Origin: Oscillospiraceae bacterium
GTDB lineage: Bacteria; Bacillota; Clostridia; Oscillospirales; CAG-272
NCBI GenBank assembly: GCA_015065065.1
Contig: SVQX01000003.1
Coordinates: 21,930 to 85,929, forward strand
Length of the DNA: 64,000 nt
Direction: 5' to 3'
The position numbers were made by a program, and so were the translations under genes. Shown piece by piece: positions 1 to 64,000 of the stretch. Below the pieces are notes generated by a model. That model had not been told where the DNA came from, did not search any database, and was given only the letters and a program-made list of their open reading frames with translations. How positions within the stretch are numbered: the first letter of the stretch is position 1; the number at the start of each line of letters is the position of its first letter.

Positions 1-762
1 GGCACGGAGAACGCTGTATTTTTCTATCTGGTCGTTAATTCGCGACTGACGGCGTATGCCCGCTGTGTCGATAAAGGTAAACGTGCCGCACTCGTTTTCG
101 ACTCTTGAATCCACGGCATCACGGGTAGTACCCGCGATATTCGAAACTATCATGCGGTTTTCGCCGAGAAATCTGTTGACGATAGAGGATTTTCCCGCAT
201 TCGGCTTGCCAAGGACGGCTACGCGGATGCCCGCATCCTCCTCCTCACCCTCGTCGTGATCTCCGAGCGCGTCAAGACAGGCGTCAAGCAGGTCGCCCGT
301 GCCGCTTCCGTGTACGGAGGAAACGGCAACGGGATCACACTCAAAGCCAAGCTCGTAGAATTCGTAATATTCGTAAGGCAGGTCGCCTATTCTGTCGCAC
401 TTATTGATGCAGGGGACGACCGGCTTCTTGCTCTTTTTGAGCATGATGCCTATCTCCTTATCTGCCGCCGTAAGTCCCGTGCGCACGTCGCACATGAATA
501 CGATAACGTCGGCGTCATCAATGGCTATCTGCGCCTGATCCTTCATCTGCGACAGGATAATATCGTCCGTCTTCGGCTCAATTCCACCTGTGTCGATAAG
601 CAGCAGGTTTTTGCCTCGCCACTCACACTCACCGAAAATTCTGTCGCGGGTAACGCCGGGTGTGTCCTCCACTATGGAGCGGCGCTCACCTATCAGCTTA
701 TTGAAAAGCGTGCTTTTGCCAACGTTGGGACGTCCAACTATGGCGATAACGGGTTTTGCCAT
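1..762 (-). CDS. der: GTPase Der (EngA), first 254 codons; the 3' end runs off the window
   Basis: Absent from the ORF track because it is open at the window edge. Reverse translation from ATG 762 gives MAKPVIAIVGRPNVGKSTLFNKLIGERRSIVEDTPGVTRDRIFGECEWRGKNLLLIDTGGIE. A second P-loop follows (IRVAVLGKPNAGKSSI), giving the tandem GTPase domains typical of Der. Confidence 0.9.
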   Translation of the reverse strand, partial: MAKPVIAIVGRPNVGKSTLFNKLIGERRSIVEDTPGVTRDRIFGECEWRGKNLLLIDTGGIEPKTDDIILSQMKDQAQIAIDDADVIVFMCDVRTGLTAADKEIGIMLKKSKKPVVPCINKCDRIGDLPYEYYEFYELGFECDPVAVSSVHGSGTGDLLDACLDALGDHDEGEEEDAGIRVAVLGKPNAGKSSIVNRFLGENRMIVSNIAGTTRDAVDSRVENECGTFTFIDTAGIRRQSRINDQIEKYSVLRA

Positions 763-767
763 CTATA

Positions 768-2081
768 TCATTCCTTTCCTAACAGCTCTTTTATGAATTC
801 CGCGCCGTCGTTTTTGCCCGCACGCACGGGGACACCAAGAATGTCGGACAGCTCGGAGGGTGTCATATCGTCGAGAAAGACGTCGCCGCCCGCGCGGAGG
901 GTATTTTCGGGGAAAATAAGCTCGTTCCCAAGCTCGCGTCCCACAAGCTGCTCACACATATCCTTGCCCGTGAGCAAGCCCGCAACGGTAATACTCTCTC
1001 CGAAAAAGTGATTTCTTATCTCGTAGACGTTGACGGTCAAGCCCTCCACCACAGCTTCAAGTCGCGCCGCCATGGCTTTTATGGTGGGATACGCCGCAAC
1101 GCCCGTCGCGACCGACACGCGCCTTGGCGGAGTGTAGCCGTCAAGGTACTCGTCAAGGAAAGCAAGCTCGCTGTCAAATTCGGACAAAAGCGACCTTATC
1201 ATTCCCACTCCGTTTTCTATCTGCGCGTAATCCTCGTAGTAGCTCTCGGAGGGCAGCGGACGCTCGGCGCAGAGGTACAATTCGTCCGCACAATAGAACA
1301 TTGACGTACCCAGCCGCTCGCGGCACTCGCTCGCAAATTTTTCAACGGTATCAATAATTTCCGCCGCTTCATCCTTCGTGTACTGCGACAGCGGATAAAG
1401 CTTGTCGCGGAATTTTGTAAGTCCCGCAGGGACGATGGATACGCTCTCCATTGCGGGCGCAAGCTCGGCAAGATCGCGCATGCTCCGAAGCAGCTCCGCG
1501 CCGTCGTTGATGCCCTTGCACAGCACTATCTGACCGCAAAGGCGTATGCCCGCGGCGGCAAGTCGCGGCAGATAGTCAAGCACCTCGCCTGCGTGCTTGT
1601 TGCGCATCATCTTCACGCGCAGCTCGGGATTTGTGGTATGCACGGACACGTTTACGGGCGAGATATGCATCTCGATTATGCGGTCTATATCCTTGGGAGC
1701 AAGGTTTGTCATGGTGATGAAATTGCCGTGAAGGAAGGACAGCCGTGAGTCGTCGTCCTTGAAATACAAGGTTTCCCTCATTCCCTTCGGCAGCTGATCT
1801 ATAAAGCAGAAAATGCACCTGTTCTCACAGGAGTGCTTTTTATCCATCAAAGGCGTATCAAAGTCAAGCCCAATATCGTCATATTCCTTCTTGTGTATGA
1901 TCTTTTCAAGCTCCTCGCCGTCGCGTAAGAGCTTCAGCGTGACCGCAGTATCAGCGAGGAAAAACCGATAGTCAAGCACGTCGTTTATCTCGCGGCCGTT
2001 GATGGATACCAGCTTATCTCCTGCGAGTATCCCGCACTTATCTGCGCGGCTACCGACGGCAACATCCTTTATTTCGACCAT
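768..2081 (-). CDS. DUF512 PDZ/radical-SAM-like protein
   Basis: ORF track 768..2099. ATG 2081 is preferred because the RBS AAAGGTGGGA lies at 2085-2096. PDZ-like N-terminus (GILAGDKLVSINGREI) and CENRCIFCFIDQ Cys motif. The DUF512-der gene pair is typical of Clostridia. Confidence 0.8.
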   Translation of the reverse strand: MVEIKDVAVGSRADKCGILAGDKLVSINGREINDVLDYRFFLADTAVTLKLLRDGEELEKIIHKKEYDDIGLDFDTPLMDKKHSCENRCIFCFIDQLPKGMRETLYFKDDDSRLSFLHGNFITMTNLAPKDIDRIIEMHISPVNVSVHTTNPELRVKMMRNKHAGEVLDYLPRLAAAGIRLCGQIVLCKGINDGAELLRSMRDLAELAPAMESVSIVPAGLTKFRDKLYPLSQYTKDEAAEIIDTVEKFASECRERLGTSMFYCADELYLCAERPLPSESYYEDYAQIENGVGMIRSLLSEFDSELAFLDEYLDGYTPPRRVSVATGVAAYPTIKAMAARLEAVVEGLTVNVYEIRNHFFGESITVAGLLTGKDMCEQLVGRELGNELIFPENTLRAGGDVFLDDMTPSELSDILGVPVRAGKNDGAEFIKELLGKE

Positions 2082-2151
2082 GGCTATCCCACCTTTCACT
2101 TTTGCGTCGCTTGCTCAAATCGTATTATTATAGCACATTTTTTACCTTCTG

Positions 2152-2631
2152 TCAAGGATTTTTCCCGTTTATGACCTCTTTCCCCGAATATTTTGAAAGG
2201 ACGTAGATACCGTCACCGCTCCAAAGGCGGCCAAATAATCCCTTGGGCTTTTTGAGTCGAGCTATGAGCCGGTCAAGCTCCTCGCTCTCCCCATCAAGCA
2301 AAAATATCCTTTCAAAATAAGGCTCTTTTGCTTCATAGCGATTGATATTCCGATAGCCGCTGACCACCGCCACCTTGTCGTCAAGCAGGGCAGACAGAAG
2401 AGTTTTTATTTGACCTGCAGGCACCTCGTCACCGATACACACGCCGCCCAGCCAAAGGGCGCAGGCATCCCCGTCGGCTCTCACTGTCACCGATATATGT
2501 AATTTTTCGCCGTCGCCGTCAAAAATAAGCTCCGCACATTCCTCGCCGTCGTCGGTGCTGTCCTGAAGCACGCGAGGCGAGTATTGAGCAAACGCCGAGC
2601 GCAATTCAAGTGCAAATTTCATGCTTTTCAT
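2152..2631 (-). CDS. hypothetical protein (159 aa)
   Basis: Clean ORF with no recognisable motif. Confidence 0.5.
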   Translation of the reverse strand: MKSMKFALELRSAFAQYSPRVLQDSTDDGEECAELIFDGDGEKLHISVTVRADGDACALWLGGVCIGDEVPAGQIKTLLSALLDDKVAVVSGYRNINRYEAKEPYFERIFLLDGESEELDRLIARLKKPKGLFGRLWSGDGIYVLSKYSGKEVINGKNP

Positions 2632-2826
2632 GACTACCTCTCCCGTATGTGACCTTCGCCCGCAAAAAATCAGCGATAAATTGGCATAATGCTCTTGAAA
2701 TCGGGGCGAATATTTGGTATAATTACTGTGACTTATTTTATCGGCTTATATTATACACTATTTTTTTGCAAATTACAACAGCAGAGCTGCCGAAAAGTCA
2801 ATATTTTCAGAATCGGAGCGTTTTTT

Positions 2827-3525
2827 ATGGAGCAAATATATACTATACCCGTCAACGAAGCCTTTGAAGCGGGAATGGAAAACCGTGAGTGCGGCTGTCC
2901 CCTCTGCGCGCTTTACCGCAAGCTGGAGGAAAACGAGCTTGACCTCATTCTCGGCGCGTCCATGATGGAGCCTGACGTGAGGATAAAAACCAACGAGGAG
3001 GGCTTTTGCCGTCTGCATTACGACCAGATGTTCGTACGTAAGAACCGACTCGGTATGGCACTTACGCTGGAAAGCCACCTCAAGGAGCTTGCGGGTGACA
3101 TCAAAAGCGGCGGGCTGGGCGCGCCAGGCGCAAAGCCTATGAAGCGTATCTCCGCCCTCGAAGCGGATTGCTACGTCTGCCGACGGATAGCGTTTAACTT
3201 TGAGCATATGGTCGAAACGGTGGTTTACCTTTGGGACGCAGACCCCGATTTCGTCCCCAAGCTGAAGGCACAGCCATATTTCTGCCTTCCCCACTACCGC
3301 CACCTTTTGCAGTACGGTCAGAAGCGGCTCTCCAAGAAAAAGCTGTCTGCCTTTGTTGACGATTGCGAAAGAATAGTTATGAATTATCTCTCCGAGCTTA
3401 CGGATGACGTAAGCTGGTTTTGCAAAAAATTCGACTACCGCTACGACGAGGAGCCGTGGTACAACTCCAAGGACTCGGTTGAGCGCGCAATAAAATTCCT
3501 GCGCTCGGACATACACGTTAAATAA
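2827..3525 (+). CDS. conserved Cys-rich hypothetical protein (DUF6062-like, from memory)
   Basis: Start moved to ATG 2827 (MEQIYTIPVNEAF). Paired Cys motifs CGCPLC and CYVCRR. Function unknown. Confidence 0.55.
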   Translation: MEQIYTIPVNEAFEAGMENRECGCPLCALYRKLEENELDLILGASMMEPDVRIKTNEEGFCRLHYDQMFVRKNRLGMALTLESHLKELAGDIKSGGLGAPGAKPMKRISALEADCYVCRRIAFNFEHMVETVVYLWDADPDFVPKLKAQPYFCLPHYRHLLQYGQKRLSKKKLSAFVDDCERIVMNYLSELTDDVSWFCKKFDYRYDEEPWYNSKDSVERAIKFLRSDIHVK

Positions 3526-3551
3526 GTATTGCACTGAAAGGTTTTTTAGAT

Positions 3552-4106
3552 ATGATAGATCTGCTTGAGCTTCACAAATATTTCATCCGTCAGCACCTTC
3601 GTCCCGGCGACGTTGCGGTGGATTTTACCATGGGAAACGGACACGACACCGAATTTTTGTCCCGCGAGGTAGGCCCCGACGGCTTCGTTTTCGCGTTTGA
3701 CATTCAGGAGCAGGCACTCGCCTCCACGCAGGAGAGGCTGGTCAGCTCTGGCTGTCCCGATAACTATCAGCTCATCCTGGACTCACACTCCAACGTCAAA
3801 AAGTACGTCGACGTACCGATAAAGGCAGGAATGTTCAATCTCGGCTGGCTGCCGGGCGGCGACAAATCCATCACCACCCTGCGCGAAACCACCCTCCCCG
3901 CCATACGCGACGCGATAAGTCTGCTTGACCGCGACGGAATTCTCAATATCGCCATCTACCCGGGTCACAAGGAGGGCGATGCAGAGGGAAAAATGGTGCT
4001 TGAATACCTTTCGGGCATCAGCCGCCACAAGGTGTGCGCTACCAAGATAAAAATTCTCAACTCCCCCACCTCCCCCTACTTTATCGTAGTGGAGACCAAG
4101 CCGTAA
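3552..4106 (+). CDS. mnmM: SAM-dependent methyltransferase, MnmM/YtqB family (tRNA mnm5s2U34 methyltransferase)
   Basis: Motifs VDFTMGNGHDTEFL, FAFDIQ, FNLGWLPGGDKSITT and IYPGHKEG are colinear with B. subtilis YtqB as I remember it. Confidence 0.75.
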   Translation: MIDLLELHKYFIRQHLRPGDVAVDFTMGNGHDTEFLSREVGPDGFVFAFDIQEQALASTQERLVSSGCPDNYQLILDSHSNVKKYVDVPIKAGMFNLGWLPGGDKSITTLRETTLPAIRDAISLLDRDGILNIAIYPGHKEGDAEGKMVLEYLSGISRHKVCATKIKILNSPTSPYFIVVETKP

Positions 4107-4119
4107 GGAGGGGCGAAAT

Positions 4120-4863
4120 ATGAATTGGTACAAAAAGATAATTTGCATTATCCTGTCTGCCGTTACCGCGGCGTCGATGTTCGCGTGCGGAGGCGACGGT
4201 GACACAAACGACGGCGGATGCGACGATAAATTGCACGATCCTTACCTTTTGCTTGCCAACAAGCAACACGCCCTTGACGAGAATTTTGTCCCGCCAAATC
4301 TCGTAGACGTTTCTGCATCCTACACCATGCGCGCGGACAACAAGGAGTACAGGCTGCAAGCGACGGCGGCTGAAGCAGTCGAAAAAATGCTTCGCGATAT
4401 GCACGCGGCGGGATATAGCGGTGTGCTTGTCACCAGCGCATACCGCACCTACGCATACCAAAAAAGCCTTTTCAACTACTACATTTCGGCCGAGCGAGAG
4501 AGAAATCCCTCTTTCAGCGACGCACAGCTTGAAGCCAAGGTGCTGACCTATTCCGCGCGCCCCGGCACGAGTGAGCATCAGACGGGACTTTGCGTTGATC
4601 TGTTTGACGTTTCCTGCATGAAGGAGCTTGAAAACTATGGCTACGAAGGCACGAAGGACGACGTAGGCTTTGCCGAAACGGGTGCCTTTGTATGGCTCAA
4701 GGCACACGCTCACGAATACGGATTTATCCTTCGCTACCCGGAGGACAAGGTGAGTGTCACGGGATATCAGTACGAATCCTGGCATTACCGATACGTGGGC
4801 ATTGAAGCCGCCAAAAATATACACCAAAGAGGTATAACGCTTGAGGAATACCTCGGTAAATAA
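4120..4863 (+). CDS. VanY/M15B-type D-alanyl-D-alanine carboxypeptidase, lipoprotein
   Basis: Lipoprotein-like signal (LSAVTAASMFACGG). Motifs SAYRTYAYQ, SEHQTGLCVD and ESWHYRYVG. Confidence 0.8.
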   Translation: MNWYKKIICIILSAVTAASMFACGGDGDTNDGGCDDKLHDPYLLLANKQHALDENFVPPNLVDVSASYTMRADNKEYRLQATAAEAVEKMLRDMHAAGYSGVLVTSAYRTYAYQKSLFNYYISAERERNPSFSDAQLEAKVLTYSARPGTSEHQTGLCVDLFDVSCMKELENYGYEGTKDDVGFAETGAFVWLKAHAHEYGFILRYPEDKVSVTGYQYESWHYRYVGIEAAKNIHQRGITLEEYLGK

Positions 4864-4883
4864 CAGAATTTCGGGAGGTGCGT

Positions 4884-5576
4884 ATGACTTACGCAGTTGC
4901 AAATTTACACGGAAATTATCAGAAATACAGCGAGCTTTTACAGCTCATAAAATTCAACAATGACAGAGATATTCTGTACGTTCTCGGCGACATCGTGGAT
5001 TACGGCACGGAATCCATGGAGCTTATCGGCGACATGAGCATCCGCCTCAACGTCTACCCTATTGCGGGTGAGCATGACTACAAGGCTGTAAAGATGCTGT
5101 CGGGCTTTGAAAAAATGCTTAAAAGCGGTGCCTCGCCCGATGCGGATTTCGTCACGGAAATGACCGAATGGGTAAAGGACGGCGGCGAGCCCACGCTTTC
5201 CGCGTACCGCGAGCTTGATGCGGATATGCGCGAGGGCGTTATCGACTATCTGTCGGATATGCCACTTTACGAGGAGGTCGAGGTGGGCGGCAAGACTTAC
5301 CTGCTTTTGCACGCGGGAATTGCTGATTTTACCCCTGACGTTGACCTTGATTCCCTGTCCCCCGATGACTTTTTCTCTACTCCCATCGACCCGCAGAATA
5401 AATACTTTGACGATAAGATAATTATCGCAGGACACACCTCCACCGCCGAGGATAACGGCGGTGACGGTAAGATATTCCACGGCAACGGCACTATTATTAT
5501 CGACTGCGGACTTGCCTTTGGCGGCGCTCTCGGCTGTATCCGCCTTGAGGACGGACGGGAATTTTATGTCCGTTAA
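4884..5576 (+). CDS. calcineurin-like metallophosphoesterase
   Basis: ATG 4884 follows GGGAGG; the track start 4878 is a GTG. Motifs ANLHGN, GDIVDYG, GEHD and AGHTS. Confidence 0.7.
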   Translation: MTYAVANLHGNYQKYSELLQLIKFNNDRDILYVLGDIVDYGTESMELIGDMSIRLNVYPIAGEHDYKAVKMLSGFEKMLKSGASPDADFVTEMTEWVKDGGEPTLSAYRELDADMREGVIDYLSDMPLYEEVEVGGKTYLLLHAGIADFTPDVDLDSLSPDDFFSTPIDPQNKYFDDKIIIAGHTSTAEDNGGDGKIFHGNGTIIIDCGLAFGGALGCIRLEDGREFYVR

Positions 5577-6996
5577 AGGAAATGCGGACAAGCTCGGCCT
5601 TGTCGGAAAAGAATTTGTCGTGGATATCCGCGATCTCAATAACCTTGGCGCAGGTGTCGGCAGACTACCCGTTGTCGGTAACGGCGACGGGCTTGTGGTA
5701 TTTGTAAGGGGCACTGTCAGCGGCGATGTGGCGCAGATTGAAATAATCAAGGAAACGTCCTCATTTTGCGTGGGACGGCTTATCCGTATCGTCACCCCCT
5801 CCCCCGTCCGCGATACCGAAAAATTTTGCTCCGCCCCGGAGGCGTGCGGCGGCTGTGTTTACAGACACGTGACCTACGCGCACGAGCTGGAATGTAAAAA
5901 GCAGCGCGTTATCCGCGCCTTCCGTGTGGCGGGAATTGCGGATGCAAACGTGCTTGACGTGCTGTCAACGGGCAAAACAAGGGGCTACCGCAACAAAGGC
6001 ATGTATCCTGTCGCGCAAGGAAAAAATGGTATGTATTCGGGATTTTTTGCATCTAAATCGCACAAGCTCATTCCTGCCGAAAATTGCTCGCTCCAGCCCG
6101 AAATATTCAGTAATATCGTCCGTGCCGTTTGTGATTTCTGCAATAAAAACGCTGTAAAGGCTTACGACGAAATAAGCGGCAAGGGGCTTTTGCGGCATAT
6201 CTATCTTCGCGCAACAGCGGCAGGCGAGGTCATGCTCTGCCTCGTTATCAACGCCGAGGATATCGGAAAAGCCTTACGCGGCAAGCTTATCGAATACATA
6301 ACCGAGAGATTTCCGGCAGTGACGGGAATTCTGCTCAACGTCAACAAAAAAAGCACCAACGTGGTGCTTGGCGATAAATTTCTTACCGTTTGGGGACAGG
6401 CGTATATTGAGGATGTGCTGTGCGGAAAGATACTGCGGATCGCGCCCGAGTCCTTCTATCAGGTCAACCGCGATGCGGCAGAGCTGCTCTACAACACCGC
6501 CGCGGATATGGCAGATCTTACGGGTAAGGAGCATCTGCTCGACCTTTACTGCGGCGCTGGAAGCATTGGAATTTCTATGTCCGACAAGGTAAAAAGCATT
6601 ACGGGAATTGAGATAGTCCCCGAGGCGGTGGAGTGCGCCAAGCTCAACGCGAGCCTCAACGGACTCTCCCCCGACCGCGCGAGATTTTTTGCGGGAGATG
6701 CCACGGATGCCGACCGACTTTTGTCGGCGGCGGAGGGCGGCGGCGCACCCAAAGCGGATATCGCCGTCATTGACCCGCCCCGCAAGGGCACGACACGGGA
6801 GCTTATCGAGGCGATAGCAAAGCGGAATATCAACCGCGTGGTCTATATTTCCTGCGAGCCCGAAACTCTCGCCCGTGACTGCGCGGTTTTCCGGGAGCTT
6901 GGTTATCAAATGAGCGACGTTCAACCCGTAGATTTGTTCCCGAGGACAGGACACGTCGAGAGTGTCGTGTGTCTGACACGACGACTCGACAACTAA
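5566..6996 (+). CDS. rlmD: 23S rRNA (uracil-C5)-methyltransferase RlmD/RumA
   Basis: ATG 5566 is preferred; the track start 5461 overlaps the upstream gene. Cys cluster CSAPEACGGCVYRH, SAM motif LDLYCGAGSIG, DPPRKG, and C-terminus DLFPRTGHVESVVCLTRRLDN. Confidence 0.85.
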   Translation: MSVKGNADKLGLVGKEFVVDIRDLNNLGAGVGRLPVVGNGDGLVVFVRGTVSGDVAQIEIIKETSSFCVGRLIRIVTPSPVRDTEKFCSAPEACGGCVYRHVTYAHELECKKQRVIRAFRVAGIADANVLDVLSTGKTRGYRNKGMYPVAQGKNGMYSGFFASKSHKLIPAENCSLQPEIFSNIVRAVCDFCNKNAVKAYDEISGKGLLRHIYLRATAAGEVMLCLVINAEDIGKALRGKLIEYITERFPAVTGILLNVNKKSTNVVLGDKFLTVWGQAYIEDVLCGKILRIAPESFYQVNRDAAELLYNTAADMADLTGKEHLLDLYCGAGSIGISMSDKVKSITGIEIVPEAVECAKLNASLNGLSPDRARFFAGDATDADRLLSAAEGGGAPKADIAVIDPPRKGTTRELIEAIAKRNINRVVYISCEPETLARDCAVFRELGYQMSDVQPVDLFPRTGHVESVVCLTRRLDN

Positions 6997-7184
6997 GTTC
7001 GCCTACGGCGAGTGAAGTTGCTGCGCAGTGAAGTTTCGGCTACTGCCGAAGTGAAGTTTGCGCCACGAGTGGCGCAAGTGAGAAGTAACTTTGGGGTGAA
7101 CTTAACTTCACTTTGCGACGAAGGAGCAAAACTTCACTGTGAACGAAGTGAACGACTTCACTTTTGCGTAGCAAAAACTTCACC
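6952..7184 (+). repeat. Direct repeat copy A (233 bp): last 45 nt of rlmD plus a palindromic GTGAAGT/ACTTCAC hairpin module
   Basis: About 92 percent identical to 9390-9623, and the first ~70 nt are identical. Contains hairpins TTCGGCTACTGCCGAA and TGCGCCACGAGTGGCGCA, three GTGAAGT motifs and four ACTTCAC motifs. Confidence 0.9.
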
Positions 7185-7286
7185 AAAAGTCAGGGACAAA
7201 TGTGAGTTTCGAGCAAAACTCGAAAATACAATTTACAGCAGTTTAGTATAACATATCGAAGTTTCTATAAAGGAGGTGTAAGGCCT

Positions 7287-8243
7287 ATGACAAGTACCAA
7301 AAGAATTTTATTTGTTGTTTTCATACTGATATTTCTCACTGGGATTGCTATCGGTTTGGTAGGCAGATCAATGTGCACACGAGATAACGAAAACTATCAA
7401 AAAGTGCAGGTAGAACTGTTTGCCCCAGACGAAATTGCTACGGTTTTACATGATGAAGATCTACATCAAATTTATGTATGCTATAATGATGCCTCCTATG
7501 TAAATGTCTATTCTGAAGAAGGCCGATTTCTTTGGGCGGTATCGACGCCGTATTTAAGAAATGTGTACTTTGAGCTTTCCAATAATCAACTCATTGTATA
7601 TAATTCTGCTGATGCTTACATTTATGATTCATCAAACGGAACTTTTGTTGAAAAGAAAAAATCAGATGATATTGATTTGAGTTACGATTGGGAAAACGAA
7701 TATACGGACGAATTCCAAGACGGCGAATTTTATTTTGATACATATCAAGTCTACAAGGCGCAAGAAGATGGATCACTGGCTACAGTCGTTGCACGTTCGT
7801 GGTGGTACTGGGTATTTAATTTTGGTGTTTGCTGGTGCGTATCGTTTGTCGGTGCTATTGGAATGGGAACTATCATTTTTCTTGAAAAACGGAAAGAGTA
7901 TCGAAAAACGCAGAAAGCTATACAGCCTTCAAAGCATTCAATCGTAATAGAAAATCGCAAAGCAAGGTTTATTCTGAAATACTTTCGGATTACCTCGATC
8001 ATTCATGTGATTTATGCCATTTTAGATATTGTTTTTGGACTTTTGCTGAATGGCATTCTTTGCATAGGCATTTTGCCGCTTGCAATTCATTTTATTATAT
8101 CCAACATCGTTATATGGAATATGCTTGATCATATTCGTCTCACAGAGGACGAACAAACGATAATCGATTATTGGAAGGTTTGTGAAACAGGTACTTTTAT
8201 AATCGCATTCTTGTCTGTTATCGTCGCAGCAATGCTGGCATAA
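7287..8243 (+). CDS. cassette ORF: multi-pass membrane protein (318 aa)
   Basis: RBS AAAGGAGG. N-terminal TM segment, a soluble middle part and several C-terminal TM segments. AT-rich relative to its neighbours. Confidence 0.6.
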   Translation: MTSTKRILFVVFILIFLTGIAIGLVGRSMCTRDNENYQKVQVELFAPDEIATVLHDEDLHQIYVCYNDASYVNVYSEEGRFLWAVSTPYLRNVYFELSNNQLIVYNSADAYIYDSSNGTFVEKKKSDDIDLSYDWENEYTDEFQDGEFYFDTYQVYKAQEDGSLATVVARSWWYWVFNFGVCWCVSFVGAIGMGTIIFLEKRKEYRKTQKAIQPSKHSIVIENRKARFILKYFRITSIIHVIYAILDIVFGLLLNGILCIGILPLAIHFIISNIVIWNMLDHIRLTEDEQTIIDYWKVCETGTFIIAFLSVIVAAMLA

Positions 8244-8244
8244 A

Positions 8245-8336
8245 ATATACCTTTTGGCTTTACAACCCCCGTTTTTGGCATAAAAATATACCTTTTGGTC
8301 TTATGACCCCATCGAGAGTGTCGTTTGTCTGACACG
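8245..8336 (+). repeat. cassette junction J1: two ATATACCTTTTGG boxes plus an rlmD-3'-end mimic
   Basis: Boxes at 8245-8257 and 8286-8298. Core CATCGAGAGTGTCGTTTGTCTGACACG at 8310-8336. Confidence 0.85.
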
Positions 8337-8353
8337 GAAATAACCGCAAAACC

Positions 8354-8427
8354 CGTAGGGGCGATTCACGAATCGCCCGGCAGACCACAAAAAAATCAAA
8401 ACGGGCGATTCATGAATCGCCCCTACG
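8354..8427. repeat. inverted pair of REP-like palindromes (GGGCGATTCACGAATCGCCC)
   Basis: CGTAGGGGCGATTCACGAATCGCCCG at 8354-8379 and its inverted copy at 8402-8427. A third copy lies in the prophage at 48089-48113. Confidence 0.85.
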
Positions 8428-8537
8428 AAATCCGAATTCAAATTGCCCCAATTTTGCGTTGGGACTGTTGCTTTTGAGCAAAACCCAAATGTTCATTTAC
8501 AGCAGTTTAGTATAACATATCGAAAGGAGCTGCCTTG

Positions 8538-9026
8538 ATGAAAGCTAAAATGAAAATCAAATATCGAAAGCTTTGGCTATTTATGATCGGTGTTGCATTT
8601 TTGTTGACATTGCTCGTTTCAATGGCAGCAGCTTTTATTACTGAAGATCATAACTATGCTCTGGCGATTTTATGTTTATTGCTTGATGTTGTAATTCTTG
8701 TCGCTACTTATTTCCGTTTTAATTATGGAATAACGATCACTGAAAAACGTGTAGTAGCCATCGAGCAAGCAGGAATTAAAATACTGCGATATGACGATGT
8801 AAGCAGTATTCTTGTGGAATTTACCGACGAAAGTGTTGTTGCTTACATAAAAATGAAAAATCAGAAGCAATATACTTTTGTTTGGGACAGCGTATTCTTG
8901 GGAACAAACGTTATTCTGCCATCTCACAACAAAATTAAAGTATATGATGAATGGGTGGAGAAAAGCATCGCGAATCTATCCAAATGCCCAAAGGTAAAAA
9001 TTCAAAACTTTTATACCACAAAATAA
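8538..9026 (+). CDS. cassette ORF: small membrane protein with two TM segments and a PH-like soluble part (162 aa)
   Basis: ATG 8538 follows AAAGGAG. It shares its 5' leader with the ORFs at 7287 and 10081. Confidence 0.55.
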   Translation: MKAKMKIKYRKLWLFMIGVAFLLTLLVSMAAAFITEDHNYALAILCLLLDVVILVATYFRFNYGITITEKRVVAIEQAGIKILRYDDVSSILVEFTDESVVAYIKMKNQKQYTFVWDSVFLGTNVILPSHNKIKVYDEWVEKSIANLSKCPKVKIQNFYTTK

Positions 9027-9027
9027 A

Positions 9028-9120
9028 ATATACCTTTTGGAGTTTTTCCCCCCCCATTTTTGCCGATTTTTATACCTTTTGGAGTCTTGACCCAAGTGGA
9101 GAGTGTCCTGTGTCTTGCGA
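9028..9120 (+). repeat. cassette junction J2: two box copies plus a degenerate rlmD-end mimic
   Basis: ATATACCTTTTGG at 9028-9040 and TATACCTTTTGG at 9071-9082. Core AAGTGGAGAGTGTCCTGTGTCTTGCGA at 9094-9120. Confidence 0.8.
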
Positions 9121-9139
9121 GAAAATCAGGAGGAAATCA

Positions 9140-9328
9140 ATGAAAGCATTAAGAATTATTCAAAGCATCGGATATTTCGCTTTGTTTTTGGCATCGGTCT
9201 TTAATTTAGTAAATCAAATTGCAGAAAAACATATTTTTGGTCTTGCTATCACGCTACCGCTGTTTGTAATTGCGCTTGTAGGCATAATTTGCGGCATCAT
9301 TCTTATAACCAAGAACAGAAAAAAGTGA
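9140..9328 (+). CDS. cassette ORF: 62-aa two-TM membrane peptide
   Basis: AGGAGG RBS at 9128-9133, then MKALRIIQSIGYFALFLASVF. This is the internal start of track ORF 8951..9328. Confidence 0.5.
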   Translation: MKALRIIQSIGYFALFLASVFNLVNQIAEKHIFGLAITLPLFVIALVGIICGIILITKNRKK

Positions 9329-9330
9329 GA

Positions 9331-9389
9331 CCTTTTGGAGTTACCACCTCCGTTTTTAGTCTATTTTTATACCTTTTGGAGTCTTGACC
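9331..9389 (+). repeat. cassette junction J3 (box pair) abutting repeat copy B
   Basis: Sequence CCTTTTGGAGTTACCACCTCCGTTTTTAGTCTATTTTTATACCTTTTGGAGTCTTGACC. Confidence 0.8.
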
Positions 9390-9623
9390 CACGTCGAGAG
9401 TGTCGTGTGTCTGACACGACGACTCGACAACTAAGTTCGCCTACGGCGAGTGAAGTTGCAAGCAGTGAAGTTTCGGCTACTGCCGAAGTGAAGTTTGCGC
9501 CACGAGTGGCGCAAGTGAGAAGTAACTTTGGGGCGAACTTAACTTCACTTTGCGAGTGATGCGAGCAAAACTTCACTGTGAGCGAAGCGAACAACTTCAC
9601 TTTTGCAAAGCAAAAACTTCACC
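9390..9623 (+). repeat. Direct repeat copy B of the rlmD 3' end plus the GTGAAGT hairpin module
   Basis: See copy A. It includes a complete copy of the last 45 nt of rlmD with the TAA stop. Confidence 0.9.
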
Positions 9624-9646
9624 AATAATCCCAAAGGAGAAAAGCT

Positions 9647-10012
9647 ATGAAAGATTCAGAACTGCGAACAATAGCAAAAGCTCTTGCTCTACATATAATC
9701 GCCGTCTGCGATGAGATAGATACTCGCAAAGGCAGAGGTGTGCTCGTAAATCAAATTATCAGAAGTGCGACCTCTATAGGAGCAAATATTCACGAAGCGA
9801 ATTATGCGGCAAGTAAAGCTGATTTTATAAACAAATTTCATATCGCACTCAAAGAATGTGGAGAAACCGAATATTGGGTTGAAATGCTCGTTGGCTCAAA
9901 TGCAATAAGCGAACAAATCGCAAAAGAACTTTTGCAGGACTGTGGTGTCATTCGCCGTATGCTTGTAAAATCCATCACCACCGCAAAGGGAAACGCTAAC
10001 GGGCAAACGTGA
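9647..10012 (+). CDS. four-helix-bundle protein (23S rRNA intervening-sequence protein / Avd-like family)
   Basis: Family signature IIRSATSIGANIHEANYAASKADFINKFHIALKECGETEYWVEML. Confidence 0.8.
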   Translation: MKDSELRTIAKALALHIIAVCDEIDTRKGRGVLVNQIIRSATSIGANIHEANYAASKADFINKFHIALKECGETEYWVEMLVGSNAISEQIAKELLQDCGVIRRMLVKSITTAKGNANGQT

Positions 10013-10080
10013 TTTTCGAGCAAAACTCGAAGCTCTAATTTACAGTTGTTTAAAATAACTTATCAAAGGATGTGGCTGAT

Positions 10081-10794
10081 ATGGAAAAAATAATCACTTA
10101 TGAAACCCTACGCAATTTTGCGTATTCAAACGACTCGCTCATCAAAGGTGCAATCAAAGGTATCGTACTGAATTTTTACGGCTTAGGTGGTATGACTATA
10201 CATAACACCGATCCGGGTGATGCACTGGAATATGCGGAAAAAGGTATTATTTACGTTATTCCGTATTATAACCCTTGGTCTTGGATGAACAAACAGGCAG
10301 TTGCATATACGGACGAGATCATTTCTGTTCTGTGCGAAAAATACGGATTAGGTTCTTCGGTTAAAATCGTATCGACCGGAGGTTCTATGGGTGGGCTTTC
10401 CGCGCTTGTGTATTGCGCTTATGCTAAAATAACACCGTGCGCCTGTGTTGCGAACTGCCCCGTTTGCGATCTTCCGTATCACTTCACCGAACGCCCCGAT
10501 CTTCCACGCACCTTATACAGTGCCTTCGGCGAATATGATGGAGATATGCAATCGGCTTTGCGTAGCTGCTCCCCTTTACATCTGGTTGAAAAAATGCCGA
10601 ATATCAGCTACACGGTTTTTCATTGCACCAGCGATAAATCCGTTAATTTGGAACAGCATTCGAAACGCTTTGCGGAAGCAATGGGGGCTACCCATACTAT
10701 TAATCTTAATATCGTGCCTTGGCGCGGGCATTGTGATCTTTCCGCAGAAGCAAGGGTTGATTACAACCAAACGATTCTTAAGGTATTCGAATAA
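10081..10794 (+). CDS. alpha/beta hydrolase
   Basis: ATG 10081; the track start 10072 is a GTG too close to the RBS. Nucleophile elbow GGSMGG. Shares the cassette leader at 10013-10067. Confidence 0.65.
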   Translation: MEKIITYETLRNFAYSNDSLIKGAIKGIVLNFYGLGGMTIHNTDPGDALEYAEKGIIYVIPYYNPWSWMNKQAVAYTDEIISVLCEKYGLGSSVKIVSTGGSMGGLSALVYCAYAKITPCACVANCPVCDLPYHFTERPDLPRTLYSAFGEYDGDMQSALRSCSPLHLVEKMPNISYTVFHCTSDKSVNLEQHSKRFAEAMGATHTINLNIVPWRGHCDLSAEARVDYNQTILKVFE

Positions 10795-10830
10795 AATATA
10801 CCTTTTGCGGTTCCCTCCCATGTTGAAAAT
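10795..10830 (+). repeat. degenerate cassette junction J4 (single box, no rlmD mimic)
   Basis: TAA fused to AATATACCTTTTGCGGTTCCCTCCC. Confidence 0.6.
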
Positions 10831-10861
10831 TTAGTTTGTTTGATGAAAAAGGAAAATAAAT

Positions 10862-12013
10862 ATGAAAGCTGTAATTGCGATAGATTCTTTTAAAGGCAGC
10901 CTTAATACTTTTCAGTCGGGAGCTGCGGTTACGGATGCGATACGCACCGTGTATCCCGATGCAGAAGTAAAAGTGTGTCCATTAGCAGACGGGGGAGAGG
11001 GTACGGTTTCAGCCGTTGTTTCTGCCCTTAATGGAGAAATATGCGAGGTTGAGGTTTGCGGTCCTCTCGGCGAAAGGGTTGTTGCGGAATACGGAGTTAT
11101 ATCCTCAAAAAAGCTTGCGGTTATTGAGATGAGTGCGGCGGCGGGTATTACACTCGTCCCCGACGAAAAAAGAAACCCCCTCAACACCACAACCTACGGT
11201 GTGGGCGAGCTTATACTTCACGCAATAGAAAAAATGGAGTGCCGACACTTTTTGATCGGCATCGGTGGCAGTGCGACAAACGACGGCGGCTTAGGTATGC
11301 TTTCCGCACTCGGCTTTGAATTTCTTGATAAAGACGGAAAGACCGTTTCCCATTTCGGCAAGGGGCTTCGAGACATTGTGAGAATAGACGCAAGCAGGTG
11401 CTTGCCTTCCCTTAAAAAATGCAGTTTCCAAATTGCCTGCGACGTTAACAATCCCCTTTGCGGAGAGGTTGGTTGTAGCAGAATTTACGGTCCGCAAAAG
11501 GGTGCAACCGAAGAAATAATATGCGACATGGATGCGTGGCTTTCAAACTATGCAGTCCTTACAAAGTCTGTGTTTAAAAACGCCGACGCAAGCTATCCCG
11601 GAGCAGGGGCTGCGGGTGGTCTCGGCTTTGCCTTTCTATCATATCTACATGCTTCTCTCACATCGGGAATAGAGCTTGTAATACGAGTTACAGAGCTTGA
11701 AAAACAAATACAGGACACCGATATAGTAATTACAGGCGAGGGTAGACTTGATGCACAGTCTTGCATGGGTAAGGCACCTGTCGGAGTAGCGAAGGCTGCA
11801 AAAAAATACGGGAAACCGGTCATCGCTTTTTCGGGTGCGGTTACAAAAGATGCAGGACTTTGCAATGAATACGGAATAGATGCGTTTTTTCCAATCGTCC
11901 GTACCCCCTGCTCACTAAAGGATGCCATGGATGTAGACAACGCTTATACCAACTTGAAAAATACTGCCGAACAAGCATTCAGGCTTATAAAAACATTCTC
12001 AAAAATCATGTAA
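10862..12013 (+). CDS. glxK: glycerate kinase
   Basis: Motifs MKAVIAIDSFKGSL, ADGGEGT, GGSATNDGG, and GEGRLDAQSCMGKAPVGVA. Confidence 0.85.
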   Translation: MKAVIAIDSFKGSLNTFQSGAAVTDAIRTVYPDAEVKVCPLADGGEGTVSAVVSALNGEICEVEVCGPLGERVVAEYGVISSKKLAVIEMSAAAGITLVPDEKRNPLNTTTYGVGELILHAIEKMECRHFLIGIGGSATNDGGLGMLSALGFEFLDKDGKTVSHFGKGLRDIVRIDASRCLPSLKKCSFQIACDVNNPLCGEVGCSRIYGPQKGATEEIICDMDAWLSNYAVLTKSVFKNADASYPGAGAAGGLGFAFLSYLHASLTSGIELVIRVTELEKQIQDTDIVITGEGRLDAQSCMGKAPVGVAKAAKKYGKPVIAFSGAVTKDAGLCNEYGIDAFFPIVRTPCSLKDAMDVDNAYTNLKNTAEQAFRLIKTFSKIM

Positions 12014-12107
12014 ACCGAGACTTTTTGCTTTCTCCCCCCCGTTTTTGGCACAAAAATATACCTTTTGTACTCCCCACCCACATCGAGAGTGTCGTGTGTC
12101 TCACACG
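12014..12107 (+). repeat. cassette junction J5 (terminal): box, C-run, box, rlmD-end mimic
   Basis: CCCCCCCGTTTTTGGCACAAAAATATACCTTTTG precedes the core CACATCGAGAGTGTCGTGTGTCTCACACG at 12079-12107. Confidence 0.85.
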
Positions 12108-12376
12108 CACTATTGGACGGATTTATCAGACGAATTATTTCCTAATGTTTTTACATAACAATTCGCCCGAGATCCTTTGCTACATCGCCCCACGTTGTCA
12201 TTCTGGAGCGCAGCGAAAAATCTCGTGGGGCAACTCCGCTTAAGGATGACACGGGCGAAATAAACGCCGAAATACAATATTAAAAACAACAGATGTTACG
12301 GCCTTCTAAAAACATATTTTGACGTCATACTCACCATCCCTGCCAAGACTTAACTTCAAAATAAAGGAGTCTCACT

Positions 12377-13042
12377 ATGAAGCTTCTCATCAGCGCACTT
12401 ACAAAATTCATATTTGGCATTATCCTTGTGGGAATAATGCTTTTTCTGCCCGCATGGACGTTCTGTTACCCCGGCGCGTGGCTGTTTTTAGGCGTGCTTT
12501 TTATTCCTATGCTCATAGTTGGCGCGGTACTGTACGTCAAGTCCCCCGCCCTGCTTGAAAAGCGCCTTGACAACAAGGAAAAGGAGAAAACTCAACGCGG
12601 AGTGGTCGCGCTTTCGGGGCTGATGTTCCCCGTTGGATTTATATTGTCGGCGCTTGATTTCCGCTTTGACTGGTCGAGCGTTCCCGCGTGGCTGTCCATC
12701 GCGGCGGCAGCATTGTTCCTTGGCGGCTACGGCATGTACGCCGAGGTAATGCGCGAGAACGCCTACCTTTCGCGGACGGTTGAGGTGCAATCGGGACAAA
12801 AGGTTATCGACACGGGGCTTTACGGTATTGTGCGCCACCCTATGTATCTCGCAACGCTCTTCATGTTTCTCCCCATTCCGCTTATTCTCGGCTCGCTTTG
12901 GGGGCTTATTCCCTTTGCAATCTATCCCGTGGTTATAGTAATACGGATACTTAATGAAGAAAAGGTACTCACAGAGCAGCTCCTTGGCTACTCGGAATAC
13001 AAAAAGAAAGTTAAATACAGACTCATTCCCTTTGTGTGGTAA
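12377..13042 (+). CDS. membrane methyltransferase, ICMT/PEMT-like family
   Basis: Multi-TM protein with the motif GLYGIVRHPMYLATLFMF. Confidence 0.7.
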   Translation: MKLLISALTKFIFGIILVGIMLFLPAWTFCYPGAWLFLGVLFIPMLIVGAVLYVKSPALLEKRLDNKEKEKTQRGVVALSGLMFPVGFILSALDFRFDWSSVPAWLSIAAAALFLGGYGMYAEVMRENAYLSRTVEVQSGQKVIDTGLYGIVRHPMYLATLFMFLPIPLILGSLWGLIPFAIYPVVIVIRILNEEKVLTEQLLGYSEYKKKVKYRLIPFVW

Positions 13043-13051
13043 AAATACATT

Positions 13052-13837
13052 ATGAAAAGAACTTTGATTGATTCACTCCCTCTCGCCCTACCCCACGAAT
13101 TTGACAAATTCATTGTCGGAGCAAAAATATTTGACAGCTCCTGCTCGCCCGAGGCGCGGGTTTACTATATTGAAAGTGACGGCGGCTACTACCTCAAGAC
13201 CGCCCCGAAGGGTACGCTTTTGCGCGAGGCACAGATGACGGAATATTTTCACTCAATAGGGCTTGGGGCGGAGATTTTGGGCTACTGCTCGGGTGACGTT
13301 GATCTCTTGCTGACCTCCCGTATGCGGGGCGAGGACTGTACCCACGCCGACTATCTTGCGGACGGCAAGCGGCTCTGCGACACTATTGCCACCGAGCTGC
13401 GCCGACTCCACGAGCTTGATTTTTCAGACTGCCCCGTTCAGGACAGAATTTCCGAATACATAACCACAGTCGAAGCAAATTACCGCACGGGTAATTATGA
13501 CACCTCCCACTTTCCCGACAGCTTCGGGTATACATCGGCAGAGGATGCTATGCTCGTTTTTAAGGACGGAAGCTCTCGGCTTCGCCGCGACGTTTTGCTT
13601 CACGGCGACTACTGTCTGCCAAACATCATGCTGGATAATTGGCGGCTTTCGGGATTTATAGACCTTGGAAACGGCGGTGTGGGAGACAGGCACATTGATA
13701 TATTCTGGGGTGTGTGGACGCTTGGCTTCAATCTTAGAACCGACGCATACCGCGACAGATTTCTTGATGCCTACGGCAGAGATAAGGTGGACGAGGAAAT
13801 GCTGAGAATCGTTGCCGCAGCAGAGGTTTTTGGATAA
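13052..13837 (+). CDS. aminoglycoside 3'-phosphotransferase-like kinase (APH family)
   Basis: Motifs HGDYCLPNIM and GFIDLGNGGVGDRHIDI. Confidence 0.7.
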   Translation: MKRTLIDSLPLALPHEFDKFIVGAKIFDSSCSPEARVYYIESDGGYYLKTAPKGTLLREAQMTEYFHSIGLGAEILGYCSGDVDLLLTSRMRGEDCTHADYLADGKRLCDTIATELRRLHELDFSDCPVQDRISEYITTVEANYRTGNYDTSHFPDSFGYTSAEDAMLVFKDGSSRLRRDVLLHGDYCLPNIMLDNWRLSGFIDLGNGGVGDRHIDIFWGVWTLGFNLRTDAYRDRFLDAYGRDKVDEEMLRIVAAAEVFG

Positions 13838-13915
13838 ACGACCGTTAAACCGATCTCAGCGCGGACACTGTCTGACGCTCTATTCCCATACAAATAACTC
13901 ACAAGGAAGGACAAC

Positions 13916-16684
13916 ATGCCAAAGGATATTTCATTCAAAGAGGTCAAAAGCCTTACAAATTACTATAAAGATCTGATGTCAAGATTGGGTCATGGGACTT
14001 CTGTAGGCGCGGGCTATTCGGCAGATCTAAAAAATCAGATCGACGAGCTTTTGCTGAGAGATTTCTTTTCCCGCACGGCAGAAAAGCTTTTGGGCGGAGA
14101 GGCTTTGGAGCTTTCATCCGTCCAGCTACGACTTTTCCTGTCGCAGATATATTATTCGATTTACGGAAATGACCTGTCTTCGGTGTGTCAACAGCTGAGC
14201 GATAATAATTCAAGCCATATTTTCGAGATGCTGAATGCGATGACGCCCGCTCTCAATCCTTTGTCGTGGATAATATCGTCGGGAAAGAAAAAGAGCGCCG
14301 CCACAGATGCCTACAAAAAATTATCGGCTATGCAGAGCGAATCCTTCGTGCGCTTGGCGGAGGATGCTCTCGCCAAATTAAACGACTTAAAGCGGACGGA
14401 CGCGGACACTATAACCGACGATTTCCTTCGCCACACCTCCAATTACAAAAAAGCCGCAGGGCAAGCCAACGAAAAAGCCTTTGCGCTCAATCGCGATATT
14501 CCCTCCATTCAAAAATTCCGCAACGATTACGAGGCGCGTATTCAAAAATTCGAGCATATCAAAGCCGCCCTCGACAAAAGCGCGGAGGACGTCAAGGTCG
14601 CCGTTGAGCATTTCATGGCACAGGAGCTTGTCGCCGCTCTTGGCAATATGCCTGTTGAGGAGCTGGGACGAGCCCGTCAGAATTTAAAGATCAAATATCT
14701 GAAGGATGCCGGCTTTTCAACCCTTGCCGACGTTTTCGTCGCGTCAAGAGAGGAGGTCGCCTCCGCATACGGCATCAGCGAGGATGCCTCGCACGCTATA
14801 AAAGATATTTGTCAGAATTATGCCCAGCAGGTTCGCCGTGGGCTCAAGCTCAAGCTTTCAACGGACGATCAGACGAAGCACGCAACACAAGTCATCACGG
14901 CAATCTGCAATTATATAAAACAAAAGGAATACGTTACCCAAATAGATACCCTGAACGCCAAATGCGGTAGCTCGCTGGTAGAATCCTTTGAGTGTTTGTC
15001 CGAATGTAAAAATAACGCCGCTTGGATATTTTATTCCGAAGACGAGCTTGAGCAAATACGGGAAAATTATAAAAATATCAAGAATATCCTAACAAGCTAT
15101 TTTCTCCACACCGCCGACGGCATTATAAAGGCTCACAAAAAGCTAAACGGAGCAGATGCGAAATCCGCATGGGAGGATTTCACACTCAACTCCATCAGCT
15201 ATTACAACGTAATAGAGGAGCTCCTCCCCGGCGTTCTCGGCACGGATGATTCCATCTACGGTCTGCCCAAGGAATTAGCGCGACAAATTCAGGACGAGTG
15301 CCTTTTCCCCAATGGGTTGCTGTGTCAATTACGAAAATATCAGGAATGGGGCGTGAAATATATTCTTCATCAGGAGCGCGTGCTTTTGGGCGACGAGATG
15401 GGTCTTGGAAAGACCATTCAAGCAATCGCGACTATGGTGTCACTCAAAAACACCGGAGCAACTCACTTTTTGGTAATTTGCCCCGCTTCCGTTATTACCA
15501 ACTGGTGCAGAGAGATCGTAAAGCACAGCAAATTGCGCGTGATAAAGATACATGGGACGGGCAAGCCCGCGGCTATCAAATCATGGATAAACACAGGCGG
15601 CGTTGCGGTCACGAATTACGAATCGACACCGTATTTTAAGCTTGAAGACGATTTCAAATTTGACCTTGTCGTGGTTGACGAGGCGCACTATATCAAAAAC
15701 GAATTTGCAAGACGCAGTATAAACACGCGAAGCATTGCCTCGCACGCGGAGCGGCTTTTGTTTATGACGGGAACTGCCTTGGAAAACAAGGTGGACGAAA
15801 TGATATCCCTCATCGACGTTTTAAACCCGTCAATAGGAAAAACCGTCAGGGATATGGCTTTTATGTCCTCCGCGCAGAATTTCAGAGAAACGATAGCGCC
15901 CGTTTATTACCGACGAAAGCGCGAGCAGGTACTCACCGAGCTTCCGGATAAGATCGAAACGCGGGAATGGTGTACCCTCAATCCCGAGGAGGAAAGCATA
16001 TACGAGCAAGCAATTCTGGAGCATAAATTTCAGGAGGCACGTCGCGTTTCGTGGAATATAAACGATCTGAGCAAATCCTCCAAGGCTACCCGACTCAAGG
16101 AGCTGATCGAGGAAGCCAAAGCCGAGGGCAGAAAAATAATAGTTTTCTCCTTCTTTTTGGACACCATCAGAAAAATCCGCGCCTTTTTAAAGGATCAATG
16201 TCTTGATCCTATCACGGGCTCTGTCAGCGTAAATCGCAGGCAGGAAATTTTAGACGAGTTTGAAGCCGCTCCCGAGGGCACGGTTTTGTTGGCACAGATA
16301 ACGTCAGGCGGAACGGGACTCAATATCCAATCCGCAAGCGTAGTTATTATCTGCGAGCCGCAGTTCAAGCCCTCGACGGAAAATCAAGCCATTTCAAGAG
16401 CTTATCGTATGGGACAGACGCGAAACGTTTTGGTATACCGCCTACTTTGCGAGGAAACCGTTGACGAAAGAATAACCAAGCTTCTTGAGGACAAGCAAGC
16501 CGTATTCGACACCTTTGCGGACAAATCCGTCGCCGCACAAAATATCGAGATCGACGACAAGGCGTTCAAGGATATCATCAAAGAGGAAATTGAGCGTATA
16601 CGCAAAAAGAAAGGTCTGCCGCCCACGGCTTCAAATGAGGCTGATGGGGATGTTGATATTATGGATAAAGGAGCAAATACATGA
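13916..16684 (+). CDS. SNF2-family helicase with a ~450-aa N-terminal extension of unknown function
   Basis: Motifs LRKYQEWGV, DEMGLGKTIQAIA, VVDEAHYIKN, and C-terminal helicase motif QAISRAYRMGQ. Confidence 0.8.
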   Translation: MPKDISFKEVKSLTNYYKDLMSRLGHGTSVGAGYSADLKNQIDELLLRDFFSRTAEKLLGGEALELSSVQLRLFLSQIYYSIYGNDLSSVCQQLSDNNSSHIFEMLNAMTPALNPLSWIISSGKKKSAATDAYKKLSAMQSESFVRLAEDALAKLNDLKRTDADTITDDFLRHTSNYKKAAGQANEKAFALNRDIPSIQKFRNDYEARIQKFEHIKAALDKSAEDVKVAVEHFMAQELVAALGNMPVEELGRARQNLKIKYLKDAGFSTLADVFVASREEVASAYGISEDASHAIKDICQNYAQQVRRGLKLKLSTDDQTKHATQVITAICNYIKQKEYVTQIDTLNAKCGSSLVESFECLSECKNNAAWIFYSEDELEQIRENYKNIKNILTSYFLHTADGIIKAHKKLNGADAKSAWEDFTLNSISYYNVIEELLPGVLGTDDSIYGLPKELARQIQDECLFPNGLLCQLRKYQEWGVKYILHQERVLLGDEMGLGKTIQAIATMVSLKNTGATHFLVICPASVITNWCREIVKHSKLRVIKIHGTGKPAAIKSWINTGGVAVTNYESTPYFKLEDDFKFDLVVVDEAHYIKNEFARRSINTRSIASHAERLLFMTGTALENKVDEMISLIDVLNPSIGKTVRDMAFMSSAQNFRETIAPVYYRRKREQVLTELPDKIETREWCTLNPEEESIYEQAILEHKFQEARRVSWNINDLSKSSKATRLKELIEEAKAEGRKIIVFSFFLDTIRKIRAFLKDQCLDPITGSVSVNRRQEILDEFEAAPEGTVLLAQITSGGTGLNIQSASVVIICEPQFKPSTENQAISRAYRMGQTRNVLVYRLLCEETVDERITKLLEDKQAVFDTFADKSVAAQNIEIDDKAFKDIIKEEIERIRKKKGLPPTASNEADGDVDIMDKGANT

Positions 16685-18813
16685 ACCTTCCCGAACAATG
16701 GATATGGCTGCCGAAGGAGCATTTTCCGAATGAGCAGACTACTAAATACAGCGCGTTTCTCGGAGGCGACTACCGTCAGGTGATCGCTGAATTCAAACGA
16801 GAATATTCCTTTTCCCAAAAGGTTATCCGCGCGCGTGTGCGCGTCAGCGGTGATACCTATTTCGAGCTTTATTTGAACGGCGAATTCGTTTGCACGGGTC
16901 CTGCGTGTGTAGGCGGCGACTTTATGTCCAACGAGCGCGTGCGTCCCAATTTCTACGCATGGGAGCTTGACCTTCACTCCGATTCCGACACGCTTGAATT
17001 TTTTGCCCGCGTGCGTATGCTTCCCCGCAAGATATCCGAATACTCCAAGGGACACGGCGGCTTTATGCTTGCCGCCGAGCTTGAATTTGACGACGGCACT
17101 ACCACCGTCATATCCACAGATGAAAGCTGGAAGGCGCGGCAAAATCTCGCATTCACCTCCTCCACTCTTTACGATGGGCGCTTGGGCGTGAGTGCTTACT
17201 ACCCTGCCGAGGTCATTACTGATCTGTGGAACGCGCAGACGGCACCTACGCCGCCCTGCATTGAGGAAACTTTTTTCGGCGAGGACATCACCGTCGCGCC
17301 CCACGAGAAAAAGGAGATAGTTCTCGATTACGACAGAATTCACACCGCCTACGTTGGCGTACACGCCGTGGCAAAGGGTGACGTAAGTGTCGAAACGCTC
17401 TGCCGCGAGCAGACAGAAAGCCCCATGGGAATGACCTTCATATTTGACCGCGACGGATACGCGCGCAGTCCTGTATTTTTCAGCGTGGGCAACATCACCG
17501 TAAAAATAAAAAACAGCGCGGACACGCCCGCAGTGGTACGAATTGACCTTATTTCCACTCACTACCCCGTGGACCGAGTGGCAATGACGGTAACGGACGA
17601 CGGCGATATGAACGACGTGCTTGACATTTGCCGTCACACCCTCAAAATATGCAGACAGACGCACCACCTCGACAGTCCGCGACACAGCGAGCCGCTTGCC
17701 TGCACGGGTGATTACTACATTGACGCGCTTATGACGTCCTTTACCTTCGGGGATATGCGACTTGCGGAATTTGACGCGCTTCGCACGGCGGAATTGCTTC
17801 GCCACAACGACGGCAGACTCTTCCACACCACCTACAGCCTTATCTACGTTTCCATGCTGCTTGACATTTACAAATTCACGGGCAAGCTCTCCCTCTTGAC
17901 CGACTGCAAGGACGCGCTCCTGCTTCTTTTGCGTCGCTTTGAAACGTATATCGGCGAGAACGGGCTTATCGAAACTCCGCCCGATTACATGTTTGTGGAT
18001 TGGATATATATCGACGGCATATCCATGCATCATCCTCCCAAGGCTTTGGGACAGACCTGCCTTAATATGTTCTATTTCGGCGCTCTCGGTGCGGCGGCAG
18101 AAATCTTTGATGTACTTGGAGAATCAGCCGTTGCAAAGGATTGCATATCCAAGCGTGAGCTGCTCCGCACTGCCATAAACTCTATACTTTTTGACAGCGA
18201 GCACGGCGTTTACTTTGAGGGACTCAACACCCCCACCGAGGAACATCTGCTGGCGCAGTACATGCCGCAGAACACAAGCAAGCGCTACTACATGAAGCAC
18301 TCAAACGTCCTCGCGGCGTACTATGGCGTTTGCGACGACCAGCTGTCGTGCGAGCTTATCCGCAAGGTAATGACGGACGAGTGCGAGGGCGAGATCCAGC
18401 CTTACTTTTTGCACTATCTGTTTGAAGCGATATTCAGGTGCGGTCTGCGCGAGCGCTACACCCGCGAGCTTGCCGAGCGTTGGAAGGAGCCCGTGCTGGC
18501 GTTCCGCAAAGGACTTGTGGAGGGCTTCGTTGCGCCTGAGCCGGGTTATCCCTTTGACCACAGCCACGCATGGGGCGGAAGTCCGCTTTATTCGTTGCCA
18601 AAGGCGTTCACGGGTCTTTTGATCAACAAAGCAGGCTACGACGAGATCACTCTCTCCCCCTCTCTGTGCGGCTACAAATCCGCCCGCGTGGAGATACCCA
18701 CGCCTCACGGCGACGTTATCTGTCAGCTTGAAGAGGACAAAAATCCGACCGTCACCTGCCCCGCCGCAATAAAGCTGAACTGTGACGCTGACTGCATCGT
18801 AATAACCGTTTAA
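16681..18813 (+). CDS. GH78 (alpha-L-rhamnosidase)-like six-hairpin glycosidase
   Basis: Motifs YFELYLNGEFVCTGP, LDSPRHSEPLACTGDYY and HSHAWGGSPLY resemble GH78 signatures from memory. The start overlaps the SNF2 stop (ATGA). Confidence 0.6.
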   Translation: MNLPEQWIWLPKEHFPNEQTTKYSAFLGGDYRQVIAEFKREYSFSQKVIRARVRVSGDTYFELYLNGEFVCTGPACVGGDFMSNERVRPNFYAWELDLHSDSDTLEFFARVRMLPRKISEYSKGHGGFMLAAELEFDDGTTTVISTDESWKARQNLAFTSSTLYDGRLGVSAYYPAEVITDLWNAQTAPTPPCIEETFFGEDITVAPHEKKEIVLDYDRIHTAYVGVHAVAKGDVSVETLCREQTESPMGMTFIFDRDGYARSPVFFSVGNITVKIKNSADTPAVVRIDLISTHYPVDRVAMTVTDDGDMNDVLDICRHTLKICRQTHHLDSPRHSEPLACTGDYYIDALMTSFTFGDMRLAEFDALRTAELLRHNDGRLFHTTYSLIYVSMLLDIYKFTGKLSLLTDCKDALLLLLRRFETYIGENGLIETPPDYMFVDWIYIDGISMHHPPKALGQTCLNMFYFGALGAAAEIFDVLGESAVAKDCISKRELLRTAINSILFDSEHGVYFEGLNTPTEEHLLAQYMPQNTSKRYYMKHSNVLAAYYGVCDDQLSCELIRKVMTDECEGEIQPYFLHYLFEAIFRCGLRERYTRELAERWKEPVLAFRKGLVEGFVAPEPGYPFDHSHAWGGSPLYSLPKAFTGLLINKAGYDEITLSPSLCGYKSARVEIPTPHGDVICQLEEDKNPTVTCPAAIKLNCDADCIVITV

Positions 18814-18938
18814 GCGGAATTTTTATCACAGCACTTTAAACGCAACAAGACGCGCGAGGCGGGGACGCAAAATTGACCGACACGCATAAATTTCATGCCT
18901 CCAAAGTATGATGAAATATCACACTTTCGGAGGTGGGT

Positions 18939-20033
18939 ATGCGTGTCGGTGTTTTTTTGCGTTTTGCGGCTGGTTGCCTTATGCTTTCGGGGATTTTGAT
19001 ATTGCTCTGCTCGTCAGCGGCATGTGAGGATGCTCCGTCACCTACCGAATATATATATTCCGCGCTTGTTGCCTGCGAGGCGGAAATCGATGTTGCGGAG
19101 TACGCGCTCGATCGCGCGGCAGCGGTGGAAATTCTGCGCGACCTGCTGTGCAATTCGCCCGAGCTATTTTACGTTTCGGGAAAAATATCCTATTCTTACG
19201 GCTCGGACGGGCGACTGCTCACTCTCACTCCCGCTTATAAGGTGGCAGGAAAAGAGCTTGATGCGCAAAGAAAATTTTATACTGATACAGTTGTAAAAAT
19301 GCTGTCGGAGGCAGACACGCTACAAGGTGAGGCAGAGCTTGCGCTATACATACACGACGCTATCGCATCCAAATTCGAATACGATACGGACCACAAAAAT
19401 TACGACGCCTATTCCCTTTTTCGCGATGGCAGAGGCGTATGTCAGGCGTACTCCCTCGGCTTTATCGCACTTTGCCACGAGGCGGGACTCGAAGCCAAAA
19501 CGGTAATCAGCGACGCGATGGACCACGCATGGAACGCGGTAAAAATTGACGGCGAGTGGTATCACATTGACGTCACCCGCGCTGATCCGATCAGCGACGA
19601 ATCCCCATCAAAAGCCGTACTCCACAAGGCTTTTCTCCGCAGCGACGCCGCCATGGCAAGCCTCGGCTATCACGGCTACAACACGGATATTTCTTGTAAA
19701 AGCACAAGATTTGAAAAGGACGGACGCGGCATTTTAGAGGATATTTCCGAGGCGGTGATATTTCGGCAGAACGGTGCATTTGCCGCGCGCGGCACGTCCG
19801 TCGTCAGGGTCGATCTTGCAACGCCGCACCTTATTCCCCTGCCCTTCGGCGACATCGACGGCGACGGAGCGGCAGACGCCCGCGACATAGCTATCCTTCT
19901 TGTTGGGGACAGCGACAGCCTCTTGCCATTTACAATGACGGATACCGATAAATTAGGTGCTTTGATTTTAGAGGATATACTCAAAAAGTATACGTCCGAC
20001 GGGAGTATTTCAGGCGCTGTCGGCGGTGGGTGA
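18939..20033 (+). CDS. secreted transglutaminase-like protease-fold protein with a dockerin-like C-terminus
   Basis: ATG 18939 follows GGAGG. Signal peptide present. Cys-His-Asp core GRGVCQAYS...DHAWN...HIDVT. GDIDGDGAADARDIAILL is a dockerin-type Ca-binding repeat. Confidence 0.7.
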   Translation: MRVGVFLRFAAGCLMLSGILILLCSSAACEDAPSPTEYIYSALVACEAEIDVAEYALDRAAAVEILRDLLCNSPELFYVSGKISYSYGSDGRLLTLTPAYKVAGKELDAQRKFYTDTVVKMLSEADTLQGEAELALYIHDAIASKFEYDTDHKNYDAYSLFRDGRGVCQAYSLGFIALCHEAGLEAKTVISDAMDHAWNAVKIDGEWYHIDVTRADPISDESPSKAVLHKAFLRSDAAMASLGYHGYNTDISCKSTRFEKDGRGILEDISEAVIFRQNGAFAARGTSVVRVDLATPHLIPLPFGDIDGDGAADARDIAILLVGDSDSLLPFTMTDTDKLGALILEDILKKYTSDGSISGAVGGG

Positions 20034-20070
20034 AATTTTATCAAAAAAAGAAAAAATTTTAAAAAACCTA

Positions 20071-20099
20071 TTGACAAAACTATTTTGCCGTGGTATAAT
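20071..20099 (+). promoter_or_regulatory. consensus sigma-70-type promoter for the tRNA operon
   Basis: TTGACA (20071-20076), a 17-nt spacer, then TATAAT (20094-20099). An A/T-rich UP-like tract lies upstream. Confidence 0.65.
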
Positions 20100-20133
20100 A
20101 GTCAAGTCTTGTGACGCATTTCACAATACACAT

Positions 20134-20210
20134 GGCGGAATAGCTCAGTTGGCTAGAGCATTCGGTTCATACCCGACAGGTCGTTGGTTCAAGTCCGACT
20201 TCCGCTACCA
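20134..20210 (+). tRNA. tRNA-Met (anticodon CAT), CCA encoded
   Basis: Cloverleaf folded by hand: acceptor GGCGGAA/TTCCGCT, D-arm GCTC..GAGC, anticodon loop TTCATAC, T-arm GTTGG TTCAAGT CCGAC. Confidence 0.85.
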
Positions 20211-20213
20211 AAA

Positions 20214-20289
20214 GGCCCGTTGGTCAAGAGGCCTAAGACACCGCCCTTTCACGGCGGTAACAGCAGTTCGAATCTGCTACGGGTCACCA
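20214..20289 (+). tRNA. tRNA-Glu (anticodon TTC), CCA encoded
   Basis: GGCCCGTTGGTCAAG...CCCTTTCACGGCGG...GTTCGAATC...ACGGGTCACCA, the classic tRNA-Glu pattern. Confidence 0.85.
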
Positions 20290-20295
20290 AAACAG

Positions 20296-20327
20296 TTAAG
20301 CAACCCTGTGGGGTTGCTTAATTTTTT
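20296..20327 (+). terminator. rho-independent terminator after the tRNA operon
   Basis: Stem TTAAGCAACCC, loop TGTG, stem GGGTTGCTTAA, followed by TTTTTT. Confidence 0.75.
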
Positions 20328-20397
20328 ATCCAAGCCGCAGACTGTATGCCGTGTTCGGCGTGATTTTATACACTATCTCTCACAACGGAGTCAATCT

Positions 20398-21303
20398 ATG
20401 AACACCAAAAGCTCTGTCCGCACGGGGATTTTTCTTGCAATCCTCGCCGCGGCGTTATACGCACTCAGCTCTCCCCTGTCAAAGCTGCTGCTCGACTACG
20501 TCCCGCCCACGCTCATGGCGGGGCTGTTGTACCTCGGCGCGGGGATTGGCATGGGCTGTATCGCTCTCGCCCGCAAGGTCGAAAAATCGCAAAAGCGCGA
20601 AGCCAAGCTGACACGTGCCGAGCTTCCGTACACGGTGGCTATGGTACTGTTGGATATAGCCGCGCCTATATGCCTGCTTATCGGTCTTAATTCCACGACG
20701 GCGGCAAGCGCATCCCTGCTCAACAATTTTGAGATAGTAGCAACAGCGATCATTGCCCTTATGGTATTCAAGGAAAAAATCAGCCCGCGGCTTTGGGTAG
20801 GTATACTTTTCGTCACGCTCTCCTGCGCTGTTTTGTCGGTGGAAAACCTTGCACTGCTTGAGTTTTCATACGGCTCTCTGTTCATTCTGCTTGCATGCGT
20901 ATGCTGGGGCTTTGAAAACAACTGCACGCGCAAGATATCATCCAAGGATCCGCTTCAGATAGTGCTTCTCAAGGGCTTCTTTTCGGGACTCGGCTCGGTC
21001 ATAATCGGTTTGTGTCTTGGTGAGCGCACGACGGCGGTATGGGGAATTTTTGCGGTGCTGTGCGTCGGATTTGTTGCATACGGACTCAGCATATTTTTCT
21101 ACGTTCACGCTCAAAGACGGCTTGGCGCGGCACGCACAAGCGCTTACTACGCGATATCTCCCTTTATAGGAACGCTGTTGTCACTCCTACTCTTTGTTGA
21201 AATGCCTACCTACAATTTTTTGATCGCTCTCGGACTTATGGCGCTCGGCGCATGGCTCTGCTCGTCGGATAGGCCGATATTCAAAAAGAGATCAAATCCA
21301 TAA
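20398..21303 (+). CDS. EamA/DMT-family transporter
   Basis: ATG 20398 (MNTKSSVRTGIFLAILAAALYALS). The track ORF starting at 20026 reads through the tRNAs and is not credible upstream of this ATG. About 10 TM segments. Confidence 0.8.
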   Translation: MNTKSSVRTGIFLAILAAALYALSSPLSKLLLDYVPPTLMAGLLYLGAGIGMGCIALARKVEKSQKREAKLTRAELPYTVAMVLLDIAAPICLLIGLNSTTAASASLLNNFEIVATAIIALMVFKEKISPRLWVGILFVTLSCAVLSVENLALLEFSYGSLFILLACVCWGFENNCTRKISSKDPLQIVLLKGFFSGLGSVIIGLCLGERTTAVWGIFAVLCVGFVAYGLSIFFYVHAQRRLGAARTSAYYAISPFIGTLLSLLLFVEMPTYNFLIALGLMALGAWLCSSDRPIFKKRSNP

Positions 21304-21515
21304 AAACATACCCGCCGAGAGCGATTTTCGAAGTCGCCTCGGCGGTTTGATACATCAAGAAAGACTATGTTGAAATGAAACAAATCCCCAACGCGCCGCA
21401 GCGCATTTCACAAATTCCGAAAGGGATTTATTTCGTTGAAAAACCCCCCTTGCCACACAGCAAGGTTTTTTATATATTATTAAAAAAGCAAAAAGATCCT
21501 CTATCAAATTCCATT

Positions 21516-22496
21516 TTATAATATATATAATATATTCACCAGCGAACAAAGAAGGCTCACAAGAACAAGTATCCAATATCCATAGCCTTGAAGAATAGCC
21601 CATGTTTTTTGGCGCTTTGTAGGTTGGATTATCTTGTAATTCTCATTCGGCTCGAGCTTCTCAAAGGTGTCTTTATAAGGTATTCCTTTTTCTATAGATT
21701 CCAGACCGTGTCGTGCCAGCTCCGCCAAATTCAAATTGGGTGCTTCCTGCAGTATACTTTGAAAAATTTTCGCAGCCGTTTCGTTTTCGCCCTTATCAAG
21801 AGCAATCCGCGCCTCGCGGAAACGCAGCCTAACCTGTTGATATTTTGTTTTTGCAAACTGGAATTGGGAAATGTAGGATATATAATCGTAGCAGTCACTA
21901 TAAGCCCTTTGAACAAATCTTTCATAAAACATAATAGAAGGTGTCTGACTACGAATCTTATTGGCTGTCTTGGCAGACTCGGCGACTAACTCAAGCTGGA
22001 AGCGTTTGCAAATTTCTCGCAGATTTTCTATATCTCCTATATCAAAATAAACGTGAGCCAAATACGCAAAATAAACATGTTTATGTTTTTTATCAGCTTT
22101 CGAATCTCTTAACTTTTGATGACACATACTGACGCAGTTAGAATAATTGTACGTAATATATTCACAAGTTAACTGACATAAGGACATAGGCCCTGTCATT
22201 TTGGTTTGTTTTACTATTTCCTTAAACAAATCAGCATTCAAATCATAATCAAGTGCGCGTGAAAGATATTTTTGCCCCAAGAAATGATAAATACGTCTAT
22301 CCAAATTGCACCATACGATTCCCAGCATCGCACAAATCAAGGCATACACGAAAAATGTTTTCGTGTTTTTGACGTAATTTCCGAAAAAACAAAATACAAC
22401 GGGTATTATAAAAGCGATAAATATAGGTATTCTGATTATTGCACTATAAATATTATATTTTCCTACTCTTACTTTGGTTTCTTCCTTAATGTTCAT
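21516..22496 (-). CDS. AT-rich island gene: membrane-anchored helical-repeat (TPR-like) protein
   Basis: Start probably MNIKEETKV. Two N-terminal TM segments and one C-terminal TM segment. Visibly much more AT-rich than its flanks. Confidence 0.5.
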   Translation of the reverse strand: MNIKEETKVRVGKYNIYSAIIRIPIFIAFIIPVVFCFFGNYVKNTKTFFVYALICAMLGIVWCNLDRRIYHFLGQKYLSRALDYDLNADLFKEIVKQTKMTGPMSLCQLTCEYITYNYSNCVSMCHQKLRDSKADKKHKHVYFAYLAHVYFDIGDIENLREICKRFQLELVAESAKTANKIRSQTPSIMFYERFVQRAYSDCYDYISYISQFQFAKTKYQQVRLRFREARIALDKGENETAAKIFQSILQEAPNLNLAELARHGLESIEKGIPYKDTFEKLEPNENYKIIQPTKRQKTWAILQGYGYWILVLVSLLCSLVNILYIL

Positions 22497-22595
22497 TTTC
22501 CGCTCCTTTCTACAACAATATTGTAACATCTACACACCATTTTGTCAAGTAAGATCGCTAAAAGTCTTGCACAGTAAAACCACACAAAGAAAAGT

Positions 22596-22624
22596 AAAAC
22601 CCCTTGCTACAGCAAGGGGTTTTC
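22596..22624. terminator. hairpin terminator
   Basis: AAAACCCCTTGC-TACA-GCAAGGGGTTTT. A similar hairpin lies at 21441-21470. Confidence 0.6.
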
Positions 22625-22628
22625 TGTA

Positions 22629-22652
22629 TGGGGTGAATAGTGGGATTCGAAC
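22629..22652 (-). other. tRNA-type 3'-terminal fragment; candidate att core at the left prophage border
   Basis: The minus strand reads GTTCGAATCCCACTATTCACCCCA, i.e. T-loop, T-stem 3' half, acceptor 3' strand and CCA. No D-arm or anticodon arm lies upstream. Confidence 0.6.
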
Positions 22653-22699
22653 TTTTTGCCATTCACCCAAATGTCGTTATTGTTCAATGACTTTATGCG

Positions 22700-23695
22700 T
22701 TATGTTTCGCGTTTTGTTTCGCATAACTCCTCTGAGGCGGCGCTCTTATCGCATTCTTCAAGCTTCAAAATATCCCTTATCTGCTCATACCGTTCCGCAA
22801 TGCTTCGATAGATCTTTTTCTCTATAAACTCGACGTAAGCCTGCAGATAGCGTATTTTCGCCTGCAGATGTCGCACCTCTACGGTGTTGTACGCCTTCAC
22901 GCCGTTTGTATATCCGGACGCCATTCTGAACAGCAGCGCCGTCAGCTTCAAGAACGTATAGATAACTCGTGCAAGCGTAATATCCTTCGTCATGGTGAGT
23001 GATATTCCGACTGTAAACACGGCAGTGAGAACGGATATTATAAGTCCTTTCCTGCCAAATTTCTTTTGCTCGACGTACTCGTCGCCGCCAACCGGAACAC
23101 CGCCGCGACCGTACTTGTTCAGCCCGTCTGTAAGCAAAATTTCAGCCGTGAGATCTATCGGCTCCAAAGCGTTAATGGCGTGGATCTTGAGGGCAAGGTC
23201 AGGACGCAGTATTTGCTTCAGCTCATCAAGGGACTTGTTAGAATATTTTTCAAGGTATTCCTTGTAGTCCACACGCAGACGCCGACAGCGGATGCGCCGT
23301 GCCTGCTCAAGCTCGACGTCCGTCTGCCAATCGCAATAAGGATCGAGAAGCAGAGTGCCAATTCCCTTCACCCTTTCAACGAGCGCCTTATACACAGATC
23401 GCTCGTGAAAATACTCGTCATCCAGCTTGCCGCTCGTCGTGCCTATCTGAAGCATAGCGCGCTCACCGATAACGAACATCAGTACGGTAATGATACCGTC
23501 GGACAGCAGCCCCCAGCCGAATTTCGGAAGCGAGCTGTCCGTCCAGATAAGACCGATCAGCAGCACGGGGAGCATAAGGCAGACGTAAAGGGAGAGATTC
23601 TGCCCTATCATACGCGCCATCTGCTTGGTCTTATCGTTCCGCTCCTTTTCACGAGCAAGAGTCGCCTCGCGCTTGTTTTCCGGCAATTTGTCCAT
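22700..23695 (-). CDS. phage membrane protein (331 aa), function unknown
   Basis: Long ORF with several TM segments. It is the last gene before the att-like border. Confidence 0.55.
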   Translation of the reverse strand: MDKLPENKREATLAREKERNDKTKQMARMIGQNLSLYVCLMLPVLLIGLIWTDSSLPKFGWGLLSDGIITVLMFVIGERAMLQIGTTSGKLDDEYFHERSVYKALVERVKGIGTLLLDPYCDWQTDVELEQARRIRCRRLRVDYKEYLEKYSNKSLDELKQILRPDLALKIHAINALEPIDLTAEILLTDGLNKYGRGGVPVGGDEYVEQKKFGRKGLIISVLTAVFTVGISLTMTKDITLARVIYTFLKLTALLFRMASGYTNGVKAYNTVEVRHLQAKIRYLQAYVEFIEKKIYRSIAERYEQIRDILKLEECDKSAASEELCETKRET

Positions 23696-23697
23696 AC

Positions 23698-24096
23698 TTA
23701 TTCGCTCCTCCTCTCAATGACTCCGGCAGCAAAAACGAGGAAATACCCAATACCGCTACCCACAAGTCCCGCCATGCAGACGGTTGTCAGATCGTCTATG
23801 ATAGTCGTTATCTTGCCCAGACCGACCATAGCAAAAAATCCGACGAGCCAAAAAACCACAGGAGGACACGTATTGAGTCCCAGCCTTTCCTTTATCCATG
23901 CAAATATGACCTTGCGAAAGGTTATCACAGCGACTGCAATAACAAGTATAGCGCCGCCTCCGATAGACACCGACACCCCCTCGCTTTTGCTCCACAGAGG
24001 GAATTTGTCTATTATTACCCATATCGGGCAGCCGGCGCTCACGGCAAAAGCCGCGAGCCGCAAAGCCGCACTCAAAAGATTACTGACCGTTTTCAT
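23698..24096 (-). CDS. small four-TM membrane protein (holin-like by size and topology only)
   Basis: 132 aa with four hydrophobic segments. Confidence 0.5.
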   Translation of the reverse strand: MKTVSNLLSAALRLAAFAVSAGCPIWVIIDKFPLWSKSEGVSVSIGGGAILVIAVAVITFRKVIFAWIKERLGLNTCPPVVFWLVGFFAMVGLGKITTIIDDLTTVCMAGLVGSGIGYFLVFAAGVIERRSE

Positions 24097-24841
24097 CAGC
24101 CGTCACCTCATGCTCCTCGGCAGGGACAGACGTCTGGGAATTAAGTGCCCTCACTTCCTCAAGCCGAGCCTTGGCGTTGTTAAAGCAAATGGTGATCTCG
24201 TCCCGCTTCCACTGCGGCAGAGCTGAAAGCTGAAGCAGCTCGTTTACCACCGTAGCCATAAGCTCGACCGACTCGGAGTACGCCGTTTCGGTATTTTTAA
24301 GACGCTCCATCTCCAACGCCGTTTCAGTACGCAACGCCTCCGCCGCAGCGAGGATCTCTTTTACCTTCTCCGCCGCATCTCCCATATATTTTTTTGCCGC
24401 TTCCCCAAACTCCACCGTGTTGTTATTCATTACAGCTGCATCCTTGGAGGCGCTCTTGCGTGATATGCAGTTTCCTATAAAGAACACGATAAACGCAACG
24501 CCGGCAAATATCCATGCTATGGCATCAAGATTTGTGATAACGAATTCTTTGACCTTGTCCCAGCCCGTAATATTGTCACCATCTACCGACTCAAGCCCGA
24601 ACAGTATGTAATCCTTGATAGCCTGTATCTGCTCAGGTGTCGCACGGTCAAGCAGCCCCTCGATGTCACCTGCGCTGACCTCTGTAGTGAGCGCCTCGCT
24701 CTGTGCCGCAGTAACCGCCGCCGTCATTTCGGACGTTGCTTCTGTAATAGCTTGGGCGTCAGCAGTCCCCTCCGCGAAAACGCTTATCGCCGAGAAAGCG
24801 ATAACGATAACGGTAAACAGTATGCCAAAAAGTCTTTTCAT
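24080..24841 (-). CDS. secreted/TM coiled-coil protein (253 aa)
   Basis: Signal peptide MKRLFGILFTVIVIAFSAISVFA, a central TM segment and a helical C-terminus. Confidence 0.55.
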   Translation of the reverse strand: MKRLFGILFTVIVIAFSAISVFAEGTADAQAITEATSEMTAAVTAAQSEALTTEVSAGDIEGLLDRATPEQIQAIKDYILFGLESVDGDNITGWDKVKEFVITNLDAIAWIFAGVAFIVFFIGNCISRKSASKDAAVMNNNTVEFGEAAKKYMGDAAEKVKEILAAAEALRTETALEMERLKNTETAYSESVELMATVVNELLQLSALPQWKRDEITICFNNAKARLEEVRALNSQTSVPAEEHEVTADENGQ

Positions 24842-24843
24842 TT

Positions 24844-25242
24844 TTATTCCTCCTCATTATTTATAATGAATCCAAGTGCGTCGTGACGAATAGAGCCGAT
24901 GAGCCGCCTCAGCTCCTCAGCGGTGTTCTCAAGCTTTATCTCAAGCTGTGAAATATACATCCGCGCTTCAATGTATCCCGCGAAGGGATCAACGCGGCTG
25001 ACGGGTATGCCGTTCTCAAGGTGCGGCGATACTACGTTATATCTGATGCCGTCCGCCGTGGTAAAGGTGGCGTGAACACGCCCCACCGCCTCTATGCGCG
25101 GCGTAGGCGTGTCCGCGCTGCCGACGGTAAACGCCTGCCCGTCTATCGACAGAATACCGATATTTTTAGGAGTTACCGTTATGTACTCCTTGTTATCGTT
25201 CACGAGGATAGCCTCGTGATTGTTGAGTAAGTAGATTATCAT
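24844..25242 (-). CDS. phage hypothetical protein (132 aa)
   Basis: ORF in operon register. Confidence 0.5.
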   Translation of the reverse strand: MIIYLLNNHEAILVNDNKEYITVTPKNIGILSIDGQAFTVGSADTPTPRIEAVGRVHATFTTADGIRYNVVSPHLENGIPVSRVDPFAGYIEARMYISQLEIKLENTAEELRRLIGSIRHDALGFIINNEEE

Positions 25243-25261
25243 AATACGCTCCTTTCGCTAA

Positions 25262-26170
25262 TTACTCGGCATTGTACTTTACGAAGATATCCGAATCCTC
25301 CAAGTCTGCATATAGTGTGGTGCAAGGATACAAACTCGTCACACCTTCCACAGTGCCATCTGCGGCGGCCGGATATTCAATAGGCTCTATATAAGGCTCA
25401 TACTCGGTGGCAGTTTCGCCAAGCTCTATCTGATATTGGTAGCTCGTCAATCTGGACTTAGCTATATCTAATCCAGAATTAACAGCATCCACTATATAAA
25501 TTACATCACCCTCTTTTATGTCATAATAAAAAGTAAAGGTGGTAGTCTGAGTAACTATATAGTGATCCGTTTTTTGCGCTCCCCCTACTAAGTGCAAAGC
25601 ATCACTGCGACAATTACCATCTTTATCATTAACGTAAGTGTAAATATAGCAGTCTGCGCTTGTGTCGGTTTTGTAAGGATTCAAAAAATACTTTCCAGCT
25701 GGTAAGCGTATCTCATAGCCACATCTTGTGTGCACTGCGCCATCCACATTAGCCGTATAAGTAACCTCTTTTACTTGCGAGGCTGCGCTATTAAATAAAT
25801 TCTTGCCCAGCTTTATAACCTTGACATCGCTGAAACCGGACTGACTCCGATGGTCAATCTTTATATCAAGCGTGTGTGATTCGGGAGAAATATCCTTCAG
25901 GGATACGATCCTTCCTTGCGCGGCAGCGTTAAAGGCTTCCGAAACACTTATTGATATATCGTAGAGCATTTTCTTCTTGGCACATTCCACCGTGGCAGTC
26001 TTGCCCGCGGGCACATTTGTGCTGACGCCGTTATAAGTAACGTTCCCTTTTAAATCAAAAGCTATCTTGATATTTTTAGCCGCAACCTTGTCCGCGCAAT
26101 GAATGGTCGCGCTTTTTCCTCCGTCAAGAGAGGCAAGCAAAGAATCACCGTATTTAATTGAAGTCGCCAT
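25262..26170 (-). CDS. phage tail-associated hypothetical protein (302 aa)
   Basis: Assigned from its position next to the fibre gene. No motif recognised. Confidence 0.5.
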   Translation of the reverse strand: MATSIKYGDSLLASLDGGKSATIHCADKVAAKNIKIAFDLKGNVTYNGVSTNVPAGKTATVECAKKKMLYDISISVSEAFNAAAQGRIVSLKDISPESHTLDIKIDHRSQSGFSDVKVIKLGKNLFNSAASQVKEVTYTANVDGAVHTRCGYEIRLPAGKYFLNPYKTDTSADCYIYTYVNDKDGNCRSDALHLVGGAQKTDHYIVTQTTTFTFYYDIKEGDVIYIVDAVNSGLDIAKSRLTSYQYQIELGETATEYEPYIEPIEYPAAADGTVEGVTSLYPCTTLYADLEDSDIFVKYNAE

Positions 26171-26179
26171 GCATCCTCC

Positions 26180-27865
26180 TTACGATATAGTCACAGTACC
26201 GTCGAATATTTCAAGCTGTTCGAGGGTGGTTATTCTTGCCTTAAGCGCATCTACTTCCGCCGCCCCACAACCGATTTTTTCGCAATAAACATTTCCATAG
26301 TCGGGGTGAATACTTGAAATAGTAAGAATTGTACCTTCCGTGTCAATAATAATGTCGCCCGTTCTTGCCTTTGCTACGTCAAAATTTTCTATGTTGGCAA
26401 ATAGGCATACCGGGTTGCCCTCGTCGTGCGTGGTGTCGTTGCATCTCCACACGTTCGCGCCCGCCGCGCCACCTCCACCATAGATATCGGTAAATAGAGC
26501 CACTTCCGGCTTTAACGGATCGCCTTGCCAGCCGGTCACAACGGCATAATGACCTTTCGAGTCAAAAATGTAGTCCCCTATTTTGACGATTTTTCCGTCT
26601 TGCGCGACCAATAAGCTACTGGACATTGAATATGATTGGATGCTTTCATACCAAGTAGCACTTGACAACGCAATCGTCGACTGCCATATTGTCGTGCCGT
26701 CTGTGCCATCTTTGCTGTTGATTTCATAAATCGTACTGAGATAAAAGCCGGCGGGGTCAGCAGGGTCGCCAATGGTATTGTTGACAATACCATAGCAACC
26801 ACAGGAGTCAAAGAGATAATCCCCCGCCTTGATGATCTTACCATCAATGGGATCAATCTCCGAAATGTAGATGTAACCATCCGCATCTTTCGCTATGCAG
26901 TTGAGAGAAGTCGAGGTGTGCCATATTGTCGCTCCGTCCTTGCCATCCGCTCCGTCCTTGCCATCCGCTCCGGTGCTGACGATCTCATAAATCGTGCTGA
27001 GCAAAGCTTGTATAGGGTCAGCGGGATCTCCTGTGGTATTTTGGACGATACCATAACAGCCGTCCGAGTCGAAAAGATAATCTCCTGCCTTGATAACCTT
27101 GCCCTCAATAGGGTCGATATCACTGACGTTGATATAACCGTCTACGTCCTCAGTCAAGCAGTTGAGAGAAGTCGAGGTGTGCCATATTGTCGCTCCGTCC
27201 TTGCCATCCGCTCCGTCCTTGCCCATCGGGCCTCGAAGCGAAGAGAGATACAAATAGCCAAAGGTTGTATCCGACACCGCGGTTATCAGCGCCATACGTC
27301 CATTCGTATCAATGGCAAGATCCCCCGCCTGTACCGTTTTGTCAACCACCTTGGCAAGAGGACCGATGGAAGCCGTCGCCGAGCCCTCCTCAAATGCTCC
27401 GTCAAAGTACCACGTGGACGCTCCATCCCTCAGCATCGCCTTTTTCTCGTTGAATTCAGCTATCAGAGCATTCAGGGCAGAATACTGACTCGATGACGTC
27501 ACCCCGCTGATATCAAAGGGACTCTCGTATATTATCATACAGATATGCGGCGAGCACAGAAAAGCCCCGTCAATACCGAAAACGTGTATCTGACAGTCCA
27601 TAGCGCCGCTCACAGCCGCCGTCTGCTCGTTAAAATCGTAGATAATGACGTCGTCCTTGATAACGCAGTCGTCGTACAGCTGCGTAGTATCGGGCTTGGT
27701 GGCGGCAAATATCGCATAACAGCCGTAAGGCAACGCAAACGGCTTCCCGTTCTCCACCAACCGAATACAAAGCCTGCGGTTCGTTTCGCCCTGACGCGCC
27801 GATACAGACACCTGTATGTCCTGACGGTGCAAGTCAAGCGTAAGATTATATACCGATCTGTTCAT
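26180..27865 (-). CDS. tail fibre / receptor-binding protein with a BppU-N-like head and collagen-like repeats
   Basis: N-terminus YNLTLDLHRQD...ARQGETNRRLCIRLVENGKPF...AATKPD. Repeated 87-aa units start GADGKDGADGKDGATIWHTSTSLNC. Confidence 0.65.
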   Translation of the reverse strand: MNRSVYNLTLDLHRQDIQVSVSARQGETNRRLCIRLVENGKPFALPYGCYAIFAATKPDTTQLYDDCVIKDDVIIYDFNEQTAAVSGAMDCQIHVFGIDGAFLCSPHICMIIYESPFDISGVTSSSQYSALNALIAEFNEKKAMLRDGASTWYFDGAFEEGSATASIGPLAKVVDKTVQAGDLAIDTNGRMALITAVSDTTFGYLYLSSLRGPMGKDGADGKDGATIWHTSTSLNCLTEDVDGYINVSDIDPIEGKVIKAGDYLFDSDGCYGIVQNTTGDPADPIQALLSTIYEIVSTGADGKDGADGKDGATIWHTSTSLNCIAKDADGYIYISEIDPIDGKIIKAGDYLFDSCGCYGIVNNTIGDPADPAGFYLSTIYEINSKDGTDGTTIWQSTIALSSATWYESIQSYSMSSSLLVAQDGKIVKIGDYIFDSKGHYAVVTGWQGDPLKPEVALFTDIYGGGGAAGANVWRCNDTTHDEGNPVCLFANIENFDVAKARTGDIIIDTEGTILTISSIHPDYGNVYCEKIGCGAAEVDALKARITTLEQLEIFDGTVTIS

Positions 27866-27880
27866 TTAACTTTCCTTTCC

Positions 27881-27903
27881 GCTCGGGCGGTATCCGCCCG
27901 AGC
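27881..27903. repeat. perfect 10-bp GC hairpin in the intergenic gap
   Basis: GCTCGGGCGG-TAT-CCGCCCGAGC, with no U-tract on the coding strand. Confidence 0.7.
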
Positions 27904-27909
27904 CTGATA

Positions 27910-30900
27910 TTATTTACTTGTCTTTTTACTGTCACGGTAGTCCTCAAACCACTTTTCCGTGACCTTAAGCACGTCGTTTGAATCGCCGTAAAGCCCCGAG
28001 CGAGTGAGCAAGGAGCGAATGCGCTTAAGCTCAGCAGCATCCTTCGCCTCCCGCGCCGCGAGATATTTCTTTTTCCAATAGGACGTTACCGACGAGCGCA
28101 CAGCGCTCCGCGCCGCCTTCTCCGTCTTGCCGATAGCAACCCTTGACGCCACAAGATCGTCGAGTATGACCTTTGCCTCCTTGAAGTCACCTCGGTCAAG
28201 CTCCGAATTCAGCATTGAGGAATTGTAAATAGAGGACGCTACCTGCGTTGACTCCTCATCCTTGTTGTCCTCAGCGCCGCTCTCGATATCCTTCATAATA
28301 TCGTTGTACTCCGCATTGACGGCAGCCTTGACCGTTTTCTCGTCAAAGAATCCCTCCGCCATTACCTCGCGCACAAGCTTGGAATAGGTGCTGATATCGC
28401 CGTCCACTCTCGCCTGAGCCGCGTCGCGGATGCGCTCATCATTATCGCGCAGAGCCGTGCGTAAAGCGTTGTTAAGCTTCACTTCGCTGTCAAAACGCTT
28501 CAGTACACGGTTGTAATGCGCCTTGTCGCCGCTGATGATAGCATTGTAAAGCTGCTGACCGTTGGAGATATCAGCATCAACGCCAAAGAACTTTTTCAAA
28601 GGAACAATACCGGCAGCTCCCGTAGCAAAAGCGTATTTGTAGCCAACAGCCGTATTTCCATCACCGTCAGCATTGGTAAGTACATTATATATACCTCGTG
28701 CATCTCGATACAAATTACGGGTTGGCAGACCAAAGAACGTACCTACATTAGCGCCAAGATTCATTGATTTTTGCGCCCATGTTTTTTCACTTGAGCTCAT
28801 ATCCTGTACCGACTGAATAAGATCTGCAAAAACAGCGATATCCGTGCGTTCCACGTCGTAACCTTGCGCCAACGACCAAATATCCTTGACATAAGGCAAT
28901 ACTGTCAGCGGATTGAACGCATCCGTTATTTCCGACGTTAGCGATTCGAGGTATTTTTCACCGTAGTTTTTCTCCTCGTCATCATCACGTGCCGCGTATA
29001 CTAATGAAGCAAGTATAGCATTAAGAATAAGGGATCCCGCTATACATCCCACCGATCGGCGGAAGGTCTTGACGTCGCCGCGTTGAAGCTTTACAGAAGC
29101 GCCCACAAGCATATTAACCATAGTAGTAGGCTCAGCCATAAAGGACATTGCCATTTTCCAGCCCGTATCTTTAGAGCGCATCATCTCGCTGCGGGACAGC
29201 GTAGAATCGTATACCTGAGTCCGAACAACAGCCTCTGTAAACCTCTCGCCGGCTAATGTAAGAAGCTCCTCAGAATCGGGAGAAAGCTCCTTGTGAAGAT
29301 CGGTCTGCTCCTTTTTGCACGCTTCCCAAAGTCCGAGCCAAGCAAGCTGGTCAGCCTTGGCAGCACCGTATCCAAATACGCGATCACGGTAGTTCTTGTC
29401 CTTGATAAACGCCATAGGCTTTTCCTTCAGACTGTATTCCCGCTCCATGATATAATCGCCGGTAGCTTGTCCCACGCCCGTGTCAAAGCCGCCCATCTCC
29501 TTGACAATAGCCACGGGAGCATATTCCTTCAATTCCTCCCACAGCTCGCGGCTCTTTTGAGGGTTATATCCCGTGTTGACAAAATACTTAGCGTCGATCA
29601 GCTCCCAAGCGCGGCAGATAGACGTCGGCTGCTGGATGATCGTCGACCACGACGCCATCACTGCGGATTTTTTGAAAAGACTTATACCCTTGTCAATGGC
29701 ATTCGTAGGCGTTCCGCTACGCACACCGCCGTTAAGATCTCGCAGGAGCTGTTCTATGTATTTTATCGCCTCCGGACCGTATTCCTTGTTTATACTGTCC
29801 TTGAAGGAGTAGGACGGCAGATCATCCTTGTAAGGCGTACCGCTCCATTCTCCCGTATCCTTGTTCAGCTCCGCAGAACGTCGGTAGTTAAGTATTTTGC
29901 TTAGATTCTCCGTAGCTAACGCCATTCCGTGGTATAGACTCATATCGTTTACGTGCCGTGTCCATACCTCCATAAAATCGCGGAGTACGAGCGTATTAGT
30001 GGCTCTTTCCTCGGGATCAATGGCGATCTGCTTAGTCATACTCTTGTTGGTGATCTTGCTGTCCCCGGTGCGCCCCGTTTGACTATTGACTTGGGTATCA
30101 AGCACCTCCATCGGGAAATAGTGCTTGTCCCCGAACAGCGCGGCACCGTATAATTGCACGGAAACCTCGTTACCCTTCTCGCCCATAACAACCGACAAGT
30201 ATTCGATCATATCATCCGCAAAGGCGCGTTGCTCGTCACTCAGCGCACGCGTGATCTCCTCGGCAGTCTTATCGTCCAGCCGATAGCGTTCAAAATCGTT
30301 TTTGACTCTTTCCTCTCCCCATTTGCCCTTTTCCACCGTTTCGGAATGGAAAGCAAAGCCACCGTTTGTCAAATGGTGATACGCAGGGGGACGGTTGATA
30401 AGAGCATAGAGCGAAAGAATCTCTCCAAGCGTGAGCTTTACTTTTTTACCGTTAGCGACCTCGAATTCACGTTTGGACTCGAAATCCCAATCCCAGTAGT
30501 GATGCTTTTCGGCAACCGATTTGAATTTCTTTTCGGCATCCGCGCAGTCTTTTGCCCACACACCTTCGCCGCGTTGCAAGCTCCAGAATATACTCATCAT
30601 AGAGTCCGAGCCAAAGATCTCAAAGGCATATACGGGCTTGAGCGCCTTCCAAATGTATTTGCGCACGGAGGATAGCACTCCCACCTCGTTAGGCTTTGGC
30701 TTCATAAATGCAGGCTTTTTTGATTTCTCGACTTCCTCTATAGTATCCTCTACGAAAGCGTCAAGCTCTGCCTGCTTGCCGTCAAGGAATAATTGATTTG
30801 CGGTGCCCACGCGGGTAAGAATTGCATTGTAAAACTCCTTCGCCGACCTCAGCTGTACAAGTGTCATATCGGCGATAGGCGTATCTCCCACCACTCTGCG

Positions 30901-33900
30901 ATGCTCTGATAGCATACCGCTTATTTCCTCGTCGAACATACCCTGTACCGTATCGCTGCCCGAGGCTGTTATCTGCGCATACAACTGCGAAAGGAAGGTC
31001 ATCTGCTCCTGTATGCCGGCAGCTTTCCTTTCCCACTTTTCTCTCTTTTCAAGCTGTTCATTAAGAGCCTTGCTGACATCCGCGCCCTTGTTTGCACGTT
31101 GTGTAAGCCGCTCAATTTCCGCATTGATCTTAGCAATATTCTGCACGCCCACCGTATCCATATTGGTGGAGGATAAAGCCTCGGCAACGGCTCTTTGCAT
31201 TTCAGGCGGAATATGCCATTTTTTATTGGGCACGAACAGCATACTGTTCAAACGGTCGATTTCCTTCCTCAAGGAGTTTCGCGCTGCTGTGGTGTCCTTT
31301 CCAAGCTGACGGTCATCATACATTTTCTTGTACTTTGCCTTAGCTTTATATACCCTTCTCTCCTCTCGCTCCTTGACTTTGAAAAGCCTTTTTTCATACG
31401 ATTCCTTTGTCCTTTGCAGCTTTTCTGCGTCTCTTTGACGAGTCTTATTTGCAGCTTGCTTTTTGGCGTGCTGAATTAGCTCGCGGATAGGCTTTGTCGC
31501 CTGAAGCTTTAACAGCTTTTTATCCTGCTCGGTAATCATACTGTCAGCATCATCTATCTGACGTTTGATTTCGTCCTTTGCTTTTTTCAGCTCCACTATC
31601 TCCGCGTCTATCCAACTGTCCGACTCAGCCTCTGTTGTAACCATGTCCGTTCCGTTTGCATCAGGGCTTGGTTCCTCGAACATTCGTTTTTTGATACCCT
31701 TAAGCTCGTTTATCCGCTTTACGACCTCAGCATGTGCCTTTTTTAATGTCTTGCGTTTTTCAACCACGGCGTCAAGCTCCGTCAACTGCTCACGGTACTC
31801 CTTGAGCGCATTGTATTCGCCCTTCGACCGCACCGCTCCTTCTAAAGCTCCTGACAAAATTTCTCTGTCTGTCGCAGGCTTTTCGGGTAAGATCTCACCT
31901 TCCACAGCATACTCATCCATACTTGTAAAGGGTTCAATGCCGGTGTTAGCATCATCTACTGAAAATTTTTTTGATGGGGTATTGACTTTTGAGTCAGAAT
32001 ATGTTACAATATCTTTCGCAAGGTCGACAATGCGTGACACCTCGGAAGGTTGGATTCCTATGGTGGCGAGCATTTGTTCGGCCTTATTTTTGTTTATTAT
32101 AACAAGCATGCCTTGTTCTGCCGCTTTTACTAGCCGATCGGCAAAATCATCCCACGGATATGCACTTTTAATTTGGTTGACTATATCATTCTCCATATTC
32201 TGTTTTTTGTGAACCCCAACTATGACATAAGATGCTTTGCCGTTGGTATCGTTCATTGGATACGAAGTAATAACAGTCGCCTTTTCTGCGCCATCTATAA
32301 TCATAGGGGCGCTATCCAAAAGTTTTGGCAACTTCGCAAAGAAATCATAAGGAACAGCGTGCGCAGAATAATTTTTATTATTTCCTGCTGTTCGCCTTGG
32401 CTTTCTATAGTCGGACTGATTCATAGCAAACGGCAAATTGGAAAACATTTGTGATAGTGAGATAATCTCCCCTATATATAACGAGTTACTGCCGTTTATA
32501 CTTTTTTGTTCGACCGCTTGCAGCTGTTTGTCCCAATCTATTTTTTGGGTTTGTTTAATGCTATATCTTATGCCCGTTACATCAGCATCCTTCCCGCTCC
32601 GTCGTGCATCTCCCGCCTCCGTCACCGCTTCATAGAACAGCTGCTTGATATTATCAAGACTGTCCATCGTGTCGGAAAGCACCTGCGCCGTCTTTGACGT
32701 ACCGCTCAAGGTTGCATAAGCCGCCTTCACGAGGTCAACGACGCGAAGGACAACGTCCTTTATCTTCTCCCACAAGGTCTTGTCCCGAGCTGCAAGCTTG
32801 CCCAGCACCTCGCCGTCCGCAAGTATAAGCTCCATGCCGTCGCATACGACCTCCTCACGCGCAAGCTCCCGCGCCTGCACCTCCGTCGCACCCTTGGGTA
32901 AAAGCCCCGCCGCTCGCAGCGCCTCAACCTTTGCATCAATCAAGGATTCTACTGTAGGGACAGGCGTCCTCGACTGTCCGTCTGCGAGCCGCTCAAAAAC
33001 AAACTCCGCGAGCGCCGCGTACTTCTCCCCCGACCACGCCTTGACATAATGCGTCACCTCGTGGGAAAGCGTGTAAAGAGCAATATGCTCGCCGTCCCGC
33101 ATGGCGTTGATGTTGACGTGGATCTGTCCCGTTTTCTCGTCAAAATAACCGTTTACGGCTTTGCCGTTCTTGGTCTGCCCGAGATCCGCGTGGATAACGA
33201 TATCCGTGCCCAGCGCCCGCGCCATGATCTCCGCCGCCTTGTACGCCGAGTACTGACGGTCGCTGAGCTTTTGCATATTCACGCCCTCCGCGCGGATAAC
33301 TCTGCCCTCCCGCGAAGAACGTCGAAAACTTTTTTCGTCCGAGGTGTTGACAGAACCGTCCGTGTGTGGTATACTGTTAATGGTAGCAATGCCGTCACGA
33401 AGCGTCTTGGACGTAGGCTGTGGGCGATCCTCGGATTGCATATTCAGCACTTGACCGTTGCTACCTTTTTCTATACGTGCGCTTACTATGTATATTCTCT
33501 TGGCGCTGCTGTCAGGAACACATTCCACGACAATCATTTTGGAATCTCCGATTTCCTTTTCCAACATTACCTTGGGCGAAGGGCTTTGGTCGGAATTCTT
33601 GTACTGCGTATCATAATCTACGGAGCCGTCATCCTCGCGTGCAATATGAGCAGACTCTGCGTTATTCGCCGCCCATCCTATACGAGCAACGTCCCTGGGA
33701 TCCTTCATAGATTGGTCGGCATCGCCATTCTTGCCATGTCTGTCTTCAATATGCTGTATCGCGCCGCCGTCAATATAAAGATCGTATCCGGAAACGTCTA
33801 TCGTTTTGCCGGTTTCTTTTTTTATGACCTTTTCTATCAGACGTGCGTGCTTTTCTGATATCCTTCCAAGCTTCTTTTTGCGCTTCGACAAAATAGACTT

Positions 33901-35808
33901 GTTCTCCATTGACAAAACACTGCGATAAAATTCCAAAAGCTCGTCATCGACAGCCTCATCATACGAATACTTCTTTCCACCCTCGGCATCCGCCGAGGCT
34001 TTTTTATTCTCCGCCTCCGCGCCGCTCTTTTGCTTCTGCCCCAGCGAATACGCCGCATCAACTACCTTTTGTGGCAGGCGGGAAACGTAGTTATCCTTGT
34101 AAGCGTACGCCTTGTCCGCCCCGCTCCGCCCGTATATCGTGGCAATAGCAAACGCCGTGGCGTAATCCTCGGCTCTCATTCCCTTAACGGGATAGTAGGT
34201 ACTGATAACGGTGTCCTTTATGTCCTCGGACAGCTTCGTACCGTTCAGAGCACGCCGCAGAGTGGCAAGGTCAGCGGCTTTATTTTCCCATTTTTGCTCG
34301 TTTCTCTGCTCTGCGGTCAAATTCCCGTCCGTACCCGCCTTCGCGCCCTGTGCGGCATTCTCGCCCGTCTGTGTGCCCTTCACAGCGCGTCGGATATCCT
34401 TCGCCACCTGCTTGCCTTCTTTATAAGCTCCTACGCGCGCCGTGTTCTTTTGGCGCGCCGTTCTCATGTCCTCGCTTACCTTCTCGGCAACGAGCAAGCC
34501 CGCCGCCTGAGAAAGCATACCGTCGCGGTCAGCGCGCAGATCCTCGACACTGTATTCCTTGCCCGTCTGCTCGCGCACGTACTCCGCGATCTTGGTAAGC
34601 TGTGCGTCATCCGCCGAAAGCTCGGATACCTTTGCTTCAATCTCCGCATTTATCTGCGCGTACAGCATGTTGATCTGCATCTCGCCAAGCACCGCGTGGC
34701 CCGCACTGCTCGATCTTTGCGCCTCGCTCATGCCGTCCCACGCCGCAATGTTAGCCGCAAGCGCCTCTGCAAACTGCGCCGAGCGCTTGGCGTCCTTTTT
34801 CATCTGATGACGGGCGCGGGCTTGGAATATAGCATTCTCGTTCGCGAATTCCTTCGCCGTTGTTTCCGCCTCTGTCTGTATGCCGGAGAGATAGGAGGCA
34901 ACGCCGCGCGCCGAGCTTACCACTCTGTCGGTCTTGCCCGCGCGCTCAATGCTCGCGCCGCGCCGCTCGTTGGTCTTGTAGTTTACCGCCGCACCGGGCG
35001 CGCTCATAAGTCCGCCCGACACAGCACCCACAGCGCCGCTGTAAAATATATCGCCGAAAGACGCTGCCTCTGCCTCCGGGTCAACGCCACTGATGCGCTG
35101 AAGGAGAGGATCGATAGCAGTGGATGTCGCCTCCTCGGCAAATTCGCCCGCCGCTCCCTTTCCTATCTCCTTGAGCGTGGTCTTAACAAGCCCCTTCGCG
35201 CCCGTCTTTGCCACAGCCTCCGACGTTTCCTTGACGGCAGTCTTGCCAAGCAGCTTGGAAAGACTCTTGACAGCAGTGCCGCCAACGCCGCCCGTCACAG
35301 CCTCAAGACCGAATTCCACGCCGCCCGAAGCCGCGCCGTATAGGAGCTCATTCCAGCCCACCTTACCCGTTTTCGCTGCCGCAGAGCTGATACCCTGCCC
35401 CACAACGCCCGTGGCAAACAGCGGAACTCCCGCGTAAGGTATGAGCAAGACGGAGGAATCACCGATACCGCCGCCAACGTCGCCCATAAATTGCATAAAG
35501 CCGTCGGGGTTGTACCATTCATCAAGCCCCTGCGACAGCTGCGCCGTCTTGTTGTCAAGGAATCGGTACTGCGCCATGTCCGTGTTCCCCGTTACAAGGT
35601 CACCCGTGGCTGCAAGGATGTCACCCACACCCTCGAATATTCCCATAGCGCCAAGCACCGTTTTTCCGCCGACGTAGCCCACGCCCTCAAACAGTCCGCC
35701 CGTGTTCTTTTCTTTTTCAATAAGGCTGACCTTCCGATTTCTCGCCTTTACCGACTCCGCGTACAGCTTGGAGGGACGGTTGGGGTTAAAATATTTGATA
35801 CCGCTCAT
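27910..35808 (-). CDS. giant (2632 aa) polyvalent-type virion/ejection protein
   Basis: Gly-rich hydrophobic N-terminus. PBECR-type nuclease-like motif GGAIQHIEDRHGKNGD. HExxH metallopeptidase motif YTLSHEVTHYVKAW. MuF-C/LPD-like segment AHAVPYDFFAKLPKLLDSAPMII...IKSAYPWDDF. Long coiled coils. Confidence 0.7.
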   Translation of the reverse strand: MSGIKYFNPNRPSKLYAESVKARNRKVSLIEKEKNTGGLFEGVGYVGGKTVLGAMGIFEGVGDILAATGDLVTGNTDMAQYRFLDNKTAQLSQGLDEWYNPDGFMQFMGDVGGGIGDSSVLLIPYAGVPLFATGVVGQGISSAAAKTGKVGWNELLYGAASGGVEFGLEAVTGGVGGTAVKSLSKLLGKTAVKETSEAVAKTGAKGLVKTTLKEIGKGAAGEFAEEATSTAIDPLLQRISGVDPEAEAASFGDIFYSGAVGAVSGGLMSAPGAAVNYKTNERRGASIERAGKTDRVVSSARGVASYLSGIQTEAETTAKEFANENAIFQARARHQMKKDAKRSAQFAEALAANIAAWDGMSEAQRSSSAGHAVLGEMQINMLYAQINAEIEAKVSELSADDAQLTKIAEYVREQTGKEYSVEDLRADRDGMLSQAAGLLVAEKVSEDMRTARQKNTARVGAYKEGKQVAKDIRRAVKGTQTGENAAQGAKAGTDGNLTAEQRNEQKWENKAADLATLRRALNGTKLSEDIKDTVISTYYPVKGMRAEDYATAFAIATIYGRSGADKAYAYKDNYVSRLPQKVVDAAYSLGQKQKSGAEAENKKASADAEGGKKYSYDEAVDDELLEFYRSVLSMENKSILSKRKKKLGRISEKHARLIEKVIKKETGKTIDVSGYDLYIDGGAIQHIEDRHGKNGDADQSMKDPRDVARIGWAANNAESAHIAREDDGSVDYDTQYKNSDQSPSPKVMLEKEIGDSKMIVVECVPDSSAKRIYIVSARIEKGSNGQVLNMQSEDRPQPTSKTLRDGIATINSIPHTDGSVNTSDEKSFRRSSREGRVIRAEGVNMQKLSDRQYSAYKAAEIMARALGTDIVIHADLGQTKNGKAVNGYFDEKTGQIHVNINAMRDGEHIALYTLSHEVTHYVKAWSGEKYAALAEFVFERLADGQSRTPVPTVESLIDAKVEALRAAGLLPKGATEVQARELAREEVVCDGMELILADGEVLGKLAARDKTLWEKIKDVVLRVVDLVKAAYATLSGTSKTAQVLSDTMDSLDNIKQLFYEAVTEAGDARRSGKDADVTGIRYSIKQTQKIDWDKQLQAVEQKSINGSNSLYIGEIISLSQMFSNLPFAMNQSDYRKPRRTAGNNKNYSAHAVPYDFFAKLPKLLDSAPMIIDGAEKATVITSYPMNDTNGKASYVIVGVHKKQNMENDIVNQIKSAYPWDDFADRLVKAAEQGMLVIINKNKAEQMLATIGIQPSEVSRIVDLAKDIVTYSDSKVNTPSKKFSVDDANTGIEPFTSMDEYAVEGEILPEKPATDREILSGALEGAVRSKGEYNALKEYREQLTELDAVVEKRKTLKKAHAEVVKRINELKGIKKRMFEEPSPDANGTDMVTTEAESDSWIDAEIVELKKAKDEIKRQIDDADSMITEQDKKLLKLQATKPIRELIQHAKKQAANKTRQRDAEKLQRTKESYEKRLFKVKEREERRVYKAKAKYKKMYDDRQLGKDTTAARNSLRKEIDRLNSMLFVPNKKWHIPPEMQRAVAEALSSTNMDTVGVQNIAKINAEIERLTQRANKGADVSKALNEQLEKREKWERKAAGIQEQMTFLSQLYAQITASGSDTVQGMFDEEISGMLSEHRRVVGDTPIADMTLVQLRSAKEFYNAILTRVGTANQLFLDGKQAELDAFVEDTIEEVEKSKKPAFMKPKPNEVGVLSSVRKYIWKALKPVYAFEIFGSDSMMSIFWSLQRGEGVWAKDCADAEKKFKSVAEKHHYWDWDFESKREFEVANGKKVKLTLGEILSLYALINRPPAYHHLTNGGFAFHSETVEKGKWGEERVKNDFERYRLDDKTAEEITRALSDEQRAFADDMIEYLSVVMGEKGNEVSVQLYGAALFGDKHYFPMEVLDTQVNSQTGRTGDSKITNKSMTKQIAIDPEERATNTLVLRDFMEVWTRHVNDMSLYHGMALATENLSKILNYRRSAELNKDTGEWSGTPYKDDLPSYSFKDSINKEYGPEAIKYIEQLLRDLNGGVRSGTPTNAIDKGISLFKKSAVMASWSTIIQQPTSICRAWELIDAKYFVNTGYNPQKSRELWEELKEYAPVAIVKEMGGFDTGVGQATGDYIMEREYSLKEKPMAFIKDKNYRDRVFGYGAAKADQLAWLGLWEACKKEQTDLHKELSPDSEELLTLAGERFTEAVVRTQVYDSTLSRSEMMRSKDTGWKMAMSFMAEPTTMVNMLVGASVKLQRGDVKTFRRSVGCIAGSLILNAILASLVYAARDDDEEKNYGEKYLESLTSEITDAFNPLTVLPYVKDIWSLAQGYDVERTDIAVFADLIQSVQDMSSSEKTWAQKSMNLGANVGTFFGLPTRNLYRDARGIYNVLTNADGDGNTAVGYKYAFATGAAGIVPLKKFFGVDADISNGQQLYNAIISGDKAHYNRVLKRFDSEVKLNNALRTALRDNDERIRDAAQARVDGDISTYSKLVREVMAEGFFDEKTVKAAVNAEYNDIMKDIESGAEDNKDEESTQVASSIYNSSMLNSELDRGDFKEAKVILDDLVASRVAIGKTEKAARSAVRSSVTSYWKKKYLAAREAKDAAELKRIRSLLTRSGLYGDSNDVLKVTEKWFEDYRDSKKTSK

Positions 35809-37493
35809 TCCTTGCCCTCCGAAACTTTTTTCGTAAAGTTCGCCAACTGAGTTTTTATCTCATCATTCCACAGGAATTCATGTATATAGCGTGGAGCCAT
35901 AAGCCCGTCACTGCTGCTGTAGTACTCCGCCGTCCATCTCTCGTACCATCCCTCGGGAAGCGAATCGGCAATTCTATTTGTTAAAAGTCTAAGCTGTTCG
36001 TCGCCAAGAGCACCGGAATCATAATAGTCCATCAGCATAGAAAATACACCTGCCGTAGCTTTCATTTGATCGACATCCGACTCTCCCGCATTACTCATTT
36101 CGTGCCTTACTCCCGGCAAAAGCACTTGAAGCATGTCTCCCTGATGTATAACCCCCTCACTCACCATCTCCGCCGCGGCGTTATAGATAAGCTCCTTTTG
36201 TGCCCAAGGCTTACCGGCATACTCCTCCCAAGTCTCCTTCTTGATTCCGAGTCTTTCCAAATCCTCATCCGTCATATTGCCCGTGTTGTCCGCCGCGTGC
36301 TTGTAGGTAGCTACCACACCGTCACCGAGCGCGCCGTAAAATTCCTGCCACGCATCCTCCGAAATAGCACCGGTGTCGTGAAGCTTCTTATACGTTGTAT
36401 ACGCTTCGGTAATATCGGTCATTTTGATATTTTCGGGGTCTGCCTCCATGCGCTCAAGCTCGCCAACGGCGTCATAGACCGTTTGGTCAATTACGTACTG
36501 CGCCTCCGCAAAGATCTGCTCTATCTGCGCGTCTGTGTATCCCTGCTGGCGGAGCTTCGCCGTCTGCGACTGCTTCTGCGAGCCGTCGTAGGTGAGCTGA
36601 AGCTTGCCGTCCTCGTCCTCGGTGTAAAGAATACTGTTAAGGCCTGTCTGTATTTTCTCGTTCAGCGTACCGCCCGGCACGTATTCTCCGCCCTCGCTGT
36701 ACGTGCCCGCATCAGCCGTGCTTGTCAGGCGCGATACCGCCGCCGTAGCCTCCGCCTCGCTGTAGCCGTTAGCCATAAGTGCCGCTCGGATGGACTGTGC
36801 ACTGTAGCCCTCCTCCGCAAGACCGTATGCCGTGCCGTAAGCCGCACTCGCACGGCTCTTTGCATTCTCCTCGGCTGCCGCTTGAGTCTCGACCTCCGCG
36901 TCAAGGCTGTCCTGCCTGTCGGCAAGCAGACCGTATTTGGTGTAAAGGTCGGATTTTCTTTCGCTCTCCGCCGTCCTGTGACGGCTGTAAGCGTATTCGT
37001 AAAGCTCGGGGATGATATCGTCTGCATCGTCCATCTGCTCGCTGTACGCCTGCTGTGAGGCGACGGCGGCAAAGGAATTGCCAAAGCCGCCCGAGCCCGC
37101 CACAGCCCGCGCATACGTGTCCTCTGCGGCGTTCTTTGCATTTTTGGAGTAGCTCTCCATGTATTTCTGATAAATAGGATCGGCGTCCTTGTCGTATTCA
37201 AACGGCTTAGCCTCGTAATTCATCATTTGCTCAAACACCGCATCAAGGTCTGCGCGGTTGCTCGCGGCGGCATCCGTCGCTGAAGGTGTTGGCGTAGTCG
37301 CCACGGGAGACATCGCTTTAGGCGTTGTCGTGGGAATGATCGAGGGAATGACCTCAGCTTTTTTCTCTGTCGAAACGTAGGTCTGCGCCGTCGGCTTTGG
37401 CGTCACCGCTGCAGGCTTGCCCGCGAACTCGTTGTTATACAAGTCCTCCTCGTATTTGAGCCTGTCGCGCAGGTATTCGGATATTTTAGCCAT
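35805..37493 (-). CDS. phage virion-associated hypothetical protein (562 aa)
   Basis: ATGA overlap with the giant ORF. No motif recognised. Confidence 0.55.
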   Translation of the reverse strand: MAKISEYLRDRLKYEEDLYNNEFAGKPAAVTPKPTAQTYVSTEKKAEVIPSIIPTTTPKAMSPVATTPTPSATDAAASNRADLDAVFEQMMNYEAKPFEYDKDADPIYQKYMESYSKNAKNAAEDTYARAVAGSGGFGNSFAAVASQQAYSEQMDDADDIIPELYEYAYSRHRTAESERKSDLYTKYGLLADRQDSLDAEVETQAAAEENAKSRASAAYGTAYGLAEEGYSAQSIRAALMANGYSEAEATAAVSRLTSTADAGTYSEGGEYVPGGTLNEKIQTGLNSILYTEDEDGKLQLTYDGSQKQSQTAKLRQQGYTDAQIEQIFAEAQYVIDQTVYDAVGELERMEADPENIKMTDITEAYTTYKKLHDTGAISEDAWQEFYGALGDGVVATYKHAADNTGNMTDEDLERLGIKKETWEEYAGKPWAQKELIYNAAAEMVSEGVIHQGDMLQVLLPGVRHEMSNAGESDVDQMKATAGVFSMLMDYYDSGALGDEQLRLLTNRIADSLPEGWYERWTAEYYSSSDGLMAPRYIHEFLWNDEIKTQLANFTKKVSEGKE

Positions 37494-37644
37494 TTTTCCT
37501 CTCCACCTCTCTTATCTTTTTTTCAACCGCCGAGAAAGTTATCTCTACCTCGCGCACAAGGGCGGCAAGGTATCGCCTCAGCTCGTCAAGCTGCTGCTGC
37601 GTCGTGCCCTTCGGCACGGGTGGCTGTTTAAAGCTTCTTGCCAT
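37486..37644 (-). CDS. 52-aa coiled-coil micro-ORF (not in the ORF track)
   Basis: MARSFKQPPVPKGTTQQQLDELRRYLAALVREVEITFSAVEKKIREVERKNG. Its start overlaps the upstream stop by 1 nt, and its last 8 nt overlap the downstream start codon. Confidence 0.4.
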   Translation of the reverse strand: MARSFKQPPVPKGTTQQQLDELRRYLAALVREVEITFSAVEKKIREVERKNG

Positions 37645-39554
37645 CAGATATCACTTCCTTCCTCTAAGGTCTTGCTTATCGAAAATATTTTTACATCCCC
37701 CTCACCCTCTATCCTCAGCCGCATGTGATCGTGTCGGCGGAGGGGTACGGGGATGGTAAAAGTCTTAAACGTCTGGGATTCTGTGCCGTAAAGTCGGATA
37801 AAGTCGCCCATAGAGTCGTACTGCACAGAGATCACGACCCGCGCACCCGACGCGAGCGACATGCGCACGGCAATTTTGGAAATATACTTGCGATCGGGCG
37901 AGTCAAGTCCGATAATACCGCTCTCGGCATACCAGCGCACCCGCTCGTCCGAGCTGTCGGGAGTAAGACAAACGATCTGTCCGTCCGCAACGGCGTAAAG
38001 CCTGCCCTTGGCCGTGGCAAAGGATTCGGCGTGCATACCGTCCTCTCTGTGCCAGAGCCCATATCGCGTGTCGTATACGAAAAGGTGATAAGCGCCGTTT
38101 GTATCCTTCATGCTGACGTAGTATTTGCCGTTGTGCACGACCGCAGTAGCGTCCGAATATCTCTCATTTCCAAGTGAATCAGATATATGCTGTGTAGACG
38201 TACCGTTAAAGGCGATAATACCAGCACGCGACTTGTAATATAAAAGTCCGTTCAACACCGCAGCGGTTTTGTCGCTTCCCTTTTCTATACCCGACTCTAC
38301 AAGCTCATAAAGCGTGAACTCCGTCGTATCACTCCCGTATACCGTAAAAATACGGTTTTCCTTGAAAAAGTACGGTCGCCCGTCATACACGACTGCCCCC
38401 GTGAATTCACCCGGCATACCGACACTTGCCGCCCAGGAGTTATCCGCAGTCGAGCCGTCAGCGTAGGTGTGCCAGCGGCGAATGTCACCAAGCTTTGTGG
38501 CGTAGATCTCATTTACCACCTTTTTCTCGGTATTAAGACCGTACCGACATCCCCAAAGACGATTCCCGCAGGAAATAACGTAGTCGAGATTTGGAACTAT
38601 CAGAGTGACGGTGGGCAATTCTTTTTCGGGATCAAGTGACATATAGCACACATTGTCACCTTCTGTTTGACCGCCGACTATGCCGGAAATGATAAACGCA
38701 CCGTCGTCCGTCACTTTTTTAATATGATGTCTGCCATTTATCCAAGGAATAAAAAACACTGAATCGCCCTCGTTCCATGTGTCTTGAAATCCCTCAAATT
38801 CAACATAATCACCCGAAAGAAAATCTCCGCACCACGCCCTCTGTGCGGCACGCGGATCAGCTGTAGCAGCGTCGAGCTGAACACTTACAAAAGTATCTGT
38901 AATCTGAATCCATTGATCGTTCCCCTCATCTACACGTGCATATTTATAAAGACACGGAGGACTCAATATATCCAGCGGAGTTCCGTCTGCCGCCTTCTCT
39001 AATTTTGGCGCTTCAAGCTTGTAGTCGCCCAGGCTTGGATTATCCACATCCTCAGCATATTTGATAATAGTGCCATCACGCTCACAGTTGCGAAAGATAA
39101 TGAGCAGGTCCTCTTTGTTTTCAAAAACAGGCTTTCTTACGATCTCAAGCGAACCGTACTCCTCGTCGCCTGCAATGTCGTAGTATTTCATTTCTGGAAA
39201 TACTATCGCGTAAGCACCGTGGGTGACTATAAAGTGTTTCCCGACATTATCCTTTGAGAGTCCTACGTCGTGCGTTTCAAAATAATTATCCGGAACGCCG
39301 CGGCAAAGCTCGGCTGTGGCACTATTTATCCACCAAAGCTGGTTAAAATCGGGCTCGTGCGTAAGTGCCTCGGCATTTTCGACATTATATATGATTCTCC
39401 CGCTTCTCGGAGAGAGCAGCGGATACCGGTCGGATGACATATTCTCCATTTGGGAGAACTCGCCCTCCCCGATAACGGGGTTATGATTATAGCCGCGAAA
39501 GACGGAGAGCATCTGTCGGACGGAGCTTTCATTCTCTATTTGAGGGTAATACAT
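37644..39554 (-). CDS. phage structural hypothetical protein (636 aa)
   Basis: Long ORF in the late operon. Confidence 0.55.
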   Translation of the reverse strand: MYYPQIENESSVRQMLSVFRGYNHNPVIGEGEFSQMENMSSDRYPLLSPRSGRIIYNVENAEALTHEPDFNQLWWINSATAELCRGVPDNYFETHDVGLSKDNVGKHFIVTHGAYAIVFPEMKYYDIAGDEEYGSLEIVRKPVFENKEDLLIIFRNCERDGTIIKYAEDVDNPSLGDYKLEAPKLEKAADGTPLDILSPPCLYKYARVDEGNDQWIQITDTFVSVQLDAATADPRAAQRAWCGDFLSGDYVEFEGFQDTWNEGDSVFFIPWINGRHHIKKVTDDGAFIISGIVGGQTEGDNVCYMSLDPEKELPTVTLIVPNLDYVISCGNRLWGCRYGLNTEKKVVNEIYATKLGDIRRWHTYADGSTADNSWAASVGMPGEFTGAVVYDGRPYFFKENRIFTVYGSDTTEFTLYELVESGIEKGSDKTAAVLNGLLYYKSRAGIIAFNGTSTQHISDSLGNERYSDATAVVHNGKYYVSMKDTNGAYHLFVYDTRYGLWHREDGMHAESFATAKGRLYAVADGQIVCLTPDSSDERVRWYAESGIIGLDSPDRKYISKIAVRMSLASGARVVISVQYDSMGDFIRLYGTESQTFKTFTIPVPLRRHDHMRLRIEGEGDVKIFSISKTLEEGSDI

Positions 39555-39568
39555 TCGGGAGCGCCTCC

Positions 39569-39937
39569 TTAAAATACTCTTTTTCTCGCCTGCCGCGGCA
39601 TGTGTACTGAATTATAATATTGCTTGAAGCCGGAGAGAGCGCTGTTATAAAGCGCCGCCGCGGCGTTGTACTTTTTCAGCTCGCCCTGCACGTAGCTTAT
39701 CTGCATCGAGAGCCAGTGAATGTATATATCGTCGTGCGGGAACGGCACAAGCAGCACAGCGTCCGTATTGTCCTGTGTGTACGGTCGGAAGCCAACCTCT
39801 CCGCCGCCCTCGTGGGTGTCGATCACCTCCAGCTTTATTCTGCCGTCAAGCTCAGACAGCCAACGGAGCTTTTCGTCAAGCGATATATCGTTTGGCTTCA
39901 GCGTGTCCACCCGCGCAATAGCCTCGGATACTGTCAT
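39569..39937 (-). CDS. phage head/neck-region hypothetical protein
   Basis: Start taken at MTVSEAIARVD. Assigned from its position after the capsid genes. Confidence 0.5.
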   Translation of the reverse strand: MTVSEAIARVDTLKPNDISLDEKLRWLSELDGRIKLEVIDTHEGGGEVGFRPYTQDNTDAVLLVPFPHDDIYIHWLSMQISYVQGELKKYNAAAALYNSALSGFKQYYNSVHMPRQARKRVF

Positions 39938-40020
39938 TTTTTTGTCCTTTCCGCCGCCCGTCGGCGGCAATATAAATCTCGTGTGCGGGAGGCAGATCGC
40001 CTCCCGCTTTTGTTTGTAGC

Positions 40021-40272
40021 TTATTTTTTCAGCGATTCAAGATGTCTGTCGTACTCCGCGAGCCTTTTGTCGCGGTATGCAAGAAGCTTTGCGACGCACT
40101 CGGGAACCTCGACATCCACGCCCTTCTGTATCATAAAGTTACGCTCGCCAACCGACACAAAAAGGTGTGTCTGAGTATCGTCGCGCTCCTTATGTATCCT
40201 GACAGTTACCATCTTTTCACCCTTTTTTACGGGGATGGTGGATGCACTTGAATTAATCTGACTCATATTCAT
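40021..40272 (-). CDS. small phage protein downstream of the capsid gene (83 aa)
   Basis: ORF in operon register. Confidence 0.5.
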   Translation of the reverse strand: MNMSQINSSASTIPVKKGEKMVTVRIHKERDDTQTHLFVSVGERNFMIQKGVDVEVPECVAKLLAYRDKRLAEYDRHLESLKK

Positions 40273-40280
40273 ACCTCCTG

Positions 40281-41297
40281 TCAGTTAGCCTGCGCGTCGG
40301 GCGCGTAGGCCATAAGATCAATGATAGCCTCGTTTGAGAGGATCTCGGCGGTGATGTTGGTTTTCCAGCCCGCAGTGCCGCGCTGGTTGAGAGGATCGGC
40401 AGTGCCGGCGCTTCCGAGCTGCTTGACGATAGTCTCGACACCGCCCTCACCCGCCTCGGTAACGCCGTAAGCGCCAAGACCGATAACGAAGGTGTGAGCA
40501 ACCATACCGCCCGCTTCCTCTGTCACAAGAGCCTCGGTAGACTCAACGAAGCGACAGCCGTCTATCTTGCCAATCTCGCCCGTAAAGAGCTTGTTAGCAT
40601 CCGTGTACTTATGCCACTCAACGAAGGTGGGATCCTTGGTCTTGAGATAGAACGCAGTCCACGGGTGAATGATAGCAACGTAGCAGCCGCCGTCCAGAGG
40701 CTGAATGTTGTTAGCCTTCATCTTGGTGACCGCGCGCATGATATCCTTCACCTTCAGCTCGCAGCCCGCCACGATATTATCAATATCGTCAATGGCAGTC
40801 TCCGAGCCGTCAGCCGCCACCTTGGTCGCAAAGGAGGCGTTAGTGGTAGTCGCCAGCACGTTGCGCACGACGGTATCGCGGGAAAGTCCCGCCTGATCGC
40901 CCTGAAGCTTTACAGTCTCGGCAAGCAGAGGATCAATGGCGGTGAGCTGCACGAAGTCGGACAGCTCCACGTAATCGCCGTACTGCTGAACGGTCGCAGT
41001 AAGAGTCGTGACCTTCAGCGAGCTGCCGCCGGGAGTAACGCCCTCGCGCAGAGGCTCGGTCACCTTGGGCAGACGCTCAAAGCGACGGAACTCCACCGTC
41101 TTGCCGTTGCCCTTCGGGATGGGCTTTTTCTGACCGAACTGCTCGTGCACGAGTCGCGGCTTTGCGGACTCAAGCAGCGCCTTGTCGTAAAATACCTTCA
41201 TTTCGGGCGACAGATCCGCCGTCGCCGTAGTCATAGTGTTGTCTGCAAAAAGCTGCAGATTAAGGATGATATCATCCCTGAGTCGAATGTTAAACAT
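40281..41297 (-). CDS. major capsid protein (N4-gp56-like family, from memory)
   Basis: DLSPEMKVFYDKALLESAKPRLVHEQFGQKKPIPKGNGKTVEFRRFERL. Sits downstream of the scaffold gene. The N-terminus carries LNLQLFA. Confidence 0.7.
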   Translation of the reverse strand: MFNIRLRDDIILNLQLFADNTMTTATADLSPEMKVFYDKALLESAKPRLVHEQFGQKKPIPKGNGKTVEFRRFERLPKVTEPLREGVTPGGSSLKVTTLTATVQQYGDYVELSDFVQLTAIDPLLAETVKLQGDQAGLSRDTVVRNVLATTTNASFATKVAADGSETAIDDIDNIVAGCELKVKDIMRAVTKMKANNIQPLDGGCYVAIIHPWTAFYLKTKDPTFVEWHKYTDANKLFTGEIGKIDGCRFVESTEALVTEEAGGMVAHTFVIGLGAYGVTEAGEGGVETIVKQLGSAGTADPLNQRGTAGWKTNITAEILSNEAIIDLMAYAPDAQAN

Positions 41298-41374
41298 AAT
41301 TTTTCTTTTCCTTTCTCTTGTTTCTTTTGAAATTCATCGAGAGAAGATCAGGCGCAGCAATATGCAAGATCGGT

Positions 41375-41432
41375 GATTTTCGCCGCATCGAAAATCCTCC
41401 TCACTTTTTCACTATTACTTCTTACCTCTCAC
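41375..41432 (+). repeat. hairpin-plus-heptad element, family 1, variant hairpin
   Basis: GATTTTCG-CCGCAT-CGAAAATC, followed by CTCCTCAC TTTTTCAC TATTAC TTCTTAC CTCTCAC. Confidence 0.75.
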
Positions 41433-41437
41433 CTCGA

Positions 41438-42337
41438 TCACGTAAACGTGATCTGCTCCCCTCGCTCTGCTCTGCGGATGTATTCATTGATCTGCTCCAT
41501 GGACAGCTTGGAGGGATCTACCTTTACGCTGGACGGTACATTCGCCCTTGCTCCGCTCTCTGACGGACGCATGCCGTTTTGACGCACACGGTTTGCCACC
41601 GCGTCCTCGCCCTTCTTGGATGCGTACTTCATAGCCGCGGGAACAAGAGTGTCCCTATGTGCGATCTCGTAGGCGTCGCGCATGCTGTAGCCGATATCAA
41701 GCAGATTTTTAAACCGCTCACCCTCAAGCTCGGTGCGCAAGTCGAAATTCTTGTAGATCGCCTTGACGCTCTTTGCTTCCTCCAGAAGCGCCGCATACTC
41801 TGCCGCCGCCGTCGCCTCCGCCTCGGCGCGCTCGCGCGCGGCCGCCTGCGTTCTGAGCGACTCCATTTCATTTATGGTTTCAAGAGGAACGCCCGTCTCG
41901 TCAGCGCGCGCTTGGTTGTAGGTATTATCGGCATTAAAAGCCTTCAGAAGTGCCTCCGTATCCCCGGCCTTGACGCCGTAGCGCGTCGCAAGCTTGTCAA
42001 GGATGGGAAGCGCCGCTTCGTAGGATTTTGCCTTTTGCCCGAGGGTACGGGTGCGCCCCGTTACCGCCTTTTTCACACGCGCGTCATAAAGGTCCTTGTA
42101 ATCGCCCTTGATAAGCCGCTCAAACTCCGCCTCACGGTCGGGAGTCCCGGCTTGTCCGGCTTCAGCGTCAGCACCGACGTTATCGGTACCGCTGTCCGTG
42201 TTGTTTGTCAGCCCGGCGTCGGCTGCCTCTGCCCCCGCAGGAGCATTTCCGCCCGTTGCACCGCCAGCGACCGCCGCTCCATCCGCAAAGAACTGGAGGC
42301 CGAGCCTGACGGGCATTTTAAAAGTAGTATCGAACAT
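41438..42337 (-). CDS. scaffolding protein
   Basis: Ala/Glu-rich helical protein between the portal/Prp genes and the capsid gene. The N-terminus carries LGLQFFA. Confidence 0.65.
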   Translation of the reverse strand: MFDTTFKMPVRLGLQFFADGAAVAGGATGGNAPAGAEAADAGLTNNTDSGTDNVGADAEAGQAGTPDREAEFERLIKGDYKDLYDARVKKAVTGRTRTLGQKAKSYEAALPILDKLATRYGVKAGDTEALLKAFNADNTYNQARADETGVPLETINEMESLRTQAAARERAEAEATAAAEYAALLEEAKSVKAIYKNFDLRTELEGERFKNLLDIGYSMRDAYEIAHRDTLVPAAMKYASKKGEDAVANRVRQNGMRPSESGARANVPSSVKVDPSKLSMEQINEYIRRAERGEQITFT

Positions 42338-42435
42338 TTACGTTCCTTTCTTTCCCCGTCCTCAGACGGAGAAGCAGCCCGTTACGTGGGCGAGCCGTAT
42401 TTTTTATAAGCACCGAGTATTCCTCGGGACTATAC

Positions 42436-42501
42436 GTAAAGTAAAAAGTAATAGTGAAAAGTGAATAGGTGATGTGGATTTCCGCCACGGCGGAAATCCA
42501 C
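42436..42501 (-). repeat. hairpin-plus-heptad element, family 1 (inverted orientation)
   Basis: GTAAAAA GTAATA GTGAAAA GTGAATA, then a 12-bp-stem hairpin GTGGATTTCCGC-CACG-GCGGAAATCCAC at 42474-42501. Confidence 0.85.
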
Positions 42502-42503
42502 CT

Positions 42504-42623
42504 GCACACGCTTCGCGTGGTGCGACTCTCAACTCTCAACTCTCAACTACCAACTATCAACTCTCAGCTACCAACTATCAACTACCAACTATCAACTCTC
42601 AACTACCAACTCTCAACTCTCAA
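42504..42623 (+). repeat. hairpin GCACACGC-TTC-GCGTGGTGC followed by 14 phased 7-nt repeats (CTNNCAA)
   Basis: Units from 42526: CTCTCAA x6, CTACCAA x4, CTATCAA x3 and CTCTCAG x1, with no phase break. Confidence 0.9.
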
Positions 42624-42944
42624 CTTGACATGCTCCGCCACGTCCCGCGCCAGCACCGAGTACCCCGTCATTATCACCTCAGCATATTCCGTAAGCCTGT
42701 GCCACGCCACACCGTCCAAGGCAACCGCTCGCAGGTGCGCCTCCCCGTCCTGAATGTGATACTGCACCTTCACGCCGTAGCCGCAGTCATCAAGCGCCGC
42801 AAAGCTCTGTGCCGCCGTGTAAAACAAGGTGGAAATGCCGGCACACACAATGTCAGAGCCTAAATTTGCAAAGCCCGCGTGACCGAATATGTCGATCGTA
42901 AATATCATTCGCGCATCGTCTGCGCGTATCTCAATATTCGTCAT
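42603..42944 (-). CDS. prp: Prp-family cysteine protease (ribosomal L27-processing type), phage-encoded
   Basis: FGHAGFANLGSDIVCAGISTL matches the GHA...D.VCA.VS His/Cys signature of Prp (DUF464). The last 7 codons and the stop lie inside the heptad array. Confidence 0.75.
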   Translation of the reverse strand: MTNIEIRADDARMIFTIDIFGHAGFANLGSDIVCAGISTLFYTAAQSFAALDDCGYGVKVQYHIQDGEAHLRAVALDGVAWHRLTEYAEVIMTGYSVLARDVAEHVKLRVESW

Positions 42945-42947
42945 ACG

Positions 42948-44900
42948 TTATACCGGAGACGTGGTCGCCGCACTCCTCTCCCGCGCCTTTCTCGTCACGT
43001 GTGATTCGCCCTCCGCCCCGTCTGCTGTAGGGACAGGCGTCCTCGACTGTCCGTCTGTGACAGGCGTCCTCTGTCCGCTTATCCTTCCCGCGCCGCCGCT
43101 CGCCGCCAGCTCGGGTGCTATCTGCGCCACCATAGCGGAGTAATTCGTACCGCTCGACGCATCAACCGTCTGCGCCAGAGCAAACGCCATCTGCTGAAGC
43201 TGTATCAGCTTTTGATAAAGCGTGCCGTTTCGCATGATCTTCTGCATCACCATGTCCTTGCGGTCAAAGTCCATCATATCAAGGCAGGCAAGAGATGCGT
43301 CCGCATTCTGCGGGTTGAAAAATCCCGCGTTCAGGAATTGAAGCGCCATTTCATTCTGCGCGAGCCGGCTGTACGGGCTCTGCTTTTCGGCAGAGATCTC
43401 AATATCAAATACGGGAGAACGGTATACAGGCTGACCGTCCGAGTCAATACCCGCAGGCTGCGGCTTTATTTTCTCGTTGGAATAGCGGATAAAGGTCTCC
43501 GCTCCGCCATCCCCTACCACGCGGAAATAATGCGGAGTGTCGTAGAACTGACGTATCAGCTCGATAACCAGCTCTACAATGCGGCGGAAAGCGCGATAAG
43601 TGCCCTTGTTTGAGTCACGTGACCGTTTGCCGCCCGCCTCCTGCATGGCGGCAATACCGGACGCCGTGGTAACTCCGGAGGTAGTGCCGCCGTTGGATAC
43701 GTCGCGGTTACCCGTGACCTCCTTGAGCTCCTCAACCTTGCCCGTAAGCACGTTTAAGTAAATTGCTGACAGCGGCTTTGTCTGAAGCGGCTGTATCGCG
43801 TTTGGATCTCCCGTGTAATGCACGACCTTCTTTTTTCGGTCAAGCAGCTCACCCTCGTTGATGCCCGCCGCCTCGCTTCCGAAATATCGGGAGGATGAGC
43901 CGTCAAGCATGTTTTCCATAACTGCCTGCGAGCCGCGGTCTATGTATTCCTGAGGACTCTTGCCGATATCTATATAACCAAAACCTGCAGGCGTACCCTC
44001 ACAGGGAATGAGAATGTCCAAAACGAAGGGATACTTACCGTGATCGTATAGTCCCCTCTCTGCCGCTTGAGGATCGTTTTCCGTCGCATATAAAACCTCC
44101 GTGTTGATAAATTTGCAAAAGTGAAGTACGGTTTTGCCACCAACCGTCTTTTTGTAATACCAGTCGATAACGGCGCTCTTTTCAGCGGTATTTATACTGT
44201 CGTCGTGGATGTATTCGCCGACAGCCACGTTTCTGCCGCCAAGCTTGCCGCGAAGCTGCGGATACATTCCCTCCAGCAGCTTGTTGTCGTAAAGAGTAAC
44301 AAGAAATATGTTTTGCGAGTCCTGAATATCCGTGATACTCGGCTCCCAGAACAGATTGAGCACGTCAACGTCCTTAACCGTTATCTCGCCAAGCCCACCC
44401 GCAGCTGTCGCGTCCCAGAACACACCGTACACACTCGTGCCGTGCTTGAGCTTGGGATAGAGCGCGCGTGAATAGATTTCCTCAAACCCTATGTGATCGA
44501 ATATAACGGGCACGATTGAGGAAAGGATCTTGGCTTCACTCACGTCCCCCTCCTCTCGCGGTACGATATTCGGTCGAGGATAGTTATCCATGCCGTCCGC
44601 GTGCTTACTCAGAATGGAATCGAGCAGCCATGCAGAGGTAGGCTCTACCTCCTCAGGAATGTCGTTGCCGTTCTCGTCCTTTCTGTTTTTCCGCAAAGCT
44701 GCCCAGTGGCGCAAGCGGAACCACTCCTCATCCTCAATTATGCGCGCGTCAAGGTTAGCCTTGCCCGCCTTGTATTTTTGGAAAAGCTCCATAGCATCGC
44801 GGAGCTGTACCTCCCCTATAGGTAATTCCCGCGCCGCCCCCTCGACCTGCATATCCGCCCCCTGCTGCTCCGCTCTCAATATTTCATCTGCAAAATCCAT
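42948..44900 (-). CDS. portal protein
   Basis: ATG 44900 follows AAAGGAGA. The call rests on size (650 aa) and position between terminase and Prp/scaffold. No specific motif recognised. Confidence 0.6.
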   Translation of the reverse strand: MDFADEILRAEQQGADMQVEGAARELPIGEVQLRDAMELFQKYKAGKANLDARIIEDEEWFRLRHWAALRKNRKDENGNDIPEEVEPTSAWLLDSILSKHADGMDNYPRPNIVPREEGDVSEAKILSSIVPVIFDHIGFEEIYSRALYPKLKHGTSVYGVFWDATAAGGLGEITVKDVDVLNLFWEPSITDIQDSQNIFLVTLYDNKLLEGMYPQLRGKLGGRNVAVGEYIHDDSINTAEKSAVIDWYYKKTVGGKTVLHFCKFINTEVLYATENDPQAAERGLYDHGKYPFVLDILIPCEGTPAGFGYIDIGKSPQEYIDRGSQAVMENMLDGSSSRYFGSEAAGINEGELLDRKKKVVHYTGDPNAIQPLQTKPLSAIYLNVLTGKVEELKEVTGNRDVSNGGTTSGVTTASGIAAMQEAGGKRSRDSNKGTYRAFRRIVELVIELIRQFYDTPHYFRVVGDGGAETFIRYSNEKIKPQPAGIDSDGQPVYRSPVFDIEISAEKQSPYSRLAQNEMALQFLNAGFFNPQNADASLACLDMMDFDRKDMVMQKIMRNGTLYQKLIQLQQMAFALAQTVDASSGTNYSAMVAQIAPELAASGGAGRISGQRTPVTDGQSRTPVPTADGAEGESHVTRKARERSAATTSPV

Positions 44901-44914
44901 ATTTATAAATTCTC

Positions 44915-44967
44915 CTTTCAACTTTCAATTTTCAATTCACTTTCAACTCTCAACTATCAACTCTCAA
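44915..44967 (+). repeat. heptad tract without an adjacent hairpin
   Basis: CTTTCAA CTTTCAA TTTTCAA (TTCA) CTTTCAA CTCTCAA CTATCAA CTCTCAA. Confidence 0.8.
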
Positions 44968-45236
44968 CTCCGCATTATCTCCACCCTCGCTCTGCCCGGA
45001 GGCGTTGTGAGATCCTCGCGCCTGATGTTCAGCGCGTCGAATATCCTTCCCTCAAGGGGACCGCGTCGCGCCGCATTCATCCTGGGCGCTATCGGTCGCA
45101 TCATGCAGAAATACCGTGCTTCGTCGGCACAGTTATGCGCGACCACGCCGCCCTGTATGACAAAATCATGTGTATCCGCTACTTCCATGTTGTATACGTC
45201 ACGCTCTCCAACGTAGCTTACCGACTTAACTTTCAT
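44964..45236 (-). CDS. terL: terminase large subunit, C-terminal fragment: 35-aa C-intein plus C-extein
   Basis: MKVKSVSYVGERDVYNMEVADTHDFVIQGGVVAHN|CADEARYFCMM. This shows the canonical intein block G (VAHN followed by Cys+1) and the terminase DxxRY-type motif. Confidence 0.8.
   Translation of the reverse strand: MKVKSVSYVGERDVYNMEVADTHDFVIQGGVVAHNCADEARYFCMMRPIAPRMNAARRGPLEGRIFDALNIRREDLTTPPGRARVEIMRS
45132..45236 (-). other. split-intein C-half (IntC, 35 aa)
   Basis: Same length class and sequence pattern as DnaE-type IntC. The Cys+1 codon lies at 45129-45131. Confidence 0.75.
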
Positions 45237-45738
45237 TCAGCTCCTCCTTTATCCTGTTGCGGCGAAACGAAGCACGGCAGTTCTGATGACAAAAACGGTT
45301 CGCGCCTTCAACGTATACATGCCGTGTTTGAAACGACTTTCCGCAAAAGGTGCATACATATTCACGTAGCGGAGCCTTTTCCCAATATTCTTTTGCGTGC
45401 GCTCCATGCCACGCCGCACCCTCTACGCTCCCATGCCACGCAGAAGCATATTTGAGTGCCTTTTTAATGTCACGTCGGCTTTGTTCAACACGTTCGGGGG
45501 ATTTCATATGTTTTCGCTGATGCTCTTTACCTTGCATCATGCACAGATTAGATATGGAATTGTTATGCCTATCGCCGTCTATATGGTGGATATCAAATCC
45601 CTTTGGAATACTGCCATTGTGGTATTCCCACACCGCTCGATGCAGTCTTTTGCCTTTGCGTTGAAAATAAGCTCCGCACAGGTAAAACATTTCTCCGTTA
45701 AATTCCTGTTTGGTATTGCTTATCACGTTTACCTGCAT
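45226..45738 (-). CDS. free-standing HNH homing-endonuclease-like gene between the intein halves
   Basis: ATG 45738 follows GGAGGTG. Motif HRAVWEYHNGSIPKGFDIHHIDGDRHNNSISNL (HNH), plus a C-terminal CxxC...CxxxC. It overlaps both flanking ORFs by about 10 nt. Confidence 0.8.
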   Translation of the reverse strand: MQVNVISNTKQEFNGEMFYLCGAYFQRKGKRLHRAVWEYHNGSIPKGFDIHHIDGDRHNNSISNLCMMQGKEHQRKHMKSPERVEQSRRDIKKALKYASAWHGSVEGAAWHGAHAKEYWEKAPLREYVCTFCGKSFQTRHVYVEGANRFCHQNCRASFRRNRIKEELNES

Positions 45739-47312
45739 ATCCGCACCTCCGTTTTGTTGGGTAGCATATCTTTTATTCGTACCCACGTTCCGTCCTCTCT
45801 CATTATCCGGTGATCTTCTGTGCCCTCAAAAACTGTTCCATCCTCAAGCTCTACACGATATACCTTGGCTTTTCTTCTCGTCATACGAACGTCAGAAAAA
45901 CGGTGATATTCGCCATCATGCGATAATACCAATCCTTCCTTCCCCACCAAGCGTTCAATCGGTACATAGCCTTCATCAGTACGAATGAGCGTATCCCCAA
46001 CAAGACAGTGGTCCTCGCCCGAGGAATCCACGTCCTCCACACGCACGTCGTCAAACTGAAGCGCGGGCAGGGTGCGGATGAAGTCGCGGCAGTTATTGAA
46101 TACGTACATCTGCGCAAAGCCCTCCTCGTCAAAGCTGAGGCGGTAATGCAGCTGCATCCAGCCGGGTATGCGCTCGTGATCTCCCTTGTTAAAGTAAACG
46201 CGCCGAGACGCGGCAACCTCCGCTATTGACGGGCCGCCGTTCTGCGCCCAGATAGCGGGATCGGCAACACCGATTATCTGTTTACCCTTTAGCCACCTGT
46301 GTTCCCTCTCGGTACGCGCTATCTCCTCAAATATCCGTTCGTTGTTCCACTTAACACCCGTGTCGGGACTGCTCTCCTTGCAACCGTAAAGCTCAAGGAT
46401 GCGGTACGCCACACCCTGATAATCCACAGCCCACCAGCCACAGGAGAAGGGCTTGGCATATCCCCAGTCGAAGCTACGGTATATGTTCCAACCGTCCGGA
46501 ATATCGAAAGGCTTGATAACGTGCGTCCACCGTCTGTCCTCGTAGTGGGCGGGATCGTTTTTCCATTCTGCGAATACCTGCCCCGTGTAGCTGTCCCAAT
46601 TTCCGTAAAGCAGAGCCTCGCGCTCTGCCTCGGGCATTGACGCAAGCCTTGTAATGTACTCGGGATTTGCATCAAGCAACGCCTTGTTGTCAAATACGCT
46701 GGCAGGGATAAATATGCGGGAGAGCCGTCCAACCACTCGCTTGCCCTCGGGGGTAACGTACTCGTGATCCGTCCACATTGTAGTCATTGGCGGCGCGGGA
46801 GTAATGAATCTGTCCTTTACCCATCCGTGACCGACTCCTCCGGGGTTTGCGGATGCGCGGATATAGCACCGCGTGCCGGGACCGTTTGGACGGTTACGGG
46901 ATATCAGATAGATGTATTCCTCAAGTGTAAAATGTGTCAGCTCGTCAAAGGCGATATAGTCGTAAGCGCGACCTTGGTATTTGAGCTTGTCCTGAGTGCG
47001 GTGCAGATCTCCGAAAATGACCTTCGCACCGCTCGGAAAGGTCCACGAATGCTTTGCCTCGTTGTACTTTGCCTTCGGATATATCAGCGGATAGTAGTTC
47101 TGACTTTTGCCGATAAGCTCCTCAAGCTCAGGGTACGTCTTACGGAGAAGCAGCCCCTTGTAGTGCGGTATGTCTACCTGACGGAGGGCTTCAAGCACCA
47201 AAGCCTCCGACTTTCCGCCCCCCGCCGCTCCGCCGTAAAGCGCTTCATATTCCGCCCGCGCCATAAATGCCGCCTGCCTCGGCTGCGGCGACCAAACCAC
47301 GTTCTTACCCAT
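45729..47312 (-). CDS. terL: terminase large subunit, N-terminal fragment: N-extein plus 92-aa N-intein
   Basis: ATG 47312 follows AAGGAGG. Walker A LYGGAAGGGKSEAL and Walker B YDYIAFDELTHF. The intein starts at GEDH|CLVGDTLIRTDEG (Cys1 codon 46005-46007), with an in-frame stop 92 aa later. Confidence 0.85.
   Translation of the reverse strand: MGKNVVWSPQPRQAAFMARAEYEALYGGAAGGGKSEALVLEALRQVDIPHYKGLLLRKTYPELEELIGKSQNYYPLIYPKAKYNEAKHSWTFPSGAKVIFGDLHRTQDKLKYQGRAYDYIAFDELTHFTLEEYIYLISRNRPNGPGTRCYIRASANPGGVGHGWVKDRFITPAPPMTTMWTDHEYVTPEGKRVVGRLSRIFIPASVFDNKALLDANPEYITRLASMPEAEREALLYGNWDSYTGQVFAEWKNDPAHYEDRRWTHVIKPFDIPDGWNIYRSFDWGYAKPFSCGWWAVDYQGVAYRILELYGCKESSPDTGVKWNNERIFEEIARTEREHRWLKGKQIIGVADPAIWAQNGGPSIAEVAASRRVYFNKGDHERIPGWMQLHYRLSFDEEGFAQMYVFNNCRDFIRTLPALQFDDVRVEDVDSSGEDHCLVGDTLIRTDEGYVPIERLVGKEGLVLSHDGEYHRFSDVRMTRRKAKVYRVELEDGTVFEGTEDHRIMREDGTWVRIKDMLPNKTEVRICR
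45732..46007 (-). other. split-intein N-half (IntN, 92 aa)
   Basis: Block A CLVGDTLI and a block-B-like GTEDHRI. It ends at a stop codon, not at an endonuclease domain. Confidence 0.75.
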
Positions 47313-47341
47313 GCATTCCTCCTTAATGAATAATTGACGTG

Positions 47342-47400
47342 GATTTCCGCCACAGCGGAAATCGTCCTTCACTATTCACTTTTCACTCTTCACTCTTCAC
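47342..47400 (+). repeat. hairpin-plus-heptad element, family 1
   Basis: GATTTCCGC-CACA-GCGGAAATC, then CCTTCAC TATTCAC TTTTCAC TCTTCAC TCTTCAC. The terS stop (47390-47392) lies inside the heptads. Confidence 0.85.
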
Positions 47401-47848
47401 TTTTTTCGTCTATCATTTCCGCCAACGGCAGCATCACAGTTCCACCCTGCACCGCATCAACAGATACCTCGACCTTGTCGCGCCAGCGCTCGGGGTTGCG
47501 GTTGTTCAGCCAATATTTCTGCGCGCGGAAATCCGCAGGGAGAACTACCACCTTGTCCTCGACAAGCTCCTTTATCTCACCGTTCTTGTCAAGCACCTGC
47601 TTGTGAAGCTTGACGACCTGTGTGCGATCAAAGCAACACTTGTATATCTCCTTTTCCACCGCCTCGCACTTTTCGCGGTCGTAGAGTACGGAGCGAATAA
47701 CGTCGCTCTTTTTGCACCAACGGTTAAGTGTTGTGCGGGTAATTCCTATACGTCTGGCAATTTCGCCGAGATCCAGCGTAGCCCACTGACGTAACCGCTC
47801 AAGACCTTCACCGCCGGTATATTCCTCAATGCTGACTCCGCGAGCCAT
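47390..47848 (-). CDS. terS: terminase small subunit (HTH)
   Basis: ATG 47848 follows GGAGGTGAGCGG. HTH LGEIARRIGITRTTLNRWCKK. Lies immediately upstream of terL. Confidence 0.6.
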   Translation of the reverse strand: MARGVSIEEYTGGEGLERLRQWATLDLGEIARRIGITRTTLNRWCKKSDVIRSVLYDREKCEAVEKEIYKCCFDRTQVVKLHKQVLDKNGEIKELVEDKVVVLPADFRAQKYWLNNRNPERWRDKVEVSVDAVQGGTVMLPLAEMIDEKSEE

Positions 47849-47881
47849 CCGCTCACCTCCTCTTTTTTGCTTTCTGCCTGC

Positions 47882-47911
47882 ATTATAGCAGAAAATAAAA
47901 AATAATGTCAC
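47882..47911 (-). promoter_or_regulatory. candidate late-operon promoter
   Basis: On the minus strand: GTGACA, an 18-nt spacer, then TATAAT, directly downstream of a terminator hairpin. Confidence 0.4.
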
Positions 47912-47925
47912 ACCACCCCTTGACA

Positions 47926-47968
47926 TAGAAAAAAGGCAAGCCCCACAAGGGAAAACTTGCCTTTTTAA
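47926..47968. terminator. bidirectional hairpin terminator between the early and late modules
   Basis: AAAGGCAAG...CTTGCCTTT with A/T runs on both sides. Confidence 0.6.
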
Positions 47969-48088
47969 AAAAATAATATATTTTGGCGCCACAAGTTGGG
48001 AATGCCTTATCTAAAGCCTCTCCCCACGGGAGAGGTGGCGGCGTAGCCGACGGAGAGGGCGCCTCACCCTTCGGGAGAAGTATAGGAA

Positions 48089-48113
48089 GTAGGGGCGATT
48101 CACGAATCGCCCG
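48089..48113. repeat. host-type REP palindrome inside the prophage
   Basis: GTAGGGGCGATTCACGAATCGCCCG, the same unit as at 8354-8427. Confidence 0.85.
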
Positions 48114-48116
48114 CCG

Positions 48117-48338
48117 TTAATCACCAGGATACTTCTCCTTGAGCGCCCAAAATAGCCCGCAGTCCCAATACCGCGCGCAACAATACGTCCGCGTAAACCG
48201 TTCTAACTCCGCGCGCGACGAAAAGACGAGGTGGGTAGAGCATTTTTCGCACACTCCCTCGCATTTTAACTTTTTTTCCTTCGGCAAAGCCTTCTTGTAG
48301 AACGGACAGCGCACGTCGGCATCAATGTAATTACTCAT
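48117..48338 (-). CDS. small Cys-rich protein (73 aa)
   Basis: ATG 48338 overlaps the upstream stop (ATGA). MSNYIDADVRCPFYKK...CEGVCEKC. Confidence 0.5.
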   Translation of the reverse strand: MSNYIDADVRCPFYKKALPKEKKLKCEGVCEKCSTHLVFSSRAELERFTRTYCCARYWDCGLFWALKEKYPGD

Positions 48339-49255
48339 CACACCACCTCCGCGTACCGCTCGCGCATCCGCCTCAGCTCCGCTGCCTCCGACCGGCGGCG
48401 CTTTGCCTCCCGCCGCCCGGGATCGGTGTCGCGGCGGTATAGCTTGATATGTATAACCCACTCACGGAATTGCTCAATGTAGATCGCCTCCGCCTCGGAC
48501 ATATAATATCCTGGATAGCGGGACTCCACGGGCGCATATCGCTCCTCTGTGGTCTCTACTCCCTTTCCAACTCCCGCATTGATATCCTCAATAGCACGCG
48601 CCAGCTCATCCGTCGCCTCGGCGGAAATACCGGCGTTAAGCTCAGCATACCCGGTGCGCTCCAAATTGCGCGAGCCATACCAGCGATGCTCACCGTTAAT
48701 GCGCCCCTGCTTTGTAAGATAAGCGGAAAGCGCCTCAAATCCGTTGCTGCTTGCCTGAAGCGTGCGCACGTTAACAATATCAGCCATCCCCCACAGCTCG
48801 CGGATGCGGGACTCCGAGAGCCCGCCCGTCATAAGAAGGTGAGGATGCATTCGCTTACCGTCGCCACCTTCGATAACGTAGAGATATTTGAACTCGCGCA
48901 CCGCCTCAAATGCATTGTTGGAAAGAATATTGAGGGCAACGTGCGCCCTCTTTACACGTCGAAGGAAATTGCGCATCAGAAGGCGCACCTCCGCTCTGGT
49001 GGCGGGATAGTGTGCCTCATCAAAGGTAAGCGTTATGTATAAGTCGCGTCCGTCCTCAAAATTCGCGTTGACGATACGGTTCAGATTCATAATGGCGTTG
49101 CGCTCATTCACGCGCGCCTGTGCCTCACTCGTAGCCTTACCGAGAGCGCGGGGCTGACGTCGCTTGCCCTTTACTCGGTAAAGCAACGTGTCGCAGAACC
49201 CAAGCCCCATATTGTACGACGTCTCCCGTGTATATCTTATATCACCGTTTGCCAT
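48338..49255 (-). CDS. HUH-type rolling-circle Rep-like protein
   Basis: Three motifs in canonical order: LYITLTF (motif I), MHPHLLM (HUH-like) and SAYLTKQ (YxxK). Confidence 0.55.
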   Translation of the reverse strand: MANGDIRYTRETSYNMGLGFCDTLLYRVKGKRRQPRALGKATSEAQARVNERNAIMNLNRIVNANFEDGRDLYITLTFDEAHYPATRAEVRLLMRNFLRRVKRAHVALNILSNNAFEAVREFKYLYVIEGGDGKRMHPHLLMTGGLSESRIRELWGMADIVNVRTLQASSNGFEALSAYLTKQGRINGEHRWYGSRNLERTGYAELNAGISAEATDELARAIEDINAGVGKGVETTEERYAPVESRYPGYYMSEAEAIYIEQFREWVIHIKLYRRDTDPGRREAKRRRSEAAELRRMRERYAEVV

Positions 49256-49549
49256 ATTTTCTCCTCTTTTTTATTTTCCGCGCAGGCGGATATATGGGGC
49301 GCCGCCCCACACCCCGCAAGCCTTTCTTTCGAGAAAGGCTTGACCGAAAGAACTTGCCCGCAAATTATTTTTGTCTAAATTTGTTTACGATGGTTACAAC
49401 CGCAACCATCTCTATAACCCCCGTGGGACCCTCTCCCACCGGGCTATTTAATTTTCAATTTTCAATTCGCATAATATGTATCGCGTGTGCGCGCACCGCC
49501 GCCCGCGCCCGCCGCTCTGCACGTTTGTAACATTCCCACCGACCGCGCG

Positions 49550-50023
49550 TCAAAGGAATATATCGTCTATCCCCGCCTGCTCGTCACACTCCAGCTCGAA
49601 CACCGAATTGTAAAGCATTGATCGCACGTATATCTTTTTGCAGGTGTCACCGCATCCGCGAGCGTGTATGATATCAATAACGTGTTGAATATGATCCGCA
49701 CGGATCTCGGCGAATACCTCCTTGACAAGCACCGCATCAAGCATCTCGCCGCTTATCTTGATCTGCCCCGCGGGGCGCATCTTTATCACCTCCGCAATAA
49801 TTCGGCAAAGCGCCTCCGCAAGCCGATACTCAGAGCAACGCTTACCCATCGGAGGACGTGCAAAGCTTTCAAGTTCTATCTGCTGCCTTGCAAGCTCTAC
49901 CGCCTCCCCGAAAGTGATCCCGCGTTCCTCGATGACCGCCCACTGCGTGGGCTGACAGACCGCGCCTGCGGCGCCTGACGTGTTGTTCCGTTCTGCACTG
50001 AAATTGATTGCCTTGTTCTCCAT
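49550..50023 (-). CDS. phage early hypothetical protein (157 aa)
   Basis: ATG 50023 follows AAAGGAGAG. Confidence 0.5.
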   Translation of the reverse strand: MENKAINFSAERNNTSGAAGAVCQPTQWAVIEERGITFGEAVELARQQIELESFARPPMGKRCSEYRLAEALCRIIAEVIKMRPAGQIKISGEMLDAVLVKEVFAEIRADHIQHVIDIIHARGCGDTCKKIYVRSMLYNSVFELECDEQAGIDDIFL

Positions 50024-50249
50024 TCCTGCTCTCCTTTCTTTCTCCCCGTCTGAAACGGTTCTTCTTTTAATACAGCAATACCAGCCGAATTTGAGGAAGC
50101 GACCCTCAAAATTTACGCTGTTATTATATTGTTTGGGAGCCTGTACGGACTTGAACCGTAAATATCGCCCATGCGCAGGCCCGTATATTATATAAATGTA
50201 TCGTTTCGGGGAGGAGACGATTTGACGTCCCCTCCACACACTTTTAAAT

Positions 50250-50849
50250 TCAGATCCTCATTTGCTCCGTCCGTCTCGCCTTCTCATCGGCGAGAGCCAG
50301 CGCCGCCGCATTGTAGATAGCGCCGACAGTTTCTACAAACTTGTCATCCGCGGGCGCATATACGTACACAATACCGCGCAATATGCATCCGATCTTGACG
50401 GCAACGTACTCCACACCGTTTGCATCGCGCCGGCGGTAGAGTTCAAGCTCCTTCAGCTTTTCAAAAGGAGTCAGATACTTGCGCTGAATGCAGATAAGCT
50501 TGTCCGCTTCGTCCTTCAGGAGCAGCAGCTCCGCACCGTTGACGGTGATCTTGATGTCGTAAGGCTCAAGCAGAACGTCCTCGTCCGACAGATCCGCAAA
50601 GCAAACGCTCTCCGGAAGCTGCGCCTCGTGATGAAAGACGATCTTCTCCCGCTTCTTCGCGTCAATGTCAAACATCACAAGTACACCCTCCTCCGTCAGC
50701 ATCGGAAGCCCGTCCAGCGGATAGAACGCGCGTCCGTCGCCCATCCATTGACGTGCAACGGTGACAGACTCCTCGCCCTCCACCCGCTCGTCCAGCAGAG
50801 CTATGTACCCCTCTGCCTTCACCAGCCGTTCAATAGCCTTAAATTTCAT
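50250..50849 (-). CDS. phage early hypothetical protein (199 aa)
   Basis: ORF in operon register. Confidence 0.5.
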   Translation of the reverse strand: MKFKAIERLVKAEGYIALLDERVEGEESVTVARQWMGDGRAFYPLDGLPMLTEEGVLVMFDIDAKKREKIVFHHEAQLPESVCFADLSDEDVLLEPYDIKITVNGAELLLLKDEADKLICIQRKYLTPFEKLKELELYRRRDANGVEYVAVKIGCILRGIVYVYAPADDKFVETVGAIYNAAALALADEKARRTEQMRI

Positions 50850-51204
50850 CCAGATCCACTCCTTCTATTACCGCCCTTATCTCCAACACGTGGAGATAAC
50901 GTCCCATAGCCGATTGCTGATCACGGAGCAGTGCCAAAGGGCAGTCGTGCTTTGGCATTTCGATGGTCGCATTCCCATCGAGCTGGGCGCACTCCGCCGC
51001 TTCGATCTTGTTGCAGAACGCCTTCAGCTTTTCATATCTGATCTTGGTCTGGTGATACTCCGCCTTGAATCTCTCCTTGTAGTCCGTGCTTTGCATCCCC
51101 TCGATAGTGTCCTTGAGTTCCATTTTTCTTGCCTTCCCTTCATTTTTATTTGCTTCTTGAGCACCTTTTGTATTTTTGTAAAGTCCGCTTATACCCGTAG
51201 GCAT
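50839..51204 (-). CDS. phage early hypothetical protein (121 aa)
   Basis: AAAGGAG RBS 9 nt upstream of ATG 51204. Confidence 0.5.
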   Translation of the reverse strand: MPTGISGLYKNTKGAQEANKNEGKARKMELKDTIEGMQSTDYKERFKAEYHQTKIRYEKLKAFCNKIEAAECAQLDGNATIEMPKHDCPLALLRDQQSAMGRYLHVLEIRAVIEGVDLDEI

Positions 51205-51210
51205 TGATTA

Positions 51211-51441
51211 TTACTCCTTTTCTCTTTTCAAAAGCTGATCTATTTTCTTGTTCGTGGGCTCAACGAATTTTTCCACAATACCCTGCTCCTCGTTCAGCCG
51301 CTGCCATTCCCGCTCCCGCTTCCAGAACGGCGCCCGATCGACAGTATGGCAAGTCTTAATGCAAACAGACACCGTAGCAGCACTCCACATCCCGTCACAG
51401 GCGCGCTCATTACACCACTTTTTAAATTGTCTGTAGGTCAT
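51211..51441 (-). CDS. phage early hypothetical protein (76 aa)
   Basis: ORF whose start overlaps the stop of the upstream ORF by 4 nt. Confidence 0.45.
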   Translation of the reverse strand: MTYRQFKKWCNERACDGMWSAATVSVCIKTCHTVDRAPFWKREREWQRLNEEQGIVEKFVEPTNKKIDQLLKREKE

Positions 51442-51821
51442 ACAGTGTCCTCCGTATATTTCTTTTCAAGCTTTGCAAAATCGGCAGGATCTATGCACCA
51501 AAACGGCTCTTTTTCAATTTCAACCATTCCTTCGCGTACAACGGGAAAAACGTGCATTTTTGCGAGATCCTTAAGCTCCTCGAAAATTCGTTCCGCGACA
51601 TTGGTCTGCTTGCGGTAGCCCAACTGCGTTATAATATACCGTGCGATACTCGTTTCTTCATCTTCGTATGCATTTCCTGACAAACGGCTTAATACATCAA
51701 ACCCTATTTTCTCGTTGTCAAGTTTTCTAATTCGCAGGGAGTGCGCCATTTCTTCGATTTCTTCTTCCGTAATTTTCAATTTGGGCACCACGCTTGGCGT
51801 GGTGCGATTTTCAATTTTCAC
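51438..51821 (-). CDS. phage early protein whose first ~18 codons are encoded by a hairpin repeat
   Basis: GTG 51821 overlaps the stop of the upstream micro-ORF (GTGA). N-terminus MKIENRTTPSVVPKLKITE. Confidence 0.5.
   Translation of the reverse strand: MKIENRTTPSVVPKLKITEEEIEEMAHSLRIRKLDNEKIGFDVLSRLSGNAYEDEETSIARYIITQLGYRKQTNVAERIFEELKDLAKMHVFPVVREGMVEIEKEPFWCIDPADFAKLEKKYTEDTV
51765..51820 (+). repeat. 56-bp repeat, copy 1: hairpin GCACCACGC-TTG-GCGTGGTGC flanked by AATTTTC-type heptads
   Basis: Near-identical to 52518-52573. Confidence 0.9.
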
Positions 51822-51958
51822 TTCTCCTCACCTCTTTTGCCTAATACCTTAACCATCAATTTTATGGCATCTCGGCAACCGTTTATCTTTGCAATACTTG
51901 AATTCGCTGTACACTTGCCTTTGTGATTTGACAAGGGACAAAAATCGCATTTACACAT
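51818..51958 (-). CDS. 46-aa Cys-rich micro-ORF (not in the ORF track)
   Basis: MCKCDFCPLSNHKGKCTANSSIAKINGCRDAIKLMVKVLGKRGEEK. Translationally coupled at both ends (TGATG and GTGA overlaps). Confidence 0.45.
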   Translation of the reverse strand: MCKCDFCPLSNHKGKCTANSSIAKINGCRDAIKLMVKVLGKRGEEK

Positions 51959-52260
51959 CACCCCTCACCGCCTTTCAACGCCTCGTAGGTTTTTTCAAAT
52001 ATATCGGGCTTGCAAGGATAAAATTCACCTTTGACACCTTTGATGATATAATCTCCGATTGAAGCAAGATGTTCACCCTCAAGAGTTTTTATAATTAAAC
52101 CGCCTTTTATTTTATCGTGGTCAATATAAAAATTTTCTCCCGAACTTGACATAAACTCATTTGTTAATTCATAGTTAGTTAAAAAATCAAACATTTCTCG
52201 ATGATTTTCACCATTCCATTGAATAGCATCAATCACAACAGGTTTCTTTCTGTATTTCAT
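51958..52260 (-). CDS. phage hypothetical protein (100 aa)
   Basis: MKYRKKPVVIDAIQWNG, a common small phage protein N-terminus. Confidence 0.55.
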   Translation of the reverse strand: MKYRKKPVVIDAIQWNGENHREMFDFLTNYELTNEFMSSSGENFYIDHDKIKGGLIIKTLEGEHLASIGDYIIKGVKGEFYPCKPDIFEKTYEALKGGEG

Positions 52261-52574
52261 TCCTCCGCACCGCCTTTCTCGGTTGGGAGGTCAGTCCAAT
52301 CAAGAGCCTGTCCGCATCTGCAATGATGGTCATTAGGAAATAAACTTCTATGGCAAGTCGGACAATGCTCTTTTTCGTAAACACCGTTGTCATTGTCAAG
52401 ATACGGCTTTTTTGAAATCTGTTTTTCAAGCGCCTCAACAGCCATATCTAATGCTTCGCACAAAATTATGTATCCGCTTGTAGGTTTGTTACACTTTATT
52501 GCGTTGATAGCTTCCGCTTCCGTAATTTTCAATTTGGGCACCACGCTTGGCGTGGTGCGATTTTCCATTTTCAT
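52257..52574 (-). CDS. zinc-ribbon-like phage protein whose N-terminus is encoded by the hairpin repeat
   Basis: ATG 52574 overlaps the upstream stop (ATGA). N-terminus MKMENRTTPSVVPKLKITE. Cys motif CPTCH...CRCG. Confidence 0.55.
   Translation of the reverse strand: MKMENRTTPSVVPKLKITEAEAINAIKCNKPTSGYIILCEALDMAVEALEKQISKKPYLDNDNGVYEKEHCPTCHRSLFPNDHHCRCGQALDWTDLPTEKGGAEE
52518..52573 (+). repeat. 56-bp repeat, copy 2
   Basis: See 51765-51820. Confidence 0.9.
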
Positions 52575-52819
52575 TTCTTAACCCCCTTCAGCCCAAGCAC
52601 CACGTACCCCTCCTTGCAGTATTCGCGGTTGTCCAGCACGTAGCTTACCTTCTTTTTAACCTCTCGCCCGGTGTAGGAGCCTCGGTCGTACTCTCTGAGG
52701 TTGAGGATATCCCCAACCTCAAAATTACGGTCGTTGTACCGTACCTCAAAGGGCTTTTTGCCGTTCTTTACGTCATCAAAATACACCGATGAGATCTTCA
52801 GATCGTGTGTTTTTGCCAT
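52571..52819 (-). CDS. DUF3850 / ASCH-PUA-like small protein
   Basis: HDLKISSVYFDDVKNGKKPFEVRYNDRNFEVGDILNLREY. Confidence 0.7.
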   Translation of the reverse strand: MAKTHDLKISSVYFDDVKNGKKPFEVRYNDRNFEVGDILNLREYDRGSYTGREVKKKVSYVLDNREYCKEGYVVLGLKGVKK

Positions 52820-52839
52820 ATTTTATCCTTCCCGATGGA

Positions 52840-52901
52840 GATTTCCGCCGCACAGGCGGAAATCATCCACCACTTTTCACTTTTCACTATTAACTATTAA
52901 C
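52840..52901 (+). repeat. hairpin-plus-heptad element, family 1
   Basis: GATTTCCGCC-GCACA-GGCGGAAATC, then TTTTCAC TTTTCAC TATTAAC TATTAAC. Confidence 0.85.
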
Positions 52902-52907
52902 TCTCTC

Positions 52908-53888
52908 TCATATCTGCCAGCCCGCATCGTTAACGATACGGAGGAGTGTTGACTCGCAGCGGGCGCGGAGCTTCTGACCGCTGCCGCTCTCTGCGGCGTC
53001 CATAGCCTTAATTTCTGCATTTATATCCGCAATGGCGCGGCGTATAGCTTCAAGGCTATAGGATACCTTCGCCGCGTGAGGATCGGCGGCAAGCGTCGCC
53101 TGACGGAGCTTCAAGGCGGCGGTGCGCTCCTGCTCTGCCATCTGCTCGCGGAGCTTGTCAAGCTCCCCTGCCGACTCCTTCTGCGCCTTTTGAAGTGCCT
53201 TGGCGTGCTTTTCGTTGAGCTTGTCCACCTCGGCACGGTGAGAAGCCGCAAGCGCCTCCTCCGCCTCTGCGCGTATGGCGTTGATCTGCTCGTCGGAGGG
53301 CTGATTTACTACCACCGTAACCTCCTGCGGCGCGGCGGCGGGCAGAGCACGAAGCTGCTCCAGCTCGTAATAGCTATCCTGCGCAGCCTTTTTAGCACAA
53401 GCCAGCTCGCGGTCGCGCTCCTCAAGCTGCTCCTTAAGATATTTACGATCCTCCGCCACGTCCTGCAAAGCGTCAAGCTCCTCACGTTGGGACTTGATAA
53501 GCTCGCGCATATCGCGGATGGACATATCCCCGCTCTCAAGCTGTTCACGGTGCTCCTCTACAAACTCCGCGCGTTGCGGCTTGGGGAGTGCAAAAAGCTC
53601 CACAAGCTGGGACTGCGAGAGTCCCTCAAAGATTTCCGCATCCGATCTGCCCGTCAGCATATCTATCTGCTCCGAGCCGTACTCTCTGTATATTCGCATA
53701 AGATTTCCCGCAGTGCTCTCGGAATACTCGAAGTTATCCTCAAGCCAAGTGCCCCACTCACCGTGAGGCACAAGCGCCTTTGCCTCCTCCAGCCGTTTTC
53801 CTATCTCAAAGCATGAGCGCTTTGCCATCGAAAAAGCGGCATTCAGTATTCCCGCCGTCTGAGATCTTATGGCGTTTATCTCCTCCAC
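52908..53888 (-). CDS. DUF3102-family protein
   Basis: EIGKRLEEAKALVPHGEWGTWLEDNFEYSESTAGNLMRIY, followed by a long coiled coil. Confidence 0.7.
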   Translation of the reverse strand: MEEINAIRSQTAGILNAAFSMAKRSCFEIGKRLEEAKALVPHGEWGTWLEDNFEYSESTAGNLMRIYREYGSEQIDMLTGRSDAEIFEGLSQSQLVELFALPKPQRAEFVEEHREQLESGDMSIRDMRELIKSQREELDALQDVAEDRKYLKEQLEERDRELACAKKAAQDSYYELEQLRALPAAAPQEVTVVVNQPSDEQINAIRAEAEEALAASHRAEVDKLNEKHAKALQKAQKESAGELDKLREQMAEQERTAALKLRQATLAADPHAAKVSYSLEAIRRAIADINAEIKAMDAAESGSGQKLRARCESTLLRIVNDAGWQI

Positions 53889-53956
53889 AATAACTATTGG
53901 TGTCCTTGTAATTTTATTGTCCGTGACTATTATACCTCTTTTCTGTTTGAAATTTG

Positions 53957-56083
53957 TCAGACCGCCGCCTGCTCATTGTATTCCTTAAAGTCCGCCTCAA
54001 GGATCTCCACGAGCAAGCGTCCCGCAAACCGACCGTTGCGGATGATATTTCCGTTACGGCGCAGTTCCTCGAATTCCGCAATACGCCGCTCGCGACTGAC
54101 CTCTGCCGCTTCAAGCTCTCGCTCGCCATCGCTATTTGATTTGAGCCGCTTAAATATCTCCTTTTGCCAACGTCCGAGCGCCTCCTTCGCCTCCGGACGG
54201 TCAGATCCCTCATCATCACCAAAGGTGCGGAGCTGACGTACCTTGCCGCCCGGCTCCACCTCCATGGTGTACCACGGCGCGTCCGCATCCGAGCACTTGC
54301 GGAGAAACATTATGTAAGACTCCCCCTCGGCAATACGGTCAAAATATCTGTCCGTGCTGCCCACACAATGACGGAGCAGCCGTCCCTCGCGGATGATATC
54401 CGCAGCCCCCGCAGGCACGATAACACGGTATTTTTCATCCGTCCACTCGTAAAGAGGACGTATGCGATCACACACGCCAACCACCGCAGGATACTGCGCC
54501 TCGATGCGCTCGCGCTCCAGCTCGTCCGCCTTGGCGCTGATGATCTCCGCAAGCTCGTCGTGGCGCGCTTTTAAGTGCTTCGGGCGGAATATCATATCCT
54601 TCTTCGTGTCAAGCTTCAGCCGCTTGGCCATACCGAGATAATCCTTCCAGGACTCAATAACGCTGCTTGTCTTGCGCTTGTATTCCTTGACCTGCGCGCG
54701 CAGATAGTTTCCCACCTTAACAGCACTCATTCGCTCAAGTGCAAAATTCAGATCCGACGGCTTTTCTATATTGTCCCCAAGCCAGCACAAAAGCTCCTCG
54801 GGGATCTTCTCCTCCGTTTCTGCCTCGTAACGAAGCCAGCGCAAATATCCAATACCCCCGTCAGCCCGACGGAGTCGCGCTACACGCTGACCGTCAAGCA
54901 TCAACGTCTCTTTAACGTCGCGCCCCACCTCGCAGATGCATCCTGCATAAAGCCCAACGTGACAACGGTCGGAGATCTCACCTACAAGACGCTCAAAGCC
55001 GCCCTTTATCAGATACTCAGTCTGTCCGTAACGCCAAGCCATCATAAGACGGTTGTAGGATAACCGCCAGCCCCGAGCCGCCGCCACGTCAAGTCCAAGG
55101 TGCTCGTAGACCGTGTTTGCAAGAGCATCCTTTACAGTGTAAGGGTAACAGTACTCACGCCGCGGCGTATAGTTTGCCTTGTTGCGATCGTCCCACCAAG
55201 TGCCGCCGAAAAAGCCGCCGCATAGGTGGTAATACCATTTGTAAGCAGAAGTGCGCCCATCCTTCGGCAGCACCACTACCATGTTGTCACCCCAATTAGA
55301 GCGCATCCCATCCTTTGCAGACCAGTCAAACCATACGGAAATATGCCGTGCCACTGCCTCCTTGCCGTCCGGCATACTCTGAAGCAGCATTACCGTCTCG
55401 TGTCTTTCCACCAATTCCCTGCTCTTTTCCACCTTCACACGCGCGCCCGTGATCGGACACTCGGTGCGCTGTCTGTCCTTGAGTCCCTTGATAATGTGCT
55501 TTGAGCCGCAGGACGTGCAAAAATATACGTCCTCCCCTGCCTTGCCGAACATATAGTGCATACCACCCATAACCACCTCATGACACCATTTTTCAAAGTC
55601 CTCCGGCTCATCGGGAATAGTATCAATGTAATTTTGTATTCGACGCATCTTGCGCTCCGCTGCCGACGTTCTGCGGTTCTCGTTGTACTGTGACTCTATT
55701 TCTCGCAATCGGCGGATAATGTTGGGCTTGCAGCTTACGTACCGATTATGCTCATCAAGCAGCTCCTCACCTGTTCGCTCGTCCTCAGCCGTGGCCCAGC
55801 GTATCTTCTTGTCCGCGTGTGCCTCCGCCTGATACCAATATGTACTCCACTCAAATATACTGTAAATGCCACCGGAGCACCATACGCTACCCTCGCGCCG
55901 CGAGCAGTACCGCCCGTCGGGATTAAGCACGTAAACGCCCATTTGTTTTTTGTCCTTGTATACGCCGAGGATAAGCCGCCCGTCATTCTCAAGCGCGCGG
56001 AATACCATACCGCCGCGCCGAGGAATCGGACAGCCCGCGTACCACTCGTCAATCTGTGCCCGAGTCAATCGTTTCGTGCTCAC
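53957..56083 (-). CDS. PcfJ-like protein
   Basis: C-terminal EGRLLRHCVGSTDRYFDRIAEGESYIMFLRK...PWYTMEVEPGGKVRQLRTFGDD. Confidence 0.7.
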   Translation of the reverse strand: MSTKRLTRAQIDEWYAGCPIPRRGGMVFRALENDGRLILGVYKDKKQMGVYVLNPDGRYCSRREGSVWCSGGIYSIFEWSTYWYQAEAHADKKIRWATAEDERTGEELLDEHNRYVSCKPNIIRRLREIESQYNENRRTSAAERKMRRIQNYIDTIPDEPEDFEKWCHEVVMGGMHYMFGKAGEDVYFCTSCGSKHIIKGLKDRQRTECPITGARVKVEKSRELVERHETVMLLQSMPDGKEAVARHISVWFDWSAKDGMRSNWGDNMVVVLPKDGRTSAYKWYYHLCGGFFGGTWWDDRNKANYTPRREYCYPYTVKDALANTVYEHLGLDVAAARGWRLSYNRLMMAWRYGQTEYLIKGGFERLVGEISDRCHVGLYAGCICEVGRDVKETLMLDGQRVARLRRADGGIGYLRWLRYEAETEEKIPEELLCWLGDNIEKPSDLNFALERMSAVKVGNYLRAQVKEYKRKTSSVIESWKDYLGMAKRLKLDTKKDMIFRPKHLKARHDELAEIISAKADELERERIEAQYPAVVGVCDRIRPLYEWTDEKYRVIVPAGAADIIREGRLLRHCVGSTDRYFDRIAEGESYIMFLRKCSDADAPWYTMEVEPGGKVRQLRTFGDDEGSDRPEAKEALGRWQKEIFKRLKSNSDGERELEAAEVSRERRIAEFEELRRNGNIIRNGRFAGRLLVEILEADFKEYNEQAAV

Positions 56084-56624
56084 CGACCTTTACCTCCTCG
56101 CCGTTAAAGTTGTACCATTTTCCTTTTCTTACTGTGTCCTCGCAAAGTATAGACAAGCCCCACGGCTCGCCCTCCTTCCCCTTTTTTACAAGACAAAGGA
56201 TATCCCCGTCGCGCTCCGCCTGCGCCTTCGGATCATAGCCCACCACAACGGCAAAACCGTTTGAGCTTGACCGCCCGTGATTTTTGAAAACACAGGATGC
56301 AAGCGGACGCAAAGGGTGCTCGACAATGTACCTGCCAGCCTCATAAACAAACGCAAGCTTTCCCAGACGTCTGAGAATTTCAAGGCGGGTGCAGGATATT
56401 TTGGAGTCCGTTCCGTCCTCGTGGATGTCACCGTCTGCATAGCAGAGCCAACATTCGCTTGAGTCAAAGTCGGGATAATACGAAAGACAGTCAAGCGGAT
56501 TTTCCACCGCGTGAAAGCCCTCGCGCACGCAGGTGGCGTGCTCGCATTCATTTACTCCTACCTTGAATTGATAATCACGGCACACAAGCCCGGGCTTGAA
56601 CATTTTAAAAACGTACATTCCCAT
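56049..56624 (-). CDS. phage hypothetical protein (191 aa)
   Basis: ORF in operon register. Its 3' end overlaps the PcfJ-like start by 35 nt. Confidence 0.5.
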   Translation of the reverse strand: MGMYVFKMFKPGLVCRDYQFKVGVNECEHATCVREGFHAVENPLDCLSYYPDFDSSECWLCYADGDIHEDGTDSKISCTRLEILRRLGKLAFVYEAGRYIVEHPLRPLASCVFKNHGRSSSNGFAVVVGYDPKAQAERDGDILCLVKKGKEGEPWGLSILCEDTVRKGKWYNFNGEEVKVGEHETIDSGTD

Positions 56625-56627
56625 AGC

Positions 56628-57080
56628 TTACGCTTTCTCCGCCCCAAAAAGGTCAAGAATAATGGCACCGCCCGAGGGCTCTGCTAAACTGTCAGGCTCG
56701 CTAAGACAAAGCAGATCGTCGTCCCTCTCCTCGGGCAGCTCCACGCGGAAGCTTGCCTGCACCCGCGCCGCGGGAAGATAAAACTTCACCGCCATTATGT
56801 AAGCCTCAAGATCGGATATCATAGGACTGTCCTTTGTCTCCTTTTTGAGGATGCCGTCAAGGCACTCGTAAAGAGTCCCCTTAGAGCTTATAACCCCTTG
56901 GGCAAATTCCTCGTTCTGATAGCAAAAGCGTGTCAGCATTGCCGCTATAGGCTCCGCAAGACAGCGCATAGCTATATCCGTAAAGGACGTGCCCTTGCGC
57001 TTGTCCAGCACCGCCTGTTTCTCTGCCGCCAGCTTGTCCGCTGCGCGGTCGCTTACGTTGATCTCGTCTAATGTTCCCAT
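56628..57080 (-). CDS. PcfK-like protein (the family that includes anti-CRISPR AcrIIA9)
   Basis: Small acidic protein paired with a PcfJ-like gene. The overall pattern matches PcfK as I remember it. Assignment is tentative. Confidence 0.5.
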   Translation of the reverse strand: MGTLDEINVSDRAADKLAAEKQAVLDKRKGTSFTDIAMRCLAEPIAAMLTRFCYQNEEFAQGVISSKGTLYECLDGILKKETKDSPMISDLEAYIMAVKFYLPAARVQASFRVELPEERDDDLLCLSEPDSLAEPSGGAIILDLFGAEKA

Positions 57081-57103
57081 AGTTCCCTCTCCTTTATATA
57101 AAA

Positions 57104-57343
57104 TTATTTAATTCCTTTCTTTACGTCTCTGAATACAACGTACTTGCACTTTGGAAGCTTGTAGTCACTGTATCGAGCGATCTTGTGCAGATACACCCAA
57201 AATACCTCTTTTCTATAATCGGGATATCCCTTCATATAACACTGCAATATTCCGTCGACATAATACGCGAGTATGTAATATCCGTTCTCGTACCCCTGCT
57301 CAACCCACTTAATAACCGGCTGTGCCATATATCCGCTCCTCAA
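57104..57343 (-). CDS. phage hypothetical protein (79 aa)
   Basis: ORF in operon register. Confidence 0.45.
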   Translation of the reverse strand: MRSGYMAQPVIKWVEQGYENGYYILAYYVDGILQCYMKGYPDYRKEVFWVYLHKIARYSDYKLPKCKYVVFRDVKKGIK

Positions 57344-57593
57344 CCGCGACCATAGCGTATTTCTTGCTGATAAGGTCGGAGAGCTTCACGTTAAATAAGC
57401 ACGCCGCCCGCGTCAGATCCTCAAGAGTAAAATTCTCCGGATGAGCAAGACGGGCGTAATAGGTCGCAGGGCTCATCCCCAAGTATTTCGCCACGTCCCG
57501 CACCTTCTTGTTGCGCTGAACGGTCAGCTGCCTTATGTTGTCCGCCACGCGGACGTAGTTTTCCTGTACCTTCGACTTTGCCATCCTTGCCAT
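57309..57593 (-). CDS. HTH (XRE-like) DNA-binding protein
   Basis: ATG 57593 follows AAAGGAG. HTH VRDVAKYLGMSPATYYARL. Confidence 0.6.
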   Translation of the reverse strand: MARMAKSKVQENYVRVADNIRQLTVQRNKKVRDVAKYLGMSPATYYARLAHPENFTLEDLTRAACLFNVKLSDLISKKYAMVAVEERIYGTAGY

Positions 57594-57631
57594 AAGCCGC
57601 ACTCCTTTCCTCACTTATTACTTCTTTCCTC

Positions 57632-57751
57632 TTATTTCTTTCCTTGAATGATCCCGTCCGCTTCTGCTTCGCGCGCGATCGCTCCAACGCCCGTGAATAT
57701 AAACACAAGCCAATCCGTGAGCCTTGTAAAAAACGTCCTACTTTTTTTCAT
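57632..57751 (-). CDS. 39-aa membrane micro-ORF (not in the ORF track)
   Basis: GGAGGT RBS, then MKKSRTFFTRLTDWLVFIFTGVGAIAREAEADGIIQGKK. Confidence 0.35.
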   Translation of the reverse strand: MKKSRTFFTRLTDWLVFIFTGVGAIAREAEADGIIQGKK

Positions 57752-57764
57752 GTATGTACCTCCG

Positions 57765-58019
57765 TTACTTTAAGAGCTCCTGCTCCGTCGCAGCCCTGAG
57801 TGATATCGCCTCAAACTCCGGCTTTCCGCTCGCCGCCATGCATTCAAAGGTGTCAGGACACTCCATTGTGCCGCGTTTTTTGCAAATACGGCAGGCGCGC
57901 TCGTAAACCAAGCGCCGATATCTTTTCCTTTTCTGCCGCGTCGTTATTCCGTCAATCAGCAACGCCACCGCTCCCAGCACCGCAAAAGCAGCCGCTATGT
58001 AAATAAGCTCAGGCAACAT
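57765..58019 (-). CDS. small TM plus Cys-rich protein
   Basis: ATG 58019 (MLPELIYIAAAFAVLGAVALL), CRICKK...C...C. Confidence 0.45.
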   Translation of the reverse strand: MLPELIYIAAAFAVLGAVALLIDGITTRQKRKRYRRLVYERACRICKKRGTMECPDTFECMAASGKPEFEAISLRAATEQELLK

Positions 58020-58033
58020 TACCTTCCCCTTCC

Positions 58034-58366
58034 TCACATTCCGATTTTTTTCGTAATAGGATTATAGAATCCCACAAACTCACCGTCCGAGAATATAGCG
58101 ATACGGTTGTCCGCAGGCAGTACCACCTGTATCTTGCCCCACAGACCGCTATCCGAGATCTCCCGCTCCACCGCCGCGCGCTGACCGTTAAGCAGTCTCA
58201 ACGTGTACTCGTCGATCTTACCGCGTAATACGGTGGCTGCCGTGCCCTTGTTAAGGGGATTGAGCGCCGTCGAAAGCTGCGTCGCGCTGCATCCAATCCC
58301 CGCCGCTACCTCAGCACTTGAAAGCCCCAGCGCCGCAATTCTGATGTTGTACTCCTGTTTTGTCAT
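58034..58366 (-). CDS. Cro/antirepressor-like HTH protein; first gene of the leftward early operon
   Basis: LGLSSAEVAAGIGCSATQLSTAL. Confidence 0.55.
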   Translation of the reverse strand: MTKQEYNIRIAALGLSSAEVAAGIGCSATQLSTALNPLNKGTAATVLRGKIDEYTLRLLNGQRAAVEREISDSGLWGKIQVVLPADNRIAIFSDGEFVGFYNPITKKIGM

Positions 58367-58381
58367 TTTTTGTCTCCTTTC

Positions 58382-58410
58382 TTGACAAACCTATATTTTT
58401 GTGTTAGAAT
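58382..58410 (+). promoter_or_regulatory. near-consensus promoter pointing rightward, away from the cro-like gene
   Basis: TTGACA, a 17-nt spacer ending in TGT, then TAGAAT. Confidence 0.55.
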
Positions 58411-58535
58411 AAATTAAATAACCTAAATTTCGATTTTCTCCGCACCCTGCGGGGCTTTTTCCGCGCCTAATCGGAAATAACTTTTTGCGGGATTTCCTTC
58501 CCTTTCCCTACATTAAATATTTTTGGAGTTTTAAA

Positions 58536-58895
58536 ATGACCGATTTAAAATACACTATCCTCGAGAAATTTTACAATACCGAGTCTCGCGCCATCAATTA
58601 CTACGAGTTGATCAATCAATTTATCGGTCAAACAACTATCGCGACGTATGCCGTGGAAGAACTGAAAAATAACCGACTCATTCGCCAAAGCAATATTGCC
58701 GATAAATTGGAGTTAACGCCCGTCGGCGCCGAGCTATACGAAGCGGTGAAAGAAGAACGCCAAAAAGCAGCAAACGCAGATAAGCAGCGAGAGCGGGAAT
58801 ACAAAATCGCGAAGTTTGCCCTTTTGGTTGCTCTCATCCCGGCTATAATAGGAGTTTTTGATTTCATTCTCAAGGTGATTGATTTTTTCTGTTAA
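58536..58895 (+). CDS. winged-helix-like protein with a C-terminal TM anchor (119 aa)
   Basis: ATG 58536. C-terminus KFALLVALIPAIIGVFDFILKVIDFFC. Confidence 0.5.
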   Translation: MTDLKYTILEKFYNTESRAINYYELINQFIGQTTIATYAVEELKNNRLIRQSNIADKLELTPVGAELYEAVKEERQKAANADKQREREYKIAKFALLVALIPAIIGVFDFILKVIDFFC

Positions 58896-59231
58896 TGTTT
58901 CGAGTATTTGTCTTTCCTTAAATCCGTCATACCAATCCTCAAATTGTTGCTCCGTCCACCCTTGTTGTAGATGTTCACGGCGTGACAAGGCTTTAAAACC
59001 TATCTTTTGCCTTATGTGACTCAGTACACTGCACTCGGCTTCAAACCTCTGTCTGTCCGTCATGCTCTCCCAGCCATCGGGGGCTTCAAGCATCTCCTCC
59101 GGCCACGGAGTATCCGGCAAATTAAGTCTGTCGTATAGCTCCGGTAATTTTTCATACGGCAGCTGGTCTACCTTCTCGAAGGTATGTATCACAGCCCATT
59201 CCTGTTCGGGCGTCAGCGTTTGTTTTCCCAT
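58734..59231 (-). CDS. paralogue A of the duplicated MGKQTLTPEQEW gene (extent uncertain)
   Basis: The first 65 aa are about 90 percent identical to 60065..60262. The 3' 160 nt overlap the convergent ORF 58536..58895, so the real stop may differ. Confidence 0.4.
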   Translation of the reverse strand: MGKQTLTPEQEWAVIHTFEKVDQLPYEKLPELYDRLNLPDTPWPEEMLEAPDGWESMTDRQRFEAECSVLSHIRQKIGFKALSRREHLQQGWTEQQFEDWYDGFKERQILETLTEKINHLENEIKNSYYSRDESNQKGKLRDFVFPLSLLICVCCFLAFFFHRFV

Positions 59232-59280
59232 TTTCTCTCCCTTTCCCTACATTAAATTTTCGGAGGTGTCTCAATCAATT

Positions 59281-59754
59281 ATGAATTCCAATGTTGACAA
59301 CGCCTATGTAATAGCCGCAATAGCACTGCTTTCCACTATTATCGGACCTATACTCACCGCAACTATAACAGCCATACATGAATCAATGATGTACAAGAAA
59401 CGTTTCCATATTGAGCACAAGTTTGAAGCTATCGAGCGTTATTTACATGCCGCCGGAAGATACGCATTTTGTTTAGATTATGACGACTTAAAAGATTGGG
59501 GCGATGCGGTCTCCGAAATCTTTATGTATACACCTCCGGAATTTTGGGAAGATATACAAAATTTAAACACGCTCATAAACGCAAAATCGAACGCAACTAC
59601 TTATGCCTCAAAGGAAGAGTACACTCCTCAGATCCGCGAGGCTTATCTTGATTTGTGTGAAAGGCTCGCAGACCTTAACCGATCAGGCCAAAAACACAAT
59701 AAGCGTAAATGCCAAAAGCCAAATAAACGAGTAGATAACAACAACGCAGAATGA
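59281..59754 (+). CDS. N-terminally TM-anchored protein (157 aa)
   Basis: GGAGGTG RBS, then MNSNVDNAYVIAAIALLSTIIGPILTATI. Confidence 0.5.
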   Translation: MNSNVDNAYVIAAIALLSTIIGPILTATITAIHESMMYKKRFHIEHKFEAIERYLHAAGRYAFCLDYDDLKDWGDAVSEIFMYTPPEFWEDIQNLNTLINAKSNATTYASKEEYTPQIREAYLDLCERLADLNRSGQKHNKRKCQKPNKRVDNNNAE

Positions 59755-60054
59755 AAACCAGTCCCCGCAATAATCGTCCGCCCAATACTTGGCGATAGCA
59801 AATATTACCGATAGCATGATTGTAACAATAAATATAAACGCATTCCCAATCAGCACCGTCCACAGAGTAGTTTCCGCAAGTAGCTGTGCAAACACCGCCG
59901 CTCCGATAAATCCCATTGTCGGCATTACAGTAGCCAACACAGTCGCTCCGTAGCTCCTTTGTTCTTGATACTGCCAAACGCAGAGCCACATATACCCTAC
60001 TAAAGCCCAGCACCCTGTCGCTGCAAGCATAAAATATAATATCAGGTAGAGCAT
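59683..60054 (-). CDS. four-TM membrane protein (123 aa)
   Basis: ATG 60054 follows GAGGAAG. Lies immediately downstream of the 65-aa gene. Confidence 0.5.
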   Translation of the reverse strand: MLYLILYFMLAATGCWALVGYMWLCVWQYQEQRSYGATVLATVMPTMGFIGAAVFAQLLAETTLWTVLIGNAFIFIVTIMLSVIFAIAKYWADDYCGDWFSFCVVVIYSFIWLLAFTLIVFLA

Positions 60055-60064
60055 TCTATCTTCC

Positions 60065-60262
60065 TCATTCAAAGAACCTTTGCCGCTCCGACATACTATC
60101 CCAGCCGTCAGGTGCTTCAAGCATCTCCTCCGGCCACGGAGTATCCGGCGAATTCAGTCTGTCGTATAGCTCCGGTAATATTTCATACGGCAGCTTGTCT
60201 ACCTTCTCGAAGGTATGTATCACAGCCCATTCCTGATCCGGCGTCAGCGTTTGTTTTCCCAT
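60065..60262 (-). CDS. paralogue B of the duplicated gene (65 aa)
   Basis: MGKQTLTPDQEWAVIHTFEKVDKLPYEILPELYDRL. Confidence 0.55.
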   Translation of the reverse strand: MGKQTLTPDQEWAVIHTFEKVDKLPYEILPELYDRLNSPDTPWPEEMLEAPDGWDSMSERQRFFE

Positions 60263-60522
60263 TTTCTCTCCCTTTCCCTACATTAAATATAGCAACAACT
60301 TTTTCCCGCCTTGGCGTAACTCCAACCGCGCGCGGTAGTGCAAAACCGGGCGCGGTGGGAGAGAAACCAGCCAAGGGCAGTTATACGGGGAAAACGGCTC
60401 GGCGGGAGCGAGCCGCAGGCGATCATCGCGCTGCAGTCCTCCGCGCACCCGCGCGGCAAGCCCTCTCAGTGCTCTCGTGTACAATGCACTCGGACCTCGC
60501 TCGGTGGGTACGTATACATTGT

Positions 60523-60605
60523 AAATCTAAAAATAGATTTTGTCAATAGAAAAAATCTATTTTTAGAGTTTTCTACCTTTTGCCTAAAATCTAAATTTAG
60601 AATTT
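60523..60605. promoter_or_regulatory. operator triad upstream of the cI-like gene
   Basis: Three TCTA-N4-TAGA palindromes at 60526-60537, 60556-60567 and 60590-60601. Confidence 0.65.
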
Positions 60606-60630
60606 GTTAAAAACAAACAAGGAGGTTTTT

Positions 60631-61500
60631 ATGTTTTACACCAACCTGCAAAAAATATGCAAAGAGCGCGGCACAACGCCAACAGCCGTGGCCAAAGCCA
60701 TAGGTATCAGCACATCTATGACTGCCAATTGGAAGAAAGGCGGTATGCCGCGTGGCGACACCCTGCAAAAGCTCGCCTCTTATTTCGGCGTAACCACCGA
60801 CTACCTACTCGGTTCCGAGTTGACAACCATTGCTTTTGCAGAACCTAATGAACTTAACGGATACACTATGTTCAAACAAAATTTCATTCGACTGTGTAAT
60901 CAAAAAGGCGAATCCCCTTCGGCTGTATGCATTAAGGTAGGCATAACCCCTGCCACTTTTTCCTGCTGGACGGACGAGTCCGTTCCGCGTAAAGCAACCC
61001 TTATGAGAATAGCCGACTATTTCGGCGTATCTGTTAACTACCTGCTCGGCACCGAAAAAGAAAACGCGCCCGGCATAAAACCGAACGCAATATTTTTGGA
61101 GGAAAAGAATGTCCACCTCATCCCCGTGTACGAAACTGTGTCCGCAGGCTTCGGTGCTTTGGCGGATAACAGCATAATTGATTATACCCCCCTCTATTTC
61201 ACAAGCGCGGCAGAGGCGGCGGAGACCATCTGCATAAAGGTCAAGGGAGACAGCATGTACCCCAAGATCGAGGAAGGCGACGTAATACAGGTGCATAAAA
61301 CGGATAGCGTTGACAGCGGCACTATTGCCGTCGTGCTGCTTGACGGCGACGAGGGACTTGTCAAGCGCGTGGAGTACGGCGAAAGCTTTATCGAGCTGCA
61401 GTCCATAAATCCTATGTACCCGCCCATGCGCTTTGAGGGAGCCGATACGCTCCGCATCCGCATCCTCGGCGCGGTAAAGAAAATTATCAAGAGTATCTAA
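60631..61500 (+). CDS. cI/LexA-like repressor with two tandem HTH domains and an S24 peptidase domain
   Basis: ATG 60631 follows GGAGG. HTH 1 TAVAKAIGISTSMTANW and HTH 2 SAVCIKVGITPATFSCW. Motifs VKGDSMYP and LVKRV (Ser/Lys dyad). Confidence 0.8.
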   Translation: MFYTNLQKICKERGTTPTAVAKAIGISTSMTANWKKGGMPRGDTLQKLASYFGVTTDYLLGSELTTIAFAEPNELNGYTMFKQNFIRLCNQKGESPSAVCIKVGITPATFSCWTDESVPRKATLMRIADYFGVSVNYLLGTEKENAPGIKPNAIFLEEKNVHLIPVYETVSAGFGALADNSIIDYTPLYFTSAAEAAETICIKVKGDSMYPKIEEGDVIQVHKTDSVDSGTIAVVLLDGDEGLVKRVEYGESFIELQSINPMYPPMRFEGADTLRIRILGAVKKIIKSI

Positions 61501-61515
61501 TCAGGGAGATCAACT

Positions 61516-62931
61516 ATGCCTGCACTCATTATATACGTTATCACGGTTGCCATACTGGGCATATATATATTGATTTTACGCGGAGATAGGGAATCCTTGC
61601 AAAGTAGCAAGGAATGGGACAAAAAATATTACCAAGATCTTTTGTCCCAAGAGGAACGAAAGCAAGCACAAAAATATAAAAAACTTTATGACGAACAATC
61701 CGGAATTCTCCAAGCAGAGCGCCTTCGCTTGGAAGATGAAGAAAAAGATTTAAAAGCACAATACGAAAAGATGTGTGCCGAACAATCAAATATTCTCCAA
61801 GCAGAGCGCCTTCGCTTGGAAGATGAAGAAAAAGATTTAAAAGCACAATACGAAAAGATGTGTGCCGAACAATCAAATATTCTCCAAGCAGAGCGCCTTC
61901 GTCTACAGTACGAAAGAAAGAAATCAAAAGAACAATACGATAAGCTTTGCGCCGAGACCGAGGATCTAAAATCGCGGTATGAGCTTATGCACCGTGAATT
62001 CGATCAATACATAAAGGATAAATGTCAAGCATACCCCCATCTTGCAGCAATCCAAGCCGATTTGATGACGGCTCACTATGCTCGCTCTGCCTTTTATCTC
62101 CGCAATAAAAAAAGTCCGGCTTTGGTGGAAGCGCAGCGAATAGACGAATTAAAAAAAGAAACCAAGAAAATTTGTGAAGAAAAAAAGCTTATCGAGTACA
62201 AGCTGGCGTATATTGAGGAATGCTTCCCCAATATAAATGATATCTTTGATGACGGTTTTAATGAAGAATCCGATTTTGAATTAGAAACCTCGGAAAACAC
62301 TGACCGAGTAAAATTTTATCTTTCTGCAGAAGAATATCGTTCATTGTCAACTACTCGTAAAAACCAACTGGCTCTTGACCGCTATCTTCTAGGCAGAAAA
62401 AGCAAGTGGCAGATTGGCAGAGATTATGAAATGTATATAGGCTACCTCTATGAAAATCAAGGATTTAATGTTCAGTACACGGGAATTATTGAGAACTTTG
62501 AAGATATGGGACGCGACTTGATCGTGACGCGGCAGGGCAAAACATATATCATACAATGTAAAAATTGGTCCAAGGAAAAGACTATTCACGAAAAGCATAT
62601 TTTTCAGTTGTTCGGAACGGTAACTCTATATAACATCGATCACGCAACTGCTCCGGCGTGCGGTGTTTTTGTCACCACTACTGAGCTATCATCCAAAGCA
62701 AAACTTATCGCAGACTATCTCGGCATTAAAGTATCCCACATAAATCTCGGCGATTTCCCACGCATTAAATGTAATATTAACCGCACGACCGGAGAAAAAA
62801 TATATCATCTTCCTTTTGATCAGCAATATGACCGCGTGGTCGTAGAGAAAAATCACGGCGAAAGTTACGAGTTTACTGTAAAGGATGCGGAGTCCAAAGG
62901 ATTTCGACGTGCTTTTAAGCATTTTGCATAA
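61516..62931 (+). CDS. TM-anchored coiled-coil protein with a C-terminal Mrr-cat-like restriction endonuclease fold
   Basis: N-terminal TM segment. 87-bp tandem repeat at 61693-61905. C-terminal GRDYEMYIGYLYENQGF...GRDLIVTRQGKTYIIQCKNW (D...QxK pattern). Confidence 0.6.
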   Translation: MPALIIYVITVAILGIYILILRGDRESLQSSKEWDKKYYQDLLSQEERKQAQKYKKLYDEQSGILQAERLRLEDEEKDLKAQYEKMCAEQSNILQAERLRLEDEEKDLKAQYEKMCAEQSNILQAERLRLQYERKKSKEQYDKLCAETEDLKSRYELMHREFDQYIKDKCQAYPHLAAIQADLMTAHYARSAFYLRNKKSPALVEAQRIDELKKETKKICEEKKLIEYKLAYIEECFPNINDIFDDGFNEESDFELETSENTDRVKFYLSAEEYRSLSTTRKNQLALDRYLLGRKSKWQIGRDYEMYIGYLYENQGFNVQYTGIIENFEDMGRDLIVTRQGKTYIIQCKNWSKEKTIHEKHIFQLFGTVTLYNIDHATAPACGVFVTTTELSSKAKLIADYLGIKVSHINLGDFPRIKCNINRTTGEKIYHLPFDQQYDRVVVEKNHGESYEFTVKDAESKGFRRAFKHFA

Positions 62932-62995
62932 CCGACAAGAACCATCCCACACCCCTCGCACACCGCGAACCGTAATTCCACAGAAAGGACACCCA

Positions 62996-64000
62996 ATGGC
63001 AAAATCACGAAACACGGGACTGCCTAAAATAAATCAGCTCCCAAGCGGCGCCTACCACGCCAAGGCATACGATTATACCGATGAAACGGGTAAGCGAATA
63101 TACCGCTCATTTTCAAATTATGACTATAATAAGCTGCTGCTTGAGCTGGCACAGTTCAAGCAAGCTAAGAGCGACGATAAGCTTGCCCGCGCCACAGGCA
63201 ACCGCTCGCTCACGCTCGGCGACGCCATAGATAGCTATATCAAATCCAAAAGCGCAGTGCTGTCCCCTACCACGATGAACAGCTACCGCTCCCTGAGGCG
63301 CAATAATTTGCAATATTTAATGGATATCCCGGTGGATAAAATCACCCAGGAGAACGTCCAGCAGGAGATCAACCGGGAGGCAATGACACACGCGCCAAAG
63401 ACCGTCCGCAATATCCACGGACTCCTGACAGCAGTATTGCAGGTCTACCGCCCCGATCTAACCTTGCACACTCGCCTCCCGCAAAAGGTCAAAAATGAAA
63501 TTGCAATTCCTACCGAGGAAGAAGTGCAGAAGCTCATCAAGCTCTCCAAGGATACCGATATGGAGCTCCCGATCCTGCTGGCAGCCTGCTGCGGTATGCG
63601 AAGAAGTGAGATAGCCGCGCTTAAATGGTCGGACATAAACTTTAAGAATAATACTATAACCATAAAGCACGCGCTGGTTATAAACGGGGATAATCAATTT
63701 GTGGAGAAAACCACAAAAACCACCGCAGGCACGCGCACCATCAGAATGTTCCCAATCGTTTCAAATGCATTGAAAAGCTATAAAAACGAAAATAAAAAGG
63801 GCGACGGCGAATATATCACCATCAACCCCGACGCCATAAGCCGCGCATTTGCCAGACTCGAAAAGAAAGCAGAGATCCCCCATTACCGTTTCCACGACCT
63901 GCGACACTACACCGTGTCGGTAATGCTCTCGCTGAATATCCCGAAGAACTATATCGCCGACTACGTGGGCCACGAGACCGAAAATATGATAGACCAAGTG
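62996..64000 (+). CDS. int: tyrosine integrase (3' end beyond the window)
   Basis: Absent from the ORF track because it is open at the edge. Hand translation from ATG 62996 gives MAKSRNTGLPKINQLPSGAYHAKAY. Motifs CCGMRRSEIAALKW, HYRFHDLRHY and YVGHE are present. Confidence 0.85.
   Translation, partial: MAKSRNTGLPKINQLPSGAYHAKAYDYTDETGKRIYRSFSNYDYNKLLLELAQFKQAKSDDKLARATGNRSLTLGDAIDSYIKSKSAVLSPTTMNSYRSLRRNNLQYLMDIPVDKITQENVQQEINREAMTHAPKTVRNIHGLLTAVLQVYRPDLTLHTRLPQKVKNEIAIPTEEEVQKLIKLSKDTDMELPILLAACCGMRRSEIAALKWSDINFKNNTITIKHALVINGDNQFVEKTTKTTAGTRTIRMFPIVSNALKSYKNENKKGDGEYITINPDAISRAFARLEKKAEIPHYRFHDLRHYTVSVMLSLNIPKNYIADYVGHETENMIDQV

What the first reader, a model, noticed from the sequence alone, without database searches (positions are those of the whole stretch)
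47342..47400. A ~60-bp hairpin-plus-TTCAC-heptad element occurs four times in the prophage, in both orientations, always at gene junctions
The copies are at 41375-41432 (scaffold/capsid gap, variant stem GATTTTCG), 42436-42501 (Prp/scaffold gap, inverted), 47342-47400 (terS/terL junction) and 52840-52901 (DUF3850/DUF3102 gap). The consensus is GATTTCCGCC-N4-5-GGCGGAAATC, 3-9 nt, then 4-5 units of NNTTCAC (TATTCAC, TTTTCAC, TCTTCAC). Because one copy is inverted relative to transcription, they are unlikely to be simple terminators. The GTGAAGT/hairpin alternation downstream of rlmD (7010-7090) has the same logic, so this may be a host-genome-wide element family that colonises the phage. Alternatively the sites could be recognised by a phage protein. 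The copy at the terS/terL junction raises the possibility of a pac-type site.
Basis: partly seen in the sequence, partly recalled or inferred. Interest (0 to 1): 0.65.

Follow-up and report, generated by a model that had tools for sequence, protein, structure and literature searches.

The report
Hairpin-plus-heptad intergenic repeats in a prophage
The four copies are real members of a dispersed family of intergenic repeats (a conserved GC-topped hairpin joined to arrays of 7-base units), found in gut Clostridia chromosomes and some of their phages and inserted into this prophage's gene junctions; they are not a DNA-packaging site and do not look like ordinary terminators here.

Summary
The hairpin GATTTCCGC(C)-N4-7-(G)GCGGAAATC occurs three times exactly (0 expected). 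A fourth copy carries a compensatory stem change. All four lie in intergenic spacers.

The element is composite:
- Period-7 arrays fill six or seven junctions of the head/packaging region, three of them without the conserved hairpin.
- Eighty related phage loci (950 kb) have no heptad arrays, and their terS/terL and terL/portal genes overlap. The modules are therefore insertions.
- One relative (L249) has the same (GTGAAGA)n array at the terS/terL junction without the hairpin.

Wider distribution:
- Arrays of this sequence match hundreds of contigs per gut metagenome, and also metatranscriptome contigs. The hairpin does not.
- The same hairpin flanked by other heptads (purine/A-rich arm 5', complementary pyrimidine arm 3') sits between ordinary chromosomal genes in Clostridia MAGs.
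- There it is more conserved than the flanking genes at one orthologous locus, and it usually has a T-rich tail.

The prophage copies lack a T-tract on both strands.

Best reading: these are dispersed foldback repeats that are read through and act as intercistronic RNA hairpins with unstructured spacers. Function is inferred, not shown. The pac-site idea is not supported.

The parts
41375..41396 (.). Copy 1 hairpin, variant stem GATTTTCG / CGAAAATC with loop CCGCAT
   Evidence: It is a compensatory double change relative to the other three stems. It folds in the sense RNA.
41397..41437 (-). Copy 1 arm: irregular purine-rich units on the sense strand (GGTGAGA GGTAAGA AGTAATA GTGAAAA AGTGAGGAG). 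It begins 3 nt after the stop codon of the scaffold-like gene.
   Evidence: It aligns with the arms of copies 2 and 4 and of L002.
42436..42472 (+). Copy 2 arm. It reads GTGAA-type on the + strand and TTCAC-type on the sense strand, so this copy is inverted. It is the closest relative of the copy 1 arm.
42477..42498 (.). Copy 2 hairpin GATTTCCGCC-AC-GGCGGAAATC, extended to GTGGATTTCC...GGAAATCCAC
42503..42522 (.). Second small hairpin GCACACGC-TTC-GCGTGGTGC next to copy 2. It belongs to another 3-copy hairpin family.
42521..42626 (-). Array of about 14 heptads (GTTGAGA / GTTGATA / GTTGGTA on the sense strand). The stop codon of the Prp-like gene (42605-42603) lies inside it.
44915..44969 (-). 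Array of about 8 heptads (GTTGAGA...ATTGAAA) with no hairpin, running from the stop of the terL C-terminal ORF to the portal RBS
   Evidence: Relatives have terL and portal overlapping here.
47326..47341 (.). Copy 3 degenerate second arm (AATGAATAATTGACGT). In the predicted RNA fold it pairs with the hairpin-proximal heptads of the array.
47342..47363 (.). Copy 3 hairpin GATTTCCGC-CACA-GCGGAAATC, 17 nt upstream of the terL Shine-Dalgarno AAGGAGG
47365..47405 (-). Copy 3 array, five GTGAARA heptads on the sense strand. The terS stop codon (47392-47390) lies inside it.
   Evidence: Hundreds of metagenome contigs match this stretch. Relative L249 has the same array at the same junction.
49417..49470 (-). 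Short ATTGAAA array (2.6 units) followed by a different hairpin (GTGGGA-GAGGG-TCCCAC), upstream of the replication-initiation-like gene
52840..52864 (.). Copy 4 hairpin GATTTCCGCC-GCACA-GGCGGAAATC, extended by TGGA/TCCA, 20 nt upstream of the ATG of the ASCH-domain gene
52868..52906 (-). Copy 4 array (GTTAATA x2, GTGAAAA x2 on the sense strand), beginning 8 nt after the stop of the DUF3102-like gene
7000..7190 (+). Host-side foldback downstream of rlmD: four AGTGAAGTT 9-mers, then four AACTTCAC 8-mers, interleaved with small unrelated hairpins. It is duplicated at 9437-9630. It has the same polarity and core as the prophage arms but is not a period-7 array and lacks the conserved hairpin.

Best explanation
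The four copies belong to a dispersed family of foldback intergenic repeats. Each has a strongly pairing hairpin tip, GATTTCCGC(C)...(G)GCGGAAATC. This is flanked by arrays of 7-nt units that are purine-rich 5' of the tip and pyrimidine-rich 3' of it.

Shown:
- The family lives in the chromosomes of gut Clostridia (Oscillospirales-like MAGs) between ordinary genes, and in some phage contigs.
- In this prophage the modules are insertions into junctions that are overlapping or very short in relatives.
- Array and hairpin are separable modules.
- The prophage copies have no T-tract after the stem on either strand.

Inferred:
- The late operon is transcribed through the copies.
- On the mRNA each one gives a C-free, unstructured heptad tract. 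This tract starts at or in the upstream stop codon and carries stop codons in all three frames.
- It is followed by a stable 10-13-bp hairpin (longer where a second arm is present), placed 7-80 nt before the next ribosome-binding site.
- The likely effect is to uncouple neighbouring cistrons and to set a processing or stability boundary. The hairpin would act as a 5' or 3' protective structure. The long-stem versions would be double-strand-specific RNase substrates.
- In chromosomes the complete two-armed form, which has a T-rich tail, most likely works as a one- or two-directional intrinsic terminator. The prophage copies are versions tolerated inside an operon because they do not terminate it.

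How the copies spread is not known. Candidates are recombination between arrays, template switching, or a transposase acting in trans.
For: Repeat family:
- Three exact hairpins against 0 expected.
- A shared arm core across the four copies and L002.
- L002 shares no detectable protein with the prophage.

Insertion:
- There are no period-7 arrays in 80 related loci (950 kb), against 6 in this prophage.
- terS/terL and terL/portal overlap in relatives.
- The gene order is conserved with shorter spacers.

Separable modules:
- L249 (terL 62% aa identity) has (GTGAAGA)5 at the same junction without the hairpin.
- About 14% of heptad arrays found without reference to the hairpin have any adjacent hairpin, and those hairpins are diverse.
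- Metagenome depth is about 14,000 on the array against 6 on the hairpin.

Chromosomal context and constraint:
- The element lies between LacI/SDR, ABC-transporter, ADH and MatE genes, mostly at 3' ends of convergent or tandem genes.
- At the orthologous locus L029/L102 the element is about 91% identical (left arm 45/47), against 81-86% for the flanking genes. The unit number is the same.
- At the orthologous hairpins of L238/L245 there is a compensatory G>C / C>G change.

Polarity:
- Inverted pairs are always 5'-GTGAA...TTCAC-3' (20 against 0).
- In this hairpin family the hairpin is 5' of the pyrimidine arm 13-14 times against 1-2.

Terminator-like tails:
- 12 of 17 chromosomal copies have at least 5 T in 8 nt after the stem on at least one strand. 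All four window copies have at most 3 on both strands.

RNA level:
- Predicted sense folds are stable, with z = -3.2 to -4.3 for copies 2, 3 and 4. The full L002 element folds to -48.6 kcal/mol, z = -7.8.
- Arrays are purine-rich on the sense strand in 6 of 7 cases in the window.
- In 119 viral arrays a gene start follows within 60 nt in the GTGAA sense 27-40 times, against 14 in the TTCAC sense. The rate at random positions is 12.6%.
- Arrays of this sequence are present in metatranscriptome contigs.
Against: - No RNA data exist for this phage. Read-through, processing and stability effects are all inferred.
- Copy 1's sense fold is not better than shuffles (z = -1.4).
- The sense-strand bias of arrays is modest and based on crude gene calling.
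- Arrays also occur in the TTCAC sense upstream of genes and between divergent genes. No single RNA-level role fits all arrays.
- The perfect sequence identity of three stems beside unrelated loops goes beyond what a purely structural constraint needs. It hints at recognition by a protein or at a templated copying process.
- No target-site duplication or transposase was found.
- The reason for a 7-nt period is unexplained.
Confidence: 0.45

Rival explanations
1. They are intrinsic terminators. Complete two-armed copies would be bidirectional terminators. The one-armed prophage copies would stop antisense (+ strand) transcription through the late genes while letting the sense transcript pass.
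For: - The strict 5'-purine arm / hairpin / pyrimidine arm-3' polarity (20:0 and 13:1) is what an A-tract / hairpin / U-tract terminator requires.
- Chromosomal relatives lie at 3' ends of convergent or tandem genes, and 12 of 17 have T-rich tails.
- In L249 and in RNA contigs, arrays lie directly 5' of canonical terminators.
- In three of the four window copies the T-richer arm is on the antisense strand.
Against: - None of the four window copies has more than 3 T in the 8 nt after the stem on either strand, and the terminator scan does not call them.
- No + strand promoters that would need blocking are evident.
- Arrays in general are also found between divergent genes (16 of 135).
- Copy 2 has its pyrimidine arm on the sense strand, upstream of the scaffold and capsid genes. 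Termination there would be costly.
Confidence: 0.2
2. They have no function in the phage. The heptad arrays would be slippage-grown simple-sequence repeats. The hairpins would be quasi-palindromes kept perfect by template-switch correction. They would be tolerated only in spacers and in orientations that do no harm.
For: - Heptanucleotide units are reported as the commonest long simple-sequence repeats in prokaryotes, with polymerase slippage proposed as the cause (Mrazek et al. 2007 as summarised in PMC4679880; also PMC4692102).
- Unit sequences differ between genomes, and different arrays lie side by side.
- Relatives do well without them.
- Template switching can produce compensatory changes without selection (own knowledge).
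Against: - The element at the orthologous L029/L102 locus is more conserved than the flanking coding DNA, and the unit number is unchanged.
- The arrays show no length variation among the contig sets of runs X1 and X6, or in a 91%-identical variant in X7.
- The same GTGAAGA array persists at the terS/terL junction across 62% terL identity.
- Three stems are identical while their loops are unrelated.
- The strict arm polarity is not predicted by slippage.
Confidence: 0.2
3. They are binding sites for a sequence-specific protein. One option is a hairpin-recognising Y1 transposase of the REP/RAYT or IS200/IS605 kind that also mobilises them. Another is an RNA or ssDNA binder with a 7-nt footprint, such as a cold-shock-domain protein coating the heptads.
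For: - The stem sequence is invariant while loop length varies from 2 to 8 nt across genomes. This fits recognition of an extruded or single-stranded hairpin and not a rigid dimer on duplex DNA.
- Loops differ between otherwise identical loci (L102 against L393).
- GTGG precedes the stem in copies 2 and 3.
- A textbook REPIN-like GTAG doublet occurs in the host part, with a singlet in the prophage. REP-type mobilisation may therefore be active in this genome.
- Cold-shock proteins are among the heptamer binders proposed for the TAACTGA repeats (PMC4679880).
Against: - No transposase or RAYT gene is in the window.
- The hairpin is not multi-copy in the metagenomes that hold the phage.
- The flanking tetranucleotide is not consistent across copies.
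- Heptad unit sequences differ widely between genomes and even within a locus. This argues against one sequence-specific binder.
- There is no half-site clustering at the lysogeny switch.
Confidence: 0.12
4. The terS/terL copy is a pac-type packaging initiation site.
For: Only its position next to terS.
Against: - There are four homologous copies spread over 11.5 kb.
- The module is absent from 80 phages with homologous terL and from their terS/terL junctions.
- L249 has the array but not the hairpin there.
- The same hairpin occurs between chromosomal housekeeping genes.
- An HNH endonuclease gene sits beside terL. From own knowledge, this is typical of cos-type HNH-assisted packaging.
Confidence: 0.02

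Closest known systems
Heptanucleotide long simple-sequence repeats of prokaryotes: cyanobacterial STRR sequences and the TAACTGA repeats of Beggiatoaceae, Cyanobacteria and Bacteroidetes
   Same: Both are tandem 7-nt units, almost always intergenic and often ending a few nucleotides upstream of a start codon. Both are abundant in some lineages and absent from close relatives, and their function is unknown (PMC4679880; PMC4692102; STRR from own knowledge).
   Different: Here the arrays come as inverted pairs with fixed polarity around a conserved GC-topped hairpin. The unit sequence differs from genome to genome. They occur in Clostridia and their phages, which were not among the lineages described.
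REP / REPIN elements and other small palindromic intergenic repeats co-transcribed into mRNA (ERIC, BOX, Neisseria Correia/NEMIS)
   Same: Both are short palindromes with conserved stems and variable loops. They are dispersed in intergenic spacers of operons in both orientations and are transcribed into mRNA hairpins. Those hairpins can act as stability, processing or attenuation signals (PMC3184786 for the classes; roles from own knowledge).
   Different: No RAYT or transposase was found, the GTAG foot is inconsistent, and this hairpin has low copy number in the metagenomes. The arms are tandem heptads rather than unique sequence.
Bidirectional intrinsic terminators
   Same: Both have a GC-rich hairpin with an A-rich 5' flank and a T-rich 3' flank, and lie between convergent genes. 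Most chromosomal relatives meet a simple T-tail criterion.
   Different: The four prophage copies have no T-tract on either strand and lie inside an operon. The flanks are period-7 arrays of up to about 100 nt rather than short homopolymer tracts.
Intercistronic RNase III sites of phage polycistronic mRNAs (T7 R-sites, SP82 early RNA)
   Same: Both are hairpins placed between cistrons of a phage operon, repeated along the genome, and not terminators (own knowledge).
   Different: Cleavage is untested here. Three of the four stems are only 10-13 bp unless the degenerate arms pair. The same element also occurs in bacterial chromosomes.
Phase-variable 7-bp repeats (Haemophilus hmw1A promoter; phage-borne neuO)
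   Same: Both are heptanucleotide tandem repeats between or within expression signals that can tune expression by copy number (PMC8262952; PMC13001214).
   Different: No copy-number variation was seen between samples or between orthologous loci here. The units within an array are also not identical.

Membership tests
Intrinsic (Rho-independent) terminator | GC-rich stem-loop | tested here: met
   The stems are 9-13 bp with a CCGCC/GGCGG top.
Intrinsic (Rho-independent) terminator | U/T-tract immediately 3' of the stem | tested here: not met
   The window copies have at most 3 T in 8 nt on both strands, and the scan does not call them. The feature is met on at least one strand in 12 of 17 chromosomal relatives.
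Intrinsic (Rho-independent) terminator | Transcript 3' ends map to it | not testable with these tools
   Only DNA runs hold this phage. Metatranscriptome contigs of a relative locus were too sparse.
REP / REPIN (RAYT-mobilised) | Short imperfect palindrome with conserved stem and variable loop, intergenic, in both orientations | tested here: met
REP / REPIN (RAYT-mobilised) | Conserved 5' GT(A/G)G foot | tested here: inconclusive
   GTGG is present at copy 2 (both sides), copy 3 (one side) and L006. It is absent at copies 1 and 4.
REP / REPIN (RAYT-mobilised) | Tens to hundreds of copies per genome and a cognate RAYT gene | tested here: inconclusive
   No RAYT gene is in the window. The hairpin stays at phage-only depth in the metagenomes. 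One MAG (JAZRXG01) has it on at least four contigs. The whole host genome is not available.
MITE | Terminal inverted repeats with target-site duplication | tested here: inconclusive
   The arms are inverted arrays. No duplication could be defined because the nearest empty sites are at most 70% identical.
MITE | Presence/absence polymorphism at orthologous sites | tested here: met
   The modules are absent from 80 relatives at the same junctions. One related contig replaces 180 nt with 149 other letters.
MITE | Many near-identical full-length copies | tested here: not met
   The copies share the hairpin and about 25 nt of arm only. Arm length and unit order differ.
Heptanucleotide LSSR / STRR-like arrays | Tandem 7-nt units, intergenic, over-represented | tested here: met
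   Period 7 is the only enriched period. All arrays are intergenic.
Phase-variable simple-sequence repeat | Unit number varies between closely related strains | tested here: not met
   Array length is identical in the contigs of runs X1 and X6 that span an array, and in a 91%-identical variant. The unit number is the same in L029 and L102. The sampling is limited.
pac site | Single site near or within terS, conserved among phages with homologous terminase | tested here: not met
   There are four copies. The module is absent from relatives, and the hairpin is absent in L249.
pac site | Virion DNA ends map to it | not testable with these tools
   No virion sequencing reads are available.
Intercistronic RNase III processing site | Duplex of about 20 bp or more within a polycistronic transcript | tested here: inconclusive
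   Such duplexes are predicted for copy 2, copy 3 (9 + 12 bp with an internal loop) and L002 (about 45 bp). Copies 1 and 4 reach only 8-17 bp.
Intercistronic RNase III processing site | Cleavage in vivo or in vitro | not testable with these tools
   No RNA data are available.
Phage repressor/regulator operator set (stoperator-like) | Sites restricted to the phage and including the regulatory region | tested here: not met
   The same hairpin lies between chromosomal housekeeping genes. There is no site or half-site cluster at 59-60.6 kb.

The most novel reading that the evidence does not exclude
Heptanucleotide arrays with fixed purine-5'/pyrimidine-3' polarity around a hairpin would be a widespread, selectively maintained class of cis-element in gut Firmicutes and their phages. 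Their 7-nt register would be read by a protein with a 7-nt footprint, for example a cold-shock-domain chaperone or the YC-binding sites of Rho. That protein would switch the adjacent hairpin between terminating, processing and read-through states. The prophage would have recruited the host's own elements to tune its late operon.
Probability: 0.12. Interest if true: 0.8.

Novelty: new variant of a known kind. Interest (0 to 1): 0.5.

Why it matters
Small intergenic repeats (REP, MITE, STRR) are known, but little is known about them in the dominant gut Clostridia and their phages.

Here a definable module (hairpin tip plus period-7 arms of fixed polarity) has three notable properties:
- It is conserved more than the neighbouring genes at one orthologous chromosomal locus.
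- It is shared between bacterial chromosomes and unrelated phages.
- It has expanded into junctions that are translationally coupled in related phages.

The heptad arrays alone match hundreds of contigs per gut metagenome and are present in metatranscriptomes. If they act on transcription or mRNA fate, they would be a common but unannotated layer of gene-expression control in gut bacteria. They are also a practical nuisance, because contigs of this phage break at them.

The result also gives a concrete test bed. One prophage carries four hairpin copies, three hairpin-less arrays, and natural 'empty-site' relatives.

Tried and rejected
- Rfam: no family matches the elements at gathering threshold or at E <= 5.
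- Annotated phage collection: no near match to the 12-kb region.
- Composite pattern GGAAATC-N2-14-TTCACNNTTCAC in viral contigs: 46 hits, almost all chance, with only L002 convincing.
- Hairpin plus TTCAC in JGI metagenomes: 27 hits. Most are an unrelated CAG-GATTTCCGC...GCGGAAATC-CTG repeat from another organism or chance. Two are relevant (L393, L394).
- Expected chance matches of the bare hairpin pattern in 596 Gb are about 60 (my own arithmetic). Most non-Clostridia hits were therefore discounted.
- 'Stops in all three frames' as the purpose of the arrays: rejected, because TTCAC-sense arrays upstream of genes carry no stops.
- Chi-like recombination hotspots: considered and rejected. Unit sequences vary within arrays and between adjacent arrays, and Chi would not explain the fixed arm polarity.
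- Conservation of the element in a 91%-identical variant (X7): not usable, because the contig is a mosaic whose left part is nearly identical to the window throughout.
- Metatranscriptome contigs over the L102 locus: too sparse to place transcript ends.
- Literature searches found no description of this module.
- The host taxon could not be named. Contigs with the same host protein are unlabelled metagenome records.
Full report
**1. The observation**

- The palindrome GATTTCCGC-N2-8-GCGGAAATC matches exactly at 42477-42498, 47342-47363 and 52840-52864. None were found in 100 dinucleotide-preserving shuffles.
- The copy at 41375-41396 reads GATTTTCG...CGAAAATC, the same stem with a C>T change matched by G>A in the other arm.
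- The loops are unrelated in sequence and length.

An alignment shows that homology continues for about 45 nt on one side of the hairpin, with a shared core TTCACTTTTCACTATTA(A)C. These are therefore homologous copies of one element and not merely similar in design.

All prophage genes between about 22 and 59 kb are on the minus strand.
- major head: 40281-41297
- scaffold-like: 41438-42337
- Prp-like peptidase: 42603-42944
- portal: 42948-44921
- HNH endonuclease: 45226-45786
- terL: 45729-47324
- terS: 47390-47992
- ASCH 'RNA-binding' protein: 52571-52819

Every copy lies in a spacer between two of these genes.

**2. The element is composite and more extensive than reported**

Period 7 is the only tandem period that stands out in the window. 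Besides the four listed arms there are:
- 14 units of GTTGAGA/GTTGATA/GTTGGTA (sense strand) at 42521-42626;
- 8 units at 44915-44969 between the terL C-terminal ORF and portal, with no hairpin;
- a short ATTGAAA array with a different hairpin at 49417-49470.

On the sense strand six of the seven arrays are purine-rich and free of C. They begin inside or within 8 nt of the upstream stop codon and run to the hairpin or to the next Shine-Dalgarno sequence. Copy 3 has a degenerate second arm that pairs with the hairpin-proximal heptads of its array. Copies 1 and 2 are each other's closest relatives and flank the scaffold-like gene as an inverted pair.

**3. The modules are insertions**

Eighty viral contigs encoding a terL 43-69% identical to the window's were fetched with flanks.
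- In 950 kb they contain no period-7 array, while the same scan finds six in the window.
- In these relatives terS overlaps terL and terL overlaps portal. The scaffold/capsid spacer is about 45 nt, against 140 nt here.
- A related contig in another gut sample replaces 180 nt at the terS/terL junction with 149 different letters.
- The L006 group (terL 63-64% aa identity) carries the hairpin with GTGAA-type heptads at a different junction, upstream of the replication-initiation-like gene.
- L002 carries a copy 83% identical to copy 2 over the arm, by my own count of the aligned arms. It shares no detectable protein with the prophage.

**4. Arrays and hairpin are separable**

One of these, L249, is a relative of the window phage (terL 62%, HNH 54%, portal 41.5% aa identity). 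It has (GTGAAGA)5 at the same terS/terL junction, abutting GAGG-N6-ATG, with no hairpin.

Laying metagenome contigs on 47330-47410 shows 244, 108 and 186 contigs matching the array in three gut samples. Summed depth is 14,399, 3,201 and 8,038. The hairpin stays at the depth of the phage itself, 6.4, 4.1 and 0. Three gut metatranscriptomes hold 90, 42 and 21 contigs with the array. Among arrays found without reference to the hairpin, only about 14% have any neighbouring hairpin, and those hairpins are diverse.

**5. The hairpin family outside the phage**

The bare hairpin pattern is expected about 60 times by chance in the 596-Gb genome collection (my own arithmetic). Most of the 119+ hits are therefore uninformative. 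In gut and rumen Clostridia MAGs, however, at least 13 hits are flanked by heptad arrays of other sequences, such as AATGAAT, AGATAAT, AATTGAG, AAAGTGC and ATTTGCA. These arrays are purine/A-rich on the 5' side and complementary on the 3' side.

These copies lie between ordinary genes (LacI-type regulator, short-chain dehydrogenase, ABC transporter, alcohol dehydrogenase, MatE). They are mostly at the 3' ends of convergent or tandem genes.

L029 and L102 are the same LacI/SDR locus in two species. The element is about 91% identical (left arm 45 of 47, same number of units), while the flanking genes are 81% and 86% identical. L393, almost identical to L102, differs in the loop only. At another orthologous pair (L238/L245) the hairpin shows a compensatory G>C / C>G change.

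**6. Polarity and terminator features**

- Inverted array pairs are always 5'-GTGAA arm...TTCAC arm-3' (20 cases against 0).
- In the GATTTCCGC family the hairpin is 5' of the pyrimidine arm in 13-14 cases against 1-2.
- Twelve of 17 heptad-linked chromosomal copies have at least 5 T in the 8 nt after the stem on one or both strands.
- The four window copies have at most 3 on both strands, and the terminator scan does not call them.
- In L249, and in RNA contigs, arrays lie directly 5' of canonical terminators.
- In the viral set a plausible gene start follows within 60 nt in the GTGAA sense in 27-40 of 119 arrays, against 14 in the TTCAC sense. The rate at random positions is 12.6%. Sixteen of 135 arrays lie between apparently divergent genes.

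**7. Interpretation**

Identity is well supported. This is a dispersed foldback intergenic repeat family shared by Clostridia chromosomes and phages, built from two separable modules, and inserted into this prophage.

Function is inferred.
- The fixed polarity, the gene-3' positions and the T-rich tails suggest that complete chromosomal copies are one- or two-directional intrinsic terminators.
- The prophage copies lack the T-tract and sit inside the late operon. They are most simply read-through hairpins preceded by an unstructured spacer.
- Such hairpins would uncouple cistrons that are translationally coupled in relatives, and would mark a processing or stability boundary.
- Predicted sense-strand folds are stable for copies 2, 3 and 4 (z = -3.2 to -4.3). 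The full L002 element folds to -48.6 kcal/mol, z = -7.8.

Rivals are antisense or bidirectional termination, neutral slippage products, and protein recognition (REP/RAYT-like or a 7-nt-footprint binder). The identical stems beside unrelated loops, the tolerance of loop lengths from 2 to 8 nt, and the 7-nt period itself remain unexplained.

**8.

- The pac-site idea is not supported. There are four copies, none in relatives, no hairpin at that junction in L249, and the hairpin also occurs in chromosomes.
- A phage-specific binding protein is unlikely for the last reason, and because no half-sites cluster at the lysogeny switch.
- The structure downstream of rlmD shares the GTGAA/TTCAC core and the polarity. 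It is a different construction and is part of a duplicated, cassette-like region.

**9. Comparison with the known**

- Heptanucleotide units are reported as the commonest long simple-sequence repeats in prokaryotes.
- TAACTGA repeats upstream of start codons have been described in Beggiatoaceae, Cyanobacteria and Bacteroidetes (PMC4679880; also PMC4692102).
- 7-bp repeats tune hmw1A expression in Haemophilus (PMC8262952).
- REP, MITE and related small repeats are reviewed in PMC3184786.
- No paper describing a hairpin-plus-heptad foldback in Clostridia or their phages was found.
- No Rfam family matches.

I therefore rate this as a new variant of a known kind, of moderate interest.

Noticed in passing
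window 6951-10070: There is a cassette-like array downstream of rlmD. A 30-nt core that includes the last codons of rlmD (CACGTCGAGAGTGTCGTGTGTCTGACACG) occurs four times, at 6951, 8307, 9092 and 9389. Other boundary repeats are at 7194/8458/10001 and 8249/9033/9330. A 240-bp block (6950-7190 and 9390-9630) is duplicated around a low-GC (39%) 2.4-kb segment whose ORFs have no Pfam hits. The gene after the second block (9647-10012) is a PF05635 '23S rRNA intervening-sequence protein'. This looks like serial site-specific insertion at the rlmD 3' end.
   Followed up: partly
window 8354-8427, 48089-48114; L169 6432-6511: A REPIN-like element is present. Two inverted copies of GTAG-GGGCGATTCAYGAATCGCCC (96% complementary, 22-nt spacer) lie in the host cassette region. 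A single copy with the GTAG foot lies in the prophage spacer upstream of terS, and a doublet is in a related phage contig. Metagenome contig depth over 48089-48505 is about 300x against a baseline of about 8x. This palindromic repeat is found in both the host part of the window and the prophage.
   Followed up: partly
window 42503-42522, 51785-51805, 52538-52558: This is a third hairpin family, GCACCACGC-NNN-GCGTGGTGC. Two copies are part of a 57-nt repeat (51765-51822 and 52517-52574) that forms the predicted N-termini (ENRTTPSVVPKLKITE) of two neighbouring genes and is flanked by ATTGAAA units. It is unclear whether these N-termini are really translated.
   Followed up: partly
window 44964-47324: The large terminase is unusual. 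Residues 1-439 match relatives. An HNH endonuclease ORF follows (45226-45786). A separate 90-aa ORF (44964-45236) then carries the segment that forms the terL C-terminus in most relatives. The same terL/HNH/small-ORF layout is present in L249. No group I intron was detected by Rfam.
   Followed up: partly
window 42668-43084 and 48013-48075: Metagenome contig depth of 1,100-1,600x over 42668-43084 (start of the Prp-like gene and end of portal) is unexplained. The spacer at 48013-48075 holds a CCTCTCCC-GTG-GGGAGAGG hairpin with many loose contig ends, which suggests yet another multi-copy repeat.
   Followed up: no
window 49470-49500; L006 5780-5810: A conserved motif GCGCG...CGCGATACAT(W)TATGC lies upstream of the replication-initiation-like/terS block in both the window and the L006 phage group. 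It may be a late promoter or a regulator site.
   Followed up: no
window 61705-61901: A perfect 87-bp tandem repeat (2.3 copies, in frame) lies inside the gene for an Mrr-like restriction endonuclease (61516-62931). This gene is next to an S24-peptidase/HTH repressor gene (60604-61500).
   Followed up: no
L379, L382, L386, L376, L391 (metagenome contigs JADMIO01...): An unrelated organism carries CAG-GATTTCCGC-N4-5-GCGGAAATC-CTG three to four times per 10 kb, often beside ATTCACGAGCGCGAAGCGCGAGTGAAT hairpins. The same 9-bp stem therefore serves as a REP-like repeat elsewhere.
   Followed up: no
L031, L086 (Acidobacteriaceae MAGs), L045, L127: Heptad arrays of other compositions also turned up near chance hairpin hits: CAACTGA/CAACCGA and their complement, GGATGGT, and GTTGGGC. 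Period-7 arrays are therefore common across phyla.
   Followed up: no
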